In this document: piece after piece, positions 1 to 64,000 of the stretch
How the letters are laid out: each line of letters opens with the position of its first letter
Numbering within the stretch: the first letter of the stretch is position 1
Assembly (NCBI GenBank): GCA_031555055.1
Contig: JAVBUT010000002.1
Location: 210,165 to 274,164 of the forward strand
DNA length: 64,000 bases
Origin: Alphaproteobacteria bacterium
GTDB lineage: Bacteria; Pseudomonadota; Alphaproteobacteria; Rs-D84
Reading direction: 5' to 3'
The notes under the pieces: generated by a model
Seen by the model: only the letters and a program-made list of their open reading frames with translations
Databases searched by the model: none
Told to the model about the DNA's origin: nothing
Translations under genes and position numbers: made by a program

Positions 1-9
1 GTCCCATCG

Positions 10-468
10 ATGTATGGCGAATATGAAGAGATTGTTGTGGAAAATCCGGTTGCCAAGTATTCCGGAATGTACGGAAAGTATGCCACGGACAGTGATGTTG
101 AAAAAATAAAGCCCACGCCGATTCGCGCGGCTGCACCGAAACCAAAGGCCGGTGATGCCAAACATCCGGTGCTGGCAAAAAAAGTCATGAAAAAGCCGGT
201 AAAACTATCTGAAACCCCCGTAATTCAGCCGGATCAAAAACAATCGGAAATGCCGGCCCCAATAGTTGTAAAACCGACAATAAAGCCAGAGCCGCAACCA
301 GCGGAAGCCGCGCCCCAGGCAAAAGACATTGCGGATTCGTTAAATAATAAACCGTTTGATGTGGACCAGTATTGCACAAAAATCAATCCGCCGGTGCTGG
401 GGCCGTTGCCGCCGGGACTGGTATTAATGCCAGGACGTCCGGACCAGATGTCCTGTGTTAAAAATTAA
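10..468 (+). CDS. C-terminal part of a proline/lysine-rich hypothetical protein (ORF enters from upstream of the window)
   Basis: Open frame from window edge to TAA at 466-468. Low-complexity P/K-rich composition. No recognisable domain. Confidence 0.35.
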   Translation: MYGEYEEIVVENPVAKYSGMYGKYATDSDVEKIKPTPIRAAAPKPKAGDAKHPVLAKKVMKKPVKLSETPVIQPDQKQSEMPAPIVVKPTIKPEPQPAEAAPQAKDIADSLNNKPFDVDQYCTKINPPVLGPLPPGLVLMPGRPDQMSCVKN

Positions 469-560
469 ATATAATCGTATATCTAAAACCGTTTGGCTCT
501 GGTCATGTATGTCCAATACACTCCCATCGCCAAACGGCTTTAGATATACGATTATATTTA
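469..560 (+). repeat. Long hairpin element (about 29-bp arms, 28-nt loop) immediately after the stop codon; loop carries core catgtatgtccaatacactcc shared with the family-C stop-codon-adjacent elements
   Basis: Left arm atataatcgtatatctaaaaccgtttggc at 469-497 pairs with gccaaacggctttagatatacgattatat at 529-557. Loop core matches 19.7 kb, 42.4 kb and 63.8 kb copies. Confidence 0.6.
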
Positions 561-589
561 ATTTTTATAGTCCGATTTTCAAACAATTT

Positions 590-1240
590 TTATTTTGATA
601 AAACCAAGTATTTTGGTGTGGCGGTACCAGCCATATTTTTTTTCTGATACCGGGTTTTTATAATTTCTGATTCCTGATTTCTGATTCCTAGCTTACTGTT
701 TTTAACCTGATCCATGATCCAGTCATAGTATTCATGATGATCTGTGCCAATTATAATGACGCCGTCATCCGTCAGACGCGTCGCCAACAGGTTTAAAAAT
801 TCTGTATTTAACAGTCGGCGCTTTTCATGTCGTGCCTTGGGCCATGGGTCAGGGTGCAGAATCCATATTTTATCGAATCGCATATCGATAAAATCCGGCG
901 ATTCGGATTGAAGGATTTTTCGCACATCGTCCGGCCAGATATACAGGCTTTTATATTCAGGCTTAACCGTATTGTCCGATTCGTTTGTTATCGCAGACAA
1001 TAAAGATGCCACACCGTTCATAAACGGTTCGGCACCGATGATAATCGAATCGGGGTTGGACAATGCCAGGCTGCGCACATGTTCGCCCGCGCCAAAACCG
1101 ATTTCCAAAATATTTTTCCCGGCCTTTTTGATCATTTTTGGCGAAACGGCCGGTAAAATGTTATCGGTCAAAAATTGCTGACGCGCGGAAATCCGTTTTC
1201 CATGCCTCCGCCCGAAAGTTCTTATTTCTTGTTTTTGCAT
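590..1240 (-). CDS. trmB: tRNA (guanine46-N7)-methyltransferase TrmB
   Basis: Motifs GFGAGEHV (SAM binding) and ILHPDPWPK...RRL typical of TrmB. ATG at 1238-1240. The track ORF extends further upstream but the conserved N-terminus starts at MQKQEIRTFGRR. Contains an in-frame GAATCAG-type heptamer triplet at 664-690. Confidence 0.85.
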   Translation of the reverse strand: MQKQEIRTFGRRHGKRISARQQFLTDNILPAVSPKMIKKAGKNILEIGFGAGEHVRSLALSNPDSIIIGAEPFMNGVASLLSAITNESDNTVKPEYKSLYIWPDDVRKILQSESPDFIDMRFDKIWILHPDPWPKARHEKRRLLNTEFLNLLATRLTDDGVIIIGTDHHEYYDWIMDQVKNSKLGIRNQESEIIKTRYQKKNMAGTATPKYLVLSK

Positions 1241-1254
1241 AGAATTAGTATAAA

Positions 1255-1791
1255 ATGCAAAACCATAGAGGACAAGAGATATTGTGGGATACAATAGAAA
1301 AAGAGAAAATGATGTTAGTAAAAATTATTGATGTTTGCTGGGACGGATGGGAACGGATTGATACCGGTGGTTTTAGTGCGAAAACAGATATGACGATTGA
1401 ACAACTGAATCAACAGATTGGTGCAATAAAACTGGACGAAGAGCCGAAAGAATATGAAAATAGAGACATACATTTTATTCAGGTCGTGCATTCCAGCCTG
1501 TGTGTGAACGCTGCGGAATGTAAACTTAAACAATATGGCGATGATTATCAAAAAAAATTAAACGAAAGTATTCATAATGTCGCCGGGATATTTTTTCACT
1601 GTGATAAATGGTGCGAAAAGGGCGATCCAGATGCAGCAAAATATGGTGTATCTGGAATTATGGGTAACAAAAATGCGATATGTAAAAAGAATTTTGGAAC
1701 AGAGAGATGTACATCTTTGGTTGGTCGTAGAATTGCAAATATAATGAAGCCAGGTTGTGTTCCATTGATTGATAATGCAAAGGAAAGATAA
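1255..1791 (+). CDS. hypothetical Cys-rich protein, AT-rich gene (possible start at 1309)
   Basis: ORF ends 4 nt before gltX. About 35% GC versus about 50% in flanking genes. No recognisable domain. Confidence 0.4.
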   Translation: MQNHRGQEILWDTIEKEKMMLVKIIDVCWDGWERIDTGGFSAKTDMTIEQLNQQIGAIKLDEEPKEYENRDIHFIQVVHSSLCVNAAECKLKQYGDDYQKKLNESIHNVAGIFFHCDKWCEKGDPDAAKYGVSGIMGNKNAICKKNFGTERCTSLVGRRIANIMKPGCVPLIDNAKER

Positions 1792-1794
1792 AAA

Positions 1795-3411
1795 ATGCGT
1801 AATGGCTTATCATCAGATTTAATTGCGCGCATATTGGGCGTGGCGCCAAAGTACACGATTGCGGAACTGGAACAAAAATTCCCGCCGCGCAATCTGCCGG
1901 ACGGCGCCATGGTGACCCGTGCGGCGCCCAGCCCAACTGGATTTATGCATTTAGGGAATTTGTACAGCATGCTGATTGATAAAAAGCTGGCCCAGCAATC
2001 GCACGGCGTTTTTATGCTGCGTATCGAAGATACCGATACGGATCGTGAAATCCCCGGTGCGGTCGATACGATTTTGGACATTGTTGAAAAGTTTAGGCTG
2101 GATATAGACGAAGGTGTTTTAAAAACCGGATTGGAAAAAGGCGCGTATGGGCCGTACACGCAATCACAACGCAAGGAAATTTATCATTCTGTGGCCGCCG
2201 AACTGTTGGCGACAGGCCGCGCGTATCCGTGCTTTTTGACATCGGATGAAATGAATGAAATTCGTGAAACACAAACCAAGGCCGGCATGCCGACCGGAAT
2301 TTATGGCGAATTCGCACGTGACCGGGATATGATGCCGGATGAAATTATTGCAAAAATTGATGCGGGCGTGGTGCCGTCGGTTCGTCTGTATTCGACAGGT
2401 GATCCATCCAAAAAGATTTTTTGCAAGGATGTTGCGCGCGGCTCAATCGCATTCCCGGAAAACAACGACGACGTGGTTTTAATAAAATCAAATGACGGAT
2501 TGCCGACATATCATTTTGCGCACTTGGTTGATGATCATTTTATGCGTACGACGAACGTTGTTCGCGGTGGGGAATGGTTGGCCTCGCTGCCGCTGCATAT
2601 TCAGATGTTCAATATGATGGGCTGGGCCGCGCCGGCGTATTCGCATACGGCGACAATTGACAAAATAGATGATGAGACAGGCAAACAGCGCAAATTATCC
2701 AAGCGCAAAGACCCCGAATCCAGCGTCGCGAACTTTATAACCGAAGGCTGGCCGATAGAGGCCGTATTGGAATACCTGTTCAATCTGGTGGCCAGCGGGT
2801 ATGAAGAAGAAAAAGTTAAAAATCCGTTGATGACCATTTGGGATTATGATTTAAAGTTAAAAAAATTATCGACCAGCGGTGCTTTGTTTGACTGGAAAAA
2901 GCTGGAATGGTGGGGAAAAGAATTTATTGCGACACTGCCGGTGTATGATCTGGTCAATCGCGTAATGGAATGGGTGCACGAATATTCGCCCCAGTGGCAT
3001 GAACGAATCGGGGACAAGATTGATTATCTGACCAAAATTTTGGCGATCGAACGCGATAATCCGAAACGTGTCCGCAAGGACTTTGTCACATGGAAGCAGA
3101 CATTGGAAGAAGTTGCATATTTCTTTGATGATATTTTTGAAAAATCAGAAATCGGAAATCAAAAATCAGAAATTAATAAAAATGCGCTGGATGCATTCCT
3201 GCGCGGGTTTGAATGGACTGACGACAAAGACACATGGTGGAATAAAATTGTAAAAATAGCGTCCGACATTGGTACTAAAAACGGCGATGTCGCGATGAGT
3301 TTGCGCGTCGCGTTAACCGGGCGCACAAACACACCCGATCTTTATTCGATCATGCAGGTCATGGGCGGTGAAAGGGTGATAAAACGCATAGGCAAAATTA
3401 TCAATGGTTAA
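1795..3411 (+). CDS. gltX: glutamate--tRNA ligase (class I, GluRS/GlnRS family)
   Basis: HIGH-type motif PSPTGFMHLGN and KMSKS-type motif KLSKRK. RBS AAGGAAAG upstream. In-frame heptamer insert at 3141-3177 encodes EKSEIGNQKSEI. Confidence 0.85.
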   Translation: MRNGLSSDLIARILGVAPKYTIAELEQKFPPRNLPDGAMVTRAAPSPTGFMHLGNLYSMLIDKKLAQQSHGVFMLRIEDTDTDREIPGAVDTILDIVEKFRLDIDEGVLKTGLEKGAYGPYTQSQRKEIYHSVAAELLATGRAYPCFLTSDEMNEIRETQTKAGMPTGIYGEFARDRDMMPDEIIAKIDAGVVPSVRLYSTGDPSKKIFCKDVARGSIAFPENNDDVVLIKSNDGLPTYHFAHLVDDHFMRTTNVVRGGEWLASLPLHIQMFNMMGWAAPAYSHTATIDKIDDETGKQRKLSKRKDPESSVANFITEGWPIEAVLEYLFNLVASGYEEEKVKNPLMTIWDYDLKLKKLSTSGALFDWKKLEWWGKEFIATLPVYDLVNRVMEWVHEYSPQWHERIGDKIDYLTKILAIERDNPKRVRKDFVTWKQTLEEVAYFFDDIFEKSEIGNQKSEINKNALDAFLRGFEWTDDKDTWWNKIVKIASDIGTKNGDVAMSLRVALTGRTNTPDLYSIMQVMGGERVIKRIGKIING

Positions 3412-3452
3412 ATTTATACATCATGCCGGTGCAAACAAAAAGGGAAGGAGAA

Positions 3453-4205
3453 ATGGTTAAAAATAAAAAAGTCGCAAGACAAAAATTAAAAGAAGTGAAA
3501 AAAGACGATCGTGCTTGGGGCCTGTTGAAGGTTCTGCGCGCGACCGGGTTGTTCCGCTGGGAACGCGAATCGACCAAATCGGAATGGGTATTGGATGTTC
3601 TGACGCATGGGATCGGAATCGGTCTGGCGATCGCGGGTCTGACACTGTTGGTGGTGTTCGCGGTTCTAAAAGGCGATCCTTGGGCGGTGACAAGCTGTGC
3701 GATTTTTGGTCTTACCATGTTCACATTATATTTCGGATCGACGATGTGCCATGTGTCGATTGGGCAAAAATCTGAATGCTTTTTCGAAGTCTGGGATTCG
3801 GTCGCGATATATGCGCTGATCGCGGGAACATACACGCCGTTCCTGTTGGTTAATCTGCGCGGGCCGCTGGGCTGGACAGTGTTCGGCATACTGTGGGCGA
3901 TCGTGATATTCGGCGCCGTTATGAAAATAAAGTCACCACGCCGCCAGCCGAAATGGATGGTCGTGCTGTATCTGGTCATGGGCTGGACAATGGTGTTTAT
4001 TCTGCCCGCGATGATCAAATATATCCCTGTGCGCGGCATGTGGTGGATATTGGCGGGTGGCCTGTCGTATTCATTGGGTGTTATATTCTATATGTGGCGC
4101 AAGATGAAGTATTCGCACGCGATCTGGCATCTGTTTGTGATAGGTGGATCGGTATGCTTCTTTTTCGCGGTCCTGTTTGGATCAATAATTGATTATGTCG
4201 GATAA
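3453..4205 (+). CDS. hemolysin III family (HlyIII/PAQR) membrane protein
   Basis: Seven predicted TM segments. Conserved motifs EW..DVLTHGIG, CHVS, AGTYTPF and HAIWHLFV. GGAGG RBS at 3445-3449, ATG at 3453. Confidence 0.8.
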   Translation: MVKNKKVARQKLKEVKKDDRAWGLLKVLRATGLFRWERESTKSEWVLDVLTHGIGIGLAIAGLTLLVVFAVLKGDPWAVTSCAIFGLTMFTLYFGSTMCHVSIGQKSECFFEVWDSVAIYALIAGTYTPFLLVNLRGPLGWTVFGILWAIVIFGAVMKIKSPRRQPKWMVVLYLVMGWTMVFILPAMIKYIPVRGMWWILAGGLSYSLGVIFYMWRKMKYSHAIWHLFVIGGSVCFFFAVLFGSIIDYVG

Positions 4206-4210
4206 AAAAT

Positions 4211-4241
4211 AAAACCGCTGAAACAGCGGTTTTATTTTTTT
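4211..4241. terminator. bidirectional rho-independent terminator between convergent genes
   Basis: aaaaccgctgaaacagcggtttt hairpin flanked by A and T runs. Confidence 0.7.
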
Positions 4242-4246
4242 ATGTT

Positions 4247-4920
4247 TTAACGTCCTGCTTGCCCAACACGTGCGACACCAGAACCAAATTTAAAAACGTG
4301 CTTTTCCATTTGTTCTTTGAATATGGATATAACACATTGTTTGTGAATGTCTGCGCACGCTTCGGTCAAGTTTCCAATGGTTGAAAAGAAGTCGCCTTTG
4401 GTTCTAATTGGTTTTCCATGCCATTCATCGTCCAATGCGATAATTCGATTTTGATGTGTATAACAGCCTTGGTGCATGGCGTCATCGTTTTGTTCTGTCG
4501 GTACAATAATATATGGTTTTTCGTGTCTGTTTACATAGGTGGCGATTTTTGATCCCGCACCGTTCAGATATAATGGTCCCATTGGAAAGCACGGATAGTA
4601 CAGCGAATGTATCCCAAAATTATCGAACACAATGTTAAGCGTGGATTTTTCGTTAATCTTGCACAATGGCCCCAAATATGTGTCTTTCTTGTCAACAAGG
4701 ACATCAAACTTGATGGCTTGCGCGGTGTCTATTCTGTACATGAATATGGATTTGTCGGATTTTATTTTATCGAACAGAGCGTTCGCGCTCTTGAATGTTT
4801 GGTATTCGGTAAATTCGGCATCTTTTTTTTCATCGTACTTGTGAAAGACGACAGGGATATTGTGCAAATTTATCTTTGCTTCGATACTTTTGTGCCCGAT
4901 TTCTGTTAAGTGTATTTTCA
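4247..4920 (-). CDS. hypothetical protein, AT-rich orphan gene (start at MKIHLTEIG)
   Basis: About 224-aa ORF at about 36% GC. ATG at 4918-4920. No recognisable domain. Confidence 0.45.
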
Positions 4921-5216
4921 TGATTATTCTCTGTTTTTGGTTTTGGTAATATAATACATTAGTTGTATTTGTCAATAATATTATATACAGCACTTGATTT
5001 TTAAATTCATCACAGGTATAATTCGTGTGTTATGAAAAAATTGTTTGTTATCTTTACAACAACTACAACCCCTTTGGGGTGCTAGAATTCTATTGCGGTT
5101 TTTCGCATAAACTTTATAATTAATCAAAATAAAAATGAAAAAGTGTAAGTGAAAGTGCAGGTGAAGGCATCCGCCATACCAACGCGAATCACAGACACGA
5201 ACACGAAGGTTTTAAA

Positions 5217-6965
5217 ATGTCAGATAAAGATAAAAAATATCCAATCGAACTGGTGCGTCACAGTCTGGCGCACGTATTGGCGGCGGCGGTTCAGAAACTG
5301 TGGCCGGATGTAAAATTCGCGGGCGGGCCCGATATTGAAAACGGATTCTATTACGATTTTGATACCGATCATCGTTTTTCGGAAAGTGACTTTCCGGCAA
5401 TCGAAAAAGAAATGAAGGCGTTGATCAAATCGGATGGAATGTTCGTTCGCCGTGAAGTCTCGTTACAGGAAGCAAAAGAAATATTTGCGGCCCAACCGTT
5501 TAAAATGGAATGGCTGAACGAATATGACGCGGCAGGTGAAAAATTGTCGATCTATGAATTCCGTGGATTCGTGGACTTGTGCCGTGGGCCGCACGTAGAA
5601 TCATCCAAAGATTTGCCACGCGACGGATTTAAAATCCGCAGCGTTGCCGGTGCATACTGGAAAGGTGATTCCAAAAACAAAATGTTACAGCGTATCTATG
5701 TCGATGCATTTGCGTCCGCCGATGAACTGGACGCGCATCTGAAAATGATGGAAGAGGCCGCCAAGCGCGATCATCGCAAGATTGGCCGTGATATGGACTT
5801 GTTCCATTTCGAACCGGAATACGCGCCGGGCGCCGTGTTCTGGCACGATAAAGGTTATAAGATATATCGCCGTCTGATCGAATATGTGCGTATGCGCCAG
5901 GAAAAAGCCGGCTATTTGGAAATTTCAACCCCGGGGCTGATGGACCGTTCTTTGTGGGAAACGTCAGGCCACTGGGCGAAATATGGCGAACATAATTATT
6001 CCGGCAAGACCGAGGACGGTAAGCAGTTCTGTATAAAGCCGATGTCTTGTCCGGGCGGTATGCTGGTGTTTGGGCATGGTCTGACTTCTTATAAAGACCT
6101 GCCGATGTATGTCGCCGAATTCGGAAAAGTTCATCGGTACGAAGCCGCCGGTGGCTTGCACGGTATCATGCGTGTGCGCGAATTCACCCAAGATGATGCG
6201 CATATATTCTGTACGGAAAACCAGCTGGAAGATGAAGTTGTAAAGATTCTGCGCTTTATCAAAGATATTTATGGCAAATTCGGGTTCAAAAACGTCACCA
6301 TGAAACTGGCGACGCGCAAAGAATCGGAATTCCGTATCGGATCGGATGAAATATGGGATCGCGCCGAAGCCGCGCTTAGAAACGCGCTGGATAAAAACGG
6401 TATTGAATACGAAATCGCCGTTGGTGACGCCGCTTTTTATGGGCCCAAGATTGACAACTATCTGCGCGATTCGATCGGCCGCGTATGGCAGTGCGGAACA
6501 GTCCAGCTGGATATGAATCTGCCGGAACGCTTTGACTTGTCCTATATCGGCGAAGATGGTGAAAAGCACCGTCCGATTATGTTGCATCGTGCAATGCTGG
6601 GGTCGATTGAACGTTTTATGGGGATATTGCTGGAAGAGACCGGTGGAAACCTGCCGCTGTGGCTGTCGCCGGAACCGGTGGTCGTAACCCCGATTTCCGA
6701 AAAGTACAAAGACTATGCGGTCGAAGTGTACGACATGCTGCGTCATGCGGGCGTTTATGCGGGCCGCGATTTGCGCGACGAAAAAGTCAATTACAAGATT
6801 CGCGAACTGTCGCTGGCCAAGACGCCGATCATCGCAGTCGTAGGCGAGAAAGAGCAGGCGGATAAAACCGTAACTTTGCGCTGGCTGGGGTCTGATCAGC
6901 AAGACACAATGTCGCTGGATAAATTCATCGACATGATGAAGTCCGCAGTCCAAATGCCAGAATAA
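5217..6965 (+). CDS. thrS: threonine--tRNA ligase, apparently lacking the N-terminal TGS domain
   Basis: Begins at the editing-domain motif RHSLAHVLAAAVQKLWP and GFYYDFD. Class II catalytic and anticodon-binding regions follow. 582 aa versus about 640 in canonical ThrRS. Confidence 0.9.
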   Translation: MSDKDKKYPIELVRHSLAHVLAAAVQKLWPDVKFAGGPDIENGFYYDFDTDHRFSESDFPAIEKEMKALIKSDGMFVRREVSLQEAKEIFAAQPFKMEWLNEYDAAGEKLSIYEFRGFVDLCRGPHVESSKDLPRDGFKIRSVAGAYWKGDSKNKMLQRIYVDAFASADELDAHLKMMEEAAKRDHRKIGRDMDLFHFEPEYAPGAVFWHDKGYKIYRRLIEYVRMRQEKAGYLEISTPGLMDRSLWETSGHWAKYGEHNYSGKTEDGKQFCIKPMSCPGGMLVFGHGLTSYKDLPMYVAEFGKVHRYEAAGGLHGIMRVREFTQDDAHIFCTENQLEDEVVKILRFIKDIYGKFGFKNVTMKLATRKESEFRIGSDEIWDRAEAALRNALDKNGIEYEIAVGDAAFYGPKIDNYLRDSIGRVWQCGTVQLDMNLPERFDLSYIGEDGEKHRPIMLHRAMLGSIERFMGILLEETGGNLPLWLSPEPVVVTPISEKYKDYAVEVYDMLRHAGVYAGRDLRDEKVNYKIRELSLAKTPIIAVVGEKEQADKTVTLRWLGSDQQDTMSLDKFIDMMKSAVQMPE

Positions 6966-7017
6966 ATTGATTTCTGTGACACATAAATCAATTTCTTGAT
7001 CAGATAAAGAAAAGGAA

Positions 7018-7161
7018 ATGAAAATGAATAAATTAACTTTATTGTTCGCATTGTTTGCGGTATTGACTGTTGCGGGTTGCTGTAACTGTGAAAAAGAGCC
7101 GATTGTGGAACAAAATCACAAGCTGATCGTTCCGCCGAACTTTGGCAACCAACCAAAGTAA
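7018..7161 (+). CDS. small putative lipoprotein (47 aa, lipobox LTVAGC)
   Basis: Sequence MKMNKLTLLFALFAVLTVAGCCNCEK... preceded by GAAAGGAAATG. Below the ORF-track size cutoff. Confidence 0.4.
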   Translation: MKMNKLTLLFALFAVLTVAGCCNCEKEPIVEQNHKLIVPPNFGNQPK

Positions 7162-7164
7162 ATA

Positions 7165-7274
7165 CTAGCGTATAGCAAATAGCGAATAGTGTGTATCGCT
7201 TAGCTGTTTTTTTGATTGAATCTATGTGCTAATCACTATTCACTATACACTATATGCTATTTGCTATGTGCTAG
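7165..7274. repeat. family-A palindromic element (tagcNNatagc-type arms); imperfect inverted repeat
   Basis: ctagcgtatagcaaatagcgaatagtgtgtat versus the reverse complement of ctaatcactattcactatacactatatgctatttgctatgtgctag. Related copies at 13.47 kb and 45.85 kb. Confidence 0.6.
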
Positions 7275-7316
7275 TTTTTATGTTATAATTAATCCATGAA
7301 GTAATGGAGAGATGTT

Positions 7317-8027
7317 ATGAACAATAATGACGAAAGCTTGGACTTGTTGGACTTGGAAGATGACGCTGGTTTGGACAATCTGCCGGAATCCAGCCCATTT
7401 ACACAACCGCGCCCGAAAAAGCCTTGGCTGTTGCTGGGGGTTGGTTTGCTGGTCATCGCCCTGGCGACGTATATAATAATCCGTGTTGTCGGGTCTGATT
7501 CGGAATCATCGGTTGAAATCGATCTGGATGCGCCGGCTGTTGTAACAATTGACGGCGAAGCGGGAACAGTAACCGACACTATCGTCGTTCCGCCGCAACC
7601 GGTTCAGCCCCAGCCCGTGGTATCCCAGCCCCAGCCGGCACCTGTGCAGGCAACGCCTGGTGTTCCTGTGCGCGAAGTAAAAGACCGTCCGGCGACAACA
7701 TTTGACCCGGCAAAGCCTGTGGCGACCAAACCGGTCCAGACAGTAAAACCGAAACCGACTGTCAAACCAAAGGCAAGCGCGGCCGGATCATGGTATGTTC
7801 AATTCGGATCGTACAGCACGCGTGCATTGGCTGAATCCGCCCAGAAAAAGATACATGCTGGACACAGTGGCCTGTTCGCGGGCAAACAATTTGTAATTCT
7901 GGCCGCGGTTCTGCCGAATGGGACGACCACGTACAGACTGCGCATTGCGTTTGCGACATCGAATGATGCAAATGGATTCTGCCGCAATGCCAAATCCGAC
8001 GGATTGGATTGTTATGTAGCAAGATAA
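7317..8027 (+). CDS. SPOR-domain cell-division/peptidoglycan-binding protein (DedD/FtsN-like)
   Basis: N-terminal TM segment, Pro-rich linker and C-terminal SPOR signature WYVQFGSYSTRALAE...YRLRI. Confidence 0.7.
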   Translation: MNNNDESLDLLDLEDDAGLDNLPESSPFTQPRPKKPWLLLGVGLLVIALATYIIIRVVGSDSESSVEIDLDAPAVVTIDGEAGTVTDTIVVPPQPVQPQPVVSQPQPAPVQATPGVPVREVKDRPATTFDPAKPVATKPVQTVKPKPTVKPKASAAGSWYVQFGSYSTRALAESAQKKIHAGHSGLFAGKQFVILAAVLPNGTTTYRLRIAFATSNDANGFCRNAKSDGLDCYVAR

Positions 8028-8033
8028 AAAAAC

Positions 8034-8104
8034 GTGATTCGTGACTCGTGAATCGTAACTCGTCACGATAACCGCGAATCACGAATTACAAATCACGAGT
8101 TACA
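8034..8104. repeat. heptamer array: 4-5 copies of GTGAnTC followed by 4 inverted copies GAnTCAC, just upstream of tatA; four GANTC sites
   Basis: gtgattc gtgactc gtgaatc gtaactc gtcacga ... gaatcac gaattac aaatcac gagttac. 7-bp periodicity with an inverted-repeat centre. Confidence 0.6.
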
Positions 8105-8126
8105 AAGCGACCATAGGGAGCGTATT

Positions 8127-8432
8127 ATGAAAGCTGGTTTTTGGGAAATATTATTAATAGTTATCTTGGTTCTGATTCTGTTCGGACATTCGAAAATTCC
8201 GGACCTGATGAAAAATCTGGCCAATGGAATCAATATCTTTAAAAAAGAATTGAAAGGCGAAGATAAAAAAGAAGAAAAGGCCGAGAAAAAGCCAGAGGCA
8301 GAAAGGCCAATGATCGCAAAATCGACCGCTAAGACTGTTGCGGCAAAACCAACGTCGGCTAAAAAAGTCATGGTTAAAAAAGCGCCAACCAAAAAAGCTG
8401 TTGCAAAAAAGGCCACAGCAAAGAAAAAATAA
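8127..8432 (+). CDS. tatA: Sec-independent translocase protein TatA/E family with Lys/Ala-rich C-terminal tail
   Basis: N-terminus FWEILLIVILVLILFG...FKKEL matches the TatA TM plus amphipathic-helix pattern. RBS GGGAG present. Confidence 0.7.
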   Translation: MKAGFWEILLIVILVLILFGHSKIPDLMKNLANGINIFKKELKGEDKKEEKAEKKPEAERPMIAKSTAKTVAAKPTSAKKVMVKKAPTKKAVAKKATAKKK

Positions 8433-8451
8433 ATTGTGCAAAAAACAAAAA

Positions 8452-8478
8452 AATCCCGTATTCGCGGGATTTTTTATT
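8452..8478 (+). terminator. rho-independent terminator of tatA
   Basis: atcccgtattcgcgggat followed by a T run. Confidence 0.6.
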
Positions 8479-8526
8479 TATGCACTGTTTTGTCATTTAC
8501 TATCTTGTAATAGCGAATGTATATAG

Positions 8527-8612
8527 GGGCGGATCATATCCGCCCCTACGGTTTCGGTTTACGGTTCATGGCCAATGAAAAACAGGGCGCAAATATGCGC
8601 CCCTACTATAAT
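8527..8612. repeat. two taggggcg...cgcccctac palindromic hairpins (REP-like)
   Basis: Sequences taggggcggatcatatccgcccctac and cagggcgcaaatatgcgcccctac. Same motif recurs at 42.59, 53.09, 54.30 and 62.43 kb. Confidence 0.6.
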
Positions 8613-8637
8613 AAAAAAGCCGGCGATTGCCGGTTTT

Positions 8638-9069
8638 TTATTTACGCTTTTCCAATTCTTCCTGTTCTTCGACGGTCATATTGGCCAATGGTCGCGCCAG
8701 CATGCGGGCGATACCGATTTCTTCGCCGGAAATAACGCTGTAACCATATGTGCCTTTGTCCAGCTGGTCCAGTGCGAAATTAATCTTTTTCAACAAATTG
8801 TTCTGGCGTTCGGACAGTTTCAAGTTCATCTGGATTTCTGTTTCGGCCGTGGAATTATCCAAGTCATCACCAACGCCGGCAGTATCATTCTTTTCGGCCA
8901 TTTTAACCGCGTTTAAAACCGATTCTGAATCCTGGATCAGTTCTTCCTTTTGCACAGTCAACAGCTGGTAAAAATATGCTTTTTGTTCCAAAGACATATA
9001 TTTTTCGGATTTTTTTGGAACGTATTTCGGGTCCAATTCCAGATTTTTATAATTTTTGTTGCCAGTCAT
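8638..9069 (-). CDS. dksA: DksA/TraR-family RNA polymerase-binding factor, Cys-less (no C4 zinc finger)
   Basis: Matches the coiled-coil DksA pattern (YVPKK..EKYMSLEQKAYF). The C-terminal C4 positions read Y, S, M and E. Confidence 0.7.
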   Translation of the reverse strand: MTGNKNYKNLELDPKYVPKKSEKYMSLEQKAYFYQLLTVQKEELIQDSESVLNAVKMAEKNDTAGVGDDLDNSTAETEIQMNLKLSERQNNLLKKINFALDQLDKGTYGYSVISGEEIGIARMLARPLANMTVEEQEELEKRK

Positions 9070-9070
9070 T

Positions 9071-9391
9071 TTAGTTTCCTTTCAGTTCGGATACCCAGTC
9101 AATCAGGGTATCCTGGTCCATGACGCCGGTGCGCGCTTCGACCAGTTCGCCGTTTTTAAATGCCAGTACGCTGGGGATGCTGCGGATGCCATATTTGGCG
9201 GGTGTTCGTCTGTTTGCTTCATCAACTTCAAATTTAAGAAAATTTACGTCCGGGATTTTTGTCGCTGTGGCTTCGAATATTGGGCCGAACATCATGCATG
9301 GGCCGCACCAGGACGCCCAGAAATCAACCAAACTGATCCCGGTCGCGGTTTTATCGGCAAAATTCGCATCATTTATATGGTCAAGAGCCAT
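9071..9391 (-). CDS. trxA: thioredoxin
   Basis: WCGPC active site with typical 106-aa thioredoxin fold pattern. ATG at 9389-9391. Confidence 0.85.
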   Translation of the reverse strand: MALDHINDANFADKTATGISLVDFWASWCGPCMMFGPIFEATATKIPDVNFLKFEVDEANRRTPAKYGIRSIPSVLAFKNGELVEARTGVMDQDTLIDWVSELKGN

Positions 9392-9597
9392 CTTTTTCTC
9401 CTTAAAGTTAGCTGTTTCGGCAGAGTGTATTACAACCATTGCGAAATGCAAGGGAAATCACCAGAATTTATATAGGTCGAAATCAGGTTTTTGCAATGGG
9501 AAAATCGGCAAAAATTCCGATAGTTTATAACAAGATTTTCCTGGAAAATAATATATAATGTTAAATAATCTGGTGTAATTACATTTAGGTTTTAAAA

Positions 9598-10767
9598 ATG
9601 ACAAAAAACATATATATGGACGCCGCCGCCAGCAGCCTGAAACCACAGTCTGTGATTGATGCGGAAATGGATTTTTTACAAAATCGTTATGCAAACGCCG
9701 GGCGTGGAATATGCGCGCGTGCATCCGCGGTTGACAATATGGTGGCGAATACCCGTGACGCGGTCCGTGATTTTATTGGCGCGTCAAAATCCGACCAAAT
9801 TATTTTTACATCCGGCACCACGGACGGGATGAATAAAATCGCCAAAATGTTAAAAACTTCGTTATCGTTTGACGACAATTCTTTGGTTATGGTGTCCGAT
9901 CTGGATCATCACAGCGCGCGCATGCCGTTTGAAGAAATGCGCCATGGTGCCGGACGTAATTTTGCTGTATGTCCATTGGACAAAGAATTTAACATTGATA
10001 CTGAAAATATCCCGGCCGCCGACGTATTCGTTATTACCGCTATGTCAAACGTGCTGGGGGCGCCCCAGGATGTAAAAAAAATTATATCTGCGGCCCGTGC
10101 AAAAAATCCAGACGTTATAACGGTTGTCGACGCCGCACAATATGTTGCGTATTTGCCAATTGACGTTGCCGATTGGGATTGTGACTTTTTATGTTTTTCC
10201 GGGCACAAGATCGGCGCGGATACAGGTGTTGGTATAATGTATATAAAAGAGCCGAAAAAATGGTTCCCGGCGGAACTTGGTGGGGGCATGGTGTCGCGAA
10301 TAACAGGATCGGACGGATCAAACGACAGCCGATGGATTTTTATGTCCGCACCAGAAAAATTCGAAGCGGGCACATTGCCGCTGACCCAGATCGCGGGGTT
10401 GGTTTCGGCGATAAGGAATCAGGAATCAGGAATCCGCCTCCGCAGATGCTTCGGCGGACAAGTCAGGGATCAGGGATCGAGAATTGTGAGGTATCTGCAT
10501 GATGAGTTGTCAAAAATTGATCGTATAAAAATAATTACCAAACCAGATGCGGCGGTTTTGACATTCGTGGTCGACGGTATGCATGTGCTGGATTTTGGGG
10601 CTTTGGTGGGTGCGTCGGGCGTATGTATCCGCGTTGGAAACATGTGTGCGTCATGGATACATCGTTTATTGGGACAAGACGGCACGATACGGATATCTTG
10701 TGGATTCTGGAACACAATGGATGAAGCAAACGATGTTATTGATATAATAAAAAAGATATTGAAATGA
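9598..10767 (+). CDS. sufS: cysteine desulfurase, class V aminotransferase (SufS/NifS-like)
   Basis: PLP-lysine motif SGHK, TSGTT and class-V pattern. Followed by DUF59 and SufE genes. Carries a composite repeat insert at 10415-10483. Confidence 0.8.
   Translation: MTKNIYMDAAASSLKPQSVIDAEMDFLQNRYANAGRGICARASAVDNMVANTRDAVRDFIGASKSDQIIFTSGTTDGMNKIAKMLKTSLSFDDNSLVMVSDLDHHSARMPFEEMRHGAGRNFAVCPLDKEFNIDTENIPAADVFVITAMSNVLGAPQDVKKIISAARAKNPDVITVVDAAQYVAYLPIDVADWDCDFLCFSGHKIGADTGVGIMYIKEPKKWFPAELGGGMVSRITGSDGSNDSRWIFMSAPEKFEAGTLPLTQIAGLVSAIRNQESGIRLRRCFGGQVRDQGSRIVRYLHDELSKIDRIKIITKPDAAVLTFVVDGMHVLDFGALVGASGVCIRVGNMCASWIHRLLGQDGTIRISCGFWNTMDEANDVIDIIKKILK
10415..10483. repeat. composite GAATCAG-heptamer/core element inserted in-frame in sufS; same core as the miaB copy
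   Basis: ggaatcaggaatcaggaatcc-gcctccgcagatgcttcggcggacaagtcagg-gatcagggatcgag. The reverse complement occurs at 26836-26896. Confidence 0.75.
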
Positions 10768-11078
10768 GTTTTACCAAAGATCAAATCATAAATGCGATAA
10801 AGACCGTGTATGATCCGGAAATCCCTGTTAATATATGGGATTTGGGGCTGATTTATGATATCGATATCAAAAACGATATGGTTGTTATAACCATGACTTT
10901 TACCAGCCCAACATGCCCCATGATGGAAGAGCTGTTGGCAGAGGTTAAAGAGAAAGTCGAAGCGGTCGCCGGAGTTGCCCAGGTGAAAATAGAACTGGTG
11001 TGGAATCCGCCATGGGATATTTCGCGCATGTCGGACGCGGCGCGTTTGGAATTGGATTTGACCGAAGCGGGTTGGTAG
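10764..11078 (+). CDS. DUF59/MIP18-family Fe-S assembly protein (SufT-like)
   Basis: TVYDPEIPVNIWDLGLIYD...TSPTCP motif. 4-nt overlap with sufS. Confidence 0.7.
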   Translation: MSFTKDQIINAIKTVYDPEIPVNIWDLGLIYDIDIKNDMVVITMTFTSPTCPMMEELLAEVKEKVEAVAGVAQVKIELVWNPPWDISRMSDAARLELDLTEAGW

Positions 11079-11103
11079 ATCAATAATTCGTATTACGAAT
11101 TTT

Positions 11104-11133
11104 GAAATGAAAAATGAAGAATGAAAAATGAAT
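11104..11133. repeat. ATGAAAA-type heptamer tandem array overlapping the sufE start
   Basis: aaatgaaaaatgaagaatgaaaaatgaat. Confidence 0.6.
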
Positions 11134-11493
11134 AATTATTCGGAAATAAAAAAATTATTATCAAATATTGACGATCCGGTTATGAAACTGGAAGTCGTCA
11201 TGGACATGGGAGGACAATTACCGTCAATCCCATCGGATGCAGCATGCACAGAGATTTATGGTTGCGCATCGCGCGTGCAGATATGTCGTGTCGGGAATAA
11301 TTTTTACGGTGCTGCGGACTCTGCCTTGGTGCGTGGGATTGTCGCGGTGATTTTGTCCATGGTAGACGGCAAAACGCCGGATGAAATCAGAAAAATCAAT
11401 CTGCGCGCAGAGTTTTCCGGCCTGGGTCTGAACCTGGGGGCTGGGCGCTTGAACGGTGTCAATTCTATGATTAGTTTTTTAGAAAATTTATGA
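11128..11493 (+). CDS. sufE: cysteine desulfuration protein SufE
   Basis: Active-site motif YGCASRVQI (GC.S.V) and SufE length. Confidence 0.8.
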   Translation: MNNYSEIKKLLSNIDDPVMKLEVVMDMGGQLPSIPSDAACTEIYGCASRVQICRVGNNFYGAADSALVRGIVAVILSMVDGKTPDEIRKINLRAEFSGLGLNLGAGRLNGVNSMISFLENL

Positions 11494-11525
11494 TACAATT
11501 ACGTCAACGAAAATCCGGATAAATT

Positions 11526-11822
11526 ATGAACGAAGACGAAAGAATGTTTCAGTGGGGTATCGGGCTGGCGATGGCGGTGCTGATGCTGACGGCGGGTCTG
11601 CAGGTGTGCTATCGCGTCCAGGACAAGACACGCGCGCGGACCAGGGCTGAAATCGTGAAAACACAACAGGAAACTGCGATCGCTGCGTCGAATTTTGCGG
11701 CCTATGTCCGGCCGGAAATACTGCGCAATGCGGTGACCGGACTGTATCCGAACGCCGAAGTTATCAGTTTTAAAAAATCAATATCAATTGACGAATTGCC
11801 GGCGCGTGAAATAAAAGAATAG
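11526..11822 (+). CDS. ftsL: small single-TM protein upstream of ftsI, FtsL-like
   Basis: Position immediately 5 prime of PBP3 gene. One TM helix. 98 aa. Confidence 0.4.
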   Translation: MNEDERMFQWGIGLAMAVLMLTAGLQVCYRVQDKTRARTRAEIVKTQQETAIAASNFAAYVRPEILRNAVTGLYPNAEVISFKKSISIDELPAREIKE

Positions 11823-11836
11823 TCGTATAGAGAGCA

Positions 11837-13471
11837 ATGTTTGAAGTAGGAAGGGATATTTTAAAAGGTGGCTTTAAATCCGCGGGCGCGGATGTTGCGT
11901 CACGTGGTCGACTGCGCATTGTATATTCTTTGTTTGTCATCGCATTTTCCATTTTTATTGTGAAAACATTGTGGTTGGGGGTCCAGGGCACAGACCGCGC
12001 ACGCCGCGGCACCGGGGCGGGCGACTGGGTGGTTACGCGCGCCGACATCGTTGACCGAAACGGCGATATTCTGGCCAAAAACATAATGTCCGGGCATATT
12101 ACGCTACGTCCACAACTGGTCAAGGATCGCGATGCTGTCGCAAGATTGATACATCAGACTATGCCAATGGAATACAGTCTGTCGGACGCGCTGGGGATGA
12201 TGAATTCGTCCAGACGATTCATTTATGTTAAAAAGCTGGCCGATGATTCCGCACGCAACGCCGTGGCAAACGCAAAACTGGCGGGATTGGACATAGAGCA
12301 GGTTCAAATGCGTCGTTATCCAAAGCGCCGGCTGTTCTCGCACATTGTCGGATTTGTCGGAAATGACGGACATGGGTTGGAAGGCGCGGAAAGAATATAC
12401 GATAGCTATCTGTCTGAAAATAAAGACCCGTTGCGGCTGTCGCTGGATTCGCGTATACAGTCCGTGTTTTACGAACAGCTGTCCGCGGCAATGCACAAAT
12501 ACCAGGCGAATGCCGCAATGGGCATGCTGATGAACTCACGCACGGGGGAAATGTTGGCGATTGTATCTTTGCCGGACTTTGATCCGGAAAATATTGCGTC
12601 GTCGACAACAGCCAGCCGTATGTTCATGCCATTGCGCGGCGTATTCGAAATGGGGTCCATATTCAAGATATTCAACACTGCCATGGCGTTCGAAAACGGG
12701 ATAAATAAAAAATACTTTGTTGGTACGCCGTACAAGATACCGGACAAATTCGGACGCACGGCTGCGATCATCGGCGATGTCAGCAGTTTGAAAAAAGTCA
12801 CCGACGTGACACCGAATATGTCTGTTCCGGAAATTATGCTGTATTCATGCAACGCGGGGTCTGCCCAGATTGCGTTGGATTTGCCGGACGGGGCCCAGCG
12901 CGAATTCTTTTCACGAATTCATTTGGACGATGCGTTGGATTTGGAATTTGGCCGGACCGAGCGTACATTGTTGCCGATCAAATGGGGACCGGTGGAAAGG
13001 GCGACAGTATCTTTTGGTCACGGTGTATCTGTAACGCCGATGCACGTGATGCTGGGGGTGAACGCTATGACAAACGGCGGGATATTCATATATCCGACGT
13101 TGCAAAAGCGCAGCATTGGTGCCGTCCGCGGCGAACGTGTGGTGTCACCGGACATATCTGCGACATTGCGCGGGATAATGTTCCGCGTCGCAGAAGAAAC
13201 GACCGCGAAACAGGCCAGAATCGCCGGCATTAACATTGGTGGGAAAACATCGACTGCGGAAAAAAGAATAAACGGCGTGATCGATCATAAAAAGAATCTG
13301 ACAGCATTCGTTGGGGCATTTCCGATAGAGGCGCCACAATACACCATACTGATTGTTCTGGACGAACCAAAGGGAACCCAGGAATCATACGGTCTGCGCA
13401 CGGCTGCGTGGAATGCGGTTCCGACCGCCGGCAAGATACTGGACAGCGTGTTGCCAATGCTGTTTGATTAA
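11837..13471 (+). CDS. ftsI: peptidoglycan D,D-transpeptidase FtsI (PBP3)
   Basis: GSIFK (SxxK), YSCN (SxN) and KTST (KTG-like) motifs. N-terminal TM segment. Confidence 0.8.
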   Translation: MFEVGRDILKGGFKSAGADVASRGRLRIVYSLFVIAFSIFIVKTLWLGVQGTDRARRGTGAGDWVVTRADIVDRNGDILAKNIMSGHITLRPQLVKDRDAVARLIHQTMPMEYSLSDALGMMNSSRRFIYVKKLADDSARNAVANAKLAGLDIEQVQMRRYPKRRLFSHIVGFVGNDGHGLEGAERIYDSYLSENKDPLRLSLDSRIQSVFYEQLSAAMHKYQANAAMGMLMNSRTGEMLAIVSLPDFDPENIASSTTASRMFMPLRGVFEMGSIFKIFNTAMAFENGINKKYFVGTPYKIPDKFGRTAAIIGDVSSLKKVTDVTPNMSVPEIMLYSCNAGSAQIALDLPDGAQREFFSRIHLDDALDLEFGRTERTLLPIKWGPVERATVSFGHGVSVTPMHVMLGVNAMTNGGIFIYPTLQKRSIGAVRGERVVSPDISATLRGIMFRVAEETTAKQARIAGINIGGKTSTAEKRINGVIDHKKNLTAFVGAFPIEAPQYTILIVLDEPKGTQESYGLRTAAWNAVPTAGKILDSVLPMLFD

Positions 13472-13766
13472 CCATTAGCGCATAACAAATAGCGTATAGC
13501 GATTAGCAAATAGTTACAGGTGCGAACATTTTGTCGTCATACCGGCGACTTGTCCACCGAAGCCTTGGCGAAGGTCGGAGCGCCTGTATAACGACCAGTG
13601 TGAAATATTTTTATTTTTTACAAAATACCGAATTCGGGTTATTTAAAACACAAATTTTGGAACAGAATATAATAAATAGGAAACGTTTCTTTTGTAATAA
13701 AAGAGGCTTATTCCATAGAAGATGCTATGCGCTAATCGCTATACGCTATTTGCTATGCGCTAATGG
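13472..13766. mobile_element. MITE-like element: about 43-bp near-perfect terminal inverted repeats (family A, tagc-rich) flanking about 210 bp of non-coding sequence
   Basis: ccattagcgcataacaaatagcgtatagcgattagcaaatag at 13472-13514 versus the reverse complement of gctatgcgctaatcgctatacgctatttgctatgcgctaatgg at 13724-13766. The internal ORF 13531-13770 is judged spurious. Confidence 0.65.
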
Positions 13767-13840
13767 TTAATGACTATTAACTATTTGCTATTGATCATTT
13801 AATTGCTATAATAATTCCGATAAGAAAAAAAGAGATTACG

Positions 13841-15607
13841 TTGAGAAAGATAGTAGAAAGATCCATGCTGGGCAAAGCGTGGGTTTGCGCGACAGAGTAT
13901 GAAGAAAACACGCCCAGCAGTACGATTTTAAAAGAAGACTTGTTAAAGAAAATATTGGAATCGCGCGGCGTTCGTAGCGGGGTCGATACCAGCAAGTTTT
14001 TAAATCCCAGCATAAAAGAATACATGCCCGACCCCAGCGTGCTGGCCGATATGGATTCGGCGGCGCGTATAATTGTCGACAATATTGTCGCCGGGCGGAA
14101 AATTGCCATATACGGCGACTATGACGTGGACGGAATAACGTCCAGTGCGATCATGGTGAAATATCTGCGTGCGGTTGGCGCAAACGTCGTATGGCACCTG
14201 CCAACGCGCGAAGGCGAAGGGTATGGTCTGAACTGTGATGCCGTCAGTGCGATCGCCGCGGACGGGGTCAATCTGATCGTGACCGTCGATTGCGGAATCA
14301 GCGGCGTGGAAGAAATTGCGCTGGCTAAAAAACTGGGGCTGGATGTCGTTGTTACCGATCATCATTCGCCTGACGGGAATCTGCCGGCGGCCGACGCGGT
14401 CGTGAATCCCAAACGCCTGGACGATACGTCCGGGATGTCTTATCTGGCGGGTGTCGGCGTGGCTTTTATGACACTGGTCGCCGTGAATAGAGAACTGAAG
14501 TCCAGAAATGACGATAAATTCCAAATTCCGCATTCTTTATTTTTGATCGATCTGATGGATTTGGTCGCGCTGGGGACGATATGCGACACAATGCCGTTGG
14601 TGGGACTGAATCGTGCGTTTGCTGCGACCGGCCTGAAAGTTCTGGCCAAGCGAAACAATGTCGGCCTGCGCGCGTTGATGGATATTGCAGTAATTAAATA
14701 GCAGACCAAATACAGCGTGATGTTCGCGCTGGGGCCGCGGTTGAATGCGGCGGGCCGTCTGGATTCTGCGGCGCCGGCGCTGGAACTGTTGTTGACGGAC
14801 AATATACTGGTCGCGAACGATCTGGCGGCAAAATTAAACCGCATGAACCAGGAACGCATAGATGTTCAAAATGCAATCATGATAAGTGCGACCGAAATGG
14901 CCCAGAAATGTTGCGCTTTGGGAAAATGCAGCCTGTTCGTATGTGGCGATAACTGGCGCACTGGGGTTATGGGGATCATCGCCGGGCGGCTGAAAGACAA
15001 ATATAACCTGCCGACATGTGTTGCGACGAAATGCGACGGCGTGATTGACGGGTCCGGCCGTTCTATACCGGGCGTCGATCTGGGGCGCATTGTCCATGAT
15101 GCGGCGGCATTGGGAATAATCAGCGGCGGCGGCGGCCATGCGGCGGCGGCCGGGTTTACTTTGCCGGCAGAGAATGAACAGAAATTCTGCGAATTTTTGG
15201 AAAAATCCGTCTTGGCGCAGTTGGATGGGAAAATTCCGGAAAACGAAACGGTTGTTGATGCCGAAATGGATGCCGGTGGCGCAACGATGAAGCTGGTGGA
15301 ACAACTGGCGGAACTGGAACCGTTCGGCCAGGCCAATCCGGAACCGACACTGGTACTGCGTGGCGGGACATTGGCCCACGCGACGATAATGGGCAAGGGC
15401 GGAACGCACTTGCGCGGATATATCAATACAGGCAACGGATCGCGCCTGGCGTTTGTGGGATTTAATATGGTCGGGACGCCGGTCGGTGATTTTTTGCTGG
15501 ACGATGCGCATACAAATACTAAAATGATGATGTTGGGAAAGTTAAAGGAAAACGAATACCAAGGCCGCGTATCGGCACAGTTCATTTTGGAAGACTTGGC
15601 AATTTAA
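13841..15607 (+). pseudogene. recJ: recJ single-stranded-DNA exonuclease interrupted by an in-frame TAG at 14699-14701 (two ORFs 13841-14701 and 14717-15607 in the same frame)
   Basis: DHH motifs (YGDYDVDG, DHH) in the first part. Conserved FALGPRLNAAGRL and DHHA1 region in the second part. The frames are identical and separated by a single amber codon. Confidence 0.6.
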
Positions 15608-15637
15608 TGAAGAATGAAAAGTGAAAAATGAAAAATT
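15606..15637. repeat. ATGAAAA-type heptamer array immediately after the recJ stop
   Basis: aatgaagaatgaaaagtgaaaaatgaaaaatt. Confidence 0.55.
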
Positions 15638-15685
15638 AAATTCATTTTGACTTAATGGTTTTTCAAAATAAAAAAAGGAACAGAT

Positions 15686-16312
15686 ATGAAATTTTTTTTA
15701 AAGTCATTATTCATTGTTAGTTTTTCATTTTTTATTCCGACATTTGCGTATGCGTCGGTTGACAAGGCTTTGGTGGATTCGGCTGAAACTTATCTGAATT
15801 CTATCACCGGGCTGAACGGAAAATTTACACAGAATGCGAACGGCAAGAAAAGCAATGGGACATTCGACATGCTGCGCCCGGGCAAAGTTCGCCTGGATTA
15901 CAAAGACATGCCGGTACAGTTGATATCGGACGGTCAGGATTTGTATTTCTTTGACAAGTCGCTGGACCAGATCACGACCGTGCCGCTGACCAGTACGCCG
16001 GCCGGGATATTGGTACGCAAGAACATCAATTTACGCAATGCGGATATCAAGGTAACCGAAACAAAACAGAATGCCAAGACTTTCGCGCTGACCATGCATA
16101 TGCGCGATAATGAAGGTGTCGGCAAAATGACTGTCGTATTCGACAATGCGCCGATAAAGCTGAATTCATGGACGGTGTCGGACGCCACAGGGACCAAGAC
16201 GGATGTGGTATTCAACGATCTGAAAACAAAAACCGATTTTGCAAAAAACTATTTCCAGATACAGCGTCACAAGACTGCGACTACATCCGGCGGCGACAGC
16301 TATTATGATTAA
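15686..16312 (+). CDS. lolA: outer-membrane lipoprotein carrier protein LolA
   Basis: Signal peptide plus LolA pattern F.Q.......G.....RPG..R..Y......SDG..LY.FD..L.Q.T. Confidence 0.7.
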   Translation: MKFFLKSLFIVSFSFFIPTFAYASVDKALVDSAETYLNSITGLNGKFTQNANGKKSNGTFDMLRPGKVRLDYKDMPVQLISDGQDLYFFDKSLDQITTVPLTSTPAGILVRKNINLRNADIKVTETKQNAKTFALTMHMRDNEGVGKMTVVFDNAPIKLNSWTVSDATGTKTDVVFNDLKTKTDFAKNYFQIQRHKTATTSGGDSYYD

Positions 16313-17207
16313 GCGGATATCGAATTATTCCAGACATATTGTTTTCGGCATATCGCTGGCGATGTTGTTGATGTCGCCGCTGCGCGCAATCGATGACGGA
16401 AAATGCGATATTGTCGGCGTAACGCCGGCCGCGCCGACGATTTGTGGCGTTGCGGCCCAGGGCGGTATGCTGTATGGTGAAGTCCGGGGCTGGGACGTGT
16501 ATGCGGGCGATGTTAAAATTTCAAACCGCGGTGTGTTTGTGATCGGACTGGACCGTGATGCGGCGGATACTTTGAAATTAAAATTCTGCAAACAGTCCGG
16601 CGGTGCATGCCAGACTTATTCGTATCCGATAAAACAGCGTAAATATATTGAACAGCACGTAAAGGTCGCCGAAAGATTTGACGAAGACAAACAATCGCCG
16701 GAATTAAAGAAACGCATCGTGGCCGAGGCTGCGCGCGTCCAATCCGTCCGCGCCGCCGCATTGGACGATACCACACTGTATTTTATGAATATGCGCATGC
16801 CGGATGATTTAAAGAAATATAAAATGGGCAGCCTGTTCGGGTCGCGGCGCGTGTTCAACAATGTGCCGAAATCGCCGCACAAGGGTGTTGATTTTTCCAT
16901 GCCGGCCGGTGCGCCGCTGTATCCGATTGCGGACGGTGTTGTCATTATGGCCGAAGGCGAACACTTTTATAACGGCAATATCGTCATGGTGTCGCACGGA
17001 CACGGGATCGTGTCGGCTTATCTGCATATGTCCAAGATTGATGTTCATGTCGGTGACATGGTGAACGACAAAACGATCTTGGGACGCGTCGGATCAACGG
17101 GGCGTTCGTCTGGTGCGCATTTGCACCTGGGGCTGTATCATGGCCAGACCGCGATCGATCCGGCATTGTTTATTGTAAAAGGGGGCGCACAGAATGTTCG
17201 GAATTAG
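16305..17207 (+). CDS. M23-family (LytM domain) metallopeptidase
   Basis: HKGVDF...HxH-type motifs (SHGHG, AHLHLG). ATG at 16305 overlaps the lolA stop (ATGATTAA). Confidence 0.75.
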   Translation: MIKRISNYSRHIVFGISLAMLLMSPLRAIDDGKCDIVGVTPAAPTICGVAAQGGMLYGEVRGWDVYAGDVKISNRGVFVIGLDRDAADTLKLKFCKQSGGACQTYSYPIKQRKYIEQHVKVAERFDEDKQSPELKKRIVAEAARVQSVRAAALDDTTLYFMNMRMPDDLKKYKMGSLFGSRRVFNNVPKSPHKGVDFSMPAGAPLYPIADGVVIMAEGEHFYNGNIVMVSHGHGIVSAYLHMSKIDVHVGDMVNDKTILGRVGSTGRSSGAHLHLGLYHGQTAIDPALFIVKGGAQNVRN

Positions 17208-17532
17208 CTGGGCGGAATTTTTAGTGATAATGCTGGTCGGCGTTCTGGTCGTGCCGGCCAAGAACTGGCCCGATGTCGCAAAGTTTCTGGCCGGGTGCGT
17301 GAAATTTATCCGAAACCTGATTTGGAAGATATCGGATGCGACAGAAAGCATAAAAGAACAGATCGAATTGGAAAAGCCGATCAACGATCTGATCCAATCG
17401 ACGACGCGCGACGTCATGGATACTTTTTCAACAGCCATAAAACCTGTGGATAGGGCGCACAGTGGCATACAAGGGAAAAAAACAATACGTAAACCGTTAA
17501 CAGCGCCGCATAAACCGAAGGCTGTAAAATGA
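17194..17532 (+). CDS. tatB: Sec-independent translocase TatB
   Basis: MFGISWAEFLVIMLVGVLVV...P TatA/B-family N-terminus, longer than TatA. Immediately upstream of tatC. Confidence 0.7.
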   Translation: MFGISWAEFLVIMLVGVLVVPAKNWPDVAKFLAGCVKFIRNLIWKISDATESIKEQIELEKPINDLIQSTTRDVMDTFSTAIKPVDRAHSGIQGKKTIRKPLTAPHKPKAVK

Positions 17533-18278
17533 AAAAAAAGAAAACAGTTTCGAATCACGAATCGCCAACGGCGCGTATGACATTGATGCAGCATTTTGCC
17601 GAAATGCGCCGACGTGTTTTGTGGCTGTTGATAATATTCTGCGCAGCATTCGGAATCGGTTGGTTTGTTGCGCCATATCTGCAGGAGTTTTTGACAGAAC
17701 CGCTGATGTCCGTATGGCCGAACGGAACAATGCTGTATACGGGACTGGCCGACGGATTGCTGATCCAGTTTTCATTGGCGACACTGGTCGCGATACTGAT
17801 ATCGTTGCCAGCGCTGTTGTGGCATGTATGGGGATTCGTTGCGCCGGGTTTGCATAAAAACGAAAAACGATTGATCATGCCGATATTAATACTGTCGCCG
17901 GTGCTGTTTATAACCGGCGCGGCGTTCGCATTTTACATTTTGTTCCCGCTGGCGTTCAAATTCTTTGTTGAAATGAACCAGGCTTCGCCAGTTCCCAGCG
18001 TCCTGTTGCCAGCGATGAAAGATTATCTGTCGTTCGCGATCGGATTGTTAAAAGTATTCGGGATCGCGTTCCAATTGCCGTTGGTTATGGTTTTGTTGAA
18101 CCGGTTGGGCATACTGTCACGTGCGACGGTTGTAAAATCGCGCAGATATGCGATTATCGGCATATTTGTCGTGGCGGCGATTCTGACCCCACCGGATATT
18201 GTGTCGCAATGCCTGCTGGCCATACCGATGTGGGGATTGTTCGAGCTAAGCATTTTGTTTATGAAGAAAGATAATTAA
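17529..18278 (+). CDS. tatC: Sec-independent translocase TatC
   Basis: Six TM segments. TatC signature LTEPLM...FQLPL. Confidence 0.85.
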   Translation: MKKKKTVSNHESPTARMTLMQHFAEMRRRVLWLLIIFCAAFGIGWFVAPYLQEFLTEPLMSVWPNGTMLYTGLADGLLIQFSLATLVAILISLPALLWHVWGFVAPGLHKNEKRLIMPILILSPVLFITGAAFAFYILFPLAFKFFVEMNQASPVPSVLLPAMKDYLSFAIGLLKVFGIAFQLPLVMVLLNRLGILSRATVVKSRRYAIIGIFVVAAILTPPDIVSQCLLAIPMWGLFELSILFMKKDN

Positions 18279-18321
18279 TCGCGGCTTTATCCAATTTCTG
18301 TTTTGTGATATAATTACCCTT

Positions 18322-19680
18322 ATGAAAAAAAATATTCGGCGATTTTTTATTGCTGTTTCTATCTTATTAAATTTGTCCGCATGTGACCTGCAGCCAAAGA
18401 TTACCGCACTGCCGGATACGGTCGGTGACTTTATATCCACGCGGTATCCGGCATTGCTGGCGGATCCGACAACCCAGCCAGAAATATACGATTCCGCTGC
18501 GACCGATTACGGCGTTTATGCGTCTCCGGAACTGTACGGCACATCCGGTGAATCCAGCATGGATGATTATCTGATGTACGCCAGTGTGGACGATTACACA
18601 TTGCGGCCGCAACAGACCCAGGTTGTCCGGGTTCCGATTATCGAAACAAAATCCGGTCAGACGGTTATTGTCAGCACCCCCAGCCCAATGGACGATTATC
18701 TGATGGTGCCCGCGTACGAGCATGTTGTTCACGACACGGTCGAGGTAATTGTATCCAAAGGCGACACTCTGTATTCCATATCCAAGAAATATTCGACCAC
18801 GGTTGGCGAATTGGCGACGATGAATAAATTGTCCGCGCCATACGCGTTGTCGGTTGGCCAAAAGATAAAAGTTCCGGTGCTGAAGACTGTCCCGGTGATA
18901 GAGCCGGCACCGATCGTCACCGCCGCGCCGATCATGGCGACACCGGTCAAGGCAGAAGTAGTAGAAGTGACCGTTACCAAGGGCGACACATTGTATTCCA
19001 TGTCGCGCAAATATGCTTTGCCGGTCAATGATCTGGCGGTTATGAATAAATTAAAACCACCGTTTACGCTGTCTGTTGGTCAGAAATTAAAAGTGCCAAA
19101 AATAACGGATGTTGCAATGCCGGACAAGACAATCGTGCCGGTGCGAACCACGACTGTGCCGACATCGCCAATTGTCGCGGCATCGCCGACACCGGTGCCG
19201 AAAACGGTAACACCGATACCGGTCAGACCGATTGCAACGCCGGCGCCGGCAAAGGTATCCAGCGCGCCGACCGCGCCATTGCCTAAAATAACATCGCGGT
19301 CATCGTCAAAGTTTTCCTGGCCGGTGCGCGGAACGATATTGTCCGGATATGGCGCAAAATCGACAGGCTTGTTCAACGACGGAATCAATATCGCGGCCAG
19401 TGCCGGCACCAAGGTCGGTGCGGCTGAAAACGGCGTCGTCGCATATGCGGGCAATGAACTGAAAGGTATGGGTAACCTGGTAATCGTCCAGCATTCAGAC
19501 GGCTGGATGACAGTCTATGCGCATATGGACCAGATGTCCGTGCGACGCGGCGTCAAGGTTACCGTGGGTCAGAAAATCGGAACTGTCGGCAAGACCGGCA
19601 AGGTTGACCGTCCGCAACTGCACTTTGAAATCCGCAAGGGAACCAAGGCGTACGATCCGAATGCATATTTAAAGAAATAA
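18322..19680 (+). CDS. nlpD: NlpD-like lipoprotein with two LysM domains and a C-terminal M23 peptidase domain
   Basis: Lipobox LSAC. Two LysM repeats (VSKGDTLYSISKKY...GQKIKVP). C-terminal M23 fold (AYAGNELKGMGNLVIVQH...HFEIRKG). Confidence 0.8.
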   Translation: MKKNIRRFFIAVSILLNLSACDLQPKITALPDTVGDFISTRYPALLADPTTQPEIYDSAATDYGVYASPELYGTSGESSMDDYLMYASVDDYTLRPQQTQVVRVPIIETKSGQTVIVSTPSPMDDYLMVPAYEHVVHDTVEVIVSKGDTLYSISKKYSTTVGELATMNKLSAPYALSVGQKIKVPVLKTVPVIEPAPIVTAAPIMATPVKAEVVEVTVTKGDTLYSMSRKYALPVNDLAVMNKLKPPFTLSVGQKLKVPKITDVAMPDKTIVPVRTTTVPTSPIVAASPTPVPKTVTPIPVRPIATPAPAKVSSAPTAPLPKITSRSSSKFSWPVRGTILSGYGAKSTGLFNDGINIAASAGTKVGAAENGVVAYAGNELKGMGNLVIVQHSDGWMTVYAHMDQMSVRRGVKVTVGQKIGTVGKTGKVDRPQLHFEIRKGTKAYDPNAYLKK

Positions 19681-19800
19681 AATTAAAGACAATGGCACAT
19701 CTGGTGACGGGGCCGGTGGCTTATGTATGTTTAATACACAACGCCATCGGCCTCGCCATCATCTGCACCATTCTTTTTAATTTTAAACAGCAGAGTTTAA
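19681..19800 (+). repeat. family-C stop-codon-adjacent element, diverged copy, directly 3 prime of nlpD
   Basis: taaaattaaagacaatggcacatctgg...ggtggcttatgtatgtttaatacacaacgccatc...cattctttttaattttaaacagc. Homologous to 42437-42565 and 63758-63885. Confidence 0.6.
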
Positions 19801-19815
19801 ATTTTTTTTCTGTAA

Positions 19816-20349
19816 TTATTCCAATATTCCGCAGGCATACCGTCCGCCACCACCGCCCAACGGTTGTGGGGTGTCGCTGTAATTATCGCCACCGTCATGG
19901 ATTATGATCGCACGACCGCGGACTTTGTTCAGGTTGAACTTTGATACTATGAACAGCTCGTCAATATTTCCGCGTTCGTCTGCATATACCACAGGCAAAT
20001 CGCCGGCGTGTCCGCCGCCACCAGGGCCCTTGTGCGTTCCGGTATTCCTGGGGTCATAGTGTGCCCCCGCGGCCAGACCGCGGCCAATCGTGCCATCCGG
20101 CCCGTTCGGCCCACATGACGTGCCGACATGAATGTGCATCCCGTGCAACCCTGTGGGAACATCGGTCATTGAAACCGCTATTTCTATTCCGTTTGGTACA
20201 CCGCGCAAGGCAATGTCCCCCAGCGGTTCTGCCATGCCTGTATCCGACAACCGATGCATTGTAGCACGCAGGGTAGTATCCTGTTTTTCGCACCCCAGCA
20301 TAACGCCAATGCATGCGATAATTGACATGATCAAAAGTATGTTTTTCAT
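19816..20349 (-). CDS. sodC: periplasmic Cu,Zn superoxide dismutase
   Basis: HGMHIHVGTSC, GGGGHAGDLP and GGGGGRYACGIL motifs. Lipoprotein-type signal (IIACIGVMLGC). Confidence 0.85.
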   Translation of the reverse strand: MKNILLIMSIIACIGVMLGCEKQDTTLRATMHRLSDTGMAEPLGDIALRGVPNGIEIAVSMTDVPTGLHGMHIHVGTSCGPNGPDGTIGRGLAAGAHYDPRNTGTHKGPGGGGHAGDLPVVYADERGNIDELFIVSKFNLNKVRGRAIIIHDGGDNYSDTPQPLGGGGGRYACGILE

Positions 20350-20518
20350 TTGCCGGGCCTAGTCGTTATGTTTCGATTATAAAACGACAGGGCCCATTGT
20401 AATAGCGTGTATCACAAGCATTGCGGGCCCCGTCATTCCTCTCTCTCCTGCGCCGGTGTGGCGGCATGGAAAGAATAGCCCGCATATTTAAAAAAATCCA
20501 TAGGAACAAAAGCAGATA

Positions 20519-21082
20519 TCAGTTGCGAAAGTCACAGTCAATCAGATGATCATTCACATATCCGGTCGCCTGCAGGTGGGAATAGCATATGACAGTGCCA
20601 AAAAACTTAAACCCGCGCTTTTTCATGTCGTGCGCGATCGTATCTGACAATTCAGAACGTGCAGGGATGTCGGCCAGTGTCTTGATATTGTTTATAATCG
20701 GCTTTCCGTTCGGCAAAAACGATTTTATATAATTACAGAAACTGCCGAATTCTTTTTGCACTTTGATAAAGAGTTTTGCATTATTGATCGTGGCCATGAT
20801 TTTCAGACGGTTGCGAACAATGCCGTCGTCGTTCATCAGGCGCGCGACATCGGAATCAGTGAACTTGGCGACTTTGTCCACGTCAAAATTCGCGAATGCG
20901 CGCCGATAGTTTTCACGCTTGCGCAATATTGTGATCCAGGACAGTCCGGCTTGGGCCGATTCCAGTGTAAGAAATTCAAACATTGTTTTGTCGTCAGTGA
21001 CCAGTTTGCCCCATTCGGTATCGTGATATTTGATATACAGCGGATCATTCCCGCACCATCCACAGCGTTTTGTCTGTTTCAT
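20519..21082 (-). CDS. tag: DNA-3-methyladenine glycosylase I
   Basis: RCGWCGNDPLYIKYHDTEWG and ESAQAGLSWITIL signature. Zinc ligands C..C...H...C present. Confidence 0.85.
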   Translation of the reverse strand: MKQTKRCGWCGNDPLYIKYHDTEWGKLVTDDKTMFEFLTLESAQAGLSWITILRKRENYRRAFANFDVDKVAKFTDSDVARLMNDDGIVRNRLKIMATINNAKLFIKVQKEFGSFCNYIKSFLPNGKPIINNIKTLADIPARSELSDTIAHDMKKRGFKFFGTVICYSHLQATGYVNDHLIDCDFRN

Positions 21083-21145
21083 AATGATTCCTTCTTTATA
21101 ACCCCCAGTATATCAGAAATAAAATGCCCGCAAGGGGCATTTGAT

Positions 21146-21180
21146 TTATGGTGGTGGGGGATATTACACAATTATCGAAC
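21146..21180. repeat. att-like direct repeat R1 (hairpin + ttatggtgg...attatcgaac); copy of R2 at 21781
   Basis: ttatggtggtgggggatattacacaattatcgaac preceded by hairpin aaatgcccgcaaggggcat. Same architecture as the tRNA-Lys 3 prime end plus terminator at 23050-23085. Confidence 0.5.
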
Positions 21181-21269
21181 TTCGCCAAAAGGCTTCGTAC
21201 GACAAGTCGAACTAATTTCCCAAGAAAATTTCTTGGTTTGGTTCATAAAATCAGATAATTTAAAAAAAA

Positions 21270-21719
21270 TTAACCCCGCCCCATACCTTTCCACGCATCG
21301 GCATATTTTTTATTTTTCCATTCTTCAACAGTGTTTCCTGCTTCTAAAAAATTAAACATTTCATATTTTTTCTTTTCAGCCAATTCTTGACTATTTCCAC
21401 CATTATCTACGAAATGATTCAACAATATCATAACATCATTTTCTGGAACATGAAGCGCATACCAAAATACAGATGTATGTCGTTTATTGTCATAACATGG
21501 CATCTTATCACACATTTTACGCCAATTTCTGAAACAACAGGACGAGCAACTGCTAACGCCTATGTTATCATCATTGTCCCACATATTCACAGAAGCGCAA
21601 ACATTGTTTTCAATTGAACGCTCTTTTAAATAAGATGGAATATTTTTCATTTTGCACCTGTTTTTTGAATAATAGTTCGATAATTGATAAAAGACAATAT
21701 TTTTATTAAAACACATCAT
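21270..21719 (-). CDS. hypothetical Cys-rich protein, AT-rich islet gene
   Basis: 149-aa ORF at about 33% GC, between att-like repeats R1 and R2. Confidence 0.4.
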   Translation of the reverse strand: MMCFNKNIVFYQLSNYYSKNRCKMKNIPSYLKERSIENNVCASVNMWDNDDNIGVSSCSSCCFRNWRKMCDKMPCYDNKRHTSVFWYALHVPENDVMILLNHFVDNGGNSQELAEKKKYEMFNFLEAGNTVEEWKNKKYADAWKGMGRG

Positions 21720-21780
21720 CTAACCGGTCAAAGAGCGTGCGAATACAAAGAAAAACGCACCCGTAACAGGTGCGTGTGTT

Positions 21781-21821
21781 TTATGGTGGGGGATATTACA
21801 CAATTATCGAACTAATTTCCC
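21781..21821. repeat. att-like direct repeat R2
   Basis: ttatggtgggggatattacacaattatcgaactaatttccc preceded by hairpin aaacgcacccgtaacaggtgcgt. Confidence 0.5.
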
Positions 21822-21893
21822 GGGTGAGTTTGTTGAATTAGTAAGAAAGATATAAAACTTTATAAATAAAAATTAATATGTTACAATTCAATC

Positions 21894-22973
21894 ATGATTC
21901 TTCTAGACTATAATATTCTTGAACAAAAGAAAAACACTTTGGATAAAAAAGTGTTCAAAAAATTACAAAAGAAAGCGGATGAAGCACTATATGCTAAAAA
22001 TGAAACGATTTTAGATTTTCCAGGCTTTCCGAAAGATAAAAAAGATTATTATAGCCTGGCTGCGTATTATCATAAATCACCAGACGGAAAATACATTAAG
22101 CATGATGGTATATATAACCAAGAATCACGTAATGGCCCCAAGGATGTTATGTCGCGATTAACGGATGATGTATTGATTCTTGCTTTGGCTGGGTACTTTA
22201 TTGATAAAAAATATTCCGCACGTGCCGCAGAACGCCTTTCTGCTTGGTTTTTGAGCCCAAACGGCATGAATCCAAACTTAATCTATGCCCAGGCCATACC
22301 GGGCAATGATATTGGACGTCCTGCTGGAATTATTGATGCTCATCACTGGATAAATATTATAACGGCGATTGATTTAATTGAACTTGTAATAACAGATAAT
22401 AAATTTCTGACAGAAATGAAAGAGTGGTTTGGTAAATTTGCGGATTGGTTGCATACCAGTGATAATGCCAATAATGTCCGTGAAATCGGAAATAATATTA
22501 ACGCGTGGAGAAATACGGCAACGCTTGTATTTGCATTATTTGCTGGTAATCGGGATAAAATTGTTAATAAATGTTATGATGAATTTAAAGATATATTAGA
22601 ATCAAAGACTGATGAACAAGGGTGCTTTGTTAGTGAATTAGATAGAACAAGATCATTACACTATAACCTATTTTTTCTTGACGCTATGGCCGTTGCGGCC
22701 GAGGCAGCATACAATCAAGGTATTGATCTTTGGCACTATTTTTCGCCAACGAAAAAGAACATAGAAAATTCATTTGATTTTCTGGGGCAATTTTTGATGG
22801 GCAAACCATGGCCGTATCCACAAATGACGGAAGAGTTTAAGAAACGAAATTCTTTTTATATTGCTGCGGTTCGCTTGAATCGACCCGATTTTATAGATAT
22901 TAATCAAGGGCTTGTGGATAATACTTGGCACGCGCACCTTGGTCCAGCTTGGCTATGGCATGGCGAACATTAG
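21894..22973 (+). CDS. polysaccharide-lyase-like protein (alginate lyase / heparinase II/III-like fold), AT-rich islet gene
   Basis: 359 aa. Motif region RSLHYNLFFLDAMAVAAEAAYNQGIDLW resembles the alginate-lyase NNHSYW core. About 34% GC. Adjacent to tRNA-Lys. Confidence 0.4.
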   Translation: MILLDYNILEQKKNTLDKKVFKKLQKKADEALYAKNETILDFPGFPKDKKDYYSLAAYYHKSPDGKYIKHDGIYNQESRNGPKDVMSRLTDDVLILALAGYFIDKKYSARAAERLSAWFLSPNGMNPNLIYAQAIPGNDIGRPAGIIDAHHWINIITAIDLIELVITDNKFLTEMKEWFGKFADWLHTSDNANNVREIGNNINAWRNTATLVFALFAGNRDKIVNKCYDEFKDILESKTDEQGCFVSELDRTRSLHYNLFFLDAMAVAAEAAYNQGIDLWHYFSPTKKNIENSFDFLGQFLMGKPWPYPQMTEEFKKRNSFYIAAVRLNRPDFIDINQGLVDNTWHAHLGPAWLWHGEH

Positions 22974-23080
22974 TTCGATAATGGATGATTTTTGGTGTTT
23001 TTGGAAAAACACATAATCGAACTCACCCAAGAGCATGTAAATCCAAAGAAAACCGCCCTTTGCGGGCGGTCAGTGTTTCA

Positions 23081-23156
23081 TGGTGGACGAGCAGGGACTC
23101 GAACCCTGGACCCACTGATTAAGAGTCAGTTGCTCTACCAACTGAGCTACTCATCC
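23081..23156 (-). tRNA. tRNA-Lys (anticodon CUU)
   Basis: Cloverleaf read from the reverse complement: GGATGAG/CTCGTCC acceptor stem, D-loop AGTTGGTA, anticodon loop CTCTTAA, T-loop GGTTCGAGTCC, CCA encoded. Terminator hairpin at 23052-23070. Confidence 0.9.
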
Positions 23157-23440
23157 ACAAACTAAAAACGTCTTTTCTGAAAATCACGTCCGCTGGACGG
23201 GGTGACAAAAGACCAGCAGATTATATATAGTTTTCCGCCAAATGCAAGTATTTTTGCCATACTGGGCGGGGACGCCGGATGATCGGACAGGCGCCCTCGG
23301 CCCCAGCGCGAATTTAATGTATGTCAAAAACAGCCGTATGTGCACTGTTTGACGGGATTCCTGGGGATTGATACCTGACGAGAAACTATGGAATATATGG
23401 TATTCTGTTCGTTGTAACAAAAGGAACAAAGGAGAACCTG

Positions 23441-23968
23441 ATGAAACAACTATTAAGAAACTTATGTATGTTTGCGTCCGTACTGGGCGTTGTCGCGATT
23501 ATGGGTGGGTGCTCGTCATCTGACACATCCAAAGATGTAGAATACACCCAGACACACCAGAATGACGATGTAACAAATATCAAGGCCAAGATGTACCAAA
23601 AGTACGGCAACAAAGATAGAATGGGCGAGATCAAATTTGCCGAGACCGACAGCGGGCTGAAAATGACAGTCGATCTGAAAGACGTCAGACCGAACACGGA
23701 ATACAATGTTTACGTGTATGAACTGAAAGGCTGCGACATGAAAAAGGAAAAGAAAGACATGCGCGGTATGTGCGAAAAAACAAAGCAGGATATTGATCTG
23801 CCTATGCTGAAAGGTGACATGAATGGAAAGATTGCCACCACATACATGATTCGCGGTATAACTGCGGCTGATCTGGATAACAAGAAAATCGTGTTGAGCC
23901 GTGAAAACGACAGCGGCGAAGAGGTTCACGTCGGCTGGGGGATGTTGAAAGAAGGAATGATGTTCTAA
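23441..23968 (+). CDS. lipoprotein with a degenerate Cu,Zn-SOD-like fold (metal-binding His replaced: YNVYVY instead of HGFHIH)
   Basis: Lipobox IMGGCSS. GEIKFAETDSGLKMTVDLK and LPML..G....KIVLSREN align to SodC strands. Copper/zinc ligand positions are not His. Confidence 0.45.
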   Translation: MKQLLRNLCMFASVLGVVAIMGGCSSSDTSKDVEYTQTHQNDDVTNIKAKMYQKYGNKDRMGEIKFAETDSGLKMTVDLKDVRPNTEYNVYVYELKGCDMKKEKKDMRGMCEKTKQDIDLPMLKGDMNGKIATTYMIRGITAADLDNKKIVLSRENDSGEEVHVGWGMLKEGMMF

Positions 23969-23978
23969 AGCAAAATAA

Positions 23979-24004
23979 AAAACCGGCCGTTCGGCCGGTT
24001 TTTA
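23979..24004. terminator. bidirectional terminator
   Basis: aaaaaaccggccgttcggccggttttt. Confidence 0.7.
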
Positions 24005-24448
24005 TCTGATTTGTTTTTCGCGCAATTTATACGCCTTGATTTGTTCCGAATACAGTGTGTTGAAACGTCGCGCCGCGTTTTTTAACATGGTTCGTTCGTC
24101 CTTGGTCAGTTCCCGGTTTAATCCGGCTTTTTTAATATCCTTGATTGCGTCCATGTCGATTTGATAAATTTCATCCGCGGTCAGTGTCGCATTTTTCATT
24201 TTTCTGGACTGGGTTTTCAACTGTTCGGTGCGTTTGTTTATCTCGGCAAAATCAAGTATTACGTCGCCGATTAAACGTTGGGCGCCGGATAAAACAGGGT
24301 CGCTGCCAAGATTGATTTGCGCGCCTGTGGTCTGGGTGTGTCTGGCGCTGTCCAGCTTGGTTTTAAGATCCGCCCGGATATATGATATTACCAAATTCAT
24401 ATCCTTGCCTGCGGCCATTTTTCTGCCGGCTTTTTTCAAAAAATTCAT
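24002..24448 (-). CDS. hypothetical basic protein (start at MNFLKKAGRK)
   Basis: RBS AAGGAGAAAAATATG at 24446-24462 (minus strand). 148 aa, coiled-coil-like, no known domain. Confidence 0.45.
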   Translation of the reverse strand: MNFLKKAGRKMAAGKDMNLVISYIRADLKTKLDSARHTQTTGAQINLGSDPVLSGAQRLIGDVILDFAEINKRTEQLKTQSRKMKNATLTADEIYQIDMDAIKDIKKAGLNRELTKDERTMLKNAARRFNTLYSEQIKAYKLREKQIR

Positions 24449-24600
24449 ATTTTTCTCCTTGCTTTTGTGATCCGATACCAATGTAAGGCATACAGTTTCT
24501 TTTTCAAGAAGCCAGACTTGTATATACATTATCTCACTGAAATATCTTTAAAATTTAATTTGAGAATTAATTCCCATTTGCTAACCTGTTATCCGGAGAG

Positions 24601-26163
24601 ATGAGAAATTTAGTCGTATTTTTATTAATGATGACCGTGGGCTTTGGCGCGCCGGCCAATCAGCCGGTTTATATCGATTCGATTATCGTCGGAAAAAATC
24701 TGGATATATTCGATAACACCGTTATAACAAAACAATCAATAGTTGATGTGGATCGTGTAAATATTATAGACACCGTATATTTGGATAACCGTGGCAATAT
24801 TTATGGCGATATTTTTATCCGGGACGGATATATGCTGACACTGCGCAACAGCGGTATGATTTCCGGGGCTGTGCATACCGGTGAAAATTCGCATCTGGTC
24901 CAGGTGATAAAAACACAGAACGACATTACACAGCTTAATGCGCCTGATTCCGGTTTTTCAATATTGGTGCAGAATAAAGAGCCGCTAAAACTGTCCGACA
25001 TTATCGGGATATCTGTCGGTGCGGATCGGATAGTCTTGGACGGTGCATCCATATTTATTTCGCCGGCGCCGATCGCCAAGACATTGCGCGCAACGGCGGA
25101 ACCGAATATAGAACTGGTCGGCGAAACAATTGTTAAAATCCCAAATGCCAAAAACATGGATGGCAAAATGATCCTGTCAAATGTATCCGGCGATGGCGTG
25201 ATTCTGGTACAGGATACAGGCCTGGGGCCTTTGTACGCGGCGACGGCGGTTCGTCGTGAAGACGGGATATATCTGCATGTTGCGCGCGAAACAGATTATG
25301 GCAAAATACTGGGCGCGGGGCGTGGCGCATTTATAGATAAATTGCGTAATATTGATCCGGAAAATAAAACGATATTGGCGCTGGATCGTGCGGCCGATAT
25401 GAATGAATTTCAAAGATTCGCCGCGTCATCCGCCTTGCTGAATCCGATAAATTTGATACGTCCGGTGAAAATATTTAACAAGTTCGAAACATCCGGATTT
25501 TTATCCATGGACGAAGTATCCGGATTGGAACCAATTTGTATAACATCCGACTGGTTGGATTTGTACGCCGCGAAATTACGCGCAGCTTTTAATATCGATA
25601 ATTTCAATATCGCTGTGAACGCCTATGCCGGCGGTTTTGATTCCAATACCGATCTGGATAGTTTTTCAGGTAATTTTTACGGTGGAAATATTGATTTTAT
25701 ATTTTCATACAAATCCTTGTGGATAGACTCTGGTCTGGGGTTCACGGTATCAAGATTTGAAACTGGCGCAATATTTGACGGTAATGATTTCGTATATGAT
25801 CCCAGCGGGATTTCAATTTACGGCGTGGCGGATATCGGGTACAGGTTTGATTTAAATAATGATTTTTATGTATCGCCGTTTGTCGGTTTTGGCGCGGAAT
25901 ATGATTCTGTTTTGTATCAAGACGACACATCGGTATTTGCGCGCGCGGGCGCATATGCCGGATACTCATTCAATGAAATCGGAATCAAATACGATTATCA
26001 TATTTTTGCAATGGCGCAAACGGACGAAACGGTCATGACCGGAATTAGAATGAGTTTCTGGTCTGTCGTCGACCGCATGGGCGGCGATATTTCGTATGCA
26101 ATATCAGATGACGAAGTTGGGATTTCGCATAAATTTTCTGCCGGAATCAGATTTATGTTTTAA
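24601..26163 (+). CDS. outer-membrane protein with autotransporter-like C-terminal beta-barrel domain
   Basis: Signal peptide. C-terminal about 250 aa show alternating aromatic/hydrophobic beta-strand pattern ending in the terminal F (SAGIRFMF). Confidence 0.5.
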   Translation: MRNLVVFLLMMTVGFGAPANQPVYIDSIIVGKNLDIFDNTVITKQSIVDVDRVNIIDTVYLDNRGNIYGDIFIRDGYMLTLRNSGMISGAVHTGENSHLVQVIKTQNDITQLNAPDSGFSILVQNKEPLKLSDIIGISVGADRIVLDGASIFISPAPIAKTLRATAEPNIELVGETIVKIPNAKNMDGKMILSNVSGDGVILVQDTGLGPLYAATAVRREDGIYLHVARETDYGKILGAGRGAFIDKLRNIDPENKTILALDRAADMNEFQRFAASSALLNPINLIRPVKIFNKFETSGFLSMDEVSGLEPICITSDWLDLYAAKLRAAFNIDNFNIAVNAYAGGFDSNTDLDSFSGNFYGGNIDFIFSYKSLWIDSGLGFTVSRFETGAIFDGNDFVYDPSGISIYGVADIGYRFDLNNDFYVSPFVGFGAEYDSVLYQDDTSVFARAGAYAGYSFNEIGIKYDYHIFAMAQTDETVMTGIRMSFWSVVDRMGGDISYAISDDEVGISHKFSAGIRFMF

Positions 26164-27575
26164 ACAATCTCCCCGCGCAGTGACGATTTATTAGCAGCAG
26201 TGATTTTAATGTTTTGCAGGGGCGAATCATTAGTGTCGCAACACGCGCTTACGACCACCTGCTGCATATACGGGGTACGAAATATCAGATTATTTCCGGT
26301 TTTGTCGGGTCCTTCGGTCAGACATTCAAAAGTTTTTCCAACGCATGATTCGTTAAATTCGCGCTGCAGATCGTTCAGGTATCCGTCCAGAATTTTCAGA
26401 CGTTCGCGTTTTTCCGGTTCAGAAATCTGATCCTTCATCAGTGCCGCCGCGGTATGGGGGCGGGGCGAATATTTGAACGAATAAGAATTTATATAACGAA
26501 CGCGTTTTGCGATTTCCATGGTTTTTGCGAAATCCGCGTCCGTCTCGCCAGGGAATCCGACGATAAAGTCCGACGATATTTGGATGTCCGGCCGCGCCGC
26601 GCGCAAACGGTCCACAATATCAATATACAGTTCCAAAGAATAAGGCCTGTTCATGCGGGTCAGAACATTCTGTGATCCGCTTTGGATCGGCAGGTTTAAA
26701 AACGGCAGTAATTTTGGTTCCGTCCGGAACAGGTCGATCAGATCATCTGTCATCTCGGTCGGATAGCTGGAAGTGAATCTTATGCGCTGTATCTGGGGCA
26801 GGGTGGCGGTTTCTTTGATAAGATCGGATAATGTACTGATTTCTGATTCCTGACTTGTCCGCCGAAGCATCTGCGGAGGTGGATTCCTAATTCCTTTATA
26901 CCCGTTCACATTTTGCCCCAGGAAACAAATTTCGATCGCGCCGGTTTCGGCGGCATGGCGGACATCGCGCATAACGCCATCGAATGGTCGCGACAGTTCT
27001 GGTCCGCGCGTGTATGGCACGATACAGTACGTGCAGACGTGGTTACAGCCTTCTTGGATCGGGATATATGCGATGGCCGGCGATGATGACATTTGGGGCA
27101 ACTCGTCGAATTTTTCAAGCCCACCAAGATCGACGTTTAATAAACGTGTGTCCGGATTGTCGATAATTTCCGGCAATTTGTGATAACTCTGTGGTCCCAA
27201 GACAAAATTTAATTCTGGTATTCTGCGGAATGCGTCGGCGCCGCTTTCGCGTGCGACACATCCGACAATGCCAAACAGCGCGTCCGGCTTTTTTGCCAAA
27301 CGGATTCGCCCCAGTGCACTGAACACTTTATTGGTCGCTTTTTCGCGCACGGAACAAGTGTTCAGAATAATCAGATCGGCATTCACGATTTCTGATGTTT
27401 CCGTCCAGCCGCGTTGTATTAACATGCTTGCGATACGCTGGCCGTCATAGACGTTCATCGCACAACCAAAGGTTTGGATGTGGAACAAATTCCCCGCCTG
27501 GGGCGGGGTGCCGTCGCCGTTATGCGTGGCGGGGTGGGTTAAAGAATTCGAAATATCCAATTTGTTTTTTTTCAT
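26160..27575 (-). CDS. miaB: tRNA-2-methylthio-N6-dimethylallyladenosine synthase MiaB (radical SAM)
   Basis: MTTase N-domain FHIQTFGCAMN, radical-SAM CNHVCTYC and TRAM domain. In-frame composite repeat at 26836-26896 encodes GIRNPPPQMLRRTSQESEI. Confidence 0.85.
   Translation of the reverse strand: MKKNKLDISNSLTHPATHNGDGTPPQAGNLFHIQTFGCAMNVYDGQRIASMLIQRGWTETSEIVNADLIILNTCSVREKATNKVFSALGRIRLAKKPDALFGIVGCVARESGADAFRRIPELNFVLGPQSYHKLPEIIDNPDTRLLNVDLGGLEKFDELPQMSSSPAIAYIPIQEGCNHVCTYCIVPYTRGPELSRPFDGVMRDVRHAAETGAIEICFLGQNVNGYKGIRNPPPQMLRRTSQESEISTLSDLIKETATLPQIQRIRFTSSYPTEMTDDLIDLFRTEPKLLPFLNLPIQSGSQNVLTRMNRPYSLELYIDIVDRLRAARPDIQISSDFIVGFPGETDADFAKTMEIAKRVRYINSYSFKYSPRPHTAAALMKDQISEPEKRERLKILDGYLNDLQREFNESCVGKTFECLTEGPDKTGNNLIFRTPYMQQVVVSACCDTNDSPLQNIKITAANKSSLRGEIV
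26836..26896. repeat. composite GAATCAG-heptamer/core element inserted in-frame in miaB (reverse orientation of the sufS copy)
   Basis: ctgatttctgattcctgacttgtccgccgaagcatctgcggaggtggattcctaattcc. The core matches 10426-10462 with 1 mismatch. Confidence 0.75.
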
Positions 27576-27766
27576 TATTTTTTCTTGGTTTTTTCGCCAC
27601 GTGTTTTTTTGCCGATTACGTTTTTCTTGGCGCCAAAGGCCGCAGCGGCTGCAGCCTGTTCATTGGTCGCGGTGCCGATCAAGGGCGACGAAAAATCAAA
27701 ATATTGTATCCCGGTGACTGCATAATCCGGATTTTTGATAACCTTGATTTCGTTTTTATTTGACAT
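27575..27766 (-). CDS. small hypothetical protein (63 aa, Ala-rich centre, Lys-rich tail)
   Basis: AAGGA RBS. Stop overlaps the miaB start. No known family. Confidence 0.3.
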   Translation of the reverse strand: MSNKNEIKVIKNPDYAVTGIQYFDFSSPLIGTATNEQAAAAAAFGAKKNVIGKKTRGEKTKKK

Positions 27767-27779
27767 GTTCCTTCCTTTT

Positions 27780-28637
27780 TTACTTTATTTTTACGATATT
27801 TAATAGCAATTGTGTGTGACCGATATCGTCGGTTGCTTGTTTGAATTTTTCAGCGTGCACGCCGAATTTATTCAATCGTTTGTTCATATACGCCAGTGGG
27901 AAATAATCTTCGGAAATCATAAGCATCAGTTTTCCATTCGGCTTTAAAAATTTAAGTCCATGCGTCACGTAATTTTCATGCGCCTTGTAATTCGGATCCG
28001 ATACCATGTAATTCATCAGTTCAGACCTGTTAGTATGCGCATGATCCAAATATGGCGAGTTCCAAAATATCAGGTCGAATTTCTGACCGATTTTTATGCA
28101 TCCGAACACATCGCTTTGGACACATGATATTTTTTTATCCAATCCGTGTATGTGCACGTTTTCGGCGCAATTTTTAACAGCCGGCATTGATATATCAGCA
28201 CACAGTACGCGCGATAAATCGTATTCCAAACATGCCGATATTCCCATAACTCCGGTGCCGCATCCCATATCTAGCATAGCCTGGCCAGGCTTTAAGGGTA
28301 ATGCCGGCACAATCGCCGTCGCGCAACGCCAAGTCAATGGTGAAAACACATTTTTATGCAGGACAAATTCCCGTCCTAGGGTATTAAACTTTTTTGGAAA
28401 ATCGCCATCTTGGGATTCGACGAACATCTGCTCGCACAGGCCAAAGTTTTTATTGGTTAATTTTTCTTCCCGAATGGACTGTTGGATTTTTCGCAACGGC
28501 GCTGTTTCTTCGTGTAATTCTTGGGTATCCCAATCCTGTGGTGCACTGGATGCATAAGAATGCTGGTTGCGTAATGGGGTGGTGCTGCATTGTTCCTGAA
28601 GTCTTTGTGATGCGATTAAGTCTTTTGCTGATAACAT
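27780..28637 (-). CDS. class I SAM-dependent methyltransferase, small-domain (RsmC/PrmC-like, NPPY-type motif NSPY)
   Basis: Motif I LDMGCGTGVMGI. Motif IV DLIFWNSPY. AGGAGA RBS. Start chosen at MLSAKDL. Confidence 0.55.
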   Translation of the reverse strand: MLSAKDLIASQRLQEQCSTTPLRNQHSYASSAPQDWDTQELHEETAPLRKIQQSIREEKLTNKNFGLCEQMFVESQDGDFPKKFNTLGREFVLHKNVFSPLTWRCATAIVPALPLKPGQAMLDMGCGTGVMGISACLEYDLSRVLCADISMPAVKNCAENVHIHGLDKKISCVQSDVFGCIKIGQKFDLIFWNSPYLDHAHTNRSELMNYMVSDPNYKAHENYVTHGLKFLKPNGKLMLMISEDYFPLAYMNKRLNKFGVHAEKFKQATDDIGHTQLLLNIVKIK

Positions 28638-28650
28638 AACTTCTCCTGTT

Positions 28651-29016
28651 TTATTTCCCGTTGCGCATATTTTCGGTACATATTTTTTCAGCGGTCTTGT
28701 GATATGATAATATTTTTTCGCGCGCGGCAAACGCGTTTTCTTTTGTCATTTCTATTTTTTTGCTTTTAATATTATACACGGTTTCATCGTTCAGCAGACT
28801 GTTGTAAAAATGGTATTTGCTAACCAGTAAATCACGCACGCTGGTCCAGCATATGGCGGATTCATCGTTTGGATTGCAGTCACTGCATAATTTGGTGTTG
28901 AAGAATTCTGACAGCGCCGGTTCGCCGAATTCGCTGCGTGGGCAGTTGATTTCTGTGTATGGCGGTTTATTGTACATTCTGCGTGTCATGCGTACAAAAT
29001 TTTCTGGGCTTAACAT
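28651..29016 (-). CDS. hypothetical protein with C-x16-C-x2-C-x10-C spacing
   Basis: ORF begins 4 nt after the gatB stop. No recognisable domain. Confidence 0.3.
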   Translation of the reverse strand: MLSPENFVRMTRRMYNKPPYTEINCPRSEFGEPALSEFFNTKLCSDCNPNDESAICWTSVRDLLVSKYHFYNSLLNDETVYNIKSKKIEMTKENAFAAREKILSYHKTAEKICTENMRNGK

Positions 29017-29019
29017 TTT

Positions 29020-30558
29020 TTATCCATTTAGTTTTTTGGTTAGTATTTCAGATACGATCGCCGGGTTTGCTGAACCGCCGGTGGCCTTCATAACATTGCC
29101 GACAAAGAATCCCATCAGGCCCGTCTTGCCGGCGCGGTATTGTTCAACCTGACCGGCATTGGCGGCGATGACATCATCGATCGCTTTTTCAATCGCGCCG
29201 GTATCGGTGATCTGCTTCATGCCGAATTTATCGGCGATCTGTTTCGGTGTTCCCGGTTCGTTATCCAGCATTTTGATAAAGATTTCTTTGGCCTGTTTAC
29301 CATTGATTTCGGATGCCGCGATCATATCGACCAGTTCGGCCAGATCGGATGGTTGAATTATACGAGGATAATTACTCCCCCCAAGGGGGGAGTAATTTGC
29401 CTGGTTGCCAAGCACAAAATGTTCCGGATGCGCGAACAGTTCAGAAATCATCCAGTTTGCGATCGGTTTTGCGCGGGCGGGTTTATCACCCACAGCCGCG
29501 TCGAACCATTTTGAAATATCGACAGTCTCGGTCAGGCGCGTTGCGTCATATTCAGATAAACCCCAGGCAGAGATGTATCGAGCGCGTGTCGCCGCCGGCA
29601 ATTCCGGCAGTGTTTCGCGTATGCGTTCAATGGTCTCTTCGCTGATGATCAGCGGTAATAAATCCGGGTCCGGAAAGTGACGGTAATCCAACGCGTCTTC
29701 TTTGGATCGCATTACGGATGTTGTGCCTGTGTCCTGATTATATCGCATTGTATCTTGGGAAACGGTACCGCCGGATTCCAAGATTTCGATTTGGCGGCGT
29801 GCCTCAAATTCAATTGCGGTTTTAATAAATTTACACGACACCATGTTTTTGGTTTCCGTGCGGGTGCCAAATTTTGTGTCGCCGACACGACGGACCGATA
29901 CATTGACGTCGGCACGCATGGAACCTTCTTCCATGTTGGCGTGGCTGACACCCAATGCGCGTGCGATTTCGCGAATCTGGCGCAGGTATCTTTCTGCTTC
30001 GTCCGGTGATGTTATGTATGAATTTTCTTGCGCGTTTTTAACGTCCAAAAATGTCACGATTTCCAACAGCGCGACCCCGGTGCGGTTATAATCTGCAAAA
30101 GATTTTGTCGGATGCGCGTCATGTTTCAGTTTTCCCGCGTCCTGTTCCAAGTGTGCGCGTTCGATCAGAATTTTTTTAGGTTTACCGTCGTCGCCCAAGA
30201 TTTCGACATGGCCACGGCCAACGATTGGCGGTGCGTCTGCGGGTTGCGTGATTTGGTAACCCTGGGGCAGGTCGGGGTAAAAGTATTGCTTGCGCGTGAA
30301 TATCGACCGGCGCGTGATGTCGGCATTTATCCCCAGTCCGAATCGAATTGCCTGTTCAACACAGAATTCGTTCAACACGGGCAGCATGCCAGGCATTGCA
30401 ACGTCAACCATGGAAACTTGGGTATTTGGTGCAATGGTTGGGTTATAGTCCGCGCTGGCCCCGCTGAATACTTTGGCATTGGACAATACTTCGATATGCG
30501 TTTCCAGCCCGATTACCAATTCCCAATCGCCCGTTTTCCCCGTAATTATGTATGTCAT
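29020..30558 (-). CDS. gatB: Asp-tRNA(Asn)/Glu-tRNA(Gln) amidotransferase subunit B
   Basis: N-terminus W.LVIGLETHIEV and GatB/YqeY C-terminal region. Contains an in-frame 29-bp perfect palindrome at 29369-29397. Confidence 0.9.
   Translation of the reverse strand: MTYIITGKTGDWELVIGLETHIEVLSNAKVFSGASADYNPTIAPNTQVSMVDVAMPGMLPVLNEFCVEQAIRFGLGINADITRRSIFTRKQYFYPDLPQGYQITQPADAPPIVGRGHVEILGDDGKPKKILIERAHLEQDAGKLKHDAHPTKSFADYNRTGVALLEIVTFLDVKNAQENSYITSPDEAERYLRQIREIARALGVSHANMEEGSMRADVNVSVRRVGDTKFGTRTETKNMVSCKFIKTAIEFEARRQIEILESGGTVSQDTMRYNQDTGTTSVMRSKEDALDYRHFPDPDLLPLIISEETIERIRETLPELPAATRARYISAWGLSEYDATRLTETVDISKWFDAAVGDKPARAKPIANWMISELFAHPEHFVLGNQANYSPLGGSNYPRIIQPSDLAELVDMIAASEINGKQAKEIFIKMLDNEPGTPKQIADKFGMKQITDTGAIEKAIDDVIAANAGQVEQYRAGKTGLMGFFVGNVMKATGGSANPAIVSEILTKKLNG
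29369..29397. repeat. perfect 29-bp palindrome inserted in-frame in gatB (encodes NYSPLGGSNY)
   Basis: taattactccccccaaggggggagtaatt. Confidence 0.7.
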
Positions 30559-30613
30559 GACTATTTTCTCTTGCTTTTTTGTTTTTCGTACCTTATTATT
30601 CGTCCACTGTTTC

Positions 30614-30689
30614 GGCTGGGTAGCTCAGTTGGTAGAGCAAGGGACTGAAAATCCCTGTGTCGGCGGTTCGATTCCGTCCCCAGCCACCA
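30614..30689 (+). tRNA. tRNA-Phe (anticodon GAA)
   Basis: GGCTGGG acceptor, TAGCTCAGTTGGTAGAGC D-arm, anticodon loop CTGAAAA, GGTTCGATTCC T-arm, CCA encoded. Confidence 0.9.
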
Positions 30690-30892
30690 GATTATAACAA
30701 AATGTTCCGTAAGGGACATTTTTTTATAATCTTTGTTGTTTTGTACCATTAAACCGCCCACAGGGATTTGAAGGTACTGAATCCGAGCGTATAAGCACAC
30801 AAAAATTTTCGTTGTTAGAAAATTTTTGATGTGCGCATAGTCGAGGATACGCGGCTCACTTGATAAATATTTACACTTGGGACCAAGCGAGC

Positions 30893-30935
30893 GAAAATCC
30901 CTGTGTCGGCGGTTCGATTCCGTCCCCAGCCACCA
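30893..30935 (+). repeat. direct duplicate of the 3 prime 43 nt of tRNA-Phe (anticodon loop to CCA); att-site remnant
   Basis: gaaaatccctgtgtcggcggttcgattccgtccccagccacca is identical to 30647-30689. Confidence 0.8.
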
Positions 30936-31019
30936 CAAATTTTCGTTATATTTTTGCAAGGCAAAAATTTTAAGAAAATTTAGTGCCCCACGAAGCCTTG
31001 GCGAAGTGGGGCTTTTTGT

Positions 31020-32504
31020 TTATTCTCCTATCACCTTCGTTGGTCTGTTATCCAGGTTTGCAAATGATTCGATATTCTTGGCCAATTGCAATACGCGTAC
31101 ATCGTCAAAGCGACGGCCCACTATATGGATACCCAATGGTAATCCATCGGCGTTACGACCGCCCGGTACAGATATAGCGGGCAGGCCGGACATGTTTGCC
31201 GATACCAGCATTGCGGATGATATTTCATCCTGGTCATCGTTCAAACTGTCGCTTAATGGATATGCCGCGCATGGTGCGCCCGCCGTCAGTATCAGATCAC
31301 ACTGTTCGAACGCCGCGATAAATTCATTGTCGATCATGCGACGGATTTTTGCCGCCTGAACAAAACATGGTTCATAAAAGTTATGCGTCAGCATTGTCGA
31401 TCCCGTGACCAGGCGGAACTTTACATTATCGCCGAATCCAGCCGCGCGGGTCTTCATATATGTGTCGTTTAAATCTTTGCCTTCGACACGCAATCCGTAA
31501 CGCATACCGTCATATCGGGCAAGATTAGACGATGCCTCGGCACGGGCGATAACGCGGTACAATGTCGCGGTCAGCATGATGTGCGGTATTGAAACCGTCA
31601 CAATTTCCGCGCCATTCGCGCGCAGGTTTTCGATGTGCTTATCAACAACAGATTTCATGTCGTCGCTGATGCCGGGGGCGTCATTAATTTCGCGAATGAC
31701 GCCGATACGCAGGCCTTTTAATTCAATTGGGCCCAGTGCAGATTTAAGATTGTTAACAATTTCATCGGCGTTTGGGGCGGATGTAGAATCGTTCTTATCG
31801 TGGCCGGCCATTGCACTTAACATCAATGCGCAATCATCAACAGTGCGTGCGATCGGGCCCGGATGATCCAGACTGGACGCGAATGCGATACAGCCAAAGC
31901 GGGAACACAGACCGTATGTCGGCTTGAACCCGACCAGGCCAGTAAAACTGGCCGGGATACGGATCGAATCCCCTGTGTCCGAACCGGTTGCGCACAATGC
32001 CATACCGCTGGCCACGGCGGTGACCGCGCCACTGGACGATCCACCAGGGGTCAATTTTTTATCCGCATTATATGGATTGATCGCCGCGCCAAAGTACGAT
32101 GTCTTGCCCGTGCCCGCCATTGCGAATTCGTCCATATTCGATTTGCCCAGCAAGACACATCCGGCGTCGATCAGTTTTTGTGATACGGTCGATTCATATT
32201 CTGGGATAAAATTTTCCAGCATGTACGAACCGGCCGTGGTGCGGATTCCGCGTGTGCAGAAATTATCCTTCATAACCATCGGAATGCCTTCCAGTTCGCG
32301 CGCCGTGCCATTCGCATAGCGTTTGTCTGATTCCGCCGCGTCCGCCAAAGCGCGTTCGCGTGTGACGGTAATATAGGCATTTAATTCTGGATTTAGTTTT
32401 TCAATACGATCCATGTATGCCACAGTCAGCGACGTACAGGTGATTTCACCAGATTTTAATTTGCTTAGCGCTGTGGTTAATGTCAGGTCAATAAGGTGCG
32501 TCAT
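31020..32504 (-). CDS. gatA: Glu-tRNA(Gln) amidotransferase subunit A (amidase signature family)
   Basis: Amidase signature GGSSSGAVTAVASG with Ser-cisSer-Lys triad context. 494 aa. Confidence 0.9.
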   Translation of the reverse strand: MTHLIDLTLTTALSKLKSGEITCTSLTVAYMDRIEKLNPELNAYITVTRERALADAAESDKRYANGTARELEGIPMVMKDNFCTRGIRTTAGSYMLENFIPEYESTVSQKLIDAGCVLLGKSNMDEFAMAGTGKTSYFGAAINPYNADKKLTPGGSSSGAVTAVASGMALCATGSDTGDSIRIPASFTGLVGFKPTYGLCSRFGCIAFASSLDHPGPIARTVDDCALMLSAMAGHDKNDSTSAPNADEIVNNLKSALGPIELKGLRIGVIREINDAPGISDDMKSVVDKHIENLRANGAEIVTVSIPHIMLTATLYRVIARAEASSNLARYDGMRYGLRVEGKDLNDTYMKTRAAGFGDNVKFRLVTGSTMLTHNFYEPCFVQAAKIRRMIDNEFIAAFEQCDLILTAGAPCAAYPLSDSLNDDQDEISSAMLVSANMSGLPAISVPGGRNADGLPLGIHIVGRRFDDVRVLQLAKNIESFANLDNRPTKVIGE

Positions 32505-32521
32505 TTTATATTACTTTTTTG

Positions 32522-32815
32522 TTATTCATCCATTACCTTGGGCACGGCGAAGTATCCGCGGGATGTGCCGGCGTTGTCCGGCGTGCTTTTTAAAACCGCG
32601 TCGCGGATATTGCCGTCGGTGACGATATCGGCGCGGGTCGGTGCGGCGTGTTGGGCCGGGGTGAACATGGGTTCAATACCAGTTGTATCGATTTTTTTCA
32701 ACATGTCCATCCAGCCGAAAACTTGATCAATGTTCATCTCGGCCAATTTATCATCCGGGATTTCAATCCGGATCAGCGATGTGAATTTTTGCAATTGCTC
32801 TTTGGTGAATGCCAT
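32522..32815 (-). CDS. gatC: Asp/Glu-tRNA amidotransferase subunit C
   Basis: 97 aa, begins MAFTKEQLQKF. Immediately upstream of gatA. Confidence 0.75.
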   Translation of the reverse strand: MAFTKEQLQKFTSLIRIEIPDDKLAEMNIDQVFGWMDMLKKIDTTGIEPMFTPAQHAAPTRADIVTDGNIRDAVLKSTPDNAGTSRGYFAVPKVMDE

Positions 32816-32865
32816 TTTTATTACTCTGTATTTGCTATTTGGTAAAATTGTCATATAATGATACT

Positions 32866-33345
32866 ATGATTTTGGCAGATTTCAAGGATTTTCCCCGACA
32901 GGGTCGGGTTATTGGAATAGACTGGGGCGCGCGACGTATCGGCGTCGCGGTGTCTGACGAATCTCGCGAATTTGTGTTCACGCGGGACGTGATAACAATC
33001 AGGAATCGGGAATCCACCGTTGCCAAGGCTTTGGCGGACAAGCCAGGAATCGGTGAAATTATAAAATTGGTAAAATCCGAAAAAATCGTCGGGATAATAA
33101 TCGGCTTGCCGGTGCATGCCGACGGGACGGACTCGGCGACGACAAAAATGGTTCGCGAATTCGCGGACGAATTGTCCGGTCAGACGGATTTGCCGGTCGT
33201 ATTTATCGAAGAGAATTTAACATCGGTCGCCGCAGCGGAGAGGAGTCAGGAGTCAGGAATCAGGAACAAGAATTTTTCGATTGATTCAGAGTCTGCGAAA
33301 ATAATACTGGAAAACGCAATCGCGATGATACGACGAATGGGATAG
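32866..33345 (+). CDS. ruvX: YqgF/RuvC-like Holliday-junction resolvase / pre-16S rRNA nuclease
   Basis: Motifs GIDWGARRIGVAVSD and IIGLP. Two in-frame heptamer triplet inserts at 32996-33017 and 33239-33267. Confidence 0.75.
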   Translation: MILADFKDFPRQGRVIGIDWGARRIGVAVSDESREFVFTRDVITIRNRESTVAKALADKPGIGEIIKLVKSEKIVGIIIGLPVHADGTDSATTKMVREFADELSGQTDLPVVFIEENLTSVAAAERSQESGIRNKNFSIDSESAKIILENAIAMIRRMG

Positions 33346-33391
33346 GGCCAGGCGATACAAAAAATACGAAACCACGGAAAAGGCAGAAACA

Positions 33392-34348
33392 ATGCACATA
33401 GAGCAGATCAAGACATTGGCGAAAAAAATACAGGATGCAAAAAGCATCCTGGTTTTCGGACATAAAAATCCGGACGGGGATTCGCTGGGGTCGGTGCTGG
33501 GGCTGTATCATTTGATCGCGGATAATTTTGGCAAAACACCGGATGTTACTTATGATGGAAACATGCCGGCTGTTTATGATTTTATGCCAGGCCGTGACAA
33601 AATTATATATGTAGAGAAATTGCCGGCAAAAAAATATGACCTGGTGATTTGTCTGGATGTGGCGGCATTAAAACAACTGGGGGACGCGCAAATCGAATTT
33701 TTTAAAAACGCGGTCCAGACCATAAAAATTGATCACCATAAAACATGTGAAGCGTTTGGTGATATAGACATATGCAAGAATGATTTTGTTGCAACGGCAG
33801 AGATTGTCTATGAAATCGCGCGCGAATTGAACTGGAAAATCGGCACGGATGCAGCAATGTGTCTGTATGTCGGGATATATACGGATACTGGTGAGTTTTC
33901 GTACATTGATAACGGCAATGCATTTCGCGTGGCGGCAGAGCTGGTCGATCTGGGGGTGGACGCGCGCAGTGTAAAACCAAATCTGGACGTGTTGTCACGC
34001 AACGACATAATCGCCCAGGCGACTGTGCTGGCGGCGACGGAATTTTTCTATGGCGGTAAATTGGCGGTGGCGGTGGTGCCGAACAAATTGTATAAAAAAT
34101 TGGATTCGGGAGAGGTCACGATATTAATGCGTCTGCGCAGTGTCAAAGGTGTTCGGGTTGTGGTTGTTTTAAAAGAAACAAAGTCTGATCGTATAACCGC
34201 GTCGTTTAGAAGCGAGGCAACGCCAGTGCGCGCCGTTGCAGAAAGCCTGGGCGGCGGTGGGCACGACCTGGCGGCGGCGGCGATTTTGAACGCGTCATTG
34301 AATGATGCGAAAAAGACAGTCGTCGCAGCGTTTAAAAATATTTTGTAA
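33392..34348 (+). CDS. nrnA: DHH-family oligoribonuclease/pAp phosphatase NrnA
   Basis: GHKNPDGDSLGS DHH motif, DHH, and DHHA1 GGGH motif near the C-terminus. Confidence 0.8.
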   Translation: MHIEQIKTLAKKIQDAKSILVFGHKNPDGDSLGSVLGLYHLIADNFGKTPDVTYDGNMPAVYDFMPGRDKIIYVEKLPAKKYDLVICLDVAALKQLGDAQIEFFKNAVQTIKIDHHKTCEAFGDIDICKNDFVATAEIVYEIARELNWKIGTDAAMCLYVGIYTDTGEFSYIDNGNAFRVAAELVDLGVDARSVKPNLDVLSRNDIIAQATVLAATEFFYGGKLAVAVVPNKLYKKLDSGEVTILMRLRSVKGVRVVVVLKETKSDRITASFRSEATPVRAVAESLGGGGHDLAAAAILNASLNDAKKTVVAAFKNIL

Positions 34349-34405
34349 AAAACACACAGCCGACAATTGCAAAATTCGGTTTCTTGAAAATTTTCAGTGC
34401 AAATT

Positions 34406-34990
34406 TTACTGCACAGGTATCAATATCTTTTGGCCCGGTATAATCAGGTCCGGATTGGTAATGCTGTTGTATTCGGCCAATACGGTGTATTTATACGGGT
34501 TGCCCATTATGTTGCCTGCGATATTCCACAAACAATCGCCGGGTTCGACGATATATTCCGAAGGATTATCCACACGCGCCGGTTGTGCAACTGGCACAGG
34601 TTCGGTCACAGCCGTTTCATCGGTCGCGGTCGCCTGTGTTTCGTCTGTCGCGGTAACGACAGTCGCTTCGTCCGGTTGATCCGTGCGCTCGCACCCGGGC
34701 AGATTGAACAAAACCCACACTGCGCCGACAGTGATCGCCAGTACCAAAAACACAGACAGCAAGTACGCCCATTTTTTGCCATAGCTTTGACGGGATACTT
34801 CATTGTCCTGTATTTTGTTAACGATCGGGGTGACAGCAACCAATGTTTGGATGGTTTTGACCGTGTGCCGTGCCAGGTATTTCGCCAGTTTTTGGCCACG
34901 TTCGCGCATTTTCGACATCCACAGTTTCTGACGTTCAACAGCTTCGTTGATCATTTCGCTGGTGGATCTCTTTACTACACCAAGTTTCAT
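34406..34990 (-). CDS. membrane-anchored LysM-domain protein
   Basis: TM helix. Thr/Glu-rich linker. C-terminal LysM (YIVEPGDCLWNIAG...GQKILIP). Confidence 0.6.
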   Translation of the reverse strand: MKLGVVKRSTSEMINEAVERQKLWMSKMRERGQKLAKYLARHTVKTIQTLVAVTPIVNKIQDNEVSRQSYGKKWAYLLSVFLVLAITVGAVWVLFNLPGCERTDQPDEATVVTATDETQATATDETAVTEPVPVAQPARVDNPSEYIVEPGDCLWNIAGNIMGNPYKYTVLAEYNSITNPDLIIPGQKILIPVQ

Positions 34991-35054
34991 TACTTACTCC
35001 TTTGGTTATAGTTTTATCTTAACGAATCAAAAACAAGTTGCGCAAGGAAAAAAA

Positions 35055-36107
35055 TCAGTCTTCGTCGCGTTTGTCGGGAATTTCACCATTGGCGGACAGT
35101 AGTACCGCGATCCAGCGTGTCGAATCAAATTGGGCCGTGATGATGAATGTCGCCACCAATAATGGCACAGAAAAGAACATTCCGCCGATACCCCACAGCA
35201 TTCCCCAGAAAACCAAGTTGATCAAAATCGCCAATGTCGACAGGTTCAATGTCTTGCCGGTCAGCTTTGGTTCCAAGATATTTCCAAATACAATTTGGAT
35301 TCCGATGACGCCGATCGCAACCAAAATCGGAATATGCATTGTGTCGGATGTGATCAACGAATACAGTATCGGTAGCGAGCATGCGATAATTGCGCCGAAT
35401 GTCGGTATGTAATTCATCATGCCGACGATAAACGCCCAGACACCTGCGAACTCGACACCCAAGTGGGCCAGCCAGAAGTACGTCGCCAACGCCGATATGA
35501 CGGAAACAAATGTTTTCATAAACATGTATTTCTTCATGTTTTCGTCGATACTCTGCAAAATGTATCTAGTTTTTTTTGACCGTGTTTTGTTCGGGAACAG
35601 TGCGTCCAATTTTTTTGAAAACGTGCTTTGTTCAATGAACATAAAGAATATGTAAACCAAAACCATTCCGGCGGTCGCGACATATCCGGCCGCAGATGTG
35701 CCGATGTTTGCCGCCAGCTTTGGCAGGTCTGCGATCGTCCCAGGCGAAAAAGATACGCCGAAATATCCGGTCAGATAGCTGCCCAGTGTGCCCAGTTTTT
35801 GCTGAATCTCGGGCAGGGCCGACATCAGTTCTGTAAACATAGGTTGAATCTGGGTAATAAACAAATACATCAGTCCGCCGAATGTCGCCAATGACAGAAC
35901 GCCAGACAAAATATCAAACACGTGTGATACGAATTTATGCTTTTTTGTTTTGTCGGTACGCGTGCGGTATGGCATAACCTTGCGATAATATGACGCGATC
36001 GCGTTCATCAGATACCACAGGAACGCCGCGACCAGCAAAGGAATGAAAATAGAGCGTCCCACGGACAGGATAAAAATTATTCCGATAAATAAAATCAGTC
36101 CATTCAT
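35055..36107 (-). CDS. AI-2E family (PerM/TqsA-like) transporter
   Basis: 350 aa, 8 predicted TM segments and AI-2E-family topology. Acidic C-terminal tail. Confidence 0.6.
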   Translation of the reverse strand: MNGLILFIGIIFILSVGRSIFIPLLVAAFLWYLMNAIASYYRKVMPYRTRTDKTKKHKFVSHVFDILSGVLSLATFGGLMYLFITQIQPMFTELMSALPEIQQKLGTLGSYLTGYFGVSFSPGTIADLPKLAANIGTSAAGYVATAGMVLVYIFFMFIEQSTFSKKLDALFPNKTRSKKTRYILQSIDENMKKYMFMKTFVSVISALATYFWLAHLGVEFAGVWAFIVGMMNYIPTFGAIIACSLPILYSLITSDTMHIPILVAIGVIGIQIVFGNILEPKLTGKTLNLSTLAILINLVFWGMLWGIGGMFFSVPLLVATFIITAQFDSTRWIAVLLSANGEIPDKRDED

Positions 36108-36127
36108 GGGGCGCCCCCTTTGTTATA

Positions 36128-37084
36128 TTATTCTGTTATGACGGTTTCGCTGGTTTCGATTATTTCAACCTGGACATCATTGACGTTCGACAGGTTGTTC
36201 GCAGCATACCATGCAAATCCGATCGTGCCGACAATCAGCAGAACGTTCAATATCACGGCAACGGTTGCAAACGCGCCACCGACATTCTTGCGCAGCTTTG
36301 CCGCACCGGTGATCGATACCCATACGCCGAATATCGCCACAAAGCCGGCCACCAAGAACAAGGTATTAAGGTCCATAATCGGTAATGCTATTGCAAACAT
36401 GGCAAAAAATGCCAAGACCGTGTTGATCGGTTTGGCCACAATCCAATCGGTCAGCGTCGCGAACCACTTTGATTTGATCGGTGTTGTTGGTGTTGTCTTT
36501 TTATCGTCGCTTAACATATATCCCGGGAACCATATCAGCGACAGCCCCAGCGGCACGGACAAGACCGCCTTCCATTTTGGAATGCCCATTGCGATCGCGC
36601 GCTTGTACATAGAATATATCATTGCGATCAACAGACCGAACACGTATAAATAGACCAATGATCCGACCGTTGACAGAACCAGGAATAACCCCATGGAATA
36701 GCTTTGTAGCCACATTACATAAAATAATATCTGCATACTGTTACCACCGAATATCGATATGGCCAATATCACAGACGCCAGCATGAATCCGGTGTACAAA
36801 AGCCCCAGCCCGTTATCGATGGCGACAAAGCTGCGCCGATCCAGATCGTTTTTCGGCAGCCACCCCACCAGCTTGCAGATCGAGAATATAACAGCAGCCA
36901 GCAACAGTATCGCGATTGGTTCCGCGGCAATCTGTGTGGTGCCAAATATCGCCGCATATATTAATGAATACGCCAGCGCAATGCCCAGCATCAACCCAAA
37001 AGACAACAGTGCAAATTTTGCAGGTTGTTTGAAAAACCAGGACGCCAGTATCGATTTTTTTTCATTGGTTGTTTTTTTTGCCAT
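36128..37084 (-). CDS. hypothetical polytopic membrane protein
   Basis: 318 aa, about 9 TM segments, no recognisable family. Lies between sufC and the AI-2E transporter. Confidence 0.45.
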   Translation of the reverse strand: MAKKTTNEKKSILASWFFKQPAKFALLSFGLMLGIALAYSLIYAAIFGTTQIAAEPIAILLLAAVIFSICKLVGWLPKNDLDRRSFVAIDNGLGLLYTGFMLASVILAISIFGGNSMQILFYVMWLQSYSMGLFLVLSTVGSLVYLYVFGLLIAMIYSMYKRAIAMGIPKWKAVLSVPLGLSLIWFPGYMLSDDKKTTPTTPIKSKWFATLTDWIVAKPINTVLAFFAMFAIALPIMDLNTLFLVAGFVAIFGVWVSITGAAKLRKNVGGAFATVAVILNVLLIVGTIGFAWYAANNLSNVNDVQVEIIETSETVITE

Positions 37085-37114
37085 TGTGGCTCTCCTTTTT
37101 TATTTACCGGTCCA

Positions 37115-37798
37115 TTATATCACAATGTGGCCGGCGGACAAAGACGTTGTTTCGGTGGGTGCAATCATCTCTGTGAATTTTGCCTGATGACTGATGATCA
37201 GAAAACTTGTTGCTTTCATTTCATCAATGACGTCTGCGATTAATTTTTGGGTCGTGGCGTCGGCACCGGAATCCGGTTCGTCCAGAATCGCCAGCTTTGG
37301 TTTTGTTAACACCAGGCGTAATAACATCAGTCGTTTTCGCTCGCCCCCGGAAAAGCCGACATTGATACTGCGGTTCAGCCAATCTTTTGGAATATTCAAA
37401 CGTTCGCGCGCGGTTTCCAGATTGGCCAAGAATTCCCCCATGGACAAGTCCTTGCCGGTATTAAAGTGCGTATGTGCGGCGCACGAATGTTTCAAAAAGC
37501 TGATCACGGTCAGGCCCGGTATTTCCGGAACATTTTGCGCACCGATAAATATTCCGCGCAGCGCCCGCGTCGTCGCATTTTCATTTGTGATATCCGTCCC
37601 GTCAAATATTATTTTGCCAGAATCGATTTTAAAATCAGAATTACCTGCAATGGTTTGCGCCAATGTGGATTTGCCAGAACCATTATGGCCGGATAATAAA
37701 TGCCGTGCGCCGGATTTGACGGACATGTTAATATCGTTCAGCAATGTCTTGTCGCCAAGTTGCACGGATAAATTTTTTATGTCTAGTAAAGCACCCAT
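37115..37798 (-). CDS. sufC: Fe-S cluster assembly ATPase SufC
   Basis: Walker A GHNGSGKST, ABC signature and Walker B LAILDEPDSG. 227 aa. Confidence 0.85.
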   Translation of the reverse strand: MGALLDIKNLSVQLGDKTLLNDINMSVKSGARHLLSGHNGSGKSTLAQTIAGNSDFKIDSGKIIFDGTDITNENATTRALRGIFIGAQNVPEIPGLTVISFLKHSCAAHTHFNTGKDLSMGEFLANLETARERLNIPKDWLNRSINVGFSGGERKRLMLLRLVLTKPKLAILDEPDSGADATTQKLIADVIDEMKATSFLIISHQAKFTEMIAPTETTSLSAGHIVI

Positions 37799-37809
37799 AG
37801 CTGATTCCT

Positions 37810-39150
37810 TTAAACTGATTCCTGGTTACTTAATGCCATTTTTATAAGTTGTTTGGATTCCACCAAAAATTCCATCGGCAGGCGCGATATGATCGGCGCC
37901 GCCAGGCCGCCTATGATCAGTGCGGTCGCTTCGTCTTCGGGAATGCCACCCTGTGCCAGATAGAGCAGGGCCGCCGCGTCGATCGCGCCGGTCTTGGCTT
38001 CGTGGCTTTGATCGTTTTCGCCATTGTTGTGAACGATTGTCGGCAGTGTGTTCGCAACCGCCGTATCGCCGATAATTCGGCTGTCGCACTTTGACGCGTT
38101 CATGCCGCGAATGCCATTAAACTGAACACGTGATCGGAATGTCTGGACTGATTCTTCCAGTGCGACACCGTATGACACGATATTCGATACTGTGTCGTCG
38201 CCGATATGAATCATTTTTGTGCCGGTATCGGCCTGTTGATTTCCGCGCGTTATTGTTAGTGAGTAAAAGTCGCTATGTGCATGGTTTCCGCGCAAAATTG
38301 TGGATGGATATTTCCATGTCATGGCACTGCCAACTTCTACCTGGGTCCAATATACTTTTGCATTTTCATGTGCGATTGCGCGCTTGGTGACAAAGTTCAG
38401 GATACCGCCACGCTGCGCGCCGTGATTCGAATATTCTCCGGCGTACCAATTCTGAACTGTGGCGTATTTTACGATTGCGTTGTCCAGTGCGATGACTTCG
38501 ACGACGCCACTGTGCAGCTGGTGGTTTGGTCTGCGCGGTGCGCTGCACCCTTCGAGATAAGATAATTCCGCGCCGGTGTCTGCCACGATCAATGTGCGTT
38601 CAAATTGTCCGATCTTGGCGGTTTCGATTCTGAAATAGCTGGCCAGATCAATCGGGCATTTTGTGTTTTTCGGAATATAAACAAATGTGCCGTCGGAAAA
38701 CACCGCCGCGTTCAGTGCTGCGAAAAAGTTATCAGAGGCCCCCACAACAGTGCCCAGATATTTTTTTACCATGTCGGGATGCTTTTCGACCGCTTCGGAA
38801 AAAGGCAGAAAAATTATCCCCAACTTTTCCAATTCCGCAGTGTACGACGTATGTACGGATCGGCTGTCGATCACGGTGTCTGTCGCCATTCCCATCAGTG
38901 CGCGCTGTTCGCTTTCGGGCAGACCCATTTTTTCGTATGTTTTTTTCAGATCGGAATTGTCGATCAGTGCGGGCTCTTTATAATAATTCAAAGAATCATA
39001 ATCGATCGGATCGTAATTTATTTTTGCCCAATGTGGCTCTTTCATTTTTGACCAGGCGTCAAACGCGGCCAGACGCCATTCGGTCAGCCACGATGGCTCT
39101 TTACGTTTTTTAGAAATATCACGAATAAGATCAGCGTTTAGCTTTTTCAT
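37810..39150 (-). CDS. sufB: Fe-S cluster assembly protein SufB
   Basis: SufB/SufD beta-helix family with SufB-specific LEGCSAP motif. 446 aa. No sufD follows. Confidence 0.8.
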   Translation of the reverse strand: MKKLNADLIRDISKKRKEPSWLTEWRLAAFDAWSKMKEPHWAKINYDPIDYDSLNYYKEPALIDNSDLKKTYEKMGLPESEQRALMGMATDTVIDSRSVHTSYTAELEKLGIIFLPFSEAVEKHPDMVKKYLGTVVGASDNFFAALNAAVFSDGTFVYIPKNTKCPIDLASYFRIETAKIGQFERTLIVADTGAELSYLEGCSAPRRPNHQLHSGVVEVIALDNAIVKYATVQNWYAGEYSNHGAQRGGILNFVTKRAIAHENAKVYWTQVEVGSAMTWKYPSTILRGNHAHSDFYSLTITRGNQQADTGTKMIHIGDDTVSNIVSYGVALEESVQTFRSRVQFNGIRGMNASKCDSRIIGDTAVANTLPTIVHNNGENDQSHEAKTGAIDAAALLYLAQGGIPEDEATALIIGGLAAPIISRLPMEFLVESKQLIKMALSNQESV

Positions 39151-39683
39151 TCCTGGTTCGCTAATAGTTTCGCCTGTTCAAAGAATGTCAATGATTGCCC
39201 CAGCAGACCGTCGGTAAATGTCGCACCCAAAATTCCGTCAGGTTCGTTAATTGTAATATGATGTAAAAATCCGTCCGCCCGACGCAGATAGTTTTCGACG
39301 CTGCGTGCGACTTCGGGGTCCAGCTTGATCGCGCGGCGCAGTTTCTCCAGCGCAAAGGGATTCTTGGCGTATTCGTCCATGATCCCGCCCAGCGCCCGCC
39401 ACAGCGGATGTTCGGCCGTGTTGCGCGGCATGATGTCGATCGCCGCCATGACCGGAATCAGATTCTGCAACAGGTCCTGATAGATCATCTCTGCGTTTTC
39501 AGTGACAACATTCGTTGCGTGTTTGTTTTTTAAAACGGTTTGCATTTTCACCATCAGTGCGTACTGGTGCGACAGTGTTTTCGATATTTCCTTGGTCTTG
39601 GAATACATGACGAACATAAAATACGCCATGACAATCAGAGACAATGCGAAAACAATAAAAAAAGAAAAAGTTAGACTGAACAT
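39147..39683 (-). CDS. hypothetical membrane-anchored protein upstream of sufB
   Basis: N-terminal TM helix. 178 aa. Start overlaps the sufB operon start region. Confidence 0.4.
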   Translation of the reverse strand: MFSLTFSFFIVFALSLIVMAYFMFVMYSKTKEISKTLSHQYALMVKMQTVLKNKHATNVVTENAEMIYQDLLQNLIPVMAAIDIMPRNTAEHPLWRALGGIMDEYAKNPFALEKLRRAIKLDPEVARSVENYLRRADGFLHHITINEPDGILGATFTDGLLGQSLTFFEQAKLLANQE

Positions 39684-39839
39684 ATTAAATACTCCCGCTG
39701 GTTATAAGTCACTGATCACTATAACATCTTTTTTTCCGATTCGCGATGCTTGGGTTTGGTGTTTTTAGCCCTTGCACAGATTCGGTCAACTTGTTATAAT
39801 ATTTCCATAATAAGAGAAAAAACAGTAAAGGAAGCCCCT

Positions 39840-40739
39840 ATGTTTCGTAAAATTTTGATGGCCGCAATGTTCGCAACAGCCGCAGGATACTGCTTTGCGG
39901 CGGATACCGGACTGCCCCAGGTCGTCACATCCGAAGTGTTTTATACCCAAGAAAAATCCGTAAACGAAAACACAGATTATAACACCTATGAAACAAACTA
40001 TGTCGCGCCGGCACCACACGCAGTGCCGACATGGCCGATCGTTGGCACGGACGCGGACACCGCTGTTTCTTGCGGTGCGGGCGGAAATACGGGCGGATGC
40101 GCTGATGACAATATAAAAATAGTTTCTAAAATCGGCGCCGATCTGGTTGTTGAAAATAATTTTAACTTGGGCGGTCACCGCGGTAATGGTGATGGCTGGT
40201 CTGGCGGGGCGAACATGCTGCACGGATTACAAGTGCCGGCCGGATTCGACGACGAATGCAATTCCAGATCGGAAATGCCGCTGATGGGTCGTGAAATGCT
40301 GGAAGACGACGGTGGTGAAGTTCTTGCCGTATCGCGCAGTGCACGCAAAAAATGCGGCAATGCTGGTTCCAATGGGGGTGGCATGACGGGCAAAATGATA
40401 ATCGAAGAAGAAAAAGTAACGGATTACATGGAAATTGCGGTTGATCAGTCCGCCGACGCCGAAGCGCCAAAAGCAATGCAGGACCAGGTTCGTTCATGGG
40501 TTGTGGCATCTGGTCAGACGTTGCGCGAAGTTTTGCAAAACTGGTGCGACAAAGAAGGTTGGGACCTGGTTTGGGCGACACCGCGCGAATACCCGATAGA
40601 GGCCAGCGCCGTATTCAAAGGACGTTTTGTTGATGTGTCCAGTGCACTGGTTCGCAACTTTGGTCGCGCAACACCGGTGCCGTATGCGAAATTCTATAAG
40701 GGAAACCGCGTGCTGGTCGTGTCTACAACCGAAGAATAA
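39840..40739 (+). CDS. TcpQ/PilL-like (type IVb pilus secretin partner) exported protein
   Basis: Signal peptide. C-terminal GQTLREVLQNWCDKEGWDLVW...KFYKGNRVLVVS matches the TcpQ/PilL C-domain pattern (…TLR..L..W...AGW…FY.NRVL.V). Confidence 0.5.
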   Translation: MFRKILMAAMFATAAGYCFAADTGLPQVVTSEVFYTQEKSVNENTDYNTYETNYVAPAPHAVPTWPIVGTDADTAVSCGAGGNTGGCADDNIKIVSKIGADLVVENNFNLGGHRGNGDGWSGGANMLHGLQVPAGFDDECNSRSEMPLMGREMLEDDGGEVLAVSRSARKKCGNAGSNGGGMTGKMIIEEEKVTDYMEIAVDQSADAEAPKAMQDQVRSWVVASGQTLREVLQNWCDKEGWDLVWATPREYPIEASAVFKGRFVDVSSALVRNFGRATPVPYAKFYKGNRVLVVSTTEE

Positions 40740-40743
40740 ATTA

Positions 40744-40773
40744 AATGAAAAATGAAAAATGAAAAGTGAAAAA
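40744..40773. repeat. ATGAAAA-type heptamer array between the TcpQ-like gene and the secretin gene
   Basis: aatgaaaaatgaaaaatgaaaagtgaaaaa. Confidence 0.55.
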
Positions 40774-40828
40774 TAATTCCTTGGTCATTGCATTTTTCCA
40801 AAGACTTGAAACACATAGGTGAGAGAAT

Positions 40829-42436
40829 ATGTACAAGATATTAAAAGTACTTTTCATTTTTAATTTTTCCTTTTTCATTTTGACTGGGTGCGTAAAGAAG
40901 GAATCCGCCCAGGTGGCGTCCGCCGTCGACCAGGACTTTGTCAATGCGCACGATGCGTTCGAAATGGCGAAAAATCCGCGCGCCAAGGTTACCAGCACCG
41001 ATACCGTGTCAATGTCCGAAGGTGTTTGGCTGGGGGCGAAATCCACTTTGCTGGAACATAAAAACAATTTGCCGGGCACATACGAAAATGACACAGGTGT
41101 GACAATCCTGTTGAATGAGCCCGTATCGTTACAGGTTTTGGCCAACAATATTTCATCCATAACGAATATTCCTGTCAAAATCGACAGCCAGGTAAATACT
41201 GAAAAATTAAAAAAGACCATGAATATTGCCTATACCGGCAAGTTGTCTGGTTTGCTGTCCCAGGTTTCGACAGATCTGGATTTGTTGTGGTATTACGACA
41301 AAAGCTCTATCGTGTTTTATGAAACGGAAACAAAAACATTCACACTGTATGCGCTGGGGACGGATGTCGCGTACCAGTCTGTAATCCGTACGGATGACGG
41401 CAACGGCGTTTCATTGGAATCTAATTTAAAAGAATGGGAAGAAGTCGAACGCACGATCGGATCGATTGTCGGCAAAACAGCGAATGCAAACTTTACCGTA
41501 TCTAAAAGCTTGGGCACGATCACGGTTACCGCGCCGCCTTCGATCCAGCACCGCGTCAGCGAATACATCGCACGCCAGAACAAGCGTTTGTCCCAGCTGG
41601 TGACGATCGACGTAAAGGTTCTGCAGGTGTCCATGAACAACAACACCGCGTTTGGCCTGAACTTGGCGATGGCGATTAATTCTGCGGCGGGTCTGAATAT
41701 CGTTGCGAATCCGAAAAACAATCTGCAAACCACCGAAGCCAGCACAATGAATGTCGCGGTGCTGTCGGGATTGTCATTTGCGGACGCTGCAGGCAAGGTT
41801 CCGGCAGGCGCTACACCGGACCAGATCAATTCGGGCAGTCTGAAAAATATCGCAGGAACTGATGCGCTGATCAGTGCGCTGGCCAAGCAAGGCAAAATAT
41901 CGCTGGTGACGAACGTTGGGGTTACGACACGCAACAACCGCGTCGCCCCGGTCAGCAACACCCGCACAACCGGATATATCAAACGTTTTGAATCACGCAA
42001 TTTTACAACTGTCGAATCCAGCACTGTGGACCAGGATGATTTGGAAACAGGATTCAGCATGCAGCTGTTGCCTAATGTTCTGGAAAATGGAAAAATCTTG
42101 TTACTGTTCAAAATGTCGATTCGTGAACTGTTGCAGATGCAGACGCAGAAAATCGGCGAAGTGACATTGCAGTTGCCAGACGTAGAAGAGCGCAGCTTTA
42201 TGCAGGAAGTAATTATGGAATCCGGCCAAATGCTGGTTCTGTCGGGATTTGAACGTCAGACGAACAATGATACGCGTTATGGCTTGGGCGATCCGGACTT
42301 TATGGCGCTGTCGGGTTCGCGCGAATCCCAATCGACCAAGGACGTTTTGGTTGTCATCCTGACACCGCAAGTACTGGTCAGCCCGATGGATGCAGAGCGG
42401 TCTATCCAGCAAAACTGGGGCGCACCACTAAATTAA
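40829..42436 (+). CDS. lipoprotein secretin (type IVb pilus TcpC/BfpB-like, GspD/PilQ superfamily)
   Basis: Lipobox ILTGC. C-terminal secretin domain with conserved ending ...STKDVLVVILTPQVL. Confidence 0.65.
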   Translation: MYKILKVLFIFNFSFFILTGCVKKESAQVASAVDQDFVNAHDAFEMAKNPRAKVTSTDTVSMSEGVWLGAKSTLLEHKNNLPGTYENDTGVTILLNEPVSLQVLANNISSITNIPVKIDSQVNTEKLKKTMNIAYTGKLSGLLSQVSTDLDLLWYYDKSSIVFYETETKTFTLYALGTDVAYQSVIRTDDGNGVSLESNLKEWEEVERTIGSIVGKTANANFTVSKSLGTITVTAPPSIQHRVSEYIARQNKRLSQLVTIDVKVLQVSMNNNTAFGLNLAMAINSAAGLNIVANPKNNLQTTEASTMNVAVLSGLSFADAAGKVPAGATPDQINSGSLKNIAGTDALISALAKQGKISLVTNVGVTTRNNRVAPVSNTRTTGYIKRFESRNFTTVESSTVDQDDLETGFSMQLLPNVLENGKILLLFKMSIRELLQMQTQKIGEVTLQLPDVEERSFMQEVIMESGQMLVLSGFERQTNNDTRYGLGDPDFMALSGSRESQSTKDVLVVILTPQVLVSPMDAERSIQQNWGAPLN

Positions 42437-42565
42437 AATTAAATACAACAACGCATTTGGCGCGATTTGGGGTGGCTTATGTATGTTCAATACACTACGC
42501 CACCCCAAATCACACCAACTACATCATTCTCTTTAATTTTAACAGCCCGGTTTTGGGCCGTTTTT
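42437..42565 (+). repeat. family-C stop-codon-adjacent element directly 3 prime of the secretin gene
   Basis: taaaattaaatacaacaacgcatttggcgcgatttggggtggcttatgtatgttcaatacactacgccaccccaaatcac...cattctctttaattttaacagcccgg. 93% identical to 63758-63885. Confidence 0.75.
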
Positions 42566-42570
42566 AATTT

Positions 42571-42620
42571 AGTCAATAGTCTTTAGTCACTAGTAGGGGC
42601 GCATATTTGCGCCCGTATGT
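42571..42620. repeat. family-B half element (tagtca repeats + taggggcgcatatttgcgccc hairpin)
   Basis: agtcaatagtctttagtcactagtaggggcgcatatttgcgcccgtatg. Compare 62397-62544. Confidence 0.6.
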
Positions 42621-42635
42621 TTTTATAGTCTGGTT

Positions 42636-42935
42636 CTAACGTTTGTTTGAATGATAATCCATAACTTTTAATAAACGTCGTTTATCTTTTTTGTTCTCTA
42701 TATTATCTCTAATATAATCAATAGCATCATAGAGTGATTTTCCAGATATGATCAGCTTAAGTAAAAATCTGATAGTAACATCATTGATTTCTAAAGAATC
42801 AGACGTCTTTTGTACTGCAAACATTACAGCTAGGAAAATAATGGACATTCCGGCAATTTTCCAATTGGTATTACGAATTTCTGTATTTAAATAGTCCAAT
42901 GTTTTTTGAAAATCTTTTTTTCTTATTATTTCCAT
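42636..42935 (-). CDS. hypothetical small membrane protein, AT-rich
   Basis: 99-aa ORF with one TM segment, about 30% GC. Confidence 0.3.
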   Translation of the reverse strand: MEIIRKKDFQKTLDYLNTEIRNTNWKIAGMSIIFLAVMFAVQKTSDSLEINDVTIRFLLKLIISGKSLYDAIDYIRDNIENKKDKRRLLKVMDYHSNKR

Positions 42936-43079
42936 TTGGTAAATCCTTTTATAAGACCTGTTGATTAATCCATTTTATGTGCAAAAAAGTTATTTGTCCA
43001 TATAAAAATAATTAAGTAAATTATGGTGAATTTTTTTTATGTGTGATAGGATTGCTATGTAGAAAGAAAGGAGAAAACT

Positions 43080-43547
43080 ATGTTCTATAAAATTGGATTT
43101 TGGGTTTTGCTGGCGATTGTGCTGGCGTGCGTCGGGCTGTTTATGTTCACAAACCCTATGAAAAATAATGGTGCAATGTCTTGGGTTGATGTTTATTCCA
43201 ACGATCCGACCGCGACATTAAAATTTATGAACGATACTTTTGATATACGGGTTACCGAAACATCCGTGGTGCCGGACGGCGGTGGCGACTATAATGTAAT
43301 CAAGTCCAAGGGATCATTGTGGCCGTTCGCGGGCGTTATGAAGGCGCCGGAAATGCACGGACATAAAGTTCCGGCCGGAACCATGATATATCTGACGGTT
43401 ACGGATTATGCGATGATGTCGGCCAAAATGGTCGCCAATGGCGCCAAACCAATAGAGGAAGATATCGTTGCCGCCGGTATGCGTTTCGGCGTGTATGAAA
43501 TTCCTGGTGGGCTGACCATCGGCATCGCACAGTATGGTGTGAAATAA
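43080..43547 (+). CDS. hypothetical protein with N-terminal TM helix; weak glyoxalase/VOC-like resemblance
   Basis: AGGAGAAAACTATG RBS. 155 aa. Confidence 0.35.
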   Translation: MFYKIGFWVLLAIVLACVGLFMFTNPMKNNGAMSWVDVYSNDPTATLKFMNDTFDIRVTETSVVPDGGGDYNVIKSKGSLWPFAGVMKAPEMHGHKVPAGTMIYLTVTDYAMMSAKMVANGAKPIEEDIVAAGMRFGVYEIPGGLTIGIAQYGVK

Positions 43548-43695
43548 ATTTCTATGGATGCTTTCGCGTGTTCACAGACCCTCGTGTACGTTTTGTACAT
43601 GTCAGGTCTGCGAACCCACGCAATCATATCATATAAATTTATTTCAAATACTAAGGGCGGGCGGATGAGAACCGTACCCACGTTTTTTGGTTTAT

Positions 43696-43730
43696 GAAAA
43701 AAACGGCCCGTTGGGCCGTTTTTTATTTTA
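43696..43730 (-). terminator. rho-independent terminator of rpsT
   Basis: aaaaaaacggcccgttgggccgtttttt. Confidence 0.7.
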
Positions 43731-43741
43731 CCAGATGTAGA

Positions 43742-44002
43742 CTATTTCATAGAATTGACTTTCTTGGTCAAGCGCGATACCTTGCGGGCGGCGCGTTTTT
43801 TCGGCATGGTTTTGCCGGCGGCCTTCATGATTTTGCTTTCTGCGTTGCGCATTGCAGTAGTTGCGGCGGCCTTGTCCCCGGACGCAATCGCGGTCACGGC
43901 TTTTTTTGTTGCGGTCTTAACCGATGAACGGCGCGCAGTGTTCACAGCGTTCTTTTTCGCAGTTACTAAAATTCTTTTTTTTGCAGATTTGTGATTTGCC
44001 AT
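43742..44002 (-). CDS. rpsT: 30S ribosomal protein S20
   Basis: MANHKSAKKR start. 86 aa, Lys/Ala-rich. Confidence 0.9.
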   Translation of the reverse strand: MANHKSAKKRILVTAKKNAVNTARRSSVKTATKKAVTAIASGDKAAATTAMRNAESKIMKAAGKTMPKKRAARKVSRLTKKVNSMK

Positions 44003-44279
44003 GTTTTTATCCTGTGGTTTTATATTGTTACAGAAGCGAACACCAGGAAATCATTTATATATATGTATGGGAAAGGCCAGGGTGCCAAACGGCATATCAT
44101 CATTTATCTGGTGACAAACTTGCCCCAAATAAACAGCCCGAAATTGCAAATATACAATCCGTAACCCACACAAGGCGCAATCGAAATTAATCAATCGCAA
44201 AATGACGTCATAGTTGTTTACATCATCTGTGTTCTGTGTTATTTTATAGGAAACAAACACAAAATCAAGGAAAAACACA

Positions 44280-44867
44280 ATGACATATATATTGGCGATA
44301 TTGGTCGCGTATTTACTGGGCAGCATTCCATTCGGATACTTGGCGGCGAAATATGCCGGGCACGGTGACCTGCGCAATGTTGGATCAGGCGGCACAGGTG
44401 CGACAAACGTTATGCGTGTCGGCGGGTTAAAGCTGGCCGGGCTGGTTTGGATTCTGGATATGGCAAAATCTATCGCGGCGGCGGCGTTGGGGATATGGCT
44501 GATCGGCGAAGGTTTTGGCGCATGGTGCGGATTCGTATCGATTATCGGACATTGCTATCCGGTATGGTTAAAGTTCCGTGGCGGCAAGGGCATATCATCC
44601 ATGCTGGGGGTAACATTGGCGATCAGTCCGATTGCATTTATCGTATGCGCGATCGAATGGCTGTTGGTCGCGCTGACCACGGGATATTCATCGCTGGGGT
44701 CGATTGTCGGCTTTGCTGTTCTGCCGTTTATGGGATTTGCGATCAGCACATCGGTCGGCTGGGCATTTATCGCGATCGCGTTGCTGTGCATGTGGCGCCA
44801 CCGCGAAAATATAAAGCGTCTGGTCACCGGGACGGAATCCAAAATACATTGGAAGTGGAAAAAATAA
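44280..44867 (+). CDS. plsY: glycerol-3-phosphate acyltransferase PlsY
   Basis: GSIPFGYL, GSGGTGATN and GGKG motifs. 5 TM segments. Confidence 0.85.
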   Translation: MTYILAILVAYLLGSIPFGYLAAKYAGHGDLRNVGSGGTGATNVMRVGGLKLAGLVWILDMAKSIAAAALGIWLIGEGFGAWCGFVSIIGHCYPVWLKFRGGKGISSMLGVTLAISPIAFIVCAIEWLLVALTTGYSSLGSIVGFAVLPFMGFAISTSVGWAFIAIALLCMWRHRENIKRLVTGTESKIHWKWKK

Positions 44868-44979
44868 AACGCCCAACGGGCGTTCTTTATTTTAATATTC
44901 AAAGTGCAATTGAACTTTGCACTTTGAACTTTGTACATTTTATGATATGATACAGCCATAACATAGGTGGGGAAATTTC

Positions 44980-45816
44980 ATGAAAAAGATAGTTTCTTTC
45001 TTTGCTGTGCTGCTTGTATGCGGGTCTGCGGTCGCGGCGGTCGCGCCCGGCCGTACAGGCATCGTGTCACAATACGTCGGCCCGGGTCAGCGCACGCCCA
45101 GCATGAAGGCAATCTTGCCTGCGGGATCAAGTCTGGCCGCGAACAAGTCCAGCATACATGCCGAAACGCCGTCTGCGGCGGTGCCTGTGGATAAACGCGA
45201 TACAGAAAGAAAAGCGTGCATTAATAACAATATCGGTATCGGTAATACTTTCGTTTGGGCGTCAAAGTTCAGCAATACGAACAACTATTCCTCCATGGTC
45301 GAAGATACAGAAAATCCGGATAACAACGTTTGCTTTGTAAAAGTCGAACTGAAATCAGACGATCCGAAAATCAACGTGTCAGACATAGCGCCGGTATATT
45401 ATGAAATGGGACGCGACATTACATGCGGGTCATGGGCGAACGAAGATATGATTAAATCACGCATTCTGGACGCGAAGAAAGGCGCGCGTACATGGGGCAC
45501 GGTCGCGGGTGCGGTCGGTGGCGCTGGCGTCGGTGTCGGTGCGATGGAATTGTTTGGCAACCGCCTGATCGGTGGCGCGGTCGAAGGTCAGCGTCATCTT
45601 GAAAGAAATGACAAGGCGGGCCTGTTGCGTTCACAGCTGTTGGTTTTAAAAGACAAGAATCTGAATGAATACAACGCGTTTGTTGATAATCTGGCCAAGC
45701 TGAAAAATCAATGCGAAACAAAAGACTTTGCATGGGGCGAAAACGGCGCGCCGGCAAAGCCGCAAGCATGCACGGACTATGAATACGCATTCGGTGTGTT
45801 GCAGACATTAAAATAA
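44980..45816 (+). CDS. secreted hypothetical protein (signal peptide, Gly-rich segment)
   Basis: Cleavable signal MKKIVSFFAVLLVCGSAVAA. No known domain. Terminator at 45815-45841. Confidence 0.45.
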   Translation: MKKIVSFFAVLLVCGSAVAAVAPGRTGIVSQYVGPGQRTPSMKAILPAGSSLAANKSSIHAETPSAAVPVDKRDTERKACINNNIGIGNTFVWASKFSNTNNYSSMVEDTENPDNNVCFVKVELKSDDPKINVSDIAPVYYEMGRDITCGSWANEDMIKSRILDAKKGARTWGTVAGAVGGAGVGVGAMELFGNRLIGGAVEGQRHLERNDKAGLLRSQLLVLKDKNLNEYNAFVDNLAKLKNQCETKDFAWGENGAPAKPQACTDYEYAFGVLQTLK

Positions 45817-45845
45817 AAAATCCCGCGATGCGGGATTTTTTAACA

Positions 45846-45931
45846 ATTAGCTCATAGCAAATAACATATAGTGTTTAGCGTATAGTATATTGTTAATCGC
45901 TATGCGCTATATGCTATGGACTATGCGCTAG
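45846..45931. repeat. family-A palindromic element (tagc-rich inverted repeat)
   Basis: ttagctcatagcaaataacatatagtgtttagcgtatag ... ctatgcgctatatgctatggactatgcgctag. Confidence 0.55.
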
Positions 45932-45953
45932 TTATTATTCTATACTCACCCTT

Positions 45954-46973
45954 ATGAATGACCTGTTGAATAAATTATTGATACTGCGGACGCCAGGTAT
46001 CGGGCCGGTAAAATATGCCGAGATGATCTGTAAATTTGGCTCTGTGGGTGCGGCGGTCGAATCGCTGGGCGTGACTGACACATATCGTGACGCCGTTTTG
46101 CGCGAAATGGAAAGCGCCGCGCGGTTAAATATACAATATATATCTGATGATGATCCACGGTATCCGGTGTCGCTAAAGGCAATTAAAAATCATCCGCCGA
46201 TAATATCTGTGCGCGGAAATTTGGAAACTTTGTCGCGCCCAACAGTCGGCATGGTCGGAACGCGCCATGCGACCGGGGCAGGCATGAAATTCATATCCGA
46301 TCTGGCGACGGAATTCGCGGCGCGCGGATATGCCGTTGTATCCGGCATGGCAATGGGAACGGACGCTGCGGCGCATATGGGCGCGTTGCGCGCGGACGGT
46401 GACGCGGTCACTATTGCGGTCTTGGCGGGCGGGGCGGATTATATATGGCCGCTGGAAAACGAATCGCTGTATCATAAAATTTTGGAACGCGGCGCAATCG
46501 TCAGCGAAATGCCAGTCGGATTTGTGCCGGTTGCAACCAATTTTGTCCAGCGAAACCGCTGGATTGCCGGCCTGTCCAACATATTGATACTGGGGGAAGC
46601 TGATATAAAATCCGGCAGTGTGCATACCGCACGATTCGCAATCGAATACAAAAAAGAAGTGTTTGCAATACCTTCGCATCCGTCTGACGCGCGTTCGCTG
46701 GGGCCGAACAGTCTGATCAAGGAAGGTCTTGCGACATTATGCATGGGTGCGGATGATTTTTTTGGTGGTACAAAAACCGAATCCCGCAACATAAAACAGA
46801 AAAAATCAGACCCCGAAAATGCACTGATTGACCTGTTGGGAATCAATCCCTTGTCAGAATCTGTATTGGCAGAACTTGCCAAAAAAAGTATTATGGAAAT
46901 AAAACGTGATTTGGTTGTCTTGGAATTGCAAGGTTTGGTTGCAAAACAAGGTGGCGGCTATGTAAAAGTATAG
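45954..46973 (+). CDS. dprA: DNA-processing protein DprA (Smf)
   Basis: Rossmann-like DprA core GMVGTRHATGAGMKF...VVSGMAMGTDAAAH. C-terminal wHTH-like tail. Confidence 0.85.
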   Translation: MNDLLNKLLILRTPGIGPVKYAEMICKFGSVGAAVESLGVTDTYRDAVLREMESAARLNIQYISDDDPRYPVSLKAIKNHPPIISVRGNLETLSRPTVGMVGTRHATGAGMKFISDLATEFAARGYAVVSGMAMGTDAAAHMGALRADGDAVTIAVLAGGADYIWPLENESLYHKILERGAIVSEMPVGFVPVATNFVQRNRWIAGLSNILILGEADIKSGSVHTARFAIEYKKEVFAIPSHPSDARSLGPNSLIKEGLATLCMGADDFFGGTKTESRNIKQKKSDPENALIDLLGINPLSESVLAELAKKSIMEIKRDLVVLELQGLVAKQGGGYVKV

Positions 46974-47315
46974 ACATCGTAATGTCAATACAGTGTCTAT
47001 ACACGTGGCGGAAATCCGGTAAAAAACCGAATCGGTGTCAAAAAATAAATCTGAAATTTTTCGACCAGAAAAACTTGCAAATCAAAAATAATCTTATAAC
47101 TTAACTGACGTATCCAAACGATTGAGAAATCAATCAGAATATGAACGATAAAGGTTGTAAGAAAAAACAATTTTTTTAATGGCTAAATAAAACCGCCGGT
47201 AAAAAAATTGTTTTTTTCTTAGGTGGTTTTTACAGCCTTGATCAGGATGCGGCAGGAAACTCTGGGGTTGGGCGATATCTGTTGTCGCCATTGGGAACAG
47301 GAAAGGAGAAACAGC

Positions 47316-48590
47316 ATGCAGGCAGCAGCAAAACAAACGGTTACAAATGTGGAATCAATAATGGCGGCAATTGCCGCAAAGATTGATCCCGCGGCGTTTA
47401 AATCCTGGATCGCCCCATGCAAATTATCTGTTCAAAACAATACCCTGTTCATTCATTCTAACAATCAATTTTCCGCCGACTTTATCAAATCCGTTTATTC
47501 CAACACTTTGGGCGACGTCGCCGACGAATTCGGATTGGGTCTGTTCATATGCGTTAACGGCGCATGCGCCCCGGCCGCACGCACGGCAAACGACAATACC
47601 GTAAAAACATTCGTGCCGGCTGCACCGGTTGCCACGACCACAACATTCGATAACTTTATCATATCTGATGAAAACGCATTCGTTGTTTCCGCATGCAAGA
47701 AAATGGCGTCTGGCGCGGCGACTTTTTCACCGCTGTTTATATATGGCGCGGCGGGATGCGGGAAATCATTGCTGGTCGATTGCATTAATTCCGAATCAGC
47801 TGGCCGCACACTGGTCATGACCGGAAACCAGTTTGTTTCCGAATTCCTGCGTGCGATGCGCGAACATTCCGTCTTTGCGTTCAAGGATTTCTGCCGAAAG
47901 TGCGACACATTCATCATGGACGATGTTCATACGCTGGCCGGCAAACGCGCGTCGCTGGACGAATTTATGAATCTGGTTATGGATTTGCGCGCTGCAAATA
48001 AAAATATTGTTCTGACATCGAATGTTGCGCCTGGCGATCTGTCCGGGTTTGACCGCCGTCTGCAATCATTGCTGGCGTCGGGATTGGTCGCAGATGTCGC
48101 GACACCGTCTAAAAATGTTGCGCGCACGATTATGGCGCGTGCCGGCGTTGCGGCGAACGTTGCCGAATATCTAGCGGGCCGCATAAACGGTGACGGTCAC
48201 TTGATTGCGGGCGTTGCCAAAAAAATCAACACGTATGCCGAACTGATGAATTCTTTGGTCACATGCGACGTCGCCGAAAGATTATTGTCTGACACATTGG
48301 TAAAATCCAAGACTCCGCTGGCCATGGTAAAATCCATGTGCGCCAGACTGGGGGTATCGTATGACGCGGTATGCGGAACATCGCGCGTGCGCAATGTCGT
48401 CCGTGCGCGCCAGATTATGATGACCGCGCTGAAGTCTGCGACTTCGCTATCGCTGGCGGAAATCGGACGTCTGGTCGGCGACCGTGATCACGCGACGGTT
48501 CTGTATGCGATTTCGACAACCGCAAAATTAAAATCATCCGATCTGATTCTGGGCGCAGAAATCGACCAGATGATTGCCGAATGCAGATAA
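47316..48590 (+). CDS. dnaA: chromosomal replication initiator DnaA (divergent)
   Basis: TFDNFIISDEN...PLFIYGAAGCGKSLL (Walker A), FIMDDVH (Walker B), arginine finger, and domain IV SRVRNVVRARQIMM...GDRDHATVLYA. RBS GAAAGGAGAAAC. 424 aa. Confidence 0.8.
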   Translation: MQAAAKQTVTNVESIMAAIAAKIDPAAFKSWIAPCKLSVQNNTLFIHSNNQFSADFIKSVYSNTLGDVADEFGLGLFICVNGACAPAARTANDNTVKTFVPAAPVATTTTFDNFIISDENAFVVSACKKMASGAATFSPLFIYGAAGCGKSLLVDCINSESAGRTLVMTGNQFVSEFLRAMREHSVFAFKDFCRKCDTFIMDDVHTLAGKRASLDEFMNLVMDLRAANKNIVLTSNVAPGDLSGFDRRLQSLLASGLVADVATPSKNVARTIMARAGVAANVAEYLAGRINGDGHLIAGVAKKINTYAELMNSLVTCDVAERLLSDTLVKSKTPLAMVKSMCARLGVSYDAVCGTSRVRNVVRARQIMMTALKSATSLSLAEIGRLVGDRDHATVLYAISTTAKLKSSDLILGAEIDQMIAECR

Positions 48591-48598
48591 TTCCGAAT

Positions 48599-49227
48599 TG
48601 GGTAGCGCGACCTTGTCCCAAGGTCGCACGTGACAACCTTGGGACAAGGTTGTCCTACCATTTTCAAGTTAAATGAAAAAATGCAAAACGATGATATATT
48701 TTTCAGAAAGAAATTAGATCATGAAATTCCATATTGGGTTAAGTCGGATTCAATATTTTTTATAACAATAAATACATTGCCACGTGGAAAAAATAATCTT
48801 GCGACTTTTAATATTTCGAAAATAATTAGAGATAGTCTGCGATTTTATCAATCAAAAGGTTTGATATATGTTGAATATTTACTGCTGATGCCGGATCATT
48901 TGCATATGCTGGTCGCATTTAATGATATCCCTATGGAAAAATTTATACAACAATGGAAAAAATATATTTCCAGAAATACAAAGGTTGAATGGCAGCGTGA
49001 TTTTTTTGATCATCGGATACGAAATGGCGAATCTTTGCAAGAAAAAATAGATTATATATCAAATAATCCAGTTCGTAAAAATTTTGTGGTTAATTCGTTT
49101 GATTGGAAGTATCAGTGGTTGAGAGGGATGCATGAATTATCAGATTTTGATTTAGGATCATAATTAGGCATGACCGGTTTGTCCCAAACTGGTCATGTGC
49201 GACCTTGGGGACAAGGTCGCGCTACCC
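48599..49227 (+). mobile_element. REP-RAYT-REP unit: IS200/IS605-like HUH tyrosine transposase (RAYT) flanked by inverted pairs of REP hairpins
   Basis: Left gggtagcgcgaccttgtcccaaggtcgc + gacaaccttgggacaaggttgtc. Right catgaccggtttgtcccaaactggtcatg + gcgaccttggggacaaggtcgcgctaccc. The outermost arms are mutually inverted. Confidence 0.7.
48681..49163 (+). CDS. REP-associated tyrosine transposase (RAYT, IS200-like TnpA)
   Basis: HUH motif MPDHLHMLV. RAYT-type motif WQRDFFDHRIRN with downstream catalytic Tyr region (EKIDYISNNP). About 30% GC. Confidence 0.7.
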   Translation: MQNDDIFFRKKLDHEIPYWVKSDSIFFITINTLPRGKNNLATFNISKIIRDSLRFYQSKGLIYVEYLLLMPDHLHMLVAFNDIPMEKFIQQWKKYISRNTKVEWQRDFFDHRIRNGESLQEKIDYISNNPVRKNFVVNSFDWKYQWLRGMHELSDFDLGS

Positions 49228-49303
49228 GAGAGCGCTTCACTAAAGGACTTTTATTATACGGTTTTTTCTGATATAATGTCAGCATCAAATAGGGAGTTTT
49301 AGG

Positions 49304-50731
49304 ATGAAGAAATTAGCTGTTTTTTCAGTTTTCTTAGGCGTATTGGGTGTGTTTGGTGCCGGACATGCGAAGTCTTGTACTCTGCAGTCTTGTGATACAA
49401 GTAGCCTTACAGCCGGATGGTTGCGCGCGCAATATCCGGATGGGACCCAGTGTTATTGGTGCGGTGGAGTTTCTTCAAATAATTGTGAAAACGGAACAAA
49501 CGTTGCGGTTATAAATGGTTTGGGCAACATTACCAATATTTACGAATGTGATACAGGTTGGACAAATGGCTGGAGAGAAAATAATCCCGGCAAATTTTGT
49601 AATAATTCGGACTTAAAAGGCGAAAGTTTAAGTTCAATAAAATTAAATAATACGGACATGTATTATAGCTTGGATGGCGGGATAAAAACAACAGGTTATA
49701 TTTCTGGTGATGCGACAGTTCTTAAAGCCGGTAACATAGCTTGCATTGTGGTGAAATGTAAATCAGGATACGAACCGAATGTAGCAAAAACAGCCTGTGT
49801 AGAAGTTGGCCGCGGCAGTTGCGAAGCCAGAACACATATGAAATGGGATGCAGGAAAATGCATTTGTAAAACGCTGGGAGAGGTGGAAACATCCGATAAA
49901 GCAAGATGTGTTGATCCAAAAAAGTTAGCTAAAGAGGAAGAATGCAGAAAGGGTGGCGCAACATTTGATGGCCTAGATGGATGTGTTTGCAAAGACCGTG
50001 CTTTTGGGACAGGACAAGTATGGAACGATACGCAAAAAAAATGCGTATTGTCTGATGAAGAATTAAAAGCACAAAAGGACAAAGCAACAGAAGAACTGGA
50101 AAAGCGCCGCAAAAACTGTACAACAGACAAAGCAAAAGCGTCCGGTGCGTCATGGAATGGGAGAACGTGTCAGTGCGGCGCCACCAAGGGGTGGGTTGAA
50201 TCGCGCGGAGAATGTGTATTGAATGCAAAAGTTGTTGCGTGTAACGCCCTGCGCGATCGTGGTATCAAGGTGGATTGGAGCGAATTGCAGAACGACTGTG
50301 TATGTACAGAAAACGGCTATCGGATGAATGATGCTAAGACGGATTGTATAGAAAGTTCCGACGCAAGACAAGCGCGCGAAGATAAGCAAAAACAAGAAGA
50401 AGCAGACAAGGCGGAAAAGGCACGCTTGGAAATAGAAAGGAGAAGCAAGACAACGATAACAGTTATTACGGATACTTCGAAAAAGTTGACCGATATCGGC
50501 AGTGCCCACTTTGACGTCAGCGCATGGAAAACAGCCGAAGGTACATTTAATACTTCGCGTTTGATTTCGGATTCTGTTGCGGGTGTCGTGCTGGGGACGG
50601 CCGGTGGATTAATCACCAGTAACGTTATCAAAAACAATCAGGTCGACAGCGGATTTGATGATATATCATGTACCGTCGGCGGCCAGGTCGTCGCCGGATG
50701 GGGCGATCAGTTCAGGGTTGGAATAAGATAA
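49304..50731 (+). CDS. secreted Cys-rich repeat protein with central Lys/Glu coiled-coil segment
   Basis: Signal peptide. More than 40 Cys in recurrent C-x-C, W.G..C and G.C.C patterns. No confident family. Confidence 0.45.
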   Translation: MKKLAVFSVFLGVLGVFGAGHAKSCTLQSCDTSSLTAGWLRAQYPDGTQCYWCGGVSSNNCENGTNVAVINGLGNITNIYECDTGWTNGWRENNPGKFCNNSDLKGESLSSIKLNNTDMYYSLDGGIKTTGYISGDATVLKAGNIACIVVKCKSGYEPNVAKTACVEVGRGSCEARTHMKWDAGKCICKTLGEVETSDKARCVDPKKLAKEEECRKGGATFDGLDGCVCKDRAFGTGQVWNDTQKKCVLSDEELKAQKDKATEELEKRRKNCTTDKAKASGASWNGRTCQCGATKGWVESRGECVLNAKVVACNALRDRGIKVDWSELQNDCVCTENGYRMNDAKTDCIESSDARQAREDKQKQEEADKAEKARLEIERRSKTTITVITDTSKKLTDIGSAHFDVSAWKTAEGTFNTSRLISDSVAGVVLGTAGGLITSNVIKNNQVDSGFDDISCTVGGQVVAGWGDQFRVGIR

Positions 50732-50759
50732 AAAAATCCGGCGGATGCCGGATTTTTTT
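50731..50759 (+). terminator. rho-independent terminator
   Basis: aaaaaatccggcggatgccggattttttt. Confidence 0.7.
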
Positions 50760-50761
50760 AA

Positions 50762-50985
50762 ATGAAAAATGAAGAATGAAAAATGAAAAATGAAAAATGA
50801 AGAATGAAGAATGAAAAATGAAGAATGAAAAATGAAAAGTGAGGAACAAAATAGAATATAAAAGTTATAAAAGTACAGAGTAAAGATATTATGAATCACT
50901 CTGTACTTTTGTAACTATTAAATAATAACTGTTGTGCGTAAAATCACTGATTACTTTTCATTTTTCATTCTTCATTTTTCATTTA
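50762..50985. repeat. composite palindromic heptamer element: 12 tandem ATGAA(A/G)A units, a central 13-bp-stem hairpin, then 4 inverted TTTTCAT units
   Basis: atgaaaa atgaaga ... x12 at 50762-50845. Hairpin aaaagtacagagt...actctgtactttt at about 50870-50912. ttttcatttttcattcttcatttttcattt at 50955-50984. Confidence 0.7.
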
Positions 50986-51013
50986 AAAACCGCGCCATTG
51001 GCGCGGTTTTTAA
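50986..51013 (-). terminator. rho-independent terminator of parE
   Basis: aaaaaccgcgccattggcgcggttttt. Confidence 0.7.
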
Positions 51014-51092
51014 ATATCCAAATCGCGGACGATCCCGTACTCGCCCTATGACTGCCGGCGATGCGGCGCATACGGGCTCTACGGGATGACAA

Positions 51093-53069
51093 TTAAATGT
51101 CAAGATCTCTTACAAATTTTGCGTGTTCTGTGATAAAGCGGAATCGGAATTCCGGTTTCTTGCCCATTAATTCGGACACCACGGTTTTGGTGCGTTCTGC
51201 GTCTTCGGCGCCTTCTTCGGTGCGTGGCGGCAGTTCGACGCGGATCAACCGGCGTGTTTTCGGGTTCATTGTCGTTTCTTTCAACTGGTTCGGCATCATT
51301 TCGCCAAGCCCTTTGAATCGCGATATTTCAATTTTTTTGTTTTTATATTTTCCTGCCTTTAATTCTTCCAATTCTTCATCCGTATCGACATATATCGATT
51401 CGGTGCCATGCGTCAATTTATACAGCGGCGGGCATGACAGATACAAGTGTCCGCCATGTATCAGGCCCGGCATGTCGCGATAGAAAAACGTCATCAGCAG
51501 TGCCGCGATATGCGATCCATCGACGTCCGCGTCGGTCATGATTATTATTTTTTCATAACGTAATTTTGATTCGTCCCAATCGCGCGCCGTGCCGGCGCCG
51601 ATGATGTCGATCAATTCGTTCAGTTCTTTGTTCGCGCCGAACTTTTCATCAGAGTTAGAGAACACATTCAAAACTTTTCCGCGCAAAGGCATGATTGCCT
51701 GGGTCGCGCGGTCGCGCGCCTGTTTTGCGGTGCCGCCCGCCGATTCGCCTTCGACGATAAACAGTTCTGTGCCCGCGATTCCATGTTTGGCACAATCGGC
51801 CAGTTTGGCCGGCATGCGTGCGCGTTTGGTCGGCGTCTTGCGCGCGATGTCTTTGACAGCCTTGGTCTTGATACGTGCGTTCGCCAGATTGATCACAAAG
51901 TCCAGCAATGCGTTCGCAGTTTTCGGATCAGACGCCAAGAACATTTCCCATGGATCGCGCAGCGCGTTTTCAGTGTATCGCGCGATTTCCGGGTTGGACA
52001 GTTTTTCCTTGGTCTGGCCCAGGAACTGTGGCGATTTATAGAATACGGAAACAATTGATGCGACCGAATCAAAAACGTCTTCGCTGATGATGTTTGCGGC
52101 GGCCTTGTTATTTATTTTTTCGCCATAGTTTTTAATGCCGCGCGTGATCGCGGATTTAAATCCGCTTTCGTGTGTGCCGCCGTCGATTGTCGCGATCGTG
52201 TTACAGTACGACGCGAAAAAGCCATCGTCGGATGCCGCGCCGTTTTCATCGGTTAAAAATGTCAGTGCCCATTCCACACGGCCAGCATCGTCCGGAAAAT
52301 CAACCATGCCGGAAAATATTTTCGGCAGAATGCGCGGCTTGTCGTTTGTGCGTTCCGCCAAAAAGTCCGCGACGCCATTGGGATAATAAAACTCTGTCTT
52401 GGCCGGGATATTCATATCTTCGGTAATTAATTCCGGATTACAGTTCCATTCGATTTTTACGCCGCGCGACAAGAAAGCCTTGGCCCGCGCCATGCGATAG
52501 ATTTTCACCGGCTTGAACGTTGCATTCGCGCCGAAAATATCGTCGTCCAAAGTAAAGCGGATCGCGGTGCCGTGTCCACGTGTCGCGTCGCCCCGGCTTA
52601 CCGGGCTGGTGGTTTTGCCGCGCGCGAATGTTTGGGTCCAGATGTATCCGTCCTTGGACACTTTGACGGTCATTTCAGACGACAAGGCATTTACGACCGC
52701 GCCGCCGACCCCGTGCAGACCGCCGGATGTTTTATATACGTTATTGTTGAACTTGCCACCCGAATGCAGTGTGGTAAAGATGATCTCCAGCGCGGATTTG
52801 CCAGGATATTTCGGGTGTTCGTCGACCGGGATTCCGCGGCCGTCGTCGATGATTTCAATTGTCTTGGCGTCGATCATGTTTACGACGATTTTCTTGGCAA
52901 AGCCGGCGACGGCTTCATCAATAGAATTGTCCATGATTTCCACAGGCAGGTGGTGCCAAGCCTTTTCATCCGTGCCGCCGATGTACATTCCGGGGCGCAG
53001 ACGCACTGGTTCAAGACCCTCCAAAACTTGGATATCCGATGCAGAATAGTTGTTGTTAGTTTCAGCCAT
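51093..53069 (-). CDS. parE: DNA topoisomerase IV subunit B (GyrB/ParE family; length fits ParE)
   Basis: GHKL ATPase motifs (LEGLEPVRLRPGMYIGGT, GLHGVG), Toprim EGESAGG and PLRGKVLN. 658 aa from ATG at 53067-53069. Confidence 0.75.
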   Translation of the reverse strand: MAETNNNYSASDIQVLEGLEPVRLRPGMYIGGTDEKAWHHLPVEIMDNSIDEAVAGFAKKIVVNMIDAKTIEIIDDGRGIPVDEHPKYPGKSALEIIFTTLHSGGKFNNNVYKTSGGLHGVGGAVVNALSSEMTVKVSKDGYIWTQTFARGKTTSPVSRGDATRGHGTAIRFTLDDDIFGANATFKPVKIYRMARAKAFLSRGVKIEWNCNPELITEDMNIPAKTEFYYPNGVADFLAERTNDKPRILPKIFSGMVDFPDDAGRVEWALTFLTDENGAASDDGFFASYCNTIATIDGGTHESGFKSAITRGIKNYGEKINNKAAANIISEDVFDSVASIVSVFYKSPQFLGQTKEKLSNPEIARYTENALRDPWEMFLASDPKTANALLDFVINLANARIKTKAVKDIARKTPTKRARMPAKLADCAKHGIAGTELFIVEGESAGGTAKQARDRATQAIMPLRGKVLNVFSNSDEKFGANKELNELIDIIGAGTARDWDESKLRYEKIIIMTDADVDGSHIAALLMTFFYRDMPGLIHGGHLYLSCPPLYKLTHGTESIYVDTDEELEELKAGKYKNKKIEISRFKGLGEMMPNQLKETTMNPKTRRLIRVELPPRTEEGAEDAERTKTVVSELMGKKPEFRFRFITEHAKFVRDLDI

Positions 53070-53083
53070 GTTTTTATTCCCGT

Positions 53084-53132
53084 AGGGGCGGCTGGAAAGC
53101 CGCCCAGGGCGCGTTTCCACGCGCCCCTACAA
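53084..53132. repeat. nested taggggcg...cgcccctac palindromic element in the parE 5 prime leader
   Basis: gtaggggcggctggaaagccgcccagggcgcgtttccacgcgcccctac. Confidence 0.6.
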
Positions 53133-53256
53133 ATTCAATCTAAACGGCAGAATAATCAATTTTCGCGCGGGGTGCAAGCCAGATTTTGACAATTTTTAAT
53201 TTTTGTCTTGACATTTTTTTTTTTGGTCCAGAATATAGAAAACAAAAGGATGCTTT

Positions 53257-53826
53257 ATGTTTCTTATTAATAAATTAAAAAACAAAAAACAGCAATTGAT
53301 TCTAAATCAATTTTCAGAATATTTAATTTCTCATAGTCCAGTTTCTGAAAATTACCAAGGATTTATGGAAGAAGAGGATATTAAAAAATTTTTGCAATCA
53401 TTGGGAATGGTTGAAAAGATTAGACATTCTGAAACCTATGCGTATTCTGAAACTTATGAAGTAAACACTAAATTGGATACATACACTGTTGATCATAATG
53501 GGATTTATATTTGTGCCGGATCAAGTTGGATTTATGATGAAGAAGAACCAAACGCGCGCGTGCACATAAAGATAAGCCGGGGTGGTAAAAAAGTATTTGA
53601 ATCAGAATATTACGAACAAATGGGCTATGTTTATGCTACTCATGGTGTAATGAGCGAATTGTACAACGGTTTAAAGCAAACAAGGCCTTATTTTGATAAT
53701 TCCTTGGAAACATTAAAAGAAAAGCTTTCTAGGGCTGAAAAAGAAAAAGCCCTGATGGATATGAAGCTTATCAAACGGGAAATGAAAATTAAAAATCGCG
53801 AAATTATAAAAAAAATTCGTGGATAA
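53257..53826 (+). CDS. hypothetical protein, AT-rich orphan gene
   Basis: 189 aa, about 30% GC. Terminator hairpin at 53838-53872. No domain recognised. Confidence 0.4.
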   Translation: MFLINKLKNKKQQLILNQFSEYLISHSPVSENYQGFMEEEDIKKFLQSLGMVEKIRHSETYAYSETYEVNTKLDTYTVDHNGIYICAGSSWIYDEEEPNARVHIKISRGGKKVFESEYYEQMGYVYATHGVMSELYNGLKQTRPYFDNSLETLKEKLSRAEKEKALMDMKLIKREMKIKNREIIKKIRG

Positions 53827-53934
53827 AATAAAAACCAAAAAACAGGCGGTCGGATGACCGCCTGGTTTTATTTGCATTGACTTGAATTTTCGTTTGGTCA
53901 ACAATACGGTCAGGATATACGAAAGGAGTTTGCT

Positions 53935-54222
53935 ATGGCAGAAATGAAAATGTCAGACAAAAATGCACCACAAGATATCATGGCGGTTGCGACAAGAAAG
54001 CAAAAAAATTCAAAAAACATTACGGTCGGGTCGGTTAGTACGCTGGTATTGCTGGCTGGGGTTGCGTTGTTTTTAGAATCCAAAGGAAAATCAGCCGCCA
54101 GCAGCATTGCGACGGGCACCGCAATATTAAACTTTTTTGCCGCGGTATATTCTTATCTGAATTATAAAGCCAATGCAGAACGAGTTCTGAAAATCAATCA
54201 AATGTGCAGGGGTGCCAGATAA
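53935..54222 (+). CDS. small hypothetical membrane protein
   Basis: RBS GAAAGGAG. Two predicted TM helices. 95 aa. Confidence 0.4.
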   Translation: MAEMKMSDKNAPQDIMAVATRKQKNSKNITVGSVSTLVLLAGVALFLESKGKSAASSIATGTAILNFFAAVYSYLNYKANAERVLKINQMCRGAR

Positions 54223-54304
54223 TATATCGCCCAGTGCCGATTAAAAACATCCGCCACTTGATTATTTATCCGTAATTTATTATATAAAGTGCAACATGAA
54301 TAAT

Positions 54305-54330
54305 GTAGGGGCGCATATTTGCGCCCCGGG
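54305..54330. repeat. taggggcgcatatttgcgcccc palindromic hairpin upstream of dnaJ
   Basis: gtaggggcgcatatttgcgccccggggc. Same core as 42.59 and 62.43 kb. Confidence 0.6.
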
Positions 54331-54369
54331 GCACAAGAATATGCCACTACAAAGGTTTGGTCAAAAAAT

Positions 54370-55497
54370 ATGAACAAAAATCCATATGAAGTCTTGGGTG
54401 TGGCGCGCGACGCGTCGGACGCGGATATTAAAAAAGCGTATCATAAACTGGTTATGAAACATCATCCTGATAAAAATCAGGGCGATAAGGCATCCGAAGA
54501 AAAATTCAAAGAAATCAACAACGCATTCGATATTCTGAAAGACCCGCAAAAACGCGCGGCATACGATCGCTTTGGCGACGCGGCTTTTGCCGGCGGAAAT
54601 GGCGCGTCCGCCGGTATGGGGGGCAATCCGTTCGGCGGCGCCGGCGGTTTCCATTTCGATATGGGCGGCGGCATGGGTGGCATGGAAGATATTATCAGGG
54701 AAGCCATGCGCGGTTTCGGATTTGCCGGGGATATGGGCGGCGGTCAGACGCGTGAAATGCGCGGACGGGATTTACTGGACGAAGTTGTAATTGATTTGCG
54801 TGATGCATATTTCGGAAAAACGCACACTGTGAAATTTTCATCCAATGTGAAATGCGAAAAGTGCGACGGTCACGGTACTGACGACGGAAAGTCCGCGCCA
54901 AAATGCGAACGCTGTCATGGTGCCGGCACCATTCACCAAAGCCGTGGATTTTTCGCAGTAGAGACGCCTTGCCCGGAATGCCAGGGTCTGGGGCGTAAAA
55001 TCAAAAAGAAATGTTCGTCGTGCGAAGGCACCGGAACCGTTCACAAACAAAGAACACTGGAAGTAAAAATACCGGCCGGCGTCGCGGACGGAACACGGTT
55101 GCGTCTGGCGGGCCAGGGCGAAGCCGGTCAAAACGGCGCGCCGGCCGGTGATTTCTATGTCGATATCCGCGTGCGCCCCAATGCAAAGTTCGACCGTGTC
55201 GGCAACGACTTGTTAATGCGCGAAAACGTTCCGTTTACGACATTGGCGTTGGGTGGCGAAATCGAAATCGAAACGATTGATGATAAAAAACTGTCGGTCA
55301 AGGTTCCGGCGGGTACCCAAATCGGTGAAAAACTGCGCGTGCGTGGCCACGGAATGCCAACAGGGCGCGGCGATCACTTTGGCGATTTGTATATTGATGT
55401 CGCAATGATTGTTCCGACCAAGTTAAACGAAAAGCAAAAGAAAGCATTGAACGAATTCTCGGCGAACACTAAATCCGATAAAAAGGGTTGGTTTTAA
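54370..55497 (+). CDS. dnaJ: molecular chaperone DnaJ
   Basis: J domain with HPD (YHKLVMKHHPDKN), Gly-rich region, four CxxCxGxG zinc-finger repeats and C-terminal domain. No dnaK immediately upstream. Confidence 0.9.
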   Translation: MNKNPYEVLGVARDASDADIKKAYHKLVMKHHPDKNQGDKASEEKFKEINNAFDILKDPQKRAAYDRFGDAAFAGGNGASAGMGGNPFGGAGGFHFDMGGGMGGMEDIIREAMRGFGFAGDMGGGQTREMRGRDLLDEVVIDLRDAYFGKTHTVKFSSNVKCEKCDGHGTDDGKSAPKCERCHGAGTIHQSRGFFAVETPCPECQGLGRKIKKKCSSCEGTGTVHKQRTLEVKIPAGVADGTRLRLAGQGEAGQNGAPAGDFYVDIRVRPNAKFDRVGNDLLMRENVPFTTLALGGEIEIETIDDKKLSVKVPAGTQIGEKLRVRGHGMPTGRGDHFGDLYIDVAMIVPTKLNEKQKKALNEFSANTKSDKKGWF

Positions 55498-55556
55498 ATC
55501 ACCCGCCCCAAAGGGGCGGGTGATTTAAAAAAAATCCCGCGGCGCGGGATTTTTTA
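55497..55556 (+). terminator. tandem rho-independent terminator hairpins after dnaJ
   Basis: aaatcacccgccccaaaggggcgggtgattt and aaatcccgcggcgcgggatttttt. Confidence 0.7.
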
Positions 55557-55872
55557 TAATTTTACATTGATTTTAACGCGGTGATTTGGTGGCGCGCGTG
55601 TTCCATGGCAATCTGATTCTTTGCAAACGTGTCCAAGGCCGCCGTTCGTGATATCGGCAATGGTTTTATTCCAGGGTTCTTTTTGTTGGTGATAGATATT
55701 TGGATTTTATATGCCATATTTTCCACCTTTGGTTATTTTGAATTTTGCTTGGTCTTTGTCGCAACTTCCTTGCCTGGGTGCGGCAAAGGTTTGATTTTTG
55801 GCGGATGTCCGACTTTTACTTTACCAGTGCCAAATATTTTTTTCAGGAGTGACATGTCTGTCCCCTTTGGTT

Positions 55873-56478
55873 TTATTTGTTTTTTATCTTTTTAAATTTC
55901 TTTGCAAAGTCGATCGTGTATTCAACCGCAGACCACAAAGACGCAACAACCCCCAGCCACAATCCCCAAATTCCAATCTGGGGCAGGGCATAGATCACGA
56001 ACATAAATATTCTGCTCGTCATATCCGGGGTGATCAATGTGCCGACCGCAAACATCAGCATAAATGCGCCGACTGCGACCATCTGGATTGTGTTTTTAAC
56101 CTTGCCCATGGAAAAGCGCCATGCGGGTACAGGCATTTCCATTTTCTGGGTGCCCATGAATTCGCGCAGGCCCGAAACGTACAATTCGCGCGCGATCATG
56201 ATAATAATTGGTATTACGATAAACCACACCGGCATCATCGCAGCCAGCATGACCATGGTGTTAACCACTAACAGCTTGTCCCCGATATGATCCAGCACAC
56301 CGCCGATCTTGGATGTAACGTTATATTTTTTCGCCAGTATCCCGTCAAACAGATCGGTAAATCCGGCAATGGTAAACAGTGCGAACGACACCCAGTACCA
56401 TTGGTACATTAGTGTCGGGATAATCGCGAACGACGCGGCGATACGAAAGCATGTCAGAAAATTTACAAAAAACTTCAT
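55873..56478 (-). CDS. pgsA: CDP-diacylglycerol--glycerol-3-phosphate 3-phosphatidyltransferase
   Basis: CDP-alcohol phosphatidyltransferase motif D.FDG..AR/K......G...D...D (DLFDGILAKKYNVTSKIGGVLDHIGDKL). Confidence 0.85.
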   Translation of the reverse strand: MKFFVNFLTCFRIAASFAIIPTLMYQWYWVSFALFTIAGFTDLFDGILAKKYNVTSKIGGVLDHIGDKLLVVNTMVMLAAMMPVWFIVIPIIIMIARELYVSGLREFMGTQKMEMPVPAWRFSMGKVKNTIQMVAVGAFMLMFAVGTLITPDMTSRIFMFVIYALPQIGIWGLWLGVVASLWSAVEYTIDFAKKFKKIKNK

Positions 56479-56561
56479 TTGGTTTTCTCCTTTGGGATAT
56501 TTATATGTGCGTATTATATCATTTTTTAAATTAAAACCAGATTATATTTTTTAACCAATAA

Positions 56562-57983
56562 TCAAGAATGAAAATAAGAATATATTTTCATCGCGGCGGA
56601 TTTTCCAAGTCCGGGTACTTTTAACAATGCGGACAATTCGGCATTCGCGATTTCGCGCACCGATCCGAAATGATGCAGAACGCTGCGCTTGCGCGCGGGG
56701 CCGATCCCTTCGATTTCATCCAATCGCGACGCGGTGACCTGTTTTGCGCGGATCGTGCGGTGGAATGAAATCGCGAAACGGTGCGCTTCGTCGCGGACCG
56801 CGCGCAGCAATAAAAACAGTTTCGAATTTTTGGGCAAATCCGTGCTGATCGATCCGTCTGGCAAAATAAAATGTTCGTCGCCGTCGCGAACCTGGCCCTT
56901 GGTGACGCCCAGGATTGGTATGTTCATCGCCGTCGTATGCGCGATGTTCCACTGGGCCGGACCGCCGTCAACGATAATAAGGGATAAGGTTTGAGGTTCG
57001 AGGTTCGAGGGATTAATCGCCCTGGCGACAAATTCTTGCATCATGGCGATGTCGTTTCCGGCCGCGGCCATGTTTTTCAATTTAAAATGCCGATAGTCTG
57101 ATTTTATAAATCCGTCATGTCCGAATACGATCATGGCGCCGACGGGACTGCGCCCGAACAGGTGCGAATTGTCGAATACCGCCACGCGATCAATTTTTAT
57201 CCCCAGCCATTTTTCCAATTCTGCGACGGAATCACGCCAGCTGATTCCGGATTCTTTTTTCTGTTTTATTCCGCGGACGGATGTATGCGTCAGCGCAGCG
57301 ATACGATCGCGGGCGTTCGCCGCTGATTCAAAATCCATGTTGTCGGAAAATTTTTTCATTTGCGCCGACAGTTCCGCAATAACAGGCGCGCTGTCGCCAG
57401 TCAATATGCGACGGGCCAAGCGAACGTTATCGTTGTATTCGGTTTGTTGGATGCAACACGGTGCGCTGCACCGGCCGATCTGGTGCAATAAACACGGACG
57501 AGTACGGTTTTTCATAAACGTGTCGTTGCATGTGCGCAGCCGGCATACTTTTTGAATTGTCTTGATCGTTTCGTTCAGGCTGGATACGGAAGGATACGGG
57601 CCAAACACGTCGCGTTTTTGCGAAATCTTGCCACGGAATTTCATCAGACGCGGAAATTCATGATTGGTCAACGCCAACATCGGATACATTTTCCCGTCGG
57701 TCAGCATTATGTTGTAACGTGGCTTTTCTGTTTTGATCAGTTTTTCTTCCAGAATCAATGCCGCCGATTCGTCCGCGGTGGTATCCCATTCGACACGCGT
57801 TACCAAAGACCGCATTACCTGCTTGTGCGTTTCCAGTTTTGAAATGTCCACATATTGCCGCAAACGCGCGGAAATATCGCGCGCTTTGCCCACGTACAAC
57901 AGGGTGCCATCCGCGTCGTACATCTTGTAGATACCTGGCGCTTTAGGACTTCCTTCAATCAAATCAGAAAATTGAATATTCAT
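56562..57983 (-). CDS. uvrC: excinuclease ABC subunit C (compact form)
   Basis: GIY-YIG N-terminus (GIYKMYDADGTLLYVGKA), Cys cluster, RNase-H-like endonuclease domain and C-terminal HhH. Heptamer triplet insert at 56988-57010. Confidence 0.75.
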   Translation of the reverse strand: MNIQFSDLIEGSPKAPGIYKMYDADGTLLYVGKARDISARLRQYVDISKLETHKQVMRSLVTRVEWDTTADESAALILEEKLIKTEKPRYNIMLTDGKMYPMLALTNHEFPRLMKFRGKISQKRDVFGPYPSVSSLNETIKTIQKVCRLRTCNDTFMKNRTRPCLLHQIGRCSAPCCIQQTEYNDNVRLARRILTGDSAPVIAELSAQMKKFSDNMDFESAANARDRIAALTHTSVRGIKQKKESGISWRDSVAELEKWLGIKIDRVAVFDNSHLFGRSPVGAMIVFGHDGFIKSDYRHFKLKNMAAAGNDIAMMQEFVARAINPSNLEPQTLSLIIVDGGPAQWNIAHTTAMNIPILGVTKGQVRDGDEHFILPDGSISTDLPKNSKLFLLLRAVRDEAHRFAISFHRTIRAKQVTASRLDEIEGIGPARKRSVLHHFGSVREIANAELSALLKVPGLGKSAAMKIYSYFHS

Positions 57984-58040
57984 AAGTTGTATGTTATAAT
58001 ATAATGGTATAAATATCAAATTTCAAAAAAGGAAGGAAAT

Positions 58041-58505
58041 ATGAAACAAGAGTCCGGAAGATCAATGATCGAAATGCTGGGGGTATTGGCGATTATGGGT
58101 ATCATAACCGTCGGTGCGATCACAATGATTTCATATGCTATGAAAAGCCAGAAACGAACCGCCGTCAACGACGAAGTCACCCAGATGGTGACCGGTGTCC
58201 GCCAATTGCTGGGTGAATATGATGACTTTTCAAACATAAATAATTCTACGATTTTTGGTGCGATCGGGATGTCGCCCAAGAATCCGTATGGCGGAAATTA
58301 CGAGCTGGCGGTGAATCCGTCCAACCCGCGCCAGTTTATCGTTTCTATCAACGGGCTGTCAAAATCCGATTGTGAGTACTTTTTAACCAAAGCGTGGTCC
58401 GATTCTGTCGAATTTCAAATGTCCAGCGGCCAGCGCGGTGGCGCGATCGGGGCCTGTACGGATGAAGCCGGCAGGAACGTGGTCAGAATAATTTACGGGG
58501 AATAG
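58041..58505 (+). CDS. type IV pilin-like protein (short leader, Gly-1, Glu+5, hydrophobic helix, C-terminal disulfide pair)
   Basis: MKQESG|RSMIEMLGVLAIMGIITVGAI resembles the TcpA-type N-terminal helix. Cys pair CEYF...GACTDE. RBS AAGGAAGGAAATATG. Confidence 0.5.
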   Translation: MKQESGRSMIEMLGVLAIMGIITVGAITMISYAMKSQKRTAVNDEVTQMVTGVRQLLGEYDDFSNINNSTIFGAIGMSPKNPYGGNYELAVNPSNPRQFIVSINGLSKSDCEYFLTKAWSDSVEFQMSSGQRGGAIGACTDEAGRNVVRIIYGE

Positions 58506-58514
58506 CGACTGGTT

Positions 58515-59483
58515 ATGGCCGGATCAGTCGAGATTTCAAAGACCGAAGATGGAACAAGACTGTTGCGCTGGTTTTTGCGCGTATACCCGGGAATGCCACA
58601 GCGTGAATTTTACAAGCTGTGTCGCGGCGGACAGATACGGGTTAATTCCAGGCGGTGTCGCGGCCAGGAAATATTGCGCGCCGGCGACGTTGTTCGCGTT
58701 CCGCCGACAGTCGCAAAGTATCAGCAGATAAATATAAAAAAGACCGAGGCCGGCGATCGGTTTTCGCTGGCGGACTTGGAAGAGTTGCGCAGGTGCATAA
58801 TTCACAATGACGATGATATCGTCGCGTTTAACAAGCCGGCCGGAATGGCCGTCCAGGGCGGAACAGGGATCAGAAAGTCCGTCGATAAAATGGCGGCTGC
58901 GCTGTTTCCGTACGACAAGGTATCGTTGGTTCATCGTTTGGACCGCGAAACCAGCGGTGTTTTGGTTGTCGCTAAAAACCATAACGCGGCGCAGGTTTTG
59001 ACCAAAGAGTTTCAGGATAAAACCGCGCACAAGGAATATTTGGCATTGTTAATGGGCGATGTGTCACCAGAATCCGGCGTCATTGATAACTTTATGATCA
59101 AGGGACGGATTATGGCAGAAGGGGATACAAACCCGACCGGCCCGCGGCCCCAGCGCGCAGTCACCGAATACACGGTTATATCGAAACTGTCGGGGATCGT
59201 GTCTTGGGTTTTATTTATGCCAAAGACGGGTCGTACGCACCAGTTGCGCATGCACAGCGCTTTTTCGTTGGGGGCGCCGATTGTCGGTGATACGCTGTAC
59301 GGTGGCGAAAAGAAATTTGACGGGGCTTTGGATTCGATGCTGTCCACGAAAAACTTGTTTTTATTCGCAAGACAGTTATCATTCCGTCATCCGCGCACGG
59401 GAAAAATAATGACGCTGCGGGCGCAAATGCCGGACTATATGCAGTCGGTGATAGAATTTTTGGAATTTAAAATACCGGAATAA
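58515..59483 (+). CDS. RluA-family 23S rRNA pseudouridine synthase (RluC/RluD-like) with N-terminal S4 domain
   Basis: Catalytic motif HRLDRETSGVLVVAKN. S4-like N-terminus. Confidence 0.8.
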   Translation: MAGSVEISKTEDGTRLLRWFLRVYPGMPQREFYKLCRGGQIRVNSRRCRGQEILRAGDVVRVPPTVAKYQQINIKKTEAGDRFSLADLEELRRCIIHNDDDIVAFNKPAGMAVQGGTGIRKSVDKMAAALFPYDKVSLVHRLDRETSGVLVVAKNHNAAQVLTKEFQDKTAHKEYLALLMGDVSPESGVIDNFMIKGRIMAEGDTNPTGPRPQRAVTEYTVISKLSGIVSWVLFMPKTGRTHQLRMHSAFSLGAPIVGDTLYGGEKKFDGALDSMLSTKNLFLFARQLSFRHPRTGKIMTLRAQMPDYMQSVIEFLEFKIPE

Positions 59484-59484
59484 A

Positions 59485-61575
59485 ATGAGAATTTACAAGC
59501 GCAGAGTTTTTTATCGCATTGCCAGAATTGCCGCGATGTTCTTGATCGGGCTGGTCGTTGCCGCGATAATCGCGCTGTCCCAGGTTAATTTGGAAACACT
59601 GCGCGAAGATCTGTTGCACACGATGCGCGACGCAACCGGACTGCCGATCGAAATCGATGGCGAAATTTCATGGAAGTTTTCACTGCGCCCAAAGGTAGAG
59701 CTGAACAATATCAGAATCCCAAACGCCGACTGGGCGAAAAACAAAAACGCCGTCACCGCAAAGAAAGTCGATGTGACGCTGAACCTGATGTCGCTGTTGC
59801 GGGATCGTCCGACAATACAAAGCGTCAAGATTTACGACGTGGATATATCCGTCGAAGAAAATACCAGTGGCGAATACTCGATCAAACAACTGACGGATGA
59901 AGAAAGGCACATGGACGCTTCGGATCGCGACAAAAGATATCCGTTCGGGGACCTGGGGATGGGGGTCATAGAGATTCGTGATCTGATCGCGCACGTAAAC
60001 GGATCAACATATGCGTTCTCGGGATTCCAAATATCATACAAGTCTGGCAAAAATTCGCGTGAGTACAGCGGATGGCTGAAATCCGACGGCAGTGTTTATC
60101 CATTCATAATATCGCTGTCGGAATATAATGAAGAACGCAAGGTTTATCCAGTGCGTGTCGCATTGTCCACAGGGGGCGAAGCGCTGGTCGCGAACATCGC
60201 GCTAGAAGGCACCAGCCTGATGCCAATAGACTTTATATTAAAGGGAAATATTCCGGATATTGCGCCACTGGGGCGGGCTGTTGATATAGATATCCCGGAA
60301 CTGCCCAGAATCAAAGTGAACATGTCGGGTGGATTTGGGCATAAAAAAATAACTTTGCGAAAATCATCTGTCACGATCGGTGGCACCGATATGACAATAT
60401 CCGGCGATTTAGACTGGGGCGCAGAAGTTCCAAAGATGAACTTGAAAATCAAGGCAAATAAAATTGATATCGTCGAATTGTTTCCGGATTTGTACGCGTC
60501 CGGCACAGAATGGATTCGACCAAACCGGCCATTGAATGTATTCAAGGATACACCGTTGTATGGCACAGAATTGCTTAACAAAAATATAAGTCTGGATTTG
60601 GATGTTGGTACTTTGCGCGTTTACCGCGATATGGAGATTAAAAACTTAAAACTGACCGCAAAGCTGAAAGAGGCACGTACCAAGGGTTATGAATCTCATC
60701 TGTCAGCCAGTGCCAGTGCGCGCTTTGCCGAAGGCGATGTACGTGCGGGTCTGGATGTGGAAGTCGACGCGAATGGAAAACTGAACGTGCGTGGCGCCGG
60801 AATCGGCGAACGGATTTATATAGGCGAGTTTATGAAAGAACTGCGCGAATACGATTATATTTCCGAGCTGCCGGTTAATTTTGAATTTTATCTTATGGGG
60901 ACAGGCGGGAATCTGTCAGAGCTGATGTCAACAGTCACGGGCCCGTTGTATATTTATTCTGTCGCGCCGGGATACGCTCATTCGGAACTTGTATCGTTTG
61001 TGTACGGCACAGACTTTTTGACGGACTTGCGACACAATATCCAGGACTTGTTCAGATCGGAAAAGAAACATAACCAGATTACGATATCGTGCGCAGCCAT
61101 AAAATTAAAACTTCGTAACGGCAAGGTCGAAACAACCAACGGTGTCGCGATCGAAACCAACGCGATAAACATACGGTTGGCCGGCATGGTGGACTTGGCG
61201 AATGAAACGCTAAAGGCGTCATTGATAACAGTGCCGTCACGCGGATTGAAAATAACCCTGACGGGCGGACTGGTCAATTCGATGGAGTTTACAGGAAACC
61301 TGGCCGAGCCTGATGTGAAAATCAGCGGATCGGCCGTTGTCAGCAAGGTCGCCAGCGCCACCGGCATAGGCTTGCTGTTGGCACCATTTACGGGCGGTCT
61401 GTCGATTGTCGCAGGCGCCGGGATCGGCCTGGTCGCGGGCGACTTTTTGGAAAACTGGCTGTCGGATCCGCATCCGTGCAGAACCGCGCTGGATCATGGT
61501 GCGGCCCCGCGTGAAGGTGATCCGGAATGGCTGAGCCAGCCTATGTCCCAGCTGGTCGGCGAATTGATAAAATAA
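59485..61575 (+). CDS. AsmA-family outer-membrane assembly protein
   Basis: N-terminal TM anchor followed by long beta-rich periplasmic region with AsmA-like N-domain pattern. 696 aa. Confidence 0.55.
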   Translation: MRIYKRRVFYRIARIAAMFLIGLVVAAIIALSQVNLETLREDLLHTMRDATGLPIEIDGEISWKFSLRPKVELNNIRIPNADWAKNKNAVTAKKVDVTLNLMSLLRDRPTIQSVKIYDVDISVEENTSGEYSIKQLTDEERHMDASDRDKRYPFGDLGMGVIEIRDLIAHVNGSTYAFSGFQISYKSGKNSREYSGWLKSDGSVYPFIISLSEYNEERKVYPVRVALSTGGEALVANIALEGTSLMPIDFILKGNIPDIAPLGRAVDIDIPELPRIKVNMSGGFGHKKITLRKSSVTIGGTDMTISGDLDWGAEVPKMNLKIKANKIDIVELFPDLYASGTEWIRPNRPLNVFKDTPLYGTELLNKNISLDLDVGTLRVYRDMEIKNLKLTAKLKEARTKGYESHLSASASARFAEGDVRAGLDVEVDANGKLNVRGAGIGERIYIGEFMKELREYDYISELPVNFEFYLMGTGGNLSELMSTVTGPLYIYSVAPGYAHSELVSFVYGTDFLTDLRHNIQDLFRSEKKHNQITISCAAIKLKLRNGKVETTNGVAIETNAINIRLAGMVDLANETLKASLITVPSRGLKITLTGGLVNSMEFTGNLAEPDVKISGSAVVSKVASATGIGLLLAPFTGGLSIVAGAGIGLVAGDFLENWLSDPHPCRTALDHGAAPREGDPEWLSQPMSQLVGELIK

Positions 61576-61601
61576 AGTATAAAGCAAGGAGAAAAGAAAA
61601 A

Positions 61602-62375
61602 ATGTTTAGTTGGATTGGTTTAGTTCAGGTTCTGATCATCGCGGCCATAATATGGTTTTTTTACAGGTCTTTTATAAGAAACACTGCGTCGGAAAAACTG
61701 GTGCACGGATTGTTCGGTTTGGGATTTTTATGGGTGCTCAGCTTTGTCATGAATTGGGCTAATCTGGATTTGCTGGCGGGCTTTTTGCATTGGACGGCAT
61801 TATTTCTGTCTGTCGGTCTGGTTGTTATATTTCAACCGGAGCTGCGTAAATTTCTGGCGCTGATGGGAAATGTAAAATTGTTGCGCAGTTTGTTCAAGCC
61901 GTCGTCGCTGCGCGGAATCACGGATAAAGAGCGCGTCGGGAAAATCGTGGACGAAATAGTCGTCGCCGTCGAATACATGTCCAGTAAACGCACCGGCGCA
62001 CTGATCGTGTTCCAGGATAAACTGGACGATTCCGGTATCGAAAAAAAAGGCGTCAAAATCGACGCGGTAATTTCCAGCGAACTGATGCTGACAATATTCT
62101 TTAACAAAACACCACTGCACGACGGCGCGATGATAATCGACAACAACCGCATAATGTATGCCGGCGCGATACTGCCGCTGTCCCAGAATAATCTGAACTG
62201 GAAATACGGAACGCGCCACCGTGCCGCGCTGGGACTTAGCGAGACTTCTAAATCGGTGGTCCTGGTTGTCAGCGAGGAAAGTGGTGACATATCAATCGCC
62301 GAAAAAGGCGTGTTTAAAAAATACGACGATATGAAAAAGTTAAAATCGCGATTGGAAAAACTGATGATCAAATAA
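61602..62375 (+). CDS. cdaA: diadenylate cyclase CdaA/DacA (DisA_N domain) with N-terminal TM helices
   Basis: DAC-domain motifs GALIVF, DGA (PLHDGAMII) and RHRAA (GTRHRAALG). RBS AAGGAGAAAAG. Confidence 0.8.
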   Translation: MFSWIGLVQVLIIAAIIWFFYRSFIRNTASEKLVHGLFGLGFLWVLSFVMNWANLDLLAGFLHWTALFLSVGLVVIFQPELRKFLALMGNVKLLRSLFKPSSLRGITDKERVGKIVDEIVVAVEYMSSKRTGALIVFQDKLDDSGIEKKGVKIDAVISSELMLTIFFNKTPLHDGAMIIDNNRIMYAGAILPLSQNNLNWKYGTRHRAALGLSETSKSVVLVVSEESGDISIAEKGVFKKYDDMKKLKSRLEKLMIK

Positions 62376-62396
62376 AATGCCCGTTCGGGCATTTTT

Positions 62397-62544
62397 TAGT
62401 CATTAGTCTTTGGTCAATAGTCATTAGTAGGGGCGCATATTTGCGCCCATATGATTTCATATCATGGTTTACAAAACATGGCGAATTTACATTCGCCCCT
62501 ACTAATGACTATTGACTAATGACTATTGACTAACGACTATTGAC
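62397..62544. repeat. family-B composite palindromic element: tagtca-rich inverted arms around a taggggcgcatatttgcgccc hairpin
   Basis: Left arm gtcattagtctttggtcaatagtcattagtaggggcg versus right arm cgcccctactaatgactattgactaatgactattgac. Confidence 0.65.
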
Positions 62545-62638
62545 AGATGTCTCCTTTTTGCTCTTGCGCCGAATCGGCATTTTTTGCTAAACTGAACCGT
62601 AAGAATGTAGAAAGAAGTCATACTACAGGAGTTAAGTT

Positions 62639-63757
62639 ATGGAATTTTCAGTCTTTCGCCAGGTTTTGATCCGTGCGCTGGGGCATATGCAGTCTATCGT
62701 TGAAAAACGCGCGACTCTGCCGATCTTGATGAACGTCAAGATAGAGGTTGCAGACGATATGGTGTTAAGTGCAACCAATGTCGACTTGGAATTGGTCGAA
62801 CATGTCGCTGCGGACATCACATTGCCGGGCAAGACGACCGTTCCGGTTCAAATGCTGTACGATATTGTGCGCAAGCTGCCTGATGACGCTGAAATCAACT
62901 TTAAACAATCCGGCGACCAGCTGGTTGTGTCCAGCGGTCGCGCGATATTCCGTCTGCCGACATTGCCTGCGGAAAATTTCCCGGCGATGGCGGGCGCAAA
63001 CCTGACCACTAAATTCCAAATGACAACCGGCGATCTGGGGCACCTGATCAACAAGACAAAATTTGCGATTCCGGTTGACGATGTCCGCTATCACTTGGGC
63101 GGGATATATTTCCATATCACCGAAGAAGGCAAAAGCAAAATGCTGACCGCGGTTGCGACCGACGCCCAGCGTATGGCGCTGTGCGAAATGCCGGTACCCA
63201 GCGGCGCGACCGACATGCCGTCCGTAATTTTGCCGCGTCGTGTTATCGGGGAACTGTCAAAGTTGCTGGAAGATGCGACTGTTGATGATGTTATGGTCGA
63301 ACTGTCCGATACCAAGGCCCGCTTTACCGTCGGCAGTGCCATACTGACATCCAAACTGGTTGATGCCCAATATCCAAATTATCGCGTCGTTATTCCAAAG
63401 GGCAACGACAAGATCGCAACATTGGACCGTAAATCGTTCGTCAATGCCGTTGACTTGGTTTCCGTGGCGTCCCAGGATAAAACAAAATCAGTGCAATTGA
63501 CATTCAGCATGAACAAGCTGGTTATTAACGCATCCAGTCCGGAAAACGGAACCGCAACCCAGGAATTGGATGTGGAATACAACGGTGACAATTCCTTTAC
63601 GATTTTGTTCAGTGTTAAATTCTTGCTGGACATCACATCTCAGGTCGAAGGAAACAAGTTCCAGATGGAAATGCAGGACCCGATGTCTCCGACAATTCTG
63701 AAATCTACAGAAAAAAAGACGGATGCGTTGTTTGTCCTAATGCCGTTAAAGATGTAA
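62639..63757 (+). CDS. dnaN: DNA polymerase III beta sliding clamp
   Basis: Three-domain beta-clamp pattern. N-terminus MEFSVFRQVL...ILMNVKIEV. C-terminal MPLKM. Confidence 0.9.
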   Translation: MEFSVFRQVLIRALGHMQSIVEKRATLPILMNVKIEVADDMVLSATNVDLELVEHVAADITLPGKTTVPVQMLYDIVRKLPDDAEINFKQSGDQLVVSSGRAIFRLPTLPAENFPAMAGANLTTKFQMTTGDLGHLINKTKFAIPVDDVRYHLGGIYFHITEEGKSKMLTAVATDAQRMALCEMPVPSGATDMPSVILPRRVIGELSKLLEDATVDDVMVELSDTKARFTVGSAILTSKLVDAQYPNYRVVIPKGNDKIATLDRKSFVNAVDLVSVASQDKTKSVQLTFSMNKLVINASSPENGTATQELDVEYNGDNSFTILFSVKFLLDITSQVEGNKFQMEMQDPMSPTILKSTEKKTDALFVLMPLKM

Positions 63758-63885
63758 ATAAATTAAATATAACAGCGCATTTGGCGCGATTTGGGGTGGC
63801 TTATGTATGTTCAATACACTACGCCACCCCAAATCACGCTAACTACGCCATTCTTTTTAATTTATTACAGCCCGGTTTCGGGCAA
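63758..63885 (+). repeat. family-C stop-codon-adjacent element directly 3 prime of dnaN
   Basis: taaataaattaaatataacagcgcatttggcgcgatttggggtggcttatgtatgttcaatacactacgccaccccaaatcac...cattctttttaatttattacagcccggtttcggg. Followed by terminator at 63903-63930. Confidence 0.75.
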
Positions 63886-63902
63886 TTTTATTTTCATCAT
63901 AT

Positions 63903-63930
63903 AAAAAAACCGGCATACGCCGGTTTTTAT
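63903..63930 (+). terminator. rho-independent terminator
   Basis: aaaaaaaccggcatacgccggttttt. Confidence 0.7.
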
Positions 63931-64000
63931 CGAATTTTTATCACCAATCCGCATGTACCATAAGGTGTCAATTTGCTGGCGCCGTCTTTGCGGGTTACGT

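Follow-up and report, generated by a model that had tools for sequence, protein, structure and literature searches.

A single in-frame amber codon in an otherwise intact recJ gene of a gut alphaproteobacterium of the Rs-D84 group

How does a recJ gene that appears sound in every other respect come to be cut in two by one stop codon? The window considered here, by which we mean the whole 64-kb stretch of DNA that was analysed, contains such a gene, and a first-pass annotation had left three options for its in-frame TAG: a recent nonsense mutation, ascribed to the reductive evolution of recombination and repair, a sequencing error, or a split RecJ made of two polypeptides. Our analysis leaves a recent mutation and an error of sequencing or assembly standing and finds no support for the two-polypeptide enzyme.

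The locus consists of two open reading frames on the plus strand, 13841-14701 (286 residues from a TTG start, with an alternative ATG at 13865) and 14717-15607 (296 residues from a GTG start, with an ATG at 14720, terminating at the TAA 15605-15607). They lie in the same frame and are parted only by the amber codon TAG at 14699-14701, as had been annotated, and the translation across the stop is exactly the one quoted at the time, IAVIK*QTKYSVMFALGPRLNAAGRL, where the asterisk stands for the stop. The part of recJ upstream of the stop (13841-14698) encodes the N-terminal region and most of the DHH catalytic domain with the metal-binding motifs I-IV, and it matches the Pfam DHH family (E=1.9e-26) and positions 3-248 of the RecJ model TIGR00644 (287.5 bits). 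The part downstream (14702-15607) encodes the last DHH helix (GPRLNAAGR), the long linker helix, the DHHA1 domain with its GGGH motif and the RecJ OB fold; it matches Pfam DHHA1 (1.2e-15) and RecJ_OB (1.3e-21) and continues in TIGR00644 from position 256 to 546 (215.8 bits). Each half alone falls below the curated cut-off of this NCBIfam RecJ equivalog model (396.9 bits), which is passed only by the conceptually repaired protein: when the stop is replaced by Lys, the score rises to 517.8 bits, compared with 518.2 for P0001, the nearest ortholog, which is intact. The DHH motifs DYDVDG, TVDCG, DHH and CD, together with the DHHA1 motif GGGH, all occupy invariant alignment columns, with the metal-binding residues D85/D87/D89, D142, D165-H166-H167 and D241 and the motif G422-G423-G424-H425 all invariant. 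The earlier claim that the two frames reconstitute a full-length RecJ with its DHH and DHHA1 motifs intact is thus borne out. Because the halves match the RecJ models and the repaired protein scores like an ortholog, the locus is one recJ gene carrying a single in-frame amber codon, and as it stands the TAG at 14699-14701 deprives it of one unbroken DHH-to-DHHA1 polypeptide. Judged by its sequence, the gene would be an ordinary bacterial recJ, whose product is predicted to be a single-stranded-DNA 5'-3' exonuclease.

The succession of DHH domain, long linker helix, DHHA1 domain and OB fold is the same as in the RecJ proteins of D. radiodurans (5F54) and T. thermophilus (2ZXO/1IR6). The repaired protein aligns to residues 57-485 of the D. 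radiodurans enzyme (E=7e-74) and, like its close relatives of about 580 residues, it is devoid of the extra C-terminal domain of the Deinococcus and Thermus proteins; it further differs from D. radiodurans RecJ by the interruption of its frame, the TAG corresponding approximately to Gln-258 in the segment RVRQPT. An AlphaFold model computed from an 18-sequence alignment is poor (mean pLDDT 59.6) and served only to assign, with DSSP, the secondary structure near the break, where it places the stop with low confidence in a loop (275-281) between the helices 266-274 and 282-295. According to both the D. radiodurans alignment and this low-confidence model, the break does not coincide with a domain boundary; it is internal to the DHH domain, where it precedes the conserved GPRLNAAGR helix and lies about 35 residues ahead of the linker helix.

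The relatives of the window among the genome-contig matches listed are gut MAGs assigned to Candidatus Enterousia or to uncultured Alphaproteobacteria. The genomes of the Rs-D84 order are mostly smaller than 1 Mb and have been reported to be without pseudogene accumulation (PMC12306168). More than 100 homologs of the protein were found at 68-76% identity, all of them full length (565-590 residues). The locus is syntenic with that of the relative L161 (GCA_031554955.1) over sufS, sufE, ftsI/PBP, recJ, lolA, the M23 peptidase gene, tatA/B and tatC. In comparison with the intact genes of Enterousia/Rs-D84 gut MAGs, such as that of P0001 at the locus L161, with which it shares 74-76% amino acid identity, the synteny and the conserved promoter and leader, the recJ of the window differs by its TAG in place of AAG and by an extra inverted-repeat element of 305 nt in front of the gene. 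The putative promoter, detected by a consensus scan at 13785-13812 on the plus strand, resembles a sigma-70 promoter (TTGCTA, a 16-nt spacer and TATAAT preceded by an upstream TG); its -10 element and the leader sequence are conserved in L161, the closest relative, and it would be the one from which recJ is transcribed.

The inverted-repeat element, which occupies approximately 305 nt (13467-13771) between the ftsI stop and the recJ promoter, has the look of a MITE-type insertion. Its 47-nt terminal inverted repeats (13467-13513 and 13725-13771) are 94% complementary, and the ftsI-recJ spacer measures 369 nt in the window versus 53 nt in L161. Only one copy of the element occurs in the window, none of 163 related loci contains its repeat core, and the spacer gave no Rfam match. 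Furthermore, no tblastn match was obtained in the window for two L161 genes, one encoding a 221-residue hypothetical protein between the M23 peptidase and tatA and the other a GMC oxidoreductase (window 16239-17532 compared with L161 13273-13938 and 17020-18657), so that the syntenic block differs in gene content.

The codon orthologous to the stop is AAG (Lys) in both nearest relatives, which belong to the 'Candidatus Enterousia'/Rs-D84 gut group, and a single A-to-T change therefore yields the TAG. The site lies in a loop, and its alignment column is variable: across 116 sequences it holds K in 66, H in 19, Q in 9, R in 9, T in 5, N in 3, G in 2, S and E in 1 each, and the stop in the window. 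In the comparison with related genomes, suggested at the outset as a check, none of the 115 related loci was split at this site, and 114 of the 115 recJ loci with full coverage were free of any internal stop.

The remainder of the gene is intact. No second stop or frameshift was found in its approximately 1,740 nt, from which we estimate that any neutral evolution since the lesion would be confined to a divergence of no more than a few percent or so. Only one private change affects an otherwise invariant column (I to V), and at the columns conserved in at least 95% of the sequences the protein of the window deviates 11 times, against 12 and 9 for its intact sisters P0002 and P0001. The relative-rate counts are symmetric with most outgroups, e.g. 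41 versus 41, with a modest excess in the N-terminal half for a few of them. The dN/dS analysis of the two halves, which had also been proposed, gave NG86 values versus L161 of 0.095 for the N-terminal and 0.094 for the C-terminal half, like the neighbouring genes (0.04-0.11), and thus no sign of relaxed selection; with dS to the nearest relative saturated at 1.5-2.4, these ratios express long-term constraint and have little power over a short terminal period, and the pairwise comparison was discarded as uninformative on a recent relaxation. With its one lesion, no relaxed selection and no excess of private changes, the gene does not present the features of a decaying pseudogene. The lack of a second lesion fits a base-call error as well as a very young mutation.

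The reading that we place first, and to which we accord about an even chance, is that the stop is a very young nonsense substitution at the level of the strain, AAG (Lys) to TAG, in a variable surface loop of the DHH domain of an otherwise normal recJ. In such a cell, translation would end with Lys-286, and the product released would be a DHH-only fragment devoid of the GPRLNAAGR helix, the linker helix, the DHHA1 domain and the OB fold. As the DHH and DHHA1 domains enclose the active site between them, the allele would be null or a strong hypomorph. Traces at most of the full-length enzyme would arise by near-cognate read-through, and traces at most of the C-terminal fragment by reinitiation at GTG 14717 or ATG 14720 in the absence of a Shine-Dalgarno (SD) motif. 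The gene is non-essential in model bacteria, as known from E. coli recJ mutants, so a real null allele would be unproblematic. We infer that the stop reflects a real mutation and no consensus error, and that RecJ activity is lost; the scales are about level for the corollary that the allele is a strain-level loss of function, an incipient pseudogene, and no evolved gene architecture.

A precedent for a recJ nonsense allele exists in the genus. In a Candidatus Enterousia sp. MAG, the locus L005 (JAZROU010000073.1) contains at its positions 6001-7710, like the window, a single TAG in an otherwise perfect recJ, from which two half-proteins of 288 and 270 residues have been called. This TAG lies 20 codons further downstream than that of the window and has taken the place of a TTG, the codon of the invariant Leu in NAAGR-L-DSA; the stop and a single V/A difference close to the C-terminus are all that distinguishes the L005 product from P0078. 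The P0078 cluster comprises five intact conspecific copies besides the two L005 halves, the gene being intact in five of the six assemblies, and at least this one of the stops of the clade is therefore polymorphic within a species. The two cases differ in that the L005 stop falls on an invariant residue and has intact conspecific alleles on record, whereas the species of the window has one record. To place both stops against a background, 19 genes of the window were compared by tblastn with the related loci, which covered 343,724 aligned codons in 1,320 gene instances. An in-frame stop is present in three of these instances, or approximately 0.2% per gene: the L005 recJ, an ftsI/PBP gene with a TAA in the context DYDP*NIS (L086) and a tatC gene with a TAG at about position 10016 in the context NLA*PVP (L071). 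About two such stops are expected in a genome of 900 genes; an in-frame stop is rare per gene and not rare per genome.

The same survey bears on the foremost alternative, according to which the recJ of the organism is intact, the codon being AAG or some other sense triplet, and a miscall or a minority strain variant has put the T at 14699 into the MAG consensus. We hold this to be a serious possibility, albeit a somewhat doubtful one. The stops in ftsI and tatC, genes expected to be essential and whose knockout should harm the cell, suggest that some of the stops recorded in MAGs are artefacts or minority variants, and the L005 case, with five of six conspecific assemblies intact, offers a direct parallel. 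An error would also agree with a gene that is otherwise indistinguishable from its intact orthologs and with a genome that is a singleton record. Indeed, the proteins P0121 (278 residues, identical to the product of the N-terminal half) and P0241 (295 residues, the C-terminal half) are each a singleton in a collection of 15 billion proteins and, like the neighbours in the window, are each a single record originating from one NCBI contig of 283,484 nt. Exact-protein look-ups in a gene-position index returned no record of the halves (four start variants), of two neighbours or of P0121; the DNA sequence flanking the stop, searched as an exact pattern with the codon left free as NNN, matched no metagenome contig and thus yielded no conspecific allele; and no relative above 71% identity was encountered either in a protein-guided metagenome scan or among the matches listed in a genome-contig scan. 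On the other hand, single-base substitutions are uncommon in a short-read consensus, the comparison of 20 syntenic genes with L161 showed no other broken gene, a scan of the whole window for same-frame ORF pairs revealed no further split gene, and the coding density is normal (88%). From the absence of other broken genes and from this density, it follows that the contig is not generally noisy.

The scan of ORF pairs produced two candidates that were set aside: the pair 58041-58505/58515-59483 corresponds to separate genes, for an unknown protein of 154 residues and an RluD-like pseudouridine synthase, with a TAG between them, and the pair 1255-1791/1795-3411 likewise corresponds to separate genes. 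On the minus strand, at 43406-44977, four open stretches of 100-167 codons follow each other in one frame with single stops between them (TAG, TGA, TAG). The plus strand carries ORFs opposite to them, among which is a PlsY-like gene (44280-44867), and an ORF-free gap of 732 nt (43548-44279) adjoins the stretches, which may be due to chance or represent a decayed gene.

The hypothesis of a functional two-piece RecJ, in which the DHH fragment and a C-terminal fragment reinitiated at GTG 14717 or ATG 14720 would reassemble non-covalently, appears very improbable to us. Both halves are open and fully conserved, but, given that dS to the nearest relative has reached saturation, the youth of the lesion accounts for this conservation in full. 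The start codons lie 15-18 nt past the stop, and translational coupling, in which ribosomes reinitiate after termination at nearby starts, makes such a restart conceivable; however, no SD-like motif is present within 25 nt upstream of either codon, while 25 of 40 sampled genes of the window (about 60%) have one. The break falls in a loop between two helices, as judged from the low-confidence model and the D. radiodurans alignment, and this loop carries further changes with respect to the sister sequences (G to V, P to Q, T to K), but its four changes are no significant excess over the approximately two expected at 24% divergence. The cut is moreover within the DHH domain, upstream of the GPRLNAAGR helix and away from the domain linker, and the split is absent from the 115 related loci.

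In a variant of the nonsense reading, a real amber would be tolerated with a working RecJ, either through the reassembly of fragments across the surface loop or through the production of enough enzyme by read-through. If this were true, the recurrent recJ TAGs in Enterousia, those of the window and of L005, would reflect a selection for a down-tuned RecJ in reduced gut genomes; we judge this very improbable.

Least probable of all, to the point of being barely credible, is that the TAG is decoded, by amber suppression, pyrrolysine insertion or a partial reassignment, so as to give the full-length enzyme. In its favour, three of the four in-frame stops of the clade, that of the window included, are TAG, and the codon following the TAG of the window begins with C. 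In E. coli, termination is relatively weak when a C directly follows TAG, but the same context occurs at two genuine stops of the window. The remaining in-frame stop of the clade is a TAA, and the idea that all of them are TAG was abandoned when the wider count gave this one TAA among three. Since the in-frame TAGs align to Lys, Leu and Ser, there is no single decoded amino acid. The genetic code is normal in the window, where 65 ORFs end with 46 TAA, 12 TAG and 7 TGA, the 12 TAG including those of orthologs at conserved C-termini: the TAG at 11076-11078 comes immediately after the last aligned residue of a FeS-assembly ortholog, and that at 17205-17207, already pointed out beforehand as a genuine stop, terminates the M23 peptidase gene within a few residues of the end of its ortholog. 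The recommended search for an amber suppressor revealed no tRNA with a CUA anticodon in the 64-kb window, in which the only tRNAs are tRNA-Lys(CTT) and tRNA-Phe(GAA), and the folding of the 121 nt that surround and follow the stop is no more favourable than that of shuffled sequences (z -1.69). On the stop usage, tRNAs and folding observed in the window, we rejected a reassigned code, a suppressor tRNA and a structure of the PYLIS or SECIS type.

Taken as a real mutation, does the stop belong to a wider loss of recombination and repair functions, as the first-pass annotation had proposed? The loss of recJ as a trend of the lineage is not supported. Every relative examined among the matches listed keeps recJ, which is intact in all but L005 and evolves with a dN/dS of about 0.1, and the uvrC and tag genes of the window are intact. 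The case resembles the neutralisation of recombination genes reported for Wolbachia (PMC4224334) in that a recombination or repair gene bears a first disabling lesion without further erosion; unlike early pseudogenes of the Wolbachia type, the recJ of the window exhibits no sign that selection has been relaxed, nor of a trend across the lineage. Among its other genes, the window also contains dnaA, a gene for a GyrB-family topoisomerase subunit (gyrB or parE), dnaJ, gatA/B, sufBD and uvrC, all intact. The presence of dnaA (47223-48590) and of the GyrB-family gene, gyrB or parE (51093-53120), suggests that the window is probably near the chromosomal replication origin; the GC skew is positive over nearly its whole length.

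In conclusion, the event is of a type already known, and the locus represents no new kind of split or recoded gene. Its practical value is that of an annotation and quality flag, the half-proteins being already public as separate singleton entries. With in-frame stops at about 0.2% per gene in the MAGs of this clade, in genes expected to be essential among others, 'split genes' that owe their status to a single stop in a MAG should not be over-interpreted. A real stop would mean that a strain of an uncultured gut alphaproteobacterium with a reduced genome has just lost, or nearly lost, its RecJ, and the steps of RecFOR-type recombination and of excision repair in which the enzyme takes part would be mildly weakened. 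The locus would then offer no new mechanism but a snapshot of gene loss, caught at its first step.

Follow-up and report, generated by a model that had tools for sequence, protein, structure and literature searches.

Two tandem single-gene units at the 3' end of a tRNA-Lys(CTT) gene resemble integrative cassettes that lack a recombinase

Gene content and composition of the tag–tRNA-Lys interval

The window analyzed here is the whole 64-kb stretch of DNA. Between tag and tRNA-Lys(CTT), it contains two AT-rich units, one of 632 bp and the other of 1297 bp, which lie in tandem and together extend from about position 21155 to 23086 (Table 1). Each unit includes a single gene, referred to below as cargo, and the two cargo genes are in opposite orientations. 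The tag gene forms the native left flank of this array; its orthologue in a syntenic genome (L049) is 83% identical and adjoins tRNA-Lys. An Rfam search of the region from 18 to 26 kb (E ≤ 1) returned the tRNA and nothing else.

Table 1. Features of the array and its flanks, with positions in the window. LE and RE are the left and right ends of the cassettes.
Feature	Position	Strand	Evidence
tag, DNA-3-methyladenine glycosylase I, native left flank	20519..21082	-	PF03352, E = 3.3e-78
T1, predicted native intrinsic terminator of tRNA-Lys	21122..21142	-	Terminator scan; identical hairpin AAATGCCCGCAAGGGGCATTT in L049
Junction 1 (attL-like), TTATGGTGGTGG, native TGGTGG plus one extra TGG	21146..21157	+	
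LE1, left end of cassette 1	21152..21262	+	nhmmer E = 2.9e-11 and 1.8e-7
Cargo 1, 126-aa Cys-rich ORFan, core CSSCCFRNWRK..C..PC	21270..21650	-	
RE1, right end of cassette 1	21671..21789	+	nhmmer E = 5e-31
T2, terminator-like hairpin	21755-21775		Terminator scan
LE2, left end of cassette 2	21784..21893	+	54/56 identical to L022 LE
Cargo 2, 359-aa alginate-lyase-family protein	21894..22973	+	PF05426, E = 3.5e-50
RE2, right end of cassette 2	22969..23086	+	nhmmer E = 2.3e-33
T3, terminator-like hairpin	23051-23071		Terminator scan
tRNA-Lys(CTT), target gene	23081..23156	-	ARAGORN; Rfam RF00005, 73.4 bits

The product of the first cargo gene has no match in Pfam, PHROGs, or PADLOC, and a PDB profile search gave none either. 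A library-wide profile search of 1.84e9 proteins found relatives in only nine representatives, all of them weak or short. The maximal ORF extends from 21270 to 21719 on the minus strand, and the start at 21650 is favored by the homologues and by gene calls. The AlphaFold model of this protein is unusable because its pLDDT is 44.5. For the second cargo gene, the product scores 171.5 bits against PF05426 (cut-off 22.2), which places it in the alginate lyase family, and it also matches solved alginate lyases (PDB 3nfv, E = 4.5e-35). A signal peptide is not obvious in this protein.

Both cargo genes have a foreign composition. The GC and GC3 values are 0.341 and 0.291 for the Cys-rich gene and 0.368 and 0.303 for the lyase gene, compared to 0.480 ± 0.043 and 0.539 ± 0.068 for the 44 other genes in the window; on GC3, z is therefore about −3.5. 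The initial annotation, which was made from this sequence alone, had described two AT-rich islets with repeats next to tRNA-Lys, one of them holding a polysaccharide-lyase-like ORF. The islets, repeats, tRNA, and ORFs are all present, the lyase assignment agrees with the Pfam and PDB matches, and the expected compositional deviation is borne out, although the lyase ORF has a GC content of 37% rather than 34%. Lyase homologues with 44–48% identity occur at native GC and without LE/RE repeats in two more distant relatives (L041 and L043), which indicates that the gene family is resident in this clade. In L041, the homologue is located in the same neighborhood, directly after LysM-M23. The lyase gene of the window is a foreign AT-rich allele.

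Structure of the cassette ends and junctions

Each unit opens with TGGTGG, the complement of the CCACCA end of the tRNA, followed by a conserved LE, one gene, and an RE. The LE is about 110 nt overall, with about 45 invariant nt at its start (TGGTGGGGGATATTACACAATTATCGAACTAATTTCCCGGGTGA) and then an AT-rich promoter-like stretch. LE1 and LE2 are identical over their first 30 nt, and the exact direct repeat TGGTGGGGGATATTACACAATTATCGAACT is found at 21152–21181 and 21784–21813. A third copy is absent from the 64 kb, and none is expected in shuffled sequences. LE1 additionally has a 32-nt insertion at 21182–21213, with a TCGAACT repeat on its flanks, and a small hairpin at 21220–21236. In LE2, a promoter-like site (TTTATA-17-TACAAT with TG, 21859–21887) is directed toward the cargo; promoter-like sites in these cassettes point at the cargo genes and may drive their expression.

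The RE is about 118 nt long and includes the 10-nt motif ATTATCGAAC once in inverted and once in direct orientation, an intrinsic terminator-like hairpin, and GTTTYATGGTGG. The components of RE1 are the inverted motif TAGTTCGATAATTG (21673–21686), a degenerate direct motif ACACATCATCTAAC, T2, and the core GTTTTATGGTGG (21778–21789). Those of RE2 are the inverted motif ATTAGTTCGATAAT (22969–22982), which overlaps the stop codon of the lyase gene, the direct motif ACACATAATCGAAC, T3, and the core GTTTCATGGTGG. Compared with each other, the RE copies have nhmmer E values of 1e-31 to 1e-33. All of them have the terminator-like hairpin at the same position, and its sequence differs between copies. 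ATTATCGAAC, which is inverted at the start of each RE and direct in each LE, is present three times per junction (four matches compared to 0.44 expected). This motif system was overlooked by the initial annotation, as was a second repeat pair of 59 nt with 75% identity (21700–21758 and 22998–23056).

The tRNA-derived part of each boundary repeat is only 6–7 nt, TGGTGG(G). At the third junction, TGGTGG is supplied by the 3' CCACCA of tRNA-Lys(CTT) itself. The putative overlap is not uniform, being GTGGGG in the LE, GTGGAC in tRNA-Lys, and GTGGGT in the tRNA-Val of another genome described below. The repeats had been described as att-like copies of the tRNA 3' end; this description holds for TGGTGG(G) and a few downstream bases, but the rest of the 30–56-nt repeat is not derived from tRNA-Lys and is unlike the 20–50-nt partial tRNA typical of tRNA-targeted islands. 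Likewise, a hairpin had been taken as part of the repeated unit. Three hairpins (T1, T2, and T3) are indeed each followed by ..TTYATGGTGG on the plus strand, but none is a copy of another: T1 is native, and T2 and T3 were brought by the cassettes. T1 is now separated from tRNA-Lys by 1.93 kb, and T3 probably serves as the current terminator of this tRNA gene.

Several known types of ends were compared by eye and rejected. The LE does not qualify as a degenerate tRNA 3' half or tRNA-like minihelix, since its T-loop-like TTCGA is separated from CCA by 5 nt more than expected and its stems are unpaired. IS200/IS605-like ends are contradicted by subterminal hairpins whose sequences vary between copies and by the absence of TnpA. 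For a dif-like LE core, judged against the E. coli dif site, the XerD arm is not convincing.

Integron cassettes and CALINs consist of tandem single-gene units of 0.5–1.3 kb with an imperfectly palindromic conserved site, and their recombinase is not encoded in the cassette; the consensus of the integron core site is GTTRRRY and RYYYAAC. The array shares several of these traits, including tandem single-ORF units of 0.6–1.3 kb, a recombinase that would be encoded outside the units, and a conserved RE-LE junction of about 160 nt whose fold is a long imperfect hairpin (14-bp outer stem; z = −3.1). Moreover, the boxes GTTCGAT and ATCGAAC deviate from the consensus at one position each. In an integron-like system, this junction would act as an attC-like site in single-stranded form and the tRNA 3' ends as attI-like sites, with an IntI-like enzyme located elsewhere. 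Such a system is nevertheless very unlikely. The junction boxes run GTT...AAC, which is the reverse of the AAC...GTT order of attC, and the cassette boundary is TGGTGG rather than G|TT. In addition, the cargo genes are found in both orientations with promoter-like sites of their own, and the borders of the array are tag and tRNA-Lys, with no attI or Pc in the window and no IntI among its ORFs that were checked against Pfam.

Empty site and shared ends in genomes of the same sample

Three MAGs from one sample (SRR23967709) are relevant to this locus, namely the genome of the window, L049, and L022 (the latter two being GCA_031554955.1 and GCA_031549365.1). L049 is the closest syntenic relative, with the gene order GatA, tRNA-Phe, GatB, MiaB, ..., tRNA-Lys, tag, sodC, LysM-M23, and TatC. 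At its tag–tRNA-Lys locus, both cargo genes are absent; an identical T1 hairpin leads straight into TTTGGTGG|ACGCG..., the sequence of tRNA-Lys, with nothing between them. Because T1 directly abuts tRNA-Lys in L049, the 1.93 kb found in the window is an insertion with exactly defined boundaries. L049 thus has the empty site of a tRNA-targeted island with complete flanking synteny. Another Tag homologue, in L053, lies in a context where synteny is absent.

The ends of the cassettes are also found at a second tRNA gene. In L022, the same LE (54/56 positions) and RE enclose an unrelated 293-aa gene and abut tRNA-Val(TAC). This gene has no match in Pfam, PHROGs, or PADLOC, and the RE terminates in ...GGGCGGTCAGTGTTTCATGGTGG, which equals the window sequence over the final 23 nt. 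The proposal of the initial annotation that small foreign genes were integrated serially at tRNA-Lys is supported by the composition, the empty site of L049, and the ends in L022. Relatives with the same genes at native GC and without repeats had been regarded as counterevidence; of these, the homologues in L041 and L043 concern the lyase gene at the identity given above, and L049 is empty.

Absence of any mobility is another hypothesis, by which the cargo genes would be native AT-rich genes accompanied by a local duplication of the terminator region, or the units would be MITE-like transposons bounded by terminal inverted repeats. The native-GC lyase homologues, one of which shares the neighborhood, and the 11–14 bp inverted repeats around each cargo gene are compatible with this hypothesis. 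However, it is extremely unlikely given the empty site in L049, the low GC3 of the cargo genes, and the same ends at tRNA-Val in L022. Furthermore, the inverted repeats do not mark the true ends, as no target-site duplication lies outside them and the homology between cassettes continues past them to TGGTGG. No transposase was found at the locus.

The conservation of the ends is uneven. The LE core is 96–100% identical between cassettes, compared to about 70% for the RE and 69.5% for the coding DNA of tag between the window and L022. A simple recent transfer of whole cassettes would not explain why the LE core is so much more conserved than the RE. One hypothesis for the identical LE core around unrelated cargo is that the scaffold arrived once and that co-resident relatives later exchanged the cargo by homologous recombination within the LE and RE of DNA that they had taken up, in which case individual genes would not require a dedicated recombinase. 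DprA and a secretin/TcpQ pilus are encoded in the window and may be related to competence, and the three MAGs are from one sample. Even so, such exchange is unlikely as the origin of the array. It explains neither the first insertion nor why the scaffold is found at two tRNAs that share only TGGTGG, and REs that are about 70% alike and LEs of about 45–110 nt would be poor substrates for RecA.

Origin of the cassettes and comparison with known systems

The most plausible explanation, with a probability of about 0.6, is that the two units are tiny recombinase-free integrative cassettes, similar to CIMEs, that were inserted serially at the 3' end of tRNA-Lys(CTT) by a trans-acting recombinase. 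When joined head to tail, RE-TGGTGG-LE would represent an attP-like site in a circularized cassette, in which the ATTATCGAAC copies are putative recombinase-binding sites and the crossover would occur within or beside TGGTGG. The repeated ATTATCGAAC motif and the imperfect hairpin of the RE-LE junction are putative signs of such site-specific recombination. A recombinase encoded elsewhere, most likely a tyrosine integrase and possibly a serine integrase, would join this site to the CCACCA end of the tRNA gene. Because each new cassette would land beside the tRNA and displace the older ones outward, the lyase cassette would be the younger of the two. The terminator of each cassette would then stand in for the one that it displaces from the tRNA. 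Some features fit this explanation less well, including a tRNA identity of 6–7 nt that is shorter than that of typical tRNA-targeting tyrosine integrases, the extra TGG in the first junction, and the 32-nt insertion in LE1.

As had been noted for integrases, no recombinase was found among the 47 ORFs of the window that were checked against Pfam (most ORFs of at least 180 aa), and the ORFs of the two cassettes have no Phage_integrase match. Recombinases were also not found in 8 kb of L022 (ORFs of at least 90 aa) or in the 16-kb loci of L049 and L051, and no helper ICE or IME with an LE and RE was found in the loci examined.

Decay provides an alternative origin, in which the units are what deletions left of larger integrase-bearing islands, as in classical CIMEs, and were never mobile as single-gene units. 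CIMEs retain attL and attR but lack the genes for integration and transfer, and their origin by decay is documented (PMC5704250). They derive from ICEs or IMEs, can be mobilized in cis by a related ICE or IME that uses the same att site, and have sizes of several kb, with examples among ICESt1/ICESt3-related elements of Streptococcus thermophilus and tRNA-Lys composites of S. agalactiae. In the genomes compared here, 49-nt tRNA-Lys repeats mark classical islands in L006, where the remains of a P4-type integrase lie directly beside a lyase homologue (69% identical), classical-island scars are present at tRNA-Phe and tRNA-Lys, and L049 has a 16-nt tRNA-Lys scar. The tRNA-Lys(CTT) gene is an integration hot spot in this clade, which speaks for the cassette explanation as well. 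Nonetheless, decay is a possible but clearly less probable origin. The integrase remnant of L006 is linked to a tRNA-Leu 3' half rather than to an LE or RE. The three LE/RE cassettes share one minimal design, in which the ends abut a single ORF, although their cargo genes are unrelated, and independent deletions are unlikely to have converged on one such design. In addition, the att identity of 6–7 nt differs from the 42–49-nt repeats of classical islands in the same genomes.

The cassettes thus resemble CIMEs in having att-like ends, in the absence of integration and transfer genes, and in their tandem arrangement at the 3' end of the target, with the att function of the LE and RE being putative. 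They differ in size (0.6–1.3 kb with a single gene), in the conserved ends of about 110 nt, in their use of two tRNA species, and in a core of only 6–7 nt, whereas the att repeats of CIMEs match the target over longer stretches. Moreover, an ICE or IME partner was not found in the loci examined. The P4-type tRNA islands, which are present in the relatives and as scars in the window, similarly insert on the 3' side of tRNAs, have foreign composition, and use the same tRNA-Lys(CTT) hot spot. However, these islands have an integrase and 42–49-nt repeats that cover the tRNA 3' half (anticodon loop through CCA), and the cassettes have neither an internal integrase nor tRNA repeats of 15–60 nt, only TGGTGG(G). 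Among the familiar tRNA-targeted genomic islands, the array represents a small and unusual variant.

The tycheposons of Prochlorococcus are flanked by partial tRNAs, and their attachment sites are usually about 40 nt (bioRxiv 10.1101/2020.12.28.424599). As in tycheposons, the cargo of the cassettes is located at tRNA genes, successive insertions displace older ones, and degenerate remnants are common. Unlike the cassettes, tycheposons have a tyrosine recombinase of their own, and often genes for replication as well. The cassettes take only TGGTGG from the tRNA and have ends that are not tRNA-derived, which sets them apart from tycheposons.

Going beyond the explanation by recombinase-free cassettes moved in trans, the LE and RE might belong to an undescribed gene-cassette system, in which a dedicated recombinase encoded elsewhere serially captures single genes, each between the 45-nt invariant LE and a terminator-bearing RE, at the CCACCA ends of several tRNAs. 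Such a system would be an analogue of integrons, with tRNA termini in the role of attI, and would be common to co-resident uncultured Alphaproteobacteria. This interpretation as a whole is tentative and carries a rather low probability. If the units truly are single-gene mobile cassettes, then a minimal integrative element would consist of an attachment site, a promoter, one gene, and a terminator. The terminator would repair the transcription unit of the tRNA on which the cassette landed, and co-resident uncultured Alphaproteobacteria would swap units at several tRNA genes. If the units are merely decayed islands, then the locus would be an ordinary tRNA-Lys hot spot, yet a clean and well-bounded one with an empty-site control.

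Cassettes of the LE/RE type were found three times, in two genomes (the genome of the window and L022). Scans with the LE motif of 185,579 species genomes, a metagenome collection, and IMG/VR revealed no further cassettes. In the genome collection, ATATTNCACAATTATCGAA had 27 matches, of which that in L022 is the sole genuine one; the match in L024 lacks TGGTGG, and the remaining matches were rejected as chance, their flanks being unrelated. The metagenome scan had a single match, the already known contig of L006. Two scans of IMG/VR, one with the LE motif and one with the RE end, gave only chance matches. The scan with the RE end covered IMG/VR alone, and its match was rejected, as it is located within a coding region. 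A blastn comparison of this 2-kb region with plasmid and phage sequences had no match, nhmmer profiles of the LE and RE found no extra copies in all loci examined, and a literature search on the sample and assembly identifiers returned nothing relevant. The invariant 45-nt start of the LE and ATTATCGAAC provide handles for finding the recombinase and more cassettes.

Finally, L022 has a second type of cassette that is bounded by CCCACCAGTATTCT repeats. One junction in L022, AGAATACTG-GTGGGT-CAGTATTCT, is a perfect 9-6-9 inverted repeat with a spacer that equals the 3' end of tRNA-Val. Recombinase core sites usually have this arrangement, which is a likely sign of site-specific recombination.

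Double insertion at tRNA-Lys

The DNA between tag and tRNA-Lys(CTT) in the window holds two single-gene cassettes (632 and 1297 bp), each with a conserved left end (LE) and right end (RE). A search with Tag retrieved a 257-kb contig (L049; GCA_031554955.1) that has a Tag ortholog of 83% identity. The L049 and window genomes come from one sequencing run, and synteny spans the entire neighborhood (in L049: GatA, tRNA-Phe, GatB, MiaB, a homolog of the 520-aa protein, small ORFs, tRNA-Lys, tag, sodC, LysM-M23, TatC, TatB, M23, LolA, and RecJ). In window orientation, the L049 junction reads ...AATAAAATGCCCGCAAGGGGCATTTAATTATTTGGTGG/ACGCGTAGGG..., with a hairpin identical in sequence to the window T1 followed directly by tRNA-Lys, whereas the corresponding window junction reads ...AATAAAATGCCCGCAAGGGGCATTTGATTTATGGTGG/TGGGGGATATT... 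Because T1 abuts tRNA-Lys in L049, it is the native tRNA-Lys terminator, and the 1.93 kb that separate it from the tRNA in the window are an insertion, which is near certain. Comparison of the two junctions therefore places the insertion point at the CCACCA end of the tRNA-Lys gene. In a terminator scan, hairpins T1, T2, and T3 all scored as intrinsic terminators on the minus strand, which is the strand of the tRNA. The locus is confirmed as a real, cleanly bounded double insertion and, with the empty site in L049, supports the serial integration of small cargo at tRNA-Lys that the initial annotation had proposed.

Features of the tag–tRNA-Lys interval in window coordinates
Feature	Position	Strand or reading	Remarks
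tag	20519–21082	−
Hairpin T1	21122–21142
TTATGGTGGTGG	21146–21157	+ strand reading
LE1 (left end)	21152 to about 21262	+ strand reading
Cys-rich ORF	21270–21650	−	maximal ORF extends to 21719
RE1 (right end)	21671–21789		includes hairpin T2 (21755–21775) and GTTTTATGGTGG
LE2 (left end)	21784–21893	+ strand reading
Alginate-lyase-family ORF	21894–22973	+
RE2 (right end)	22969–23086		includes hairpin T3 (23051–23071) and GTTTCATGGTGG
tRNA-Lys(CTT)	23081–23156	−

Other differences are found around tag. In L049, tag and T1 are separated by about 135 extra nt (7826–7960, minus strand reading), in which 16 nt of the tRNA-Lys 3′ end recur as a partial copy (GGACGCGTAGGGATTC) and GATTACACA..TGTGTAATC forms a perfect hairpin; this segment resembles the scar of an earlier integration at this tRNA-Lys hot spot. 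A GMC oxidoreductase gene lies between tag and sodC in L049 and is absent in the window. The window Tag is 77–80% identical to Bacteroidota Tag proteins (Dysgonomonas, Prevotella). Because these are about as close as most alphaproteobacterial matches, cross-phylum transfer of tag is possible.

Cassette ends in the window and at a tRNA-Val

The boundary repeat described in the initial annotation was borne out as an exact 30-nt direct repeat (TGGTGGGGGATATTACACAATTATCGAACT) with copies at 21152 and 21784; by chance, no such repeat would be expected, and the 64 kb contain no further copy. Two additional features had been missed. A 10-nt motif (ATTATCGAAC) is present in inverted orientation where each RE begins and in direct orientation within each LE (four matches against 0.44 expected), and each RE also holds a degenerate direct copy inside a 59-nt, 75% repeat. 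LE1 has a 32-nt insertion (TCGCCAAAAGGCTTCGTACGACAAGTCGAACT; 21182–21213) between copies of the 7-nt repeat TCGAACT; the insertion is missing in LE2 and in the only other LE found, and has no second copy in the window.

When one genome per species was scanned for the LE pattern, a single true LE relative emerged, in 'Alphaproteobacteria bacterium EPI_MAG_00150' (L022; GCA_031549365.1), a genome that shares its sequencing run with that of the window. The L022 LE (TGGTGGGGGATATTACACAATTATCGAACTAATTTCCCGGGTGA) is identical to LE2 at 54 of 56 positions and is followed by an AT-rich stretch with TTGACA-17-TATATA and a 293-aa Cys-containing ORF unrelated to the window cargo. The L022 RE (GTTCGATAATGG, ACGCATTATCGAAC, CCCAAGAG.ATG.AAATCCAA, a hairpin, and GGTCAGTGTTTCATGGTGG) adjoins tRNA-Val(TAC), not tRNA-Lys; at the junction, the two tRNAs have in common only CCACCA and generic tRNA features. 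No copy outside these two genomes was found when species-genome, metagenome, and viral collections were scanned for the LE motif and the viral collection also for the RE end, and the ends had no match in plasmid and phage collections.

The first 30–44 nt of LE are 100% identical in all three cassettes, and identity over the first 56 nt is 96%. Any pair of RE copies shares about 70% identity, and tag coding DNA is 69.5% identical between the window and the L022 genome. Either strong constraint or conversion must be at work on the LE core. Recent whole-cassette transfer does not account for these identities. The RE hairpins vary in sequence between copies while keeping a constant position, which fits a structural role as putative terminators.

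Outward of this cassette, L022 carries a second one that belongs to a different type and holds an ORF of 224 aa (GC3 0.22); this cassette is bounded by CCCACCAGTATTCT repeats and a 131-nt, 85% repeat. One of its junctions (AGAATACTG-GTGGGT-CAGTATTCT) is a perfect 9-6-9 inverted repeat, the spacer of which equals the tRNA-Val 3′ end; this layout looks like a recombinase core site. The cassette order fits insertion of each newcomer beside the tRNA. Beside the array, a 350-aa ORF contains at its 5′ end a (GT)n microsatellite (3290–3335) that encodes HTHTHT... and may be a phase-variation switch.

Cargo genes and their homologs

The cargo was initially described as AT-rich, and its composition agrees: GC and GC3 are 0.341 and 0.291 for the Cys-rich gene and 0.368 and 0.303 for the lyase gene, compared with 0.480 ± 0.043 and 0.539 ± 0.068 for the other 44 window genes (GC3 z about −3.5 for both). 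For the Cys-rich protein, searches gave only three close homologs and no match in Pfam, PHROG, PADLOC, or PDB, and structure prediction gave an unusable model. A library-wide profile search of 1.84e9 proteins found nine representatives, all short proteins with a common core CxxCCFRNW..C..xC. A 60% identical homolog lies in a ~680-bp segment common to two contigs (L003, 228–903; L004, 1348–2023) with different left flanks. The segment opens with a terminator hairpin followed by AGTTTGGTGG, and in L003 an IS30-like gene (HTH_38) splits a palindrome at its right edge.

The lyase ORF matches PF05426 (E = 3.5e-50) and solved alginate lyases. In L006 (GCA_003324335.1; ThrRS 83% identical), a 69% identical homolog likewise adjoins tRNA-Lys(CTT) and is flanked by two classical islands (2406–6480). 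The island on its tRNA-Lys side is a later one that carries Fic; it is bounded by the full tRNA-Lys (6405–6480) and by a copy of the 3′ half of that tRNA, 49 nt long (4935–4983). On the other side, a 3′ half resembling that of tRNA-Leu(TAA) adjoins a frameshifted P4-type integrase in three frames (2406–3614), so that two convergent tRNA 3′ ends enclose the lyase gene. A diverged RE (CACAATTATCGAAG, hairpin, GGGTGGTGG) occupies the segment from this gene to the tRNA half. A more distant syntenic relative (L041) has a 48% identical homolog of near-native GC right after LysM-M23, on a locus that has no tRNA and DNA without similarity to the LE/RE region. In L043, a 44% identical homolog of native GC adjoins tRNA-Thr. 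The lyase family is therefore resident in the clade. The window lyase gene itself is a foreign, AT-rich allele, in a cassette absent from the closest relative. The L006 and L022 lineages are plausible donors, and both genomes have lower GC.

Proposed recombination mechanism and related elements

The initial annotation stated that no integrase is present. Of the window ORFs checked against Pfam, none proved to be a recombinase or transposase, and none appeared among the ORFs and gene calls of L022, L049, and L051. The best-supported mechanism (probability about 0.6) is site-specific recombination by a recombinase acting in trans, whereby the RE-TGGTGG-LE site of a cassette circle would recombine with the CCACCA end of the tRNA. 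Four features support this mechanism. Insertion is precise and uses one 6-nt core in two different tRNAs, and the conserved ends contain a 10-nt motif repeated three times. The sister cassette type has a 9-6-9 palindrome that looks like a core site, and the tandem order fits a tRNA-proximal site that is used repeatedly. Given such a short shared core, a serine integrase fits as well as a tyrosine integrase that tolerates heterology. That the cassettes are instead decayed classical islands seems unlikely.

Folding of the joined RE-LE gave a long imperfect hairpin (z = −3.1), in which it resembles integron attC sites. However, the GTT/AAC box order is reversed, the attC boundary at G/TT is not the cassette boundary here, and, unlike integron cassettes, the cargo occurs in both orientations. 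CIMEs retain att sites, lack recombination genes, and accrete at the 3′ end of a target gene (PMC5704250), a definition that the window units appear to fit functionally. Their tandem order matches the 'push outward' pattern described for tycheposons. Compared with CIMEs and tycheposons, however, the window units consist of one gene in 0.6–1.3 kb, have conserved non-tRNA ends of about 110 nt and a core of just 6–7 nt, use these ends at two or more tRNA species, and bring a built-in putative terminator that would take over from the one displaced from the tRNA.

Elsewhere in the window, a 189-aa ORFan (53257–53826, plus strand) between a gyrB/parE-like gene and dnaJ has a GC of 0.31 and the window minimum of GC3 (0.26). 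The gene comes with a TTGACA-type promoter-like site and a terminator of its own, and lacks LE/RE ends, a nearby tRNA, and a Pfam match. The recJ gene (13841–15607) is interrupted by an in-frame TAG at 14699–14701 (..AVIK*QTKY..), which may reflect either pseudogenization or an assembly error; the L041 ortholog is one 592-aa gene. Finally, the 3′ half of tRNA-Phe(GAA) (30614–30689) recurs about 200 bp downstream as a 42-nt direct copy (30893–30934), a scar left by a classical tRNA-targeted island. The L049 tRNA-Phe bears a different scar, in which the direct repeat spans at least 65 nt and takes in the terminator.

Follow-up and report, generated by a model that had tools for sequence, protein, structure and literature searches.

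The stretch of DNA analysed here (the window, 64,000 nt) carries on its minus strand, at 29020..30558, a gatB gene encoding 512 aa with its frame intact. The assignment is based on the ORF, on its Pfam domains, PF02934 (GatB_N) and PF02637 (GatB_Yqey), and on a match to solved GatB chains (PDB 3h0l_B, 1.4e-110); the gene order at locus L001 is gatC-gatA-gatB-miaB. Inside gatB lies a hairpin module, hp1, at 29370..29397 (minus strand), made of two fully complementary arms of 13 bp separated by a centre of 2 nt, itself not self-complementary. It reads AATTACTCCCCCC-AA-GGGGGGAGTAATT on the plus strand and AATTACTCCCCCC TT GGGGGGAGTAATT on the coding strand. A preliminary description of the window had presented it as a perfect inverted repeat of 29 bp; the t at 29369 is unpaired, so that the palindrome is 28 nt long, a 13+2+13 hairpin. 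The description was right that the palindrome is real and is translated in frame as NYSPLGGSNY: the ORF is intact, and the codons AAT TAC TCC CCC CTT GGG GGG AGT AAT TAT encode residues N388-Y397. The module falls within the codons of a variable loop of GatB (residues 380-398; 29365..29421, minus strand), between the invariant AHPE and R399. Around it, a longer and imperfect palindrome occupies 29362..29405 (minus strand), with 21-nt arms complementary at 18 of 21 positions (86%). This interval is probably the full extent of the element-derived DNA, encoding roughly (N)QANYSPLGGSNYP.

Chance is a poor explanation for such a structure. The 28-mer had no match in 100 dinucleotide shuffles, and first-order Markov simulations of the window give an expectation of 0.13 perfect palindromes with arms of at least 13 bp per 64 kb, from which we conclude that the gatB palindrome is not fortuitous. 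Five other palindromes of this kind are present in the window, all terminator-like, with A-run/T-run flanks; the gatB hairpin lies within a coding sequence and has no T-run, and does not qualify as an intrinsic terminator. Upstream, a small hairpin, GUGCUUGG-CAA-CCAGGCA, was examined as a possible second conserved structure and ruled out, the corresponding pairing in one of the relatives described below (P0003) being in another register.

The loop itself is a peculiarity of the clade. About 11 residues of the segment from AHPE to RIIxP are unmatched in the Aquifex and S. aureus GatB structures, and this surplus over the solved structures is clade-wide: GatB measures 506-508 aa across the clade. 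The idea that the palindrome lengthens the protein to 512 aa from about 480 therefore has to be abandoned: most of that difference stems from features shared by the clade, and the window loop adds only 3 aa relative to close relatives. Among the 120 closest GatBs (from uncultured Alphaproteobacteria or "Rickettsiales" MAGs, at 77-84% identity), 116 have a canonical loop of 15-17 aa that is devoid of the palindrome (for instance NWDVKNAVDTSNQGTA, NWDVKNAVDT..) and is itself hypervariable. The window loop, HFVLGNQANYSPLGGSNYP, has 19 aa against the canonical 16, hence the net gain of 3 aa. From this alignment it appears that element-derived sequence took over most of the 16-aa clade-specific loop. 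The preliminary description's notion of an in-frame palindromic insertion thus survives in part: the DNA is repeat-derived, in frame and missing from most close relatives, but rather than some 10 codons simply added to the loop, we see a loop that has been mostly replaced. In an AF2 model of the window GatB the region is predicted to be a coil (residues 378-402, with pLDDT below 50 at 382-397) flanked by helices 360-374 and 403-414; the quality of the model is moderate (mean pLDDT 68.5), with confident C-terminal helices.

A scan of one genome per GTDB species (185,579 representatives) with ACTCCCCCCNNGGGGGGAGT retrieved 53 loci. Two termite-gut MAGs, WQUT01 ("Proteobacteria bacterium Cu122P5bin52") and WRJH01 ("Alphaproteobacteria bacterium Nt197P3bin78"), account for about 20 of these, and Kiloniellaceae and Pseudomonadales MAGs contribute smaller sets. 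In both termite-gut MAGs the 20-nt core ACTCCCCCC-NN-GGGGGGAGT is a dispersed modular repeat, and about 30 copies with a common architecture can be recognised in their loci. A unit consists, in this order, of an inner end (GGnWAAYT), of hp1 (ACTCCCCCC-NN-GGGGGGAGT), of a second hairpin (hp2) and of an outer G-run, GTGGGGGGAC. The second hairpin, of the form C-variable GC-rich hairpin-G, varies in sequence from copy to copy and always folds as a hairpin; of the 22 examples that were folded, most outdid 95% of their shuffles or more. A unit may stand alone or be paired with another, either head-to-head (62 bp apart) or tail-to-tail; inverted doublets measure about 125-160 nt. The window copy belongs here, since its 24-mer ACTCCCCCCAAGGGGGGAGTAATT is found identically in seven loci (L007, L028, L033, L041, L042, L049 and L052) and both flanks of its hp1 match the inner-end consensus of the family, GGnWAATT followed by ACT, as exemplified by ggggcaatt before ACT in L052 and by GGGCAATT before ACT at the right end of L062 (reverse complement), a locus described below. 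Three matches on viral contigs, without the hp2 and G-run architecture, were set aside as unrelated. The family appears to be undescribed. The product of ORF 5139-6962 of the window shares 80% identity with a protein of WQUT01, and on the strength of this single protein WQUT01 and WRJH01 may be related to the window organism.

The search for other copies gave a different answer for the palindrome and for its core. The exact 28-mer was found nowhere in the scanned collections, JGI metagenomes included, hp1 lies between two AATTs in none of the GTDB representative loci, and there is no second copy in the window; the 20-24-nt core is repeated in other genomes. 

Only three of the 120 closest GatBs besides the window depart from the canonical loop, namely P0003 (27 aa), P0087 (17 aa, of non-canonical sequence) and P0098 (47 aa). 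The loop DNA of P0003 is a full unit (ACTCCCCCCCTGCGGGGGAGT, CGGCGGCGCTACCTCGCGCGCCG and GTGGGGGGC in succession). In P0087 the entire loop is replaced by AATT-GCCCCC-TGT-GGGGGGGC, TGCCGCGCAAAGCGCGGC and TGAGGGGG, and in P0098 it holds two such units as an inverted doublet. Related C-run/G-run hairpins are therefore present at the gatB loop of four lineages, the window included. A gatB-anchored pattern scan of metagenomes added L062, from a Cubitermes gut metagenome (JGI20166J26741), in which a complete tail-to-tail doublet lies at the same gatB position: AACT-GTCCCCCCC-TT-GGGGGGGAT, hp2 and AGGGGGGGAC, a spacer of 15 nt, then GTCCCCCCACC, hp2 and G-ACTCCCCCC-AA-GGGGGGAGT-AATT, followed by GCC CAC GT. 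This doublet is open in five of the six frames, and miaB, downstream of gatB in L062, contains another in-frame doublet. L062 is a distant relative, with 56% identity for the GatB C-terminus and 61% for MiaB. The right ends of the two gatB elements are alike (...GACTCCCCCCAAGGGGGGAGTAATTGCCCACGT, GGSNCPR, in L062 versus ...GGGGGGAGTAATTATCCTCGT, GGSNYPR, in the window), a likeness that might pass for evidence of one shared event but carries less weight, because the inner-end consensus of the element explains most of it.

These relatives bear on two ways of doing without a mobile element. One is an artefact of assembly or sequencing, for instance a fold-back chimera: the record behind the window is of MAG type, with P0001 on a single contig, and amplification artefacts can make perfect palindromes. 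Yet the gatB frame is intact, and related elements are found in the same loop in independent datasets (Logan SRR12977089 and SRR12977095, ENA ERZ27245259, JGI20166J26741), which makes an artefact barely credible. The other is an origin in situ, either by chance or through intrastrand template switching, which would have turned a quasi-palindrome of a hypervariable loop into a perfect one. The uniqueness of the exact 28-mer and the lack of a further copy in the window would fit, and the right-hand AATT mirrors the left arm as template switching would have it. Against this, the 20-24 nt core is identical to a multi-copy family elsewhere, full units and doublets occupy the same gatB site in relatives, and about 0.1 or fewer such palindromes are expected per window by chance. 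An origin in situ is thus largely refuted and we hold it to be highly improbable, although template switching may still account for the final perfecting step.

Entering genes in frame is a habit of the family. Units of the termite-gut MAGs lie in frame in recO (in both MAGs), recN, mnmE, tatD, rnhB, rlmE (FtsJ), lnt (YbeY-Lnt), and in miaB-like and uvrD-like genes. At least 10 host genes are Pfam-verified, with domains on either side of the units or spanning them; an Fmt-like ORF, identified by eye only, also bears a unit. Copies are inside identified genes in at least seven of the 10 WQUT01 loci and at least three of the nine WRJH01 loci, and hp1 copies are also found in intergenic DNA of related MAGs. 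The module is read in all three phases, as SP(Q/L)GGS, TPP(K/L)GGV or LPP(W/R)GE. Its core has no internal stop in any frame, and hp1 with its flank is open in four of six frames, the only stop in the two closed ones being a TAA whose last base comes from the AATT flank.

The history of the gatB insertions was approached with neighbour-joining trees of 37 sequences from which the loop had been removed (200 bootstrap replicates). P0098 groups with P0097, which has a canonical loop (93% bootstrap), the window groups with P0003, P0002 and P0087 (62%), and the four element-bearing GatBs never form a clade (0%, 0/200 replicates). A single vertical insertion common to all element-bearing GatBs is ruled out by the P0098 and P0097 grouping, by the lack of such a clade and by the distance of L062. 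Read together, trees and distance indicate either two or three separate acquisitions of the element by the GatB loop, at the least, or a lateral movement of element-bearing alleles. As to age, fourfold-degenerate sites are only 34-51% identical among these gatBs, which is near saturation, and despite this the hp1 arms match the family consensus exactly. A very old neutral relic should have decayed. Either, therefore, the copies postdate the host splits, or gene conversion has homogenised them, or some constraint acts on them.

Constraint is what one would expect if the hairpin were a selected cis-acting structure of the gatB mRNA or DNA (for example a site of translational pausing where the helical domain gives way to the tail domain, an element for RNase action or stability, or a binding site for a protein) kept perfect by selection. 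The hairpin is very stable, with -19.0 kcal/mol as RNA and -11.3 kcal/mol as DNA when folded alone and z = -3.4 for the RNA in a 91-nt context; its arms are perfectly complementary although synonymous sites are saturated between lineages; and hp1-like hairpins are present at the same gatB loop in five lineages. However, gatB does not need the hairpin, since 116 of the 120 close orthologues live without one, in related MAGs the same sequence turns up between genes and, at unrelated positions, within at least 10 other genes, and no Rfam family matches the element in the window or in nine related loci. We regard a selected structure as very improbable.

Selection could also act on the peptide, the palindromic DNA being merely the historical source of a Ser-Pro-Leu-Gly-Gly-Ser stretch co-opted for tRNA handling or partner contacts. 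The C-terminal helical/YqeY region of GatB contacts tRNA in GatCAB structures. The insertion is in this region (Pfam GatB_Yqey), and element-derived loops persist in several lineages. But these loops range from 17 to 51 aa with sequences wholly different between lineages, the canonical loop they replace is hypervariable, and the AF2 model predicts disorder there. What is conserved is the nucleotide sequence and its palindrome rather than the peptide, and we give co-option very little credit.

In our estimation the gatB palindrome is probably what is left of a mobile modular repeat, akin to REPs and RPEs, after decay to a single module (a "solo hp1"). A tail-to-tail doublet would have entered a GatB surface loop that tolerates extra residues, either within this lineage or elsewhere, the allele then being gained by recombination. 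In the canonical unit GGGGGGAGT is followed by hp2, whereas the window copy has AATT on both sides of hp1. The palindromic nature of hp1 means that its two copies in an inverted doublet are direct repeats as well, and slippage or recombination between them would remove all the DNA in between. The product of such a deletion, AATT-hp1-AATT, would be exactly the 28-mer observed; intrastrand template switching could have perfected its arms. P0003 may represent the alternative outcome, in which the left unit was retained and the right one lost. We draw this hp1-hp1 deletion route from the anatomy of the copies, and no target-site duplication is recognisable. Its persistence would ask for no benefit to the host: the hp1 frame in use has no stop, it encodes a flexible Ser/Pro/Gly stretch in a disordered loop, and in an indispensable gene only frame-preserving states would survive. 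The window copy may thus be selectively neutral.

The surroundings of gatB are quiet as far as this family is concerned. Neither a second hp1 copy nor another C6-N2-G6 hairpin is present in the 64-kb window, and none were found in some 64 kb of flanking DNA in all from three relatives with canonical loops, so that the family is not visibly active in the window genome. To judge from these stretches, the window copy looks like a solitary relic rather than part of an active local population. The same genome does carry another in-frame repeat, about 60 nt long (..AGGAATCAGGAATCCrCC..GCTTyGGCGGACAAGyCAGGrATC..). Its copies, at least three of them in frame, are found in a sufS-like gene, in miaB, to which 16-19 residues are added, and in ruvX. 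As the preliminary description had noticed, the gatB palindrome differs from the sufS/miaB element; the two families are separate and their sequences unrelated. GTAG-tagged REP-like palindromes of yet another family (GTAGGGGCGC) are found at eight sites of the window.

How such repeats could move is suggested by recO. In both termite-gut MAGs this gene contains an in-frame DUF559 (PF04480) endonuclease domain bracketed by units, with perfect 111-nt direct repeats on its flanks in L055 and 57-nt repeats of 95% identity in L035. No other enzyme was seen lodged between units. Elsewhere, the closest DUF559 homologues are free-standing proteins of 107-265 aa, and all eight whose sequences were examined have an N- or C-terminal stretch resembling a translated G/C-run palindrome (SPLAGEG.., PLPQGERE). 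In L064 the DUF559 gene lies between inverted repeats of 35 bp, of the GGGAGAGGG type, and that of L063 ends in two CTCCCC-N5-GGGGAG hairpins. Among the DUF559 papers listed, titles and abstract openings show no link to repeats. The 64-kb window contains no DUF559 gene, and no transposase or nuclease linked to the element. The outer terminus of the unit, GGGGACAG, fits the GGGGWSAS motif reported for the TIRs of TIRYT transposases (PMC3733652), a degenerate 8-mer and hence a weak lead to a Y1 transposase. The mobilising enzyme could then be either a DUF559 PD-(D/E)XK nuclease or a Y1 transposase.

It is conceivable, if rather doubtful, that the C6-N2-G6 repeats are non-autonomous partners of the Vsr-like PD-(D/E)XK nuclease of the DUF559 type that rides in recO, and that they are spread by homing-like gene conversion set off by this nuclease. 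Homing would, if true, explain the repeated hits on the GatB loop across saturating divergence, the partial loss of the target loop each time and the identity of hp1 across hosts. It would also provide intragenic palindromic repeats with a mobilising enzyme; we know of none at present for CGTC REPs and RPEs.

Rickettsia provides the best-known in-frame "protein-coding palindromes"; in other bacteria there are scattered cases, the intragenic REPs. What the analysis adds is a GC-rich modular family in housekeeping genes of gut-associated Alphaproteobacteria-like MAGs, and a window copy in which the element would have shrunk to a minimal perfect hairpin. Such stubs inflate the apparent variation in protein length and could mislead annotation, primer design and phylogeny. 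The nuclease embedded in recO is a concrete and testable candidate for the movement of the repeats.

The kind of element is already known, in the form of the Rickettsia palindromic elements (RPEs) and of the intragenic REPs. RPEs are in-frame palindromic repeats of roughly 150 bp found in many housekeeping genes (Ogata et al. 2000, as outlined in the review PMC10969869). The gatB family resembles them in being inserted in frame in many unrelated housekeeping genes, where it adds a peptide while the protein is kept and later decays, in the size of its full doublet (here about 125-130 nt, encoding about 42 aa), and in that more than one in-frame family coexists in the window genome, as in Rickettsia. 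RPEs are dispersed in many copies per genome; copies of the gatB family are numerous in WQUT01 and WRJH01, and the 64-kb window has one. The family differs from RPEs in being GC-rich, with C6/G6 runs and no CGTC terminal tag, in its modularity with a sequence-variable second hairpin, and in its hosts, which are gut Alphaproteobacteria-like MAGs and not Rickettsia; the window copy, moreover, has only 28-44 nt. The exact hp1 core was found in no Rickettsia among the 185,579 GTDB representatives, and its sequence seems unrelated to that of RPEs.

Intragenic GTAG/CGTC REPs are found alone or paired, either head-to-head or tail-to-tail. The ORFs that contain them often serve replication or repair and gain 20-30 residues, and in related species a given gene sometimes has different REPs at nearly the same position (Di Nocera et al. 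2013, PMC3733652). The likeness to the gatB family is close: 20-40-bp stem-loops, single or dimeric, some wholly within ORFs, with a palindrome of 28-44 nt in gatB that is of REP/REPIN size and both head-to-head and tail-to-tail doublets in relatives. The gatB element differs in having neither a GTAG nor a CGTC tag (its ends are GGnWAATT followed by ACTCC... and ...GTGGGGGGAC), and a large share of the copies retrieved from termite-gut MAGs is intragenic. With REPIN-RAYT systems and BIMEs the family shares inverted doublets of a short palindrome, the potential to form long hairpins and family-level conservation across hosts; REPINs, however, are essentially extragenic and defined by a cognate single-copy RAYT (a Y1 transposase), whereas the gatB family is often intragenic. 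MITEs have terminal inverted repeats and target-site duplications; the doublets are inverted repeats overall, and no consistent direct duplication was seen at the junctions examined. Finally, the proposed deletion step, and this step only, recalls the formation of solo LTRs, in which one terminal repeat is left after recombination between the bounding repeats. Scale and type of element differ, as here 20-nt palindromes would act as direct repeats through their own self-complementarity.

A candidate for the enzyme that mobilises the C6-N2-G6 units, the modular palindromic repeat family that left a relic hairpin in the gatB of the window, is found inside the recO gene of two termite-gut MAGs. 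There, an endonuclease domain, DUF559 (PF04480), is embedded in frame in RecO (positions 3530-3880 of locus L035, from MAG WQUT01, and 365-718 of locus L055, from MAG WRJH01), and in both loci it is bracketed by C6-N2-G6 units. In L055 the domain is flanked by direct repeats of 111 nt that match perfectly, in L035 by repeats of 57 nt with 95% identity; the two copies of the domain are ~70% identical to each other. The recO-embedded DUF559 is a candidate for the autonomous or mobilising partner of the C6-N2-G6 repeats.

Palindromes with G/C runs also accompany free-standing DUF559 genes of unrelated bacteria. One such gene (L064, 1-429) is bracketed by 35-bp inverted repeats of the GGGAGAGGG type, and another carries two CTCCCC-N5-GGGGAG hairpins at its 3' end (L063, 1874-1920). 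Among DUF559 homologues, each of the eight for which sequences were obtained shows, at its N or C terminus, a segment that looks like a translated palindrome (SPLAGEG.. or PLPQGERE, for example).

In a relative from a Cubitermes-gut metagenome (L062), miaB holds a complete in-frame tail-to-tail doublet of the C6-N2-G6 family (1587-1712), and it adjoins a gatB that is itself doublet-bearing. In the window, the listed miaB ORF begins with 27 extra N-terminal residues (27495-27575) that are missing in the orthologues of loci L001 and L005; its real start codon probably lies downstream of the listed one.

A second in-frame repeat family of ~60 nt, unrelated to the gatB palindrome, is present in the window, with copies in a sufS-like ORF (10417-10476, in 9598-10767), in miaB (26838-26894, minus strand) and in the ruvX ORF (32998-33057, in 32809-33342). 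Its consensus is ..AGGAATCAGGAATCCrCC..GCTTyGGCGGACAAGyCAGGrATC.., flanked by AATCAGG-like heptamers. Compared with the L001 and L005 orthologues, it lengthens MiaB by 16-19 aa and gives RuvX a net gain of ~8 aa.

GatB has a second insertion of ~9 aa (30010-30048, ..LDVKNAQENSYIT.., residues ~171-183) relative to solved GatB structures, which is common to 19 of the 19 aligned relatives and therefore clade-wide. The gatB-miaB interval (27780-29016) contains two ORFs, of 316 and 121 aa, without counterpart in L001, and since its small ORFs differ among L001, L005 and L061, this spacer is a variable spot. A tRNA-Phe gene (30614-30689) in the gatA-gatB interval is encoded on the opposite strand, and its 3' half is duplicated 246 nt downstream (55 nt, 93% identical, 30881-30935); this partial duplicate resembles a scar left at the attachment site of an integrated element.

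Heptamers repeated in tandem, (AATGAAA/AATGAAG)n, occupy several apparently intergenic sites of the window (50747-50865, 11078-11147, 15599-15640, 40737-40778), often adjoining terminator-like hairpins. A palindromic repeat of ~105 nt (TAAAATTAAATA..GATTTGGGGTGGC.., at least three or four copies: 459-567, 19680-19783, 42433-42542, 63757-63866), with arms of 47-52 nt and 79-88% complementarity, looks MITE-like. Finally, GTAG-tagged REP-like palindromes (GTAGGGGCGC...GCGCCCC) number eight in the window versus 2.3 expected by chance (8540-8606, 42593-42602, 53082-53130, 54305-54314, 62427-62502), several of them adjoining heptamer-periodic arrays (TAGTCAn or CTATnnn). These palindromes suggest that the genome also hosts a classical REP family, possibly alongside a RAYT.

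Follow-up and report, generated by a model that had tools for sequence, protein, structure and literature searches.

A tRNA-Phe gene with an exact distal copy of its 3′ half in the gatA–gatB interval: a probable degraded integration scar

Gene Organization at the gat Locus

The window analyzed here is a 64,000-nucleotide stretch of DNA from an Alphaproteobacteria bacterium, and all positions are counted from its first letter. This 64-kb stretch represents core chromosome near the replication origin, with dnaA, dnaN, gyrB, and Suf genes as well as several aminoacyl-tRNA synthetases and cell-wall genes. The minus strand carries gatC (32522..32854; Pfam GatC, 6.9e-11), gatA (31020..32504; Pfam Amidase, 1.5e-125, with homologues called GatA in their sources), and gatB (29020..30558; Pfam GatB_N, 4.6e-99, and GatB_Yqey, 1.7e-39). 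Between gatC/gatA and gatB lies a plus-strand tRNA-Phe(GAA) gene (30614..30689), which is intact, encodes its CCA end, and is recognized by both ARAGORN and Rfam (RF00005, 72.4 bits). An earlier note on this DNA had placed the tRNA gene inside a gat operon on the opposite strand, and ARAGORN, Rfam, and Pfam bear out that placement.

The relatives available for comparison are distant genomes, with GatA 66-74% identical, rather than strains. A metagenome scan for closer relatives returned nothing above 50% identity, and the best genome reaches 74% in GatA. The lineage is poorly sampled, and its nearest annotated members are named Alphaproteobacteria or Rickettsiales MAGs by their sources. The order gatA, convergent tRNA-Phe, gatB recurs in at least six distant relatives, among them L045 (74%), L002, L050, and L058 (67%). 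Other genes intervene between tRNA-Phe and its gat neighbors in L056 and apparently in L047, while in more distant genomes gatA and gatB are either adjacent (L052, L060) or parted by other genes (L054). Because distant relatives share it, the placement of the tRNA gene inside the operon is no part of the insertion discussed below; it is an old, clade-conserved layout. The arrangement that the earlier note described is unrelated to the insertion, and an unusual gatCA/tRNA-Phe/gatB order is shown to be old and stable in the clade.

Between the tRNA-Phe 5′ end and the start of gatB is a 55-nt spacer (30559..30613) that lies outside the putative scar and contains a motif, CCTTGCTTTTT...CTTATTAT, kept clade-wide. 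An alignment of the window with L045, L002, and L050 reveals invariant columns in this spacer, which is likely a divergent promoter together with a ribosome-binding region. The form CCTTGCTTTT...CTTAT.AT is invariant in the four genomes despite 65-74% GatA identity, and the motif probably combines overlapping divergent promoter and ribosome-binding signals. If the divergent-promoter reading is true, gatB would be transcribed apart from gatCA.

Anatomy of the 43-Nucleotide Repeat

The tRNA-Phe gene is accompanied by an exact copy of its 3′ part, as the earlier note had observed. The proximal block (30647..30689, plus strand) and the distal, attR-like copy (30893..30935, plus strand) both correspond to tRNA positions 34-76, from anticodon base G34 to CCA, and 203 bases (30690-30892) separate the tRNA gene from the distal copy. 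Exact identity extends over 43 nt to the left limit and for 0 nt further rightward, and the repeat ends exactly at the CCA end of the tRNA on the right and at the first anticodon base on the left. Gene and cognate fragment share one replicon and a direct orientation, with the fragment on the 3′ side of the gene. A 28-nt sub-pattern allowing up to 3 mismatches occurs at just these two sites in the window, with 0 expected from 100 shuffles, and the chance expectation for the exact copy is nil. A Logan contig (SRR23967709) independently confirms the junction between the repeat and its distal flank.

The distal copy continues leftward in a decayed form. The 19 nt at 30874..30892 (plus strand) resemble tRNA positions 13-33, with 15/21 matches and a 2-nt gap (P about 8e-4 relative to random 19-mers drawn from the window). 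Identity rises from ~70% to 100% exactly at the anticodon: positions 1-12 are absent, 13-33 are decayed, and 34-76 are perfect. With this 5′ extension and the inverted tRNA-like piece described below, the locus is more complex than the earlier note had described.

The distal fragment is not a tRNA gene. It is called neither by ARAGORN nor by Rfam (at E<=1), and alone it has no significant fold (z = 0.28). A second tRNA gene or a tRNA pseudogene is rejected on the same grounds, since the fragment has no acceptor 5′ strand, no D-arm cloverleaf, and no stable fold. In annotation, it should carry no tRNA label.

The Interval and Its Flanks

The 203-bp interval is structured and non-coding. Directly after tRNA-Phe comes a long, A/T-flanked hairpin of 44 nt (30689..30732, plus strand), evident as an inverted repeat, in the predicted fold, and in a terminator scan (30699-30722). 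It is terminator-like and probably now terminates tRNA-Phe. Its homologue follows tRNA-Phe in L045, where the outer arms are kept and the upper stem bears compensating changes. Further on lies an inverted, decayed tRNA-like piece (30752..30769, minus strand) whose reverse complement, AAATCCCTGTG--GGCGGTT, resembles tRNA positions 36-55. Its local alignment scores 30.5; the highest of 500 shuffled scores was 30, which places the piece at about the 1-in-500 level. The reverse complement of the L002 fragments matches this piece too, L045 carries an inverted GAATCGAACCGC at the matching position, and in the predicted fold the piece pairs with the distal fragment. A second, A/T-rich hairpin in the leftover DNA (30798..30833; CACAAAAATTTTC...GAAAATTTTTGATGTG) is supported by sequence and predicted fold. 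The A/T-rich stretch at about 30772-30815 aligns only marginally with the tRNA (P about 0.02) and is not claimed as a third, older direct copy.

The distal flank (30936..31017, plus strand) consists of an A/T hairpin (30936-30981) followed by a G+C-rich terminator that abuts the gatA stop, with its stem at 30985-31012 and its T-run at 31013-31017 according to both terminator scan and fold. A terminator occupies the same place, the gap between tRNA-Phe and gatA, in insert-free relatives (comparison with L050, L058, L002, and L061). The window spacer folds far better than its shuffles (z = -6.85) because of the pairing between inverted piece and fragment and the other hairpins; the L045 spacer reaches z = -9.0. 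No Rfam family matches in the spacer.

The interval contains no credible open reading frame (ORF), in agreement with the earlier note; the frames listed there are either short or antisense readings of the two tRNA copies. One of these, a 132-aa ORF on the minus strand (30561..30959), spans both copies and holds the peptide WWLGTESNRRHRDF twice, as the antisense translation of the two. It has no Pfam match and no similarity to a tRNA-Phe-targeting phage integrase. The doubled peptide and the absent Pfam match mark it as the artefact that the earlier note had taken it for, and it should be removed from annotation.

Empty and Occupied Sites in Relatives

The distance from the tRNA 3′ end to gatA differs widely among the genomes compared. 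It is 30 nt in L058 (GatA 67%), 32 nt in L050 (67%), and 41 nt in L056 (66-67%), all with a complete tRNA and no repeat. In L048 (68%; 26 nt) and L061 (66%; 29 nt), whose contigs stop within the tRNA, no repeat was seen. The distance increases to 202 nt in L002 (67%), which has two 87-bp units in tandem, to 258 nt in L045 (74%), which has a 69-nt exact repeat, and to 330 nt in the window with its 43-nt exact repeat. Length polymorphism of the gatA/tRNA spacer, the comparison that the earlier note had called for, is thus present, with 30-41 nt in the three relatives that keep an empty site and lack the insert (L058, L050, L056) versus 202-330 nt where the site is occupied. The fixed, shared duplicate that would have spoken against integration was not seen; instead, three different repeat structures coexist with empty sites. 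According to the GatA tree, the occupied sites (window, L045, and L002) fall in two separate clades.

The occupied sites differ in construction. Each 87-bp unit of L002 includes a piece resembling the tRNA 3′ half but with a divergent acceptor arm, and the flank found directly after the tRNA in L050 comes after the last unit in L002. An ancestral flank beyond the last fragment is what insertion at the 3′ end predicts. In L045, each copy of the repeat joins the terminal 19 nt of the tRNA to 50 nt of flank in which the hairpin lies, and the two copies are 109 nt apart. The L045 genome derives from the same run as the window (SRR23967709), and its 76-nt tRNA-Phe is identical. Window and L045 are homologous over the first ~80 nt after the tRNA, which include the hairpin, TTGTTGTT, and the inverted T-arm piece. 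The remaining interiors of window, L045, and L002 are not alignable with one another.

A separate feature of L045 concerns its tRNA-Phe spacer (11580-11690). The 19-nt tRNA-Phe fragment there is also readable as a T-arm-to-CCA piece interrupted within the T-loop, GCGGTTCG[about 82 nt]ATTCCGTCCCCAGCCACCA, and it is preceded by an inverted T-arm piece, such that the palindrome CGAACCGCGGTTCG is formed.

Low-GC Modules behind tRNA-Lys

A second tRNA gene in the window is followed by an array with the same architecture, in which cargo is kept. Behind tRNA-Lys(CTT) (23081-23156, minus strand) lie two modules: (i) module 1, of about 1.3 kb, with an alginate lyase gene (21894-22973, plus strand), and (ii) module 2, of about 0.63 kb, with a 149-aa ORF (21270-21719, minus strand) that has no Pfam match. 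The modules (within 21110-23156) have 35.6% GC versus 46.4% for the window. Each is bounded by a tRNA-3′-end-like site (...GTTCGATAATTGTGTAATATCCCCCACCA) plus a terminator, and an exact 30-nt repeat is common to both sites (21152-21181 and 21784-21813). The ancestral tRNA-Lys flank, seen in L045 with its terminator directly after the tRNA, has been displaced in the window to the distal end of the array, and the adenine glycosylase gene, which comes right after tRNA-Lys in L045, comes after both modules in the window. No integrase is present in the modules. The array strengthens the view that tRNA genes are insertion targets in this lineage.

A different tRNA-Lys-linked element, absent from the window, is found in L045 (18035-18175) and L002 (19965-20100). 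It is a copy of the tRNA-Lys T-arm downstream of tRNA-Lys whose T-loop is split by a 71-nt insert, GGTTCGA[71 nt]AATCCCTACGCGTCC. The insert contains two hairpins, and the L045 and L002 versions align. Of its predicted pairs, 9/23 show pair-keeping changes on both sides, and the element may be a conserved structured RNA. Rfam assigns it to no family, the best match being a sub-threshold one to permuted tmRNA (20.6 bits).

Search for an Integrase and a Cognate Element

No ORF tested by Pfam in the 64-kb window, namely all those of at least 200 aa plus ten of those of at least 90 aa in unassigned gaps, contains an integrase or recombinase domain; the Pfam set consists only of housekeeping genes and one weak IS200/Y1-like match. 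No integrase gene lies between tRNA-Phe and the fragment. An integrase remnant within the 203 bp was also considered and rejected: the six frames are filled with stops save for the antisense-tRNA frame. A BLASTP comparison with the PhiBP82.3 integrase, which targets tRNA-Phe, showed no similarity (E = 2.4).

Searches for a matching element were similarly negative. IMG/VR scans with the 43-nt core, a 34-nt core, the L002 fragment, the P-arm junction, and the tRNA-Lys pseudo-site gave no relevant match, and a scan with the 25-nt 3′ end recovered one contig, which is GC-rich, unrelated, and has a complete, normal tRNA-Phe. Distant blastn against phage and plasmid collections matched the tRNA part alone. 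Neither the interior, nor the 34-43-nt core, nor the P-arm junction is present in any phage, plasmid, or IMG/VR contig. The interior is single-copy in 538 kb (63 sequences, window included). No cognate element with the same att site was found in the window, the 63 sequences (538 kb), or the phage, plasmid, and IMG/VR collections. A MITE or insertion sequence is rejected as well, given the single-copy interior and a 43-nt direct repeat that far exceeds a target-site duplication; the sole inverted repeat considered in this respect is the tRNA-like piece.

Relation to Known Systems

The locus adds one more case to a familiar class of genomic feature. CIMEs are att-flanked, integrase-less remnants of integrative conjugative elements known from streptococci. 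The window resembles them in that attL/attR-like repeats surround DNA without recombination genes, and a tandem build-up at one tRNA site is plausible in view of the L002 units and the tRNA-Lys modules of the window. However, CIMEs measure kilobases and have a known cognate element with the same att, whereas the window unit measures 246 bp and no cognate was found.

The usual signature of integration into tRNA genes is described in PMC4383910 and bioRxiv 10.1101/2020.11.02.365908. Islander lists a 3′ tDNA fragment in 3760/3919 islands and anticodon-centered sites in 2083/3919 (PMC4383910). The window shares with Islander-type tRNA islands an intact tRNA, a direct copy of its 3′ half on the 3′ side, and variable occupancy among relatives. 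It also shares with the anticodon-centered “A” sites a block that runs from the anticodon loop to CCA, 43 bp being a typical length. Unlike islands at tRNA genes, which span several kb or more, the window locus comprises 203 bp without integrase or cargo, and the integrase and length filters of Islander would reject it.

The same target gene is used by the P2-like Burkholderia phages phiE202, phi52237, phiX216, and PhiBP82.3, in which attP is annotated as “45 bp 3′ end of tRNA-Phe (GAA)” (PMC3548686). Their 45-bp sequence is 86% identical to the 43-bp window fragment, and the attP lies within the 3′-terminal part of their integrase gene. These phages differ in being complete, at 35-37 kb, and in residing in Betaproteobacteria; the window interior is dissimilar to their integrase and genome, and the frame through which a phage integrase would read across attP is shut by stop codons in the window.

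Partial tRNA genes are at times mislisted as tRNA genes or pseudogenes, an example being a 44-bp direct repeat that flanks a 21-kb island (PMC9897764). The window fragment likewise stems from partial duplication of a tRNA gene; in contrast to those cases, ARAGORN and Rfam leave it uncalled and the island is gone.

A Probable Degraded Integration Scar and Its Alternatives

The locus is probably a degraded attL/attR integration scar in which just 203 non-coding bases of the element are left. An origin of this kind is favored because the 43-nt exact direct repeat is beyond chance, and the block, which spans anticodon to CCA and is repeated in direct orientation on the 3′ side of the gene, bears the signature of an anticodon-loop tyrosine integrase. 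The presence of three different structures at one tRNA in two clades further favors a targeted process. Site-specific integration, proposed in the earlier note, remains the best explanation of the boundaries, the orientation, and the relatives, while its integrase step finds no counterpart in the window. The same note held that the element had decayed or had been excised imprecisely; decay stands, but imprecise excision is not needed, and an internal deletion between intact att sites fits better.

We infer that an integrase created the repeat and that deletion removed most of the interior. A mobile element (a prophage, genomic island, or integrative element) equipped with an anticodon-loop tyrosine integrase would have inserted by recombination between its attP and the 3′ half of the tRNA-Phe gene in the chromosome, doubling the block shared by attP and attB (43 bp, from base 34 to CCA). 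In attL (30614-30689), the block copy placed beside the tRNA 5′ half would complete a working gene. The attR-like sequence (30893-30935) would be the displaced original 3′ half, kept with its old flank and the terminator abutting gatA, and the decayed, tRNA-like 19 nt to its left would be the element-side (P) arm of attR. A later deletion would have taken the integrase and all cargo and left the 203 non-coding bases, including the hairpin that now serves as tRNA terminator; the essential tRNA and gatA, each with a terminator, would have bounded what the deletion could take. The attP of the element would consist of a P-arm (…GGGACCAAGCGAGC), the core, and a P′-arm (GATTATAAC…), the circular junction would read ...GGGACCAAGCGAGC + core + GATTATAACAAAATG, and the empty site would join tRNA-Phe to CAAATTTTCG (tRNA-Phe straight to CAAATTTTCGTT). 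At the tRNA-Phe locus of the window, the distal flank would be the ancestral one, an assignment to which only its position points (the terminator abutting gatA), not sequence homology. The scar is probably inert today.

Several features complicate this history. The hairpin common to L045 implies either an old insertion or related elements that hit both lineages independently, and if the insertion is old, the perfect repeats (43/43 in the window, 69/69 in L045) need gene conversion. The inverted piece and the possible third decayed copy are not predicted by a single simple event. The 5′ extension and the inverted piece fit a tRNA-derived element arm or successive events and, equally, an older local duplication that has been partly homogenized. 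To our knowledge, 203 bp is far smaller than any autonomous element. Displaced tRNA fragments are a textbook footprint of integrative elements; here the element is lost, and the fragment matters little by itself. Nonetheless, the locus provides evidence of past mobile-element visits although no integrase remains locally, and it marks tRNA-Phe, along with tRNA-Lys, as a recurrent insertion site in a poorly sampled, streamlined-looking lineage.

A simple tandem duplication is rejected: the interior is unrepeated, the sequence after the fragment is unlike that after the tRNA, and a repeat–interior–repeat layout with a unique interior cannot be produced in this manner. A local duplication of another sort, achieved without an integrase, is unlikely but the most probable of the alternatives. 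Here, tRNA positions 13-76 would have been copied about 250 bp downstream by a replication or repair error, through template switching or ectopic repair, and the 3′ 43 nt later matched by short-tract gene conversion. The second copy does reach tRNA position 13 at about 70% identity, like an old copy partly refreshed, pieces resembling the tRNA are present in both orientations, every search for an integrase was negative, and the left interior common to L045 suggests age and hence conversion. Chance boundaries, however, are not expected exactly at the CCA end and the anticodon, a tandem origin would repeat an interior that is single-copy, and RecA-dependent gene conversion works poorly on repeats as short as 43 bp; the three structures in two clades and the cargo-bearing tRNA-Lys modules point to targeting instead. 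It is quite improbable that the 246-bp unit, flanked by attL and attR, is a CIME-like unit still mobile in trans by means of an integrase encoded elsewhere or by a visiting element. The perfection of the window and L045 repeats would argue for recent activity, 246 bp is within the size range of a full attP in lambda-type systems, and L002 shows amplification of units. Against such mobility, no integrase is in reach, no second interior copy occurs in 538 kb, the mobile-element collections hold no matches, the interiors of window, L045, and L002 are unrelated save for the hairpin, and a circle of 87-246 bp is hard to form. If true, these units would be among the smallest att-bounded elements known. 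The broader notion that tRNA genes of this uncultured clade act as docking points for a family of tiny, integrase-less modules, bounded by tRNA-3′-end-like sites and moved in trans, as a cassette-like system rather than dead scars, is similarly given little credence; its candidates are the 246-bp unit, the 87-bp units of L002, the single-gene, low-GC tRNA-Lys modules, and the T-loop-split fragments of L045 and L002.

A functional role for the sequence is highly improbable. The fragment and the inverted piece would then constitute a structured transcript, insulator, or terminator maintained by selection between the convergent tRNA-Phe and gatA, a view with which the strong predicted folds of the window and L045 spacers, a TATAAT box in a hairpin arm, and the T-arm-shaped, tRNA-Lys-linked element of relatives with its compensatory changes are consistent. 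That structure, however, stems from the terminators and from the inverted repeat itself, the interior beyond the first hairpin cannot be aligned with L045 or L002, the feature is missing in relatives that have the gene layout of the window, and neither an Rfam family nor a fold of the fragment alone is found. Least probable of all is a metagenome assembly artefact, in which sequences of co-occurring strains or species with a common tRNA-Phe would have been fused by mistake into one contig. The shared run and the identical tRNA-Phe of the window and L045 genomes would permit such a join, and the Logan contigs break within the repeat and thereby leave the junction between interior and fragment unconfirmed. 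Yet the junction GACCAAGCGAGC|GAAAATCCC must be in real reads, as an assembler cannot invent it, a 43-nt repeat is under typical read length, the window hairpin is unlike that of L045 and thus not borrowed from it, and comparable structures are present in separately assembled genomes of other samples (L002, L045).

Other Features of the Window

Three further features were observed outside the gat locus. A 177-aa ORF right after dnaA (48630-49163, plus strand) weakly matches the IS200-like Y1 transposase at 24.8 bits (cut-off 23; E = 2.6e-5) and could be a tyrosine transposase of the IS200/IS605 or REP-associated type; the genome in which it resides is rich in intergenic hairpins. RecJ appears to be divided between two adjoining plus-strand ORFs (13841-15607), with DHH at 13841-14701 and DHHA1 plus RecJ_OB at 14717-15607, and this split could represent a frameshift, a pseudogene, or a sequencing error. 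A 316-aa methyltransferase ORF (MTS/PrmA-like; 27780-28730, minus strand) lies between the small ORF after gatB and a MiaB-like radical-SAM gene, and L045 has no counterpart of it at that position.
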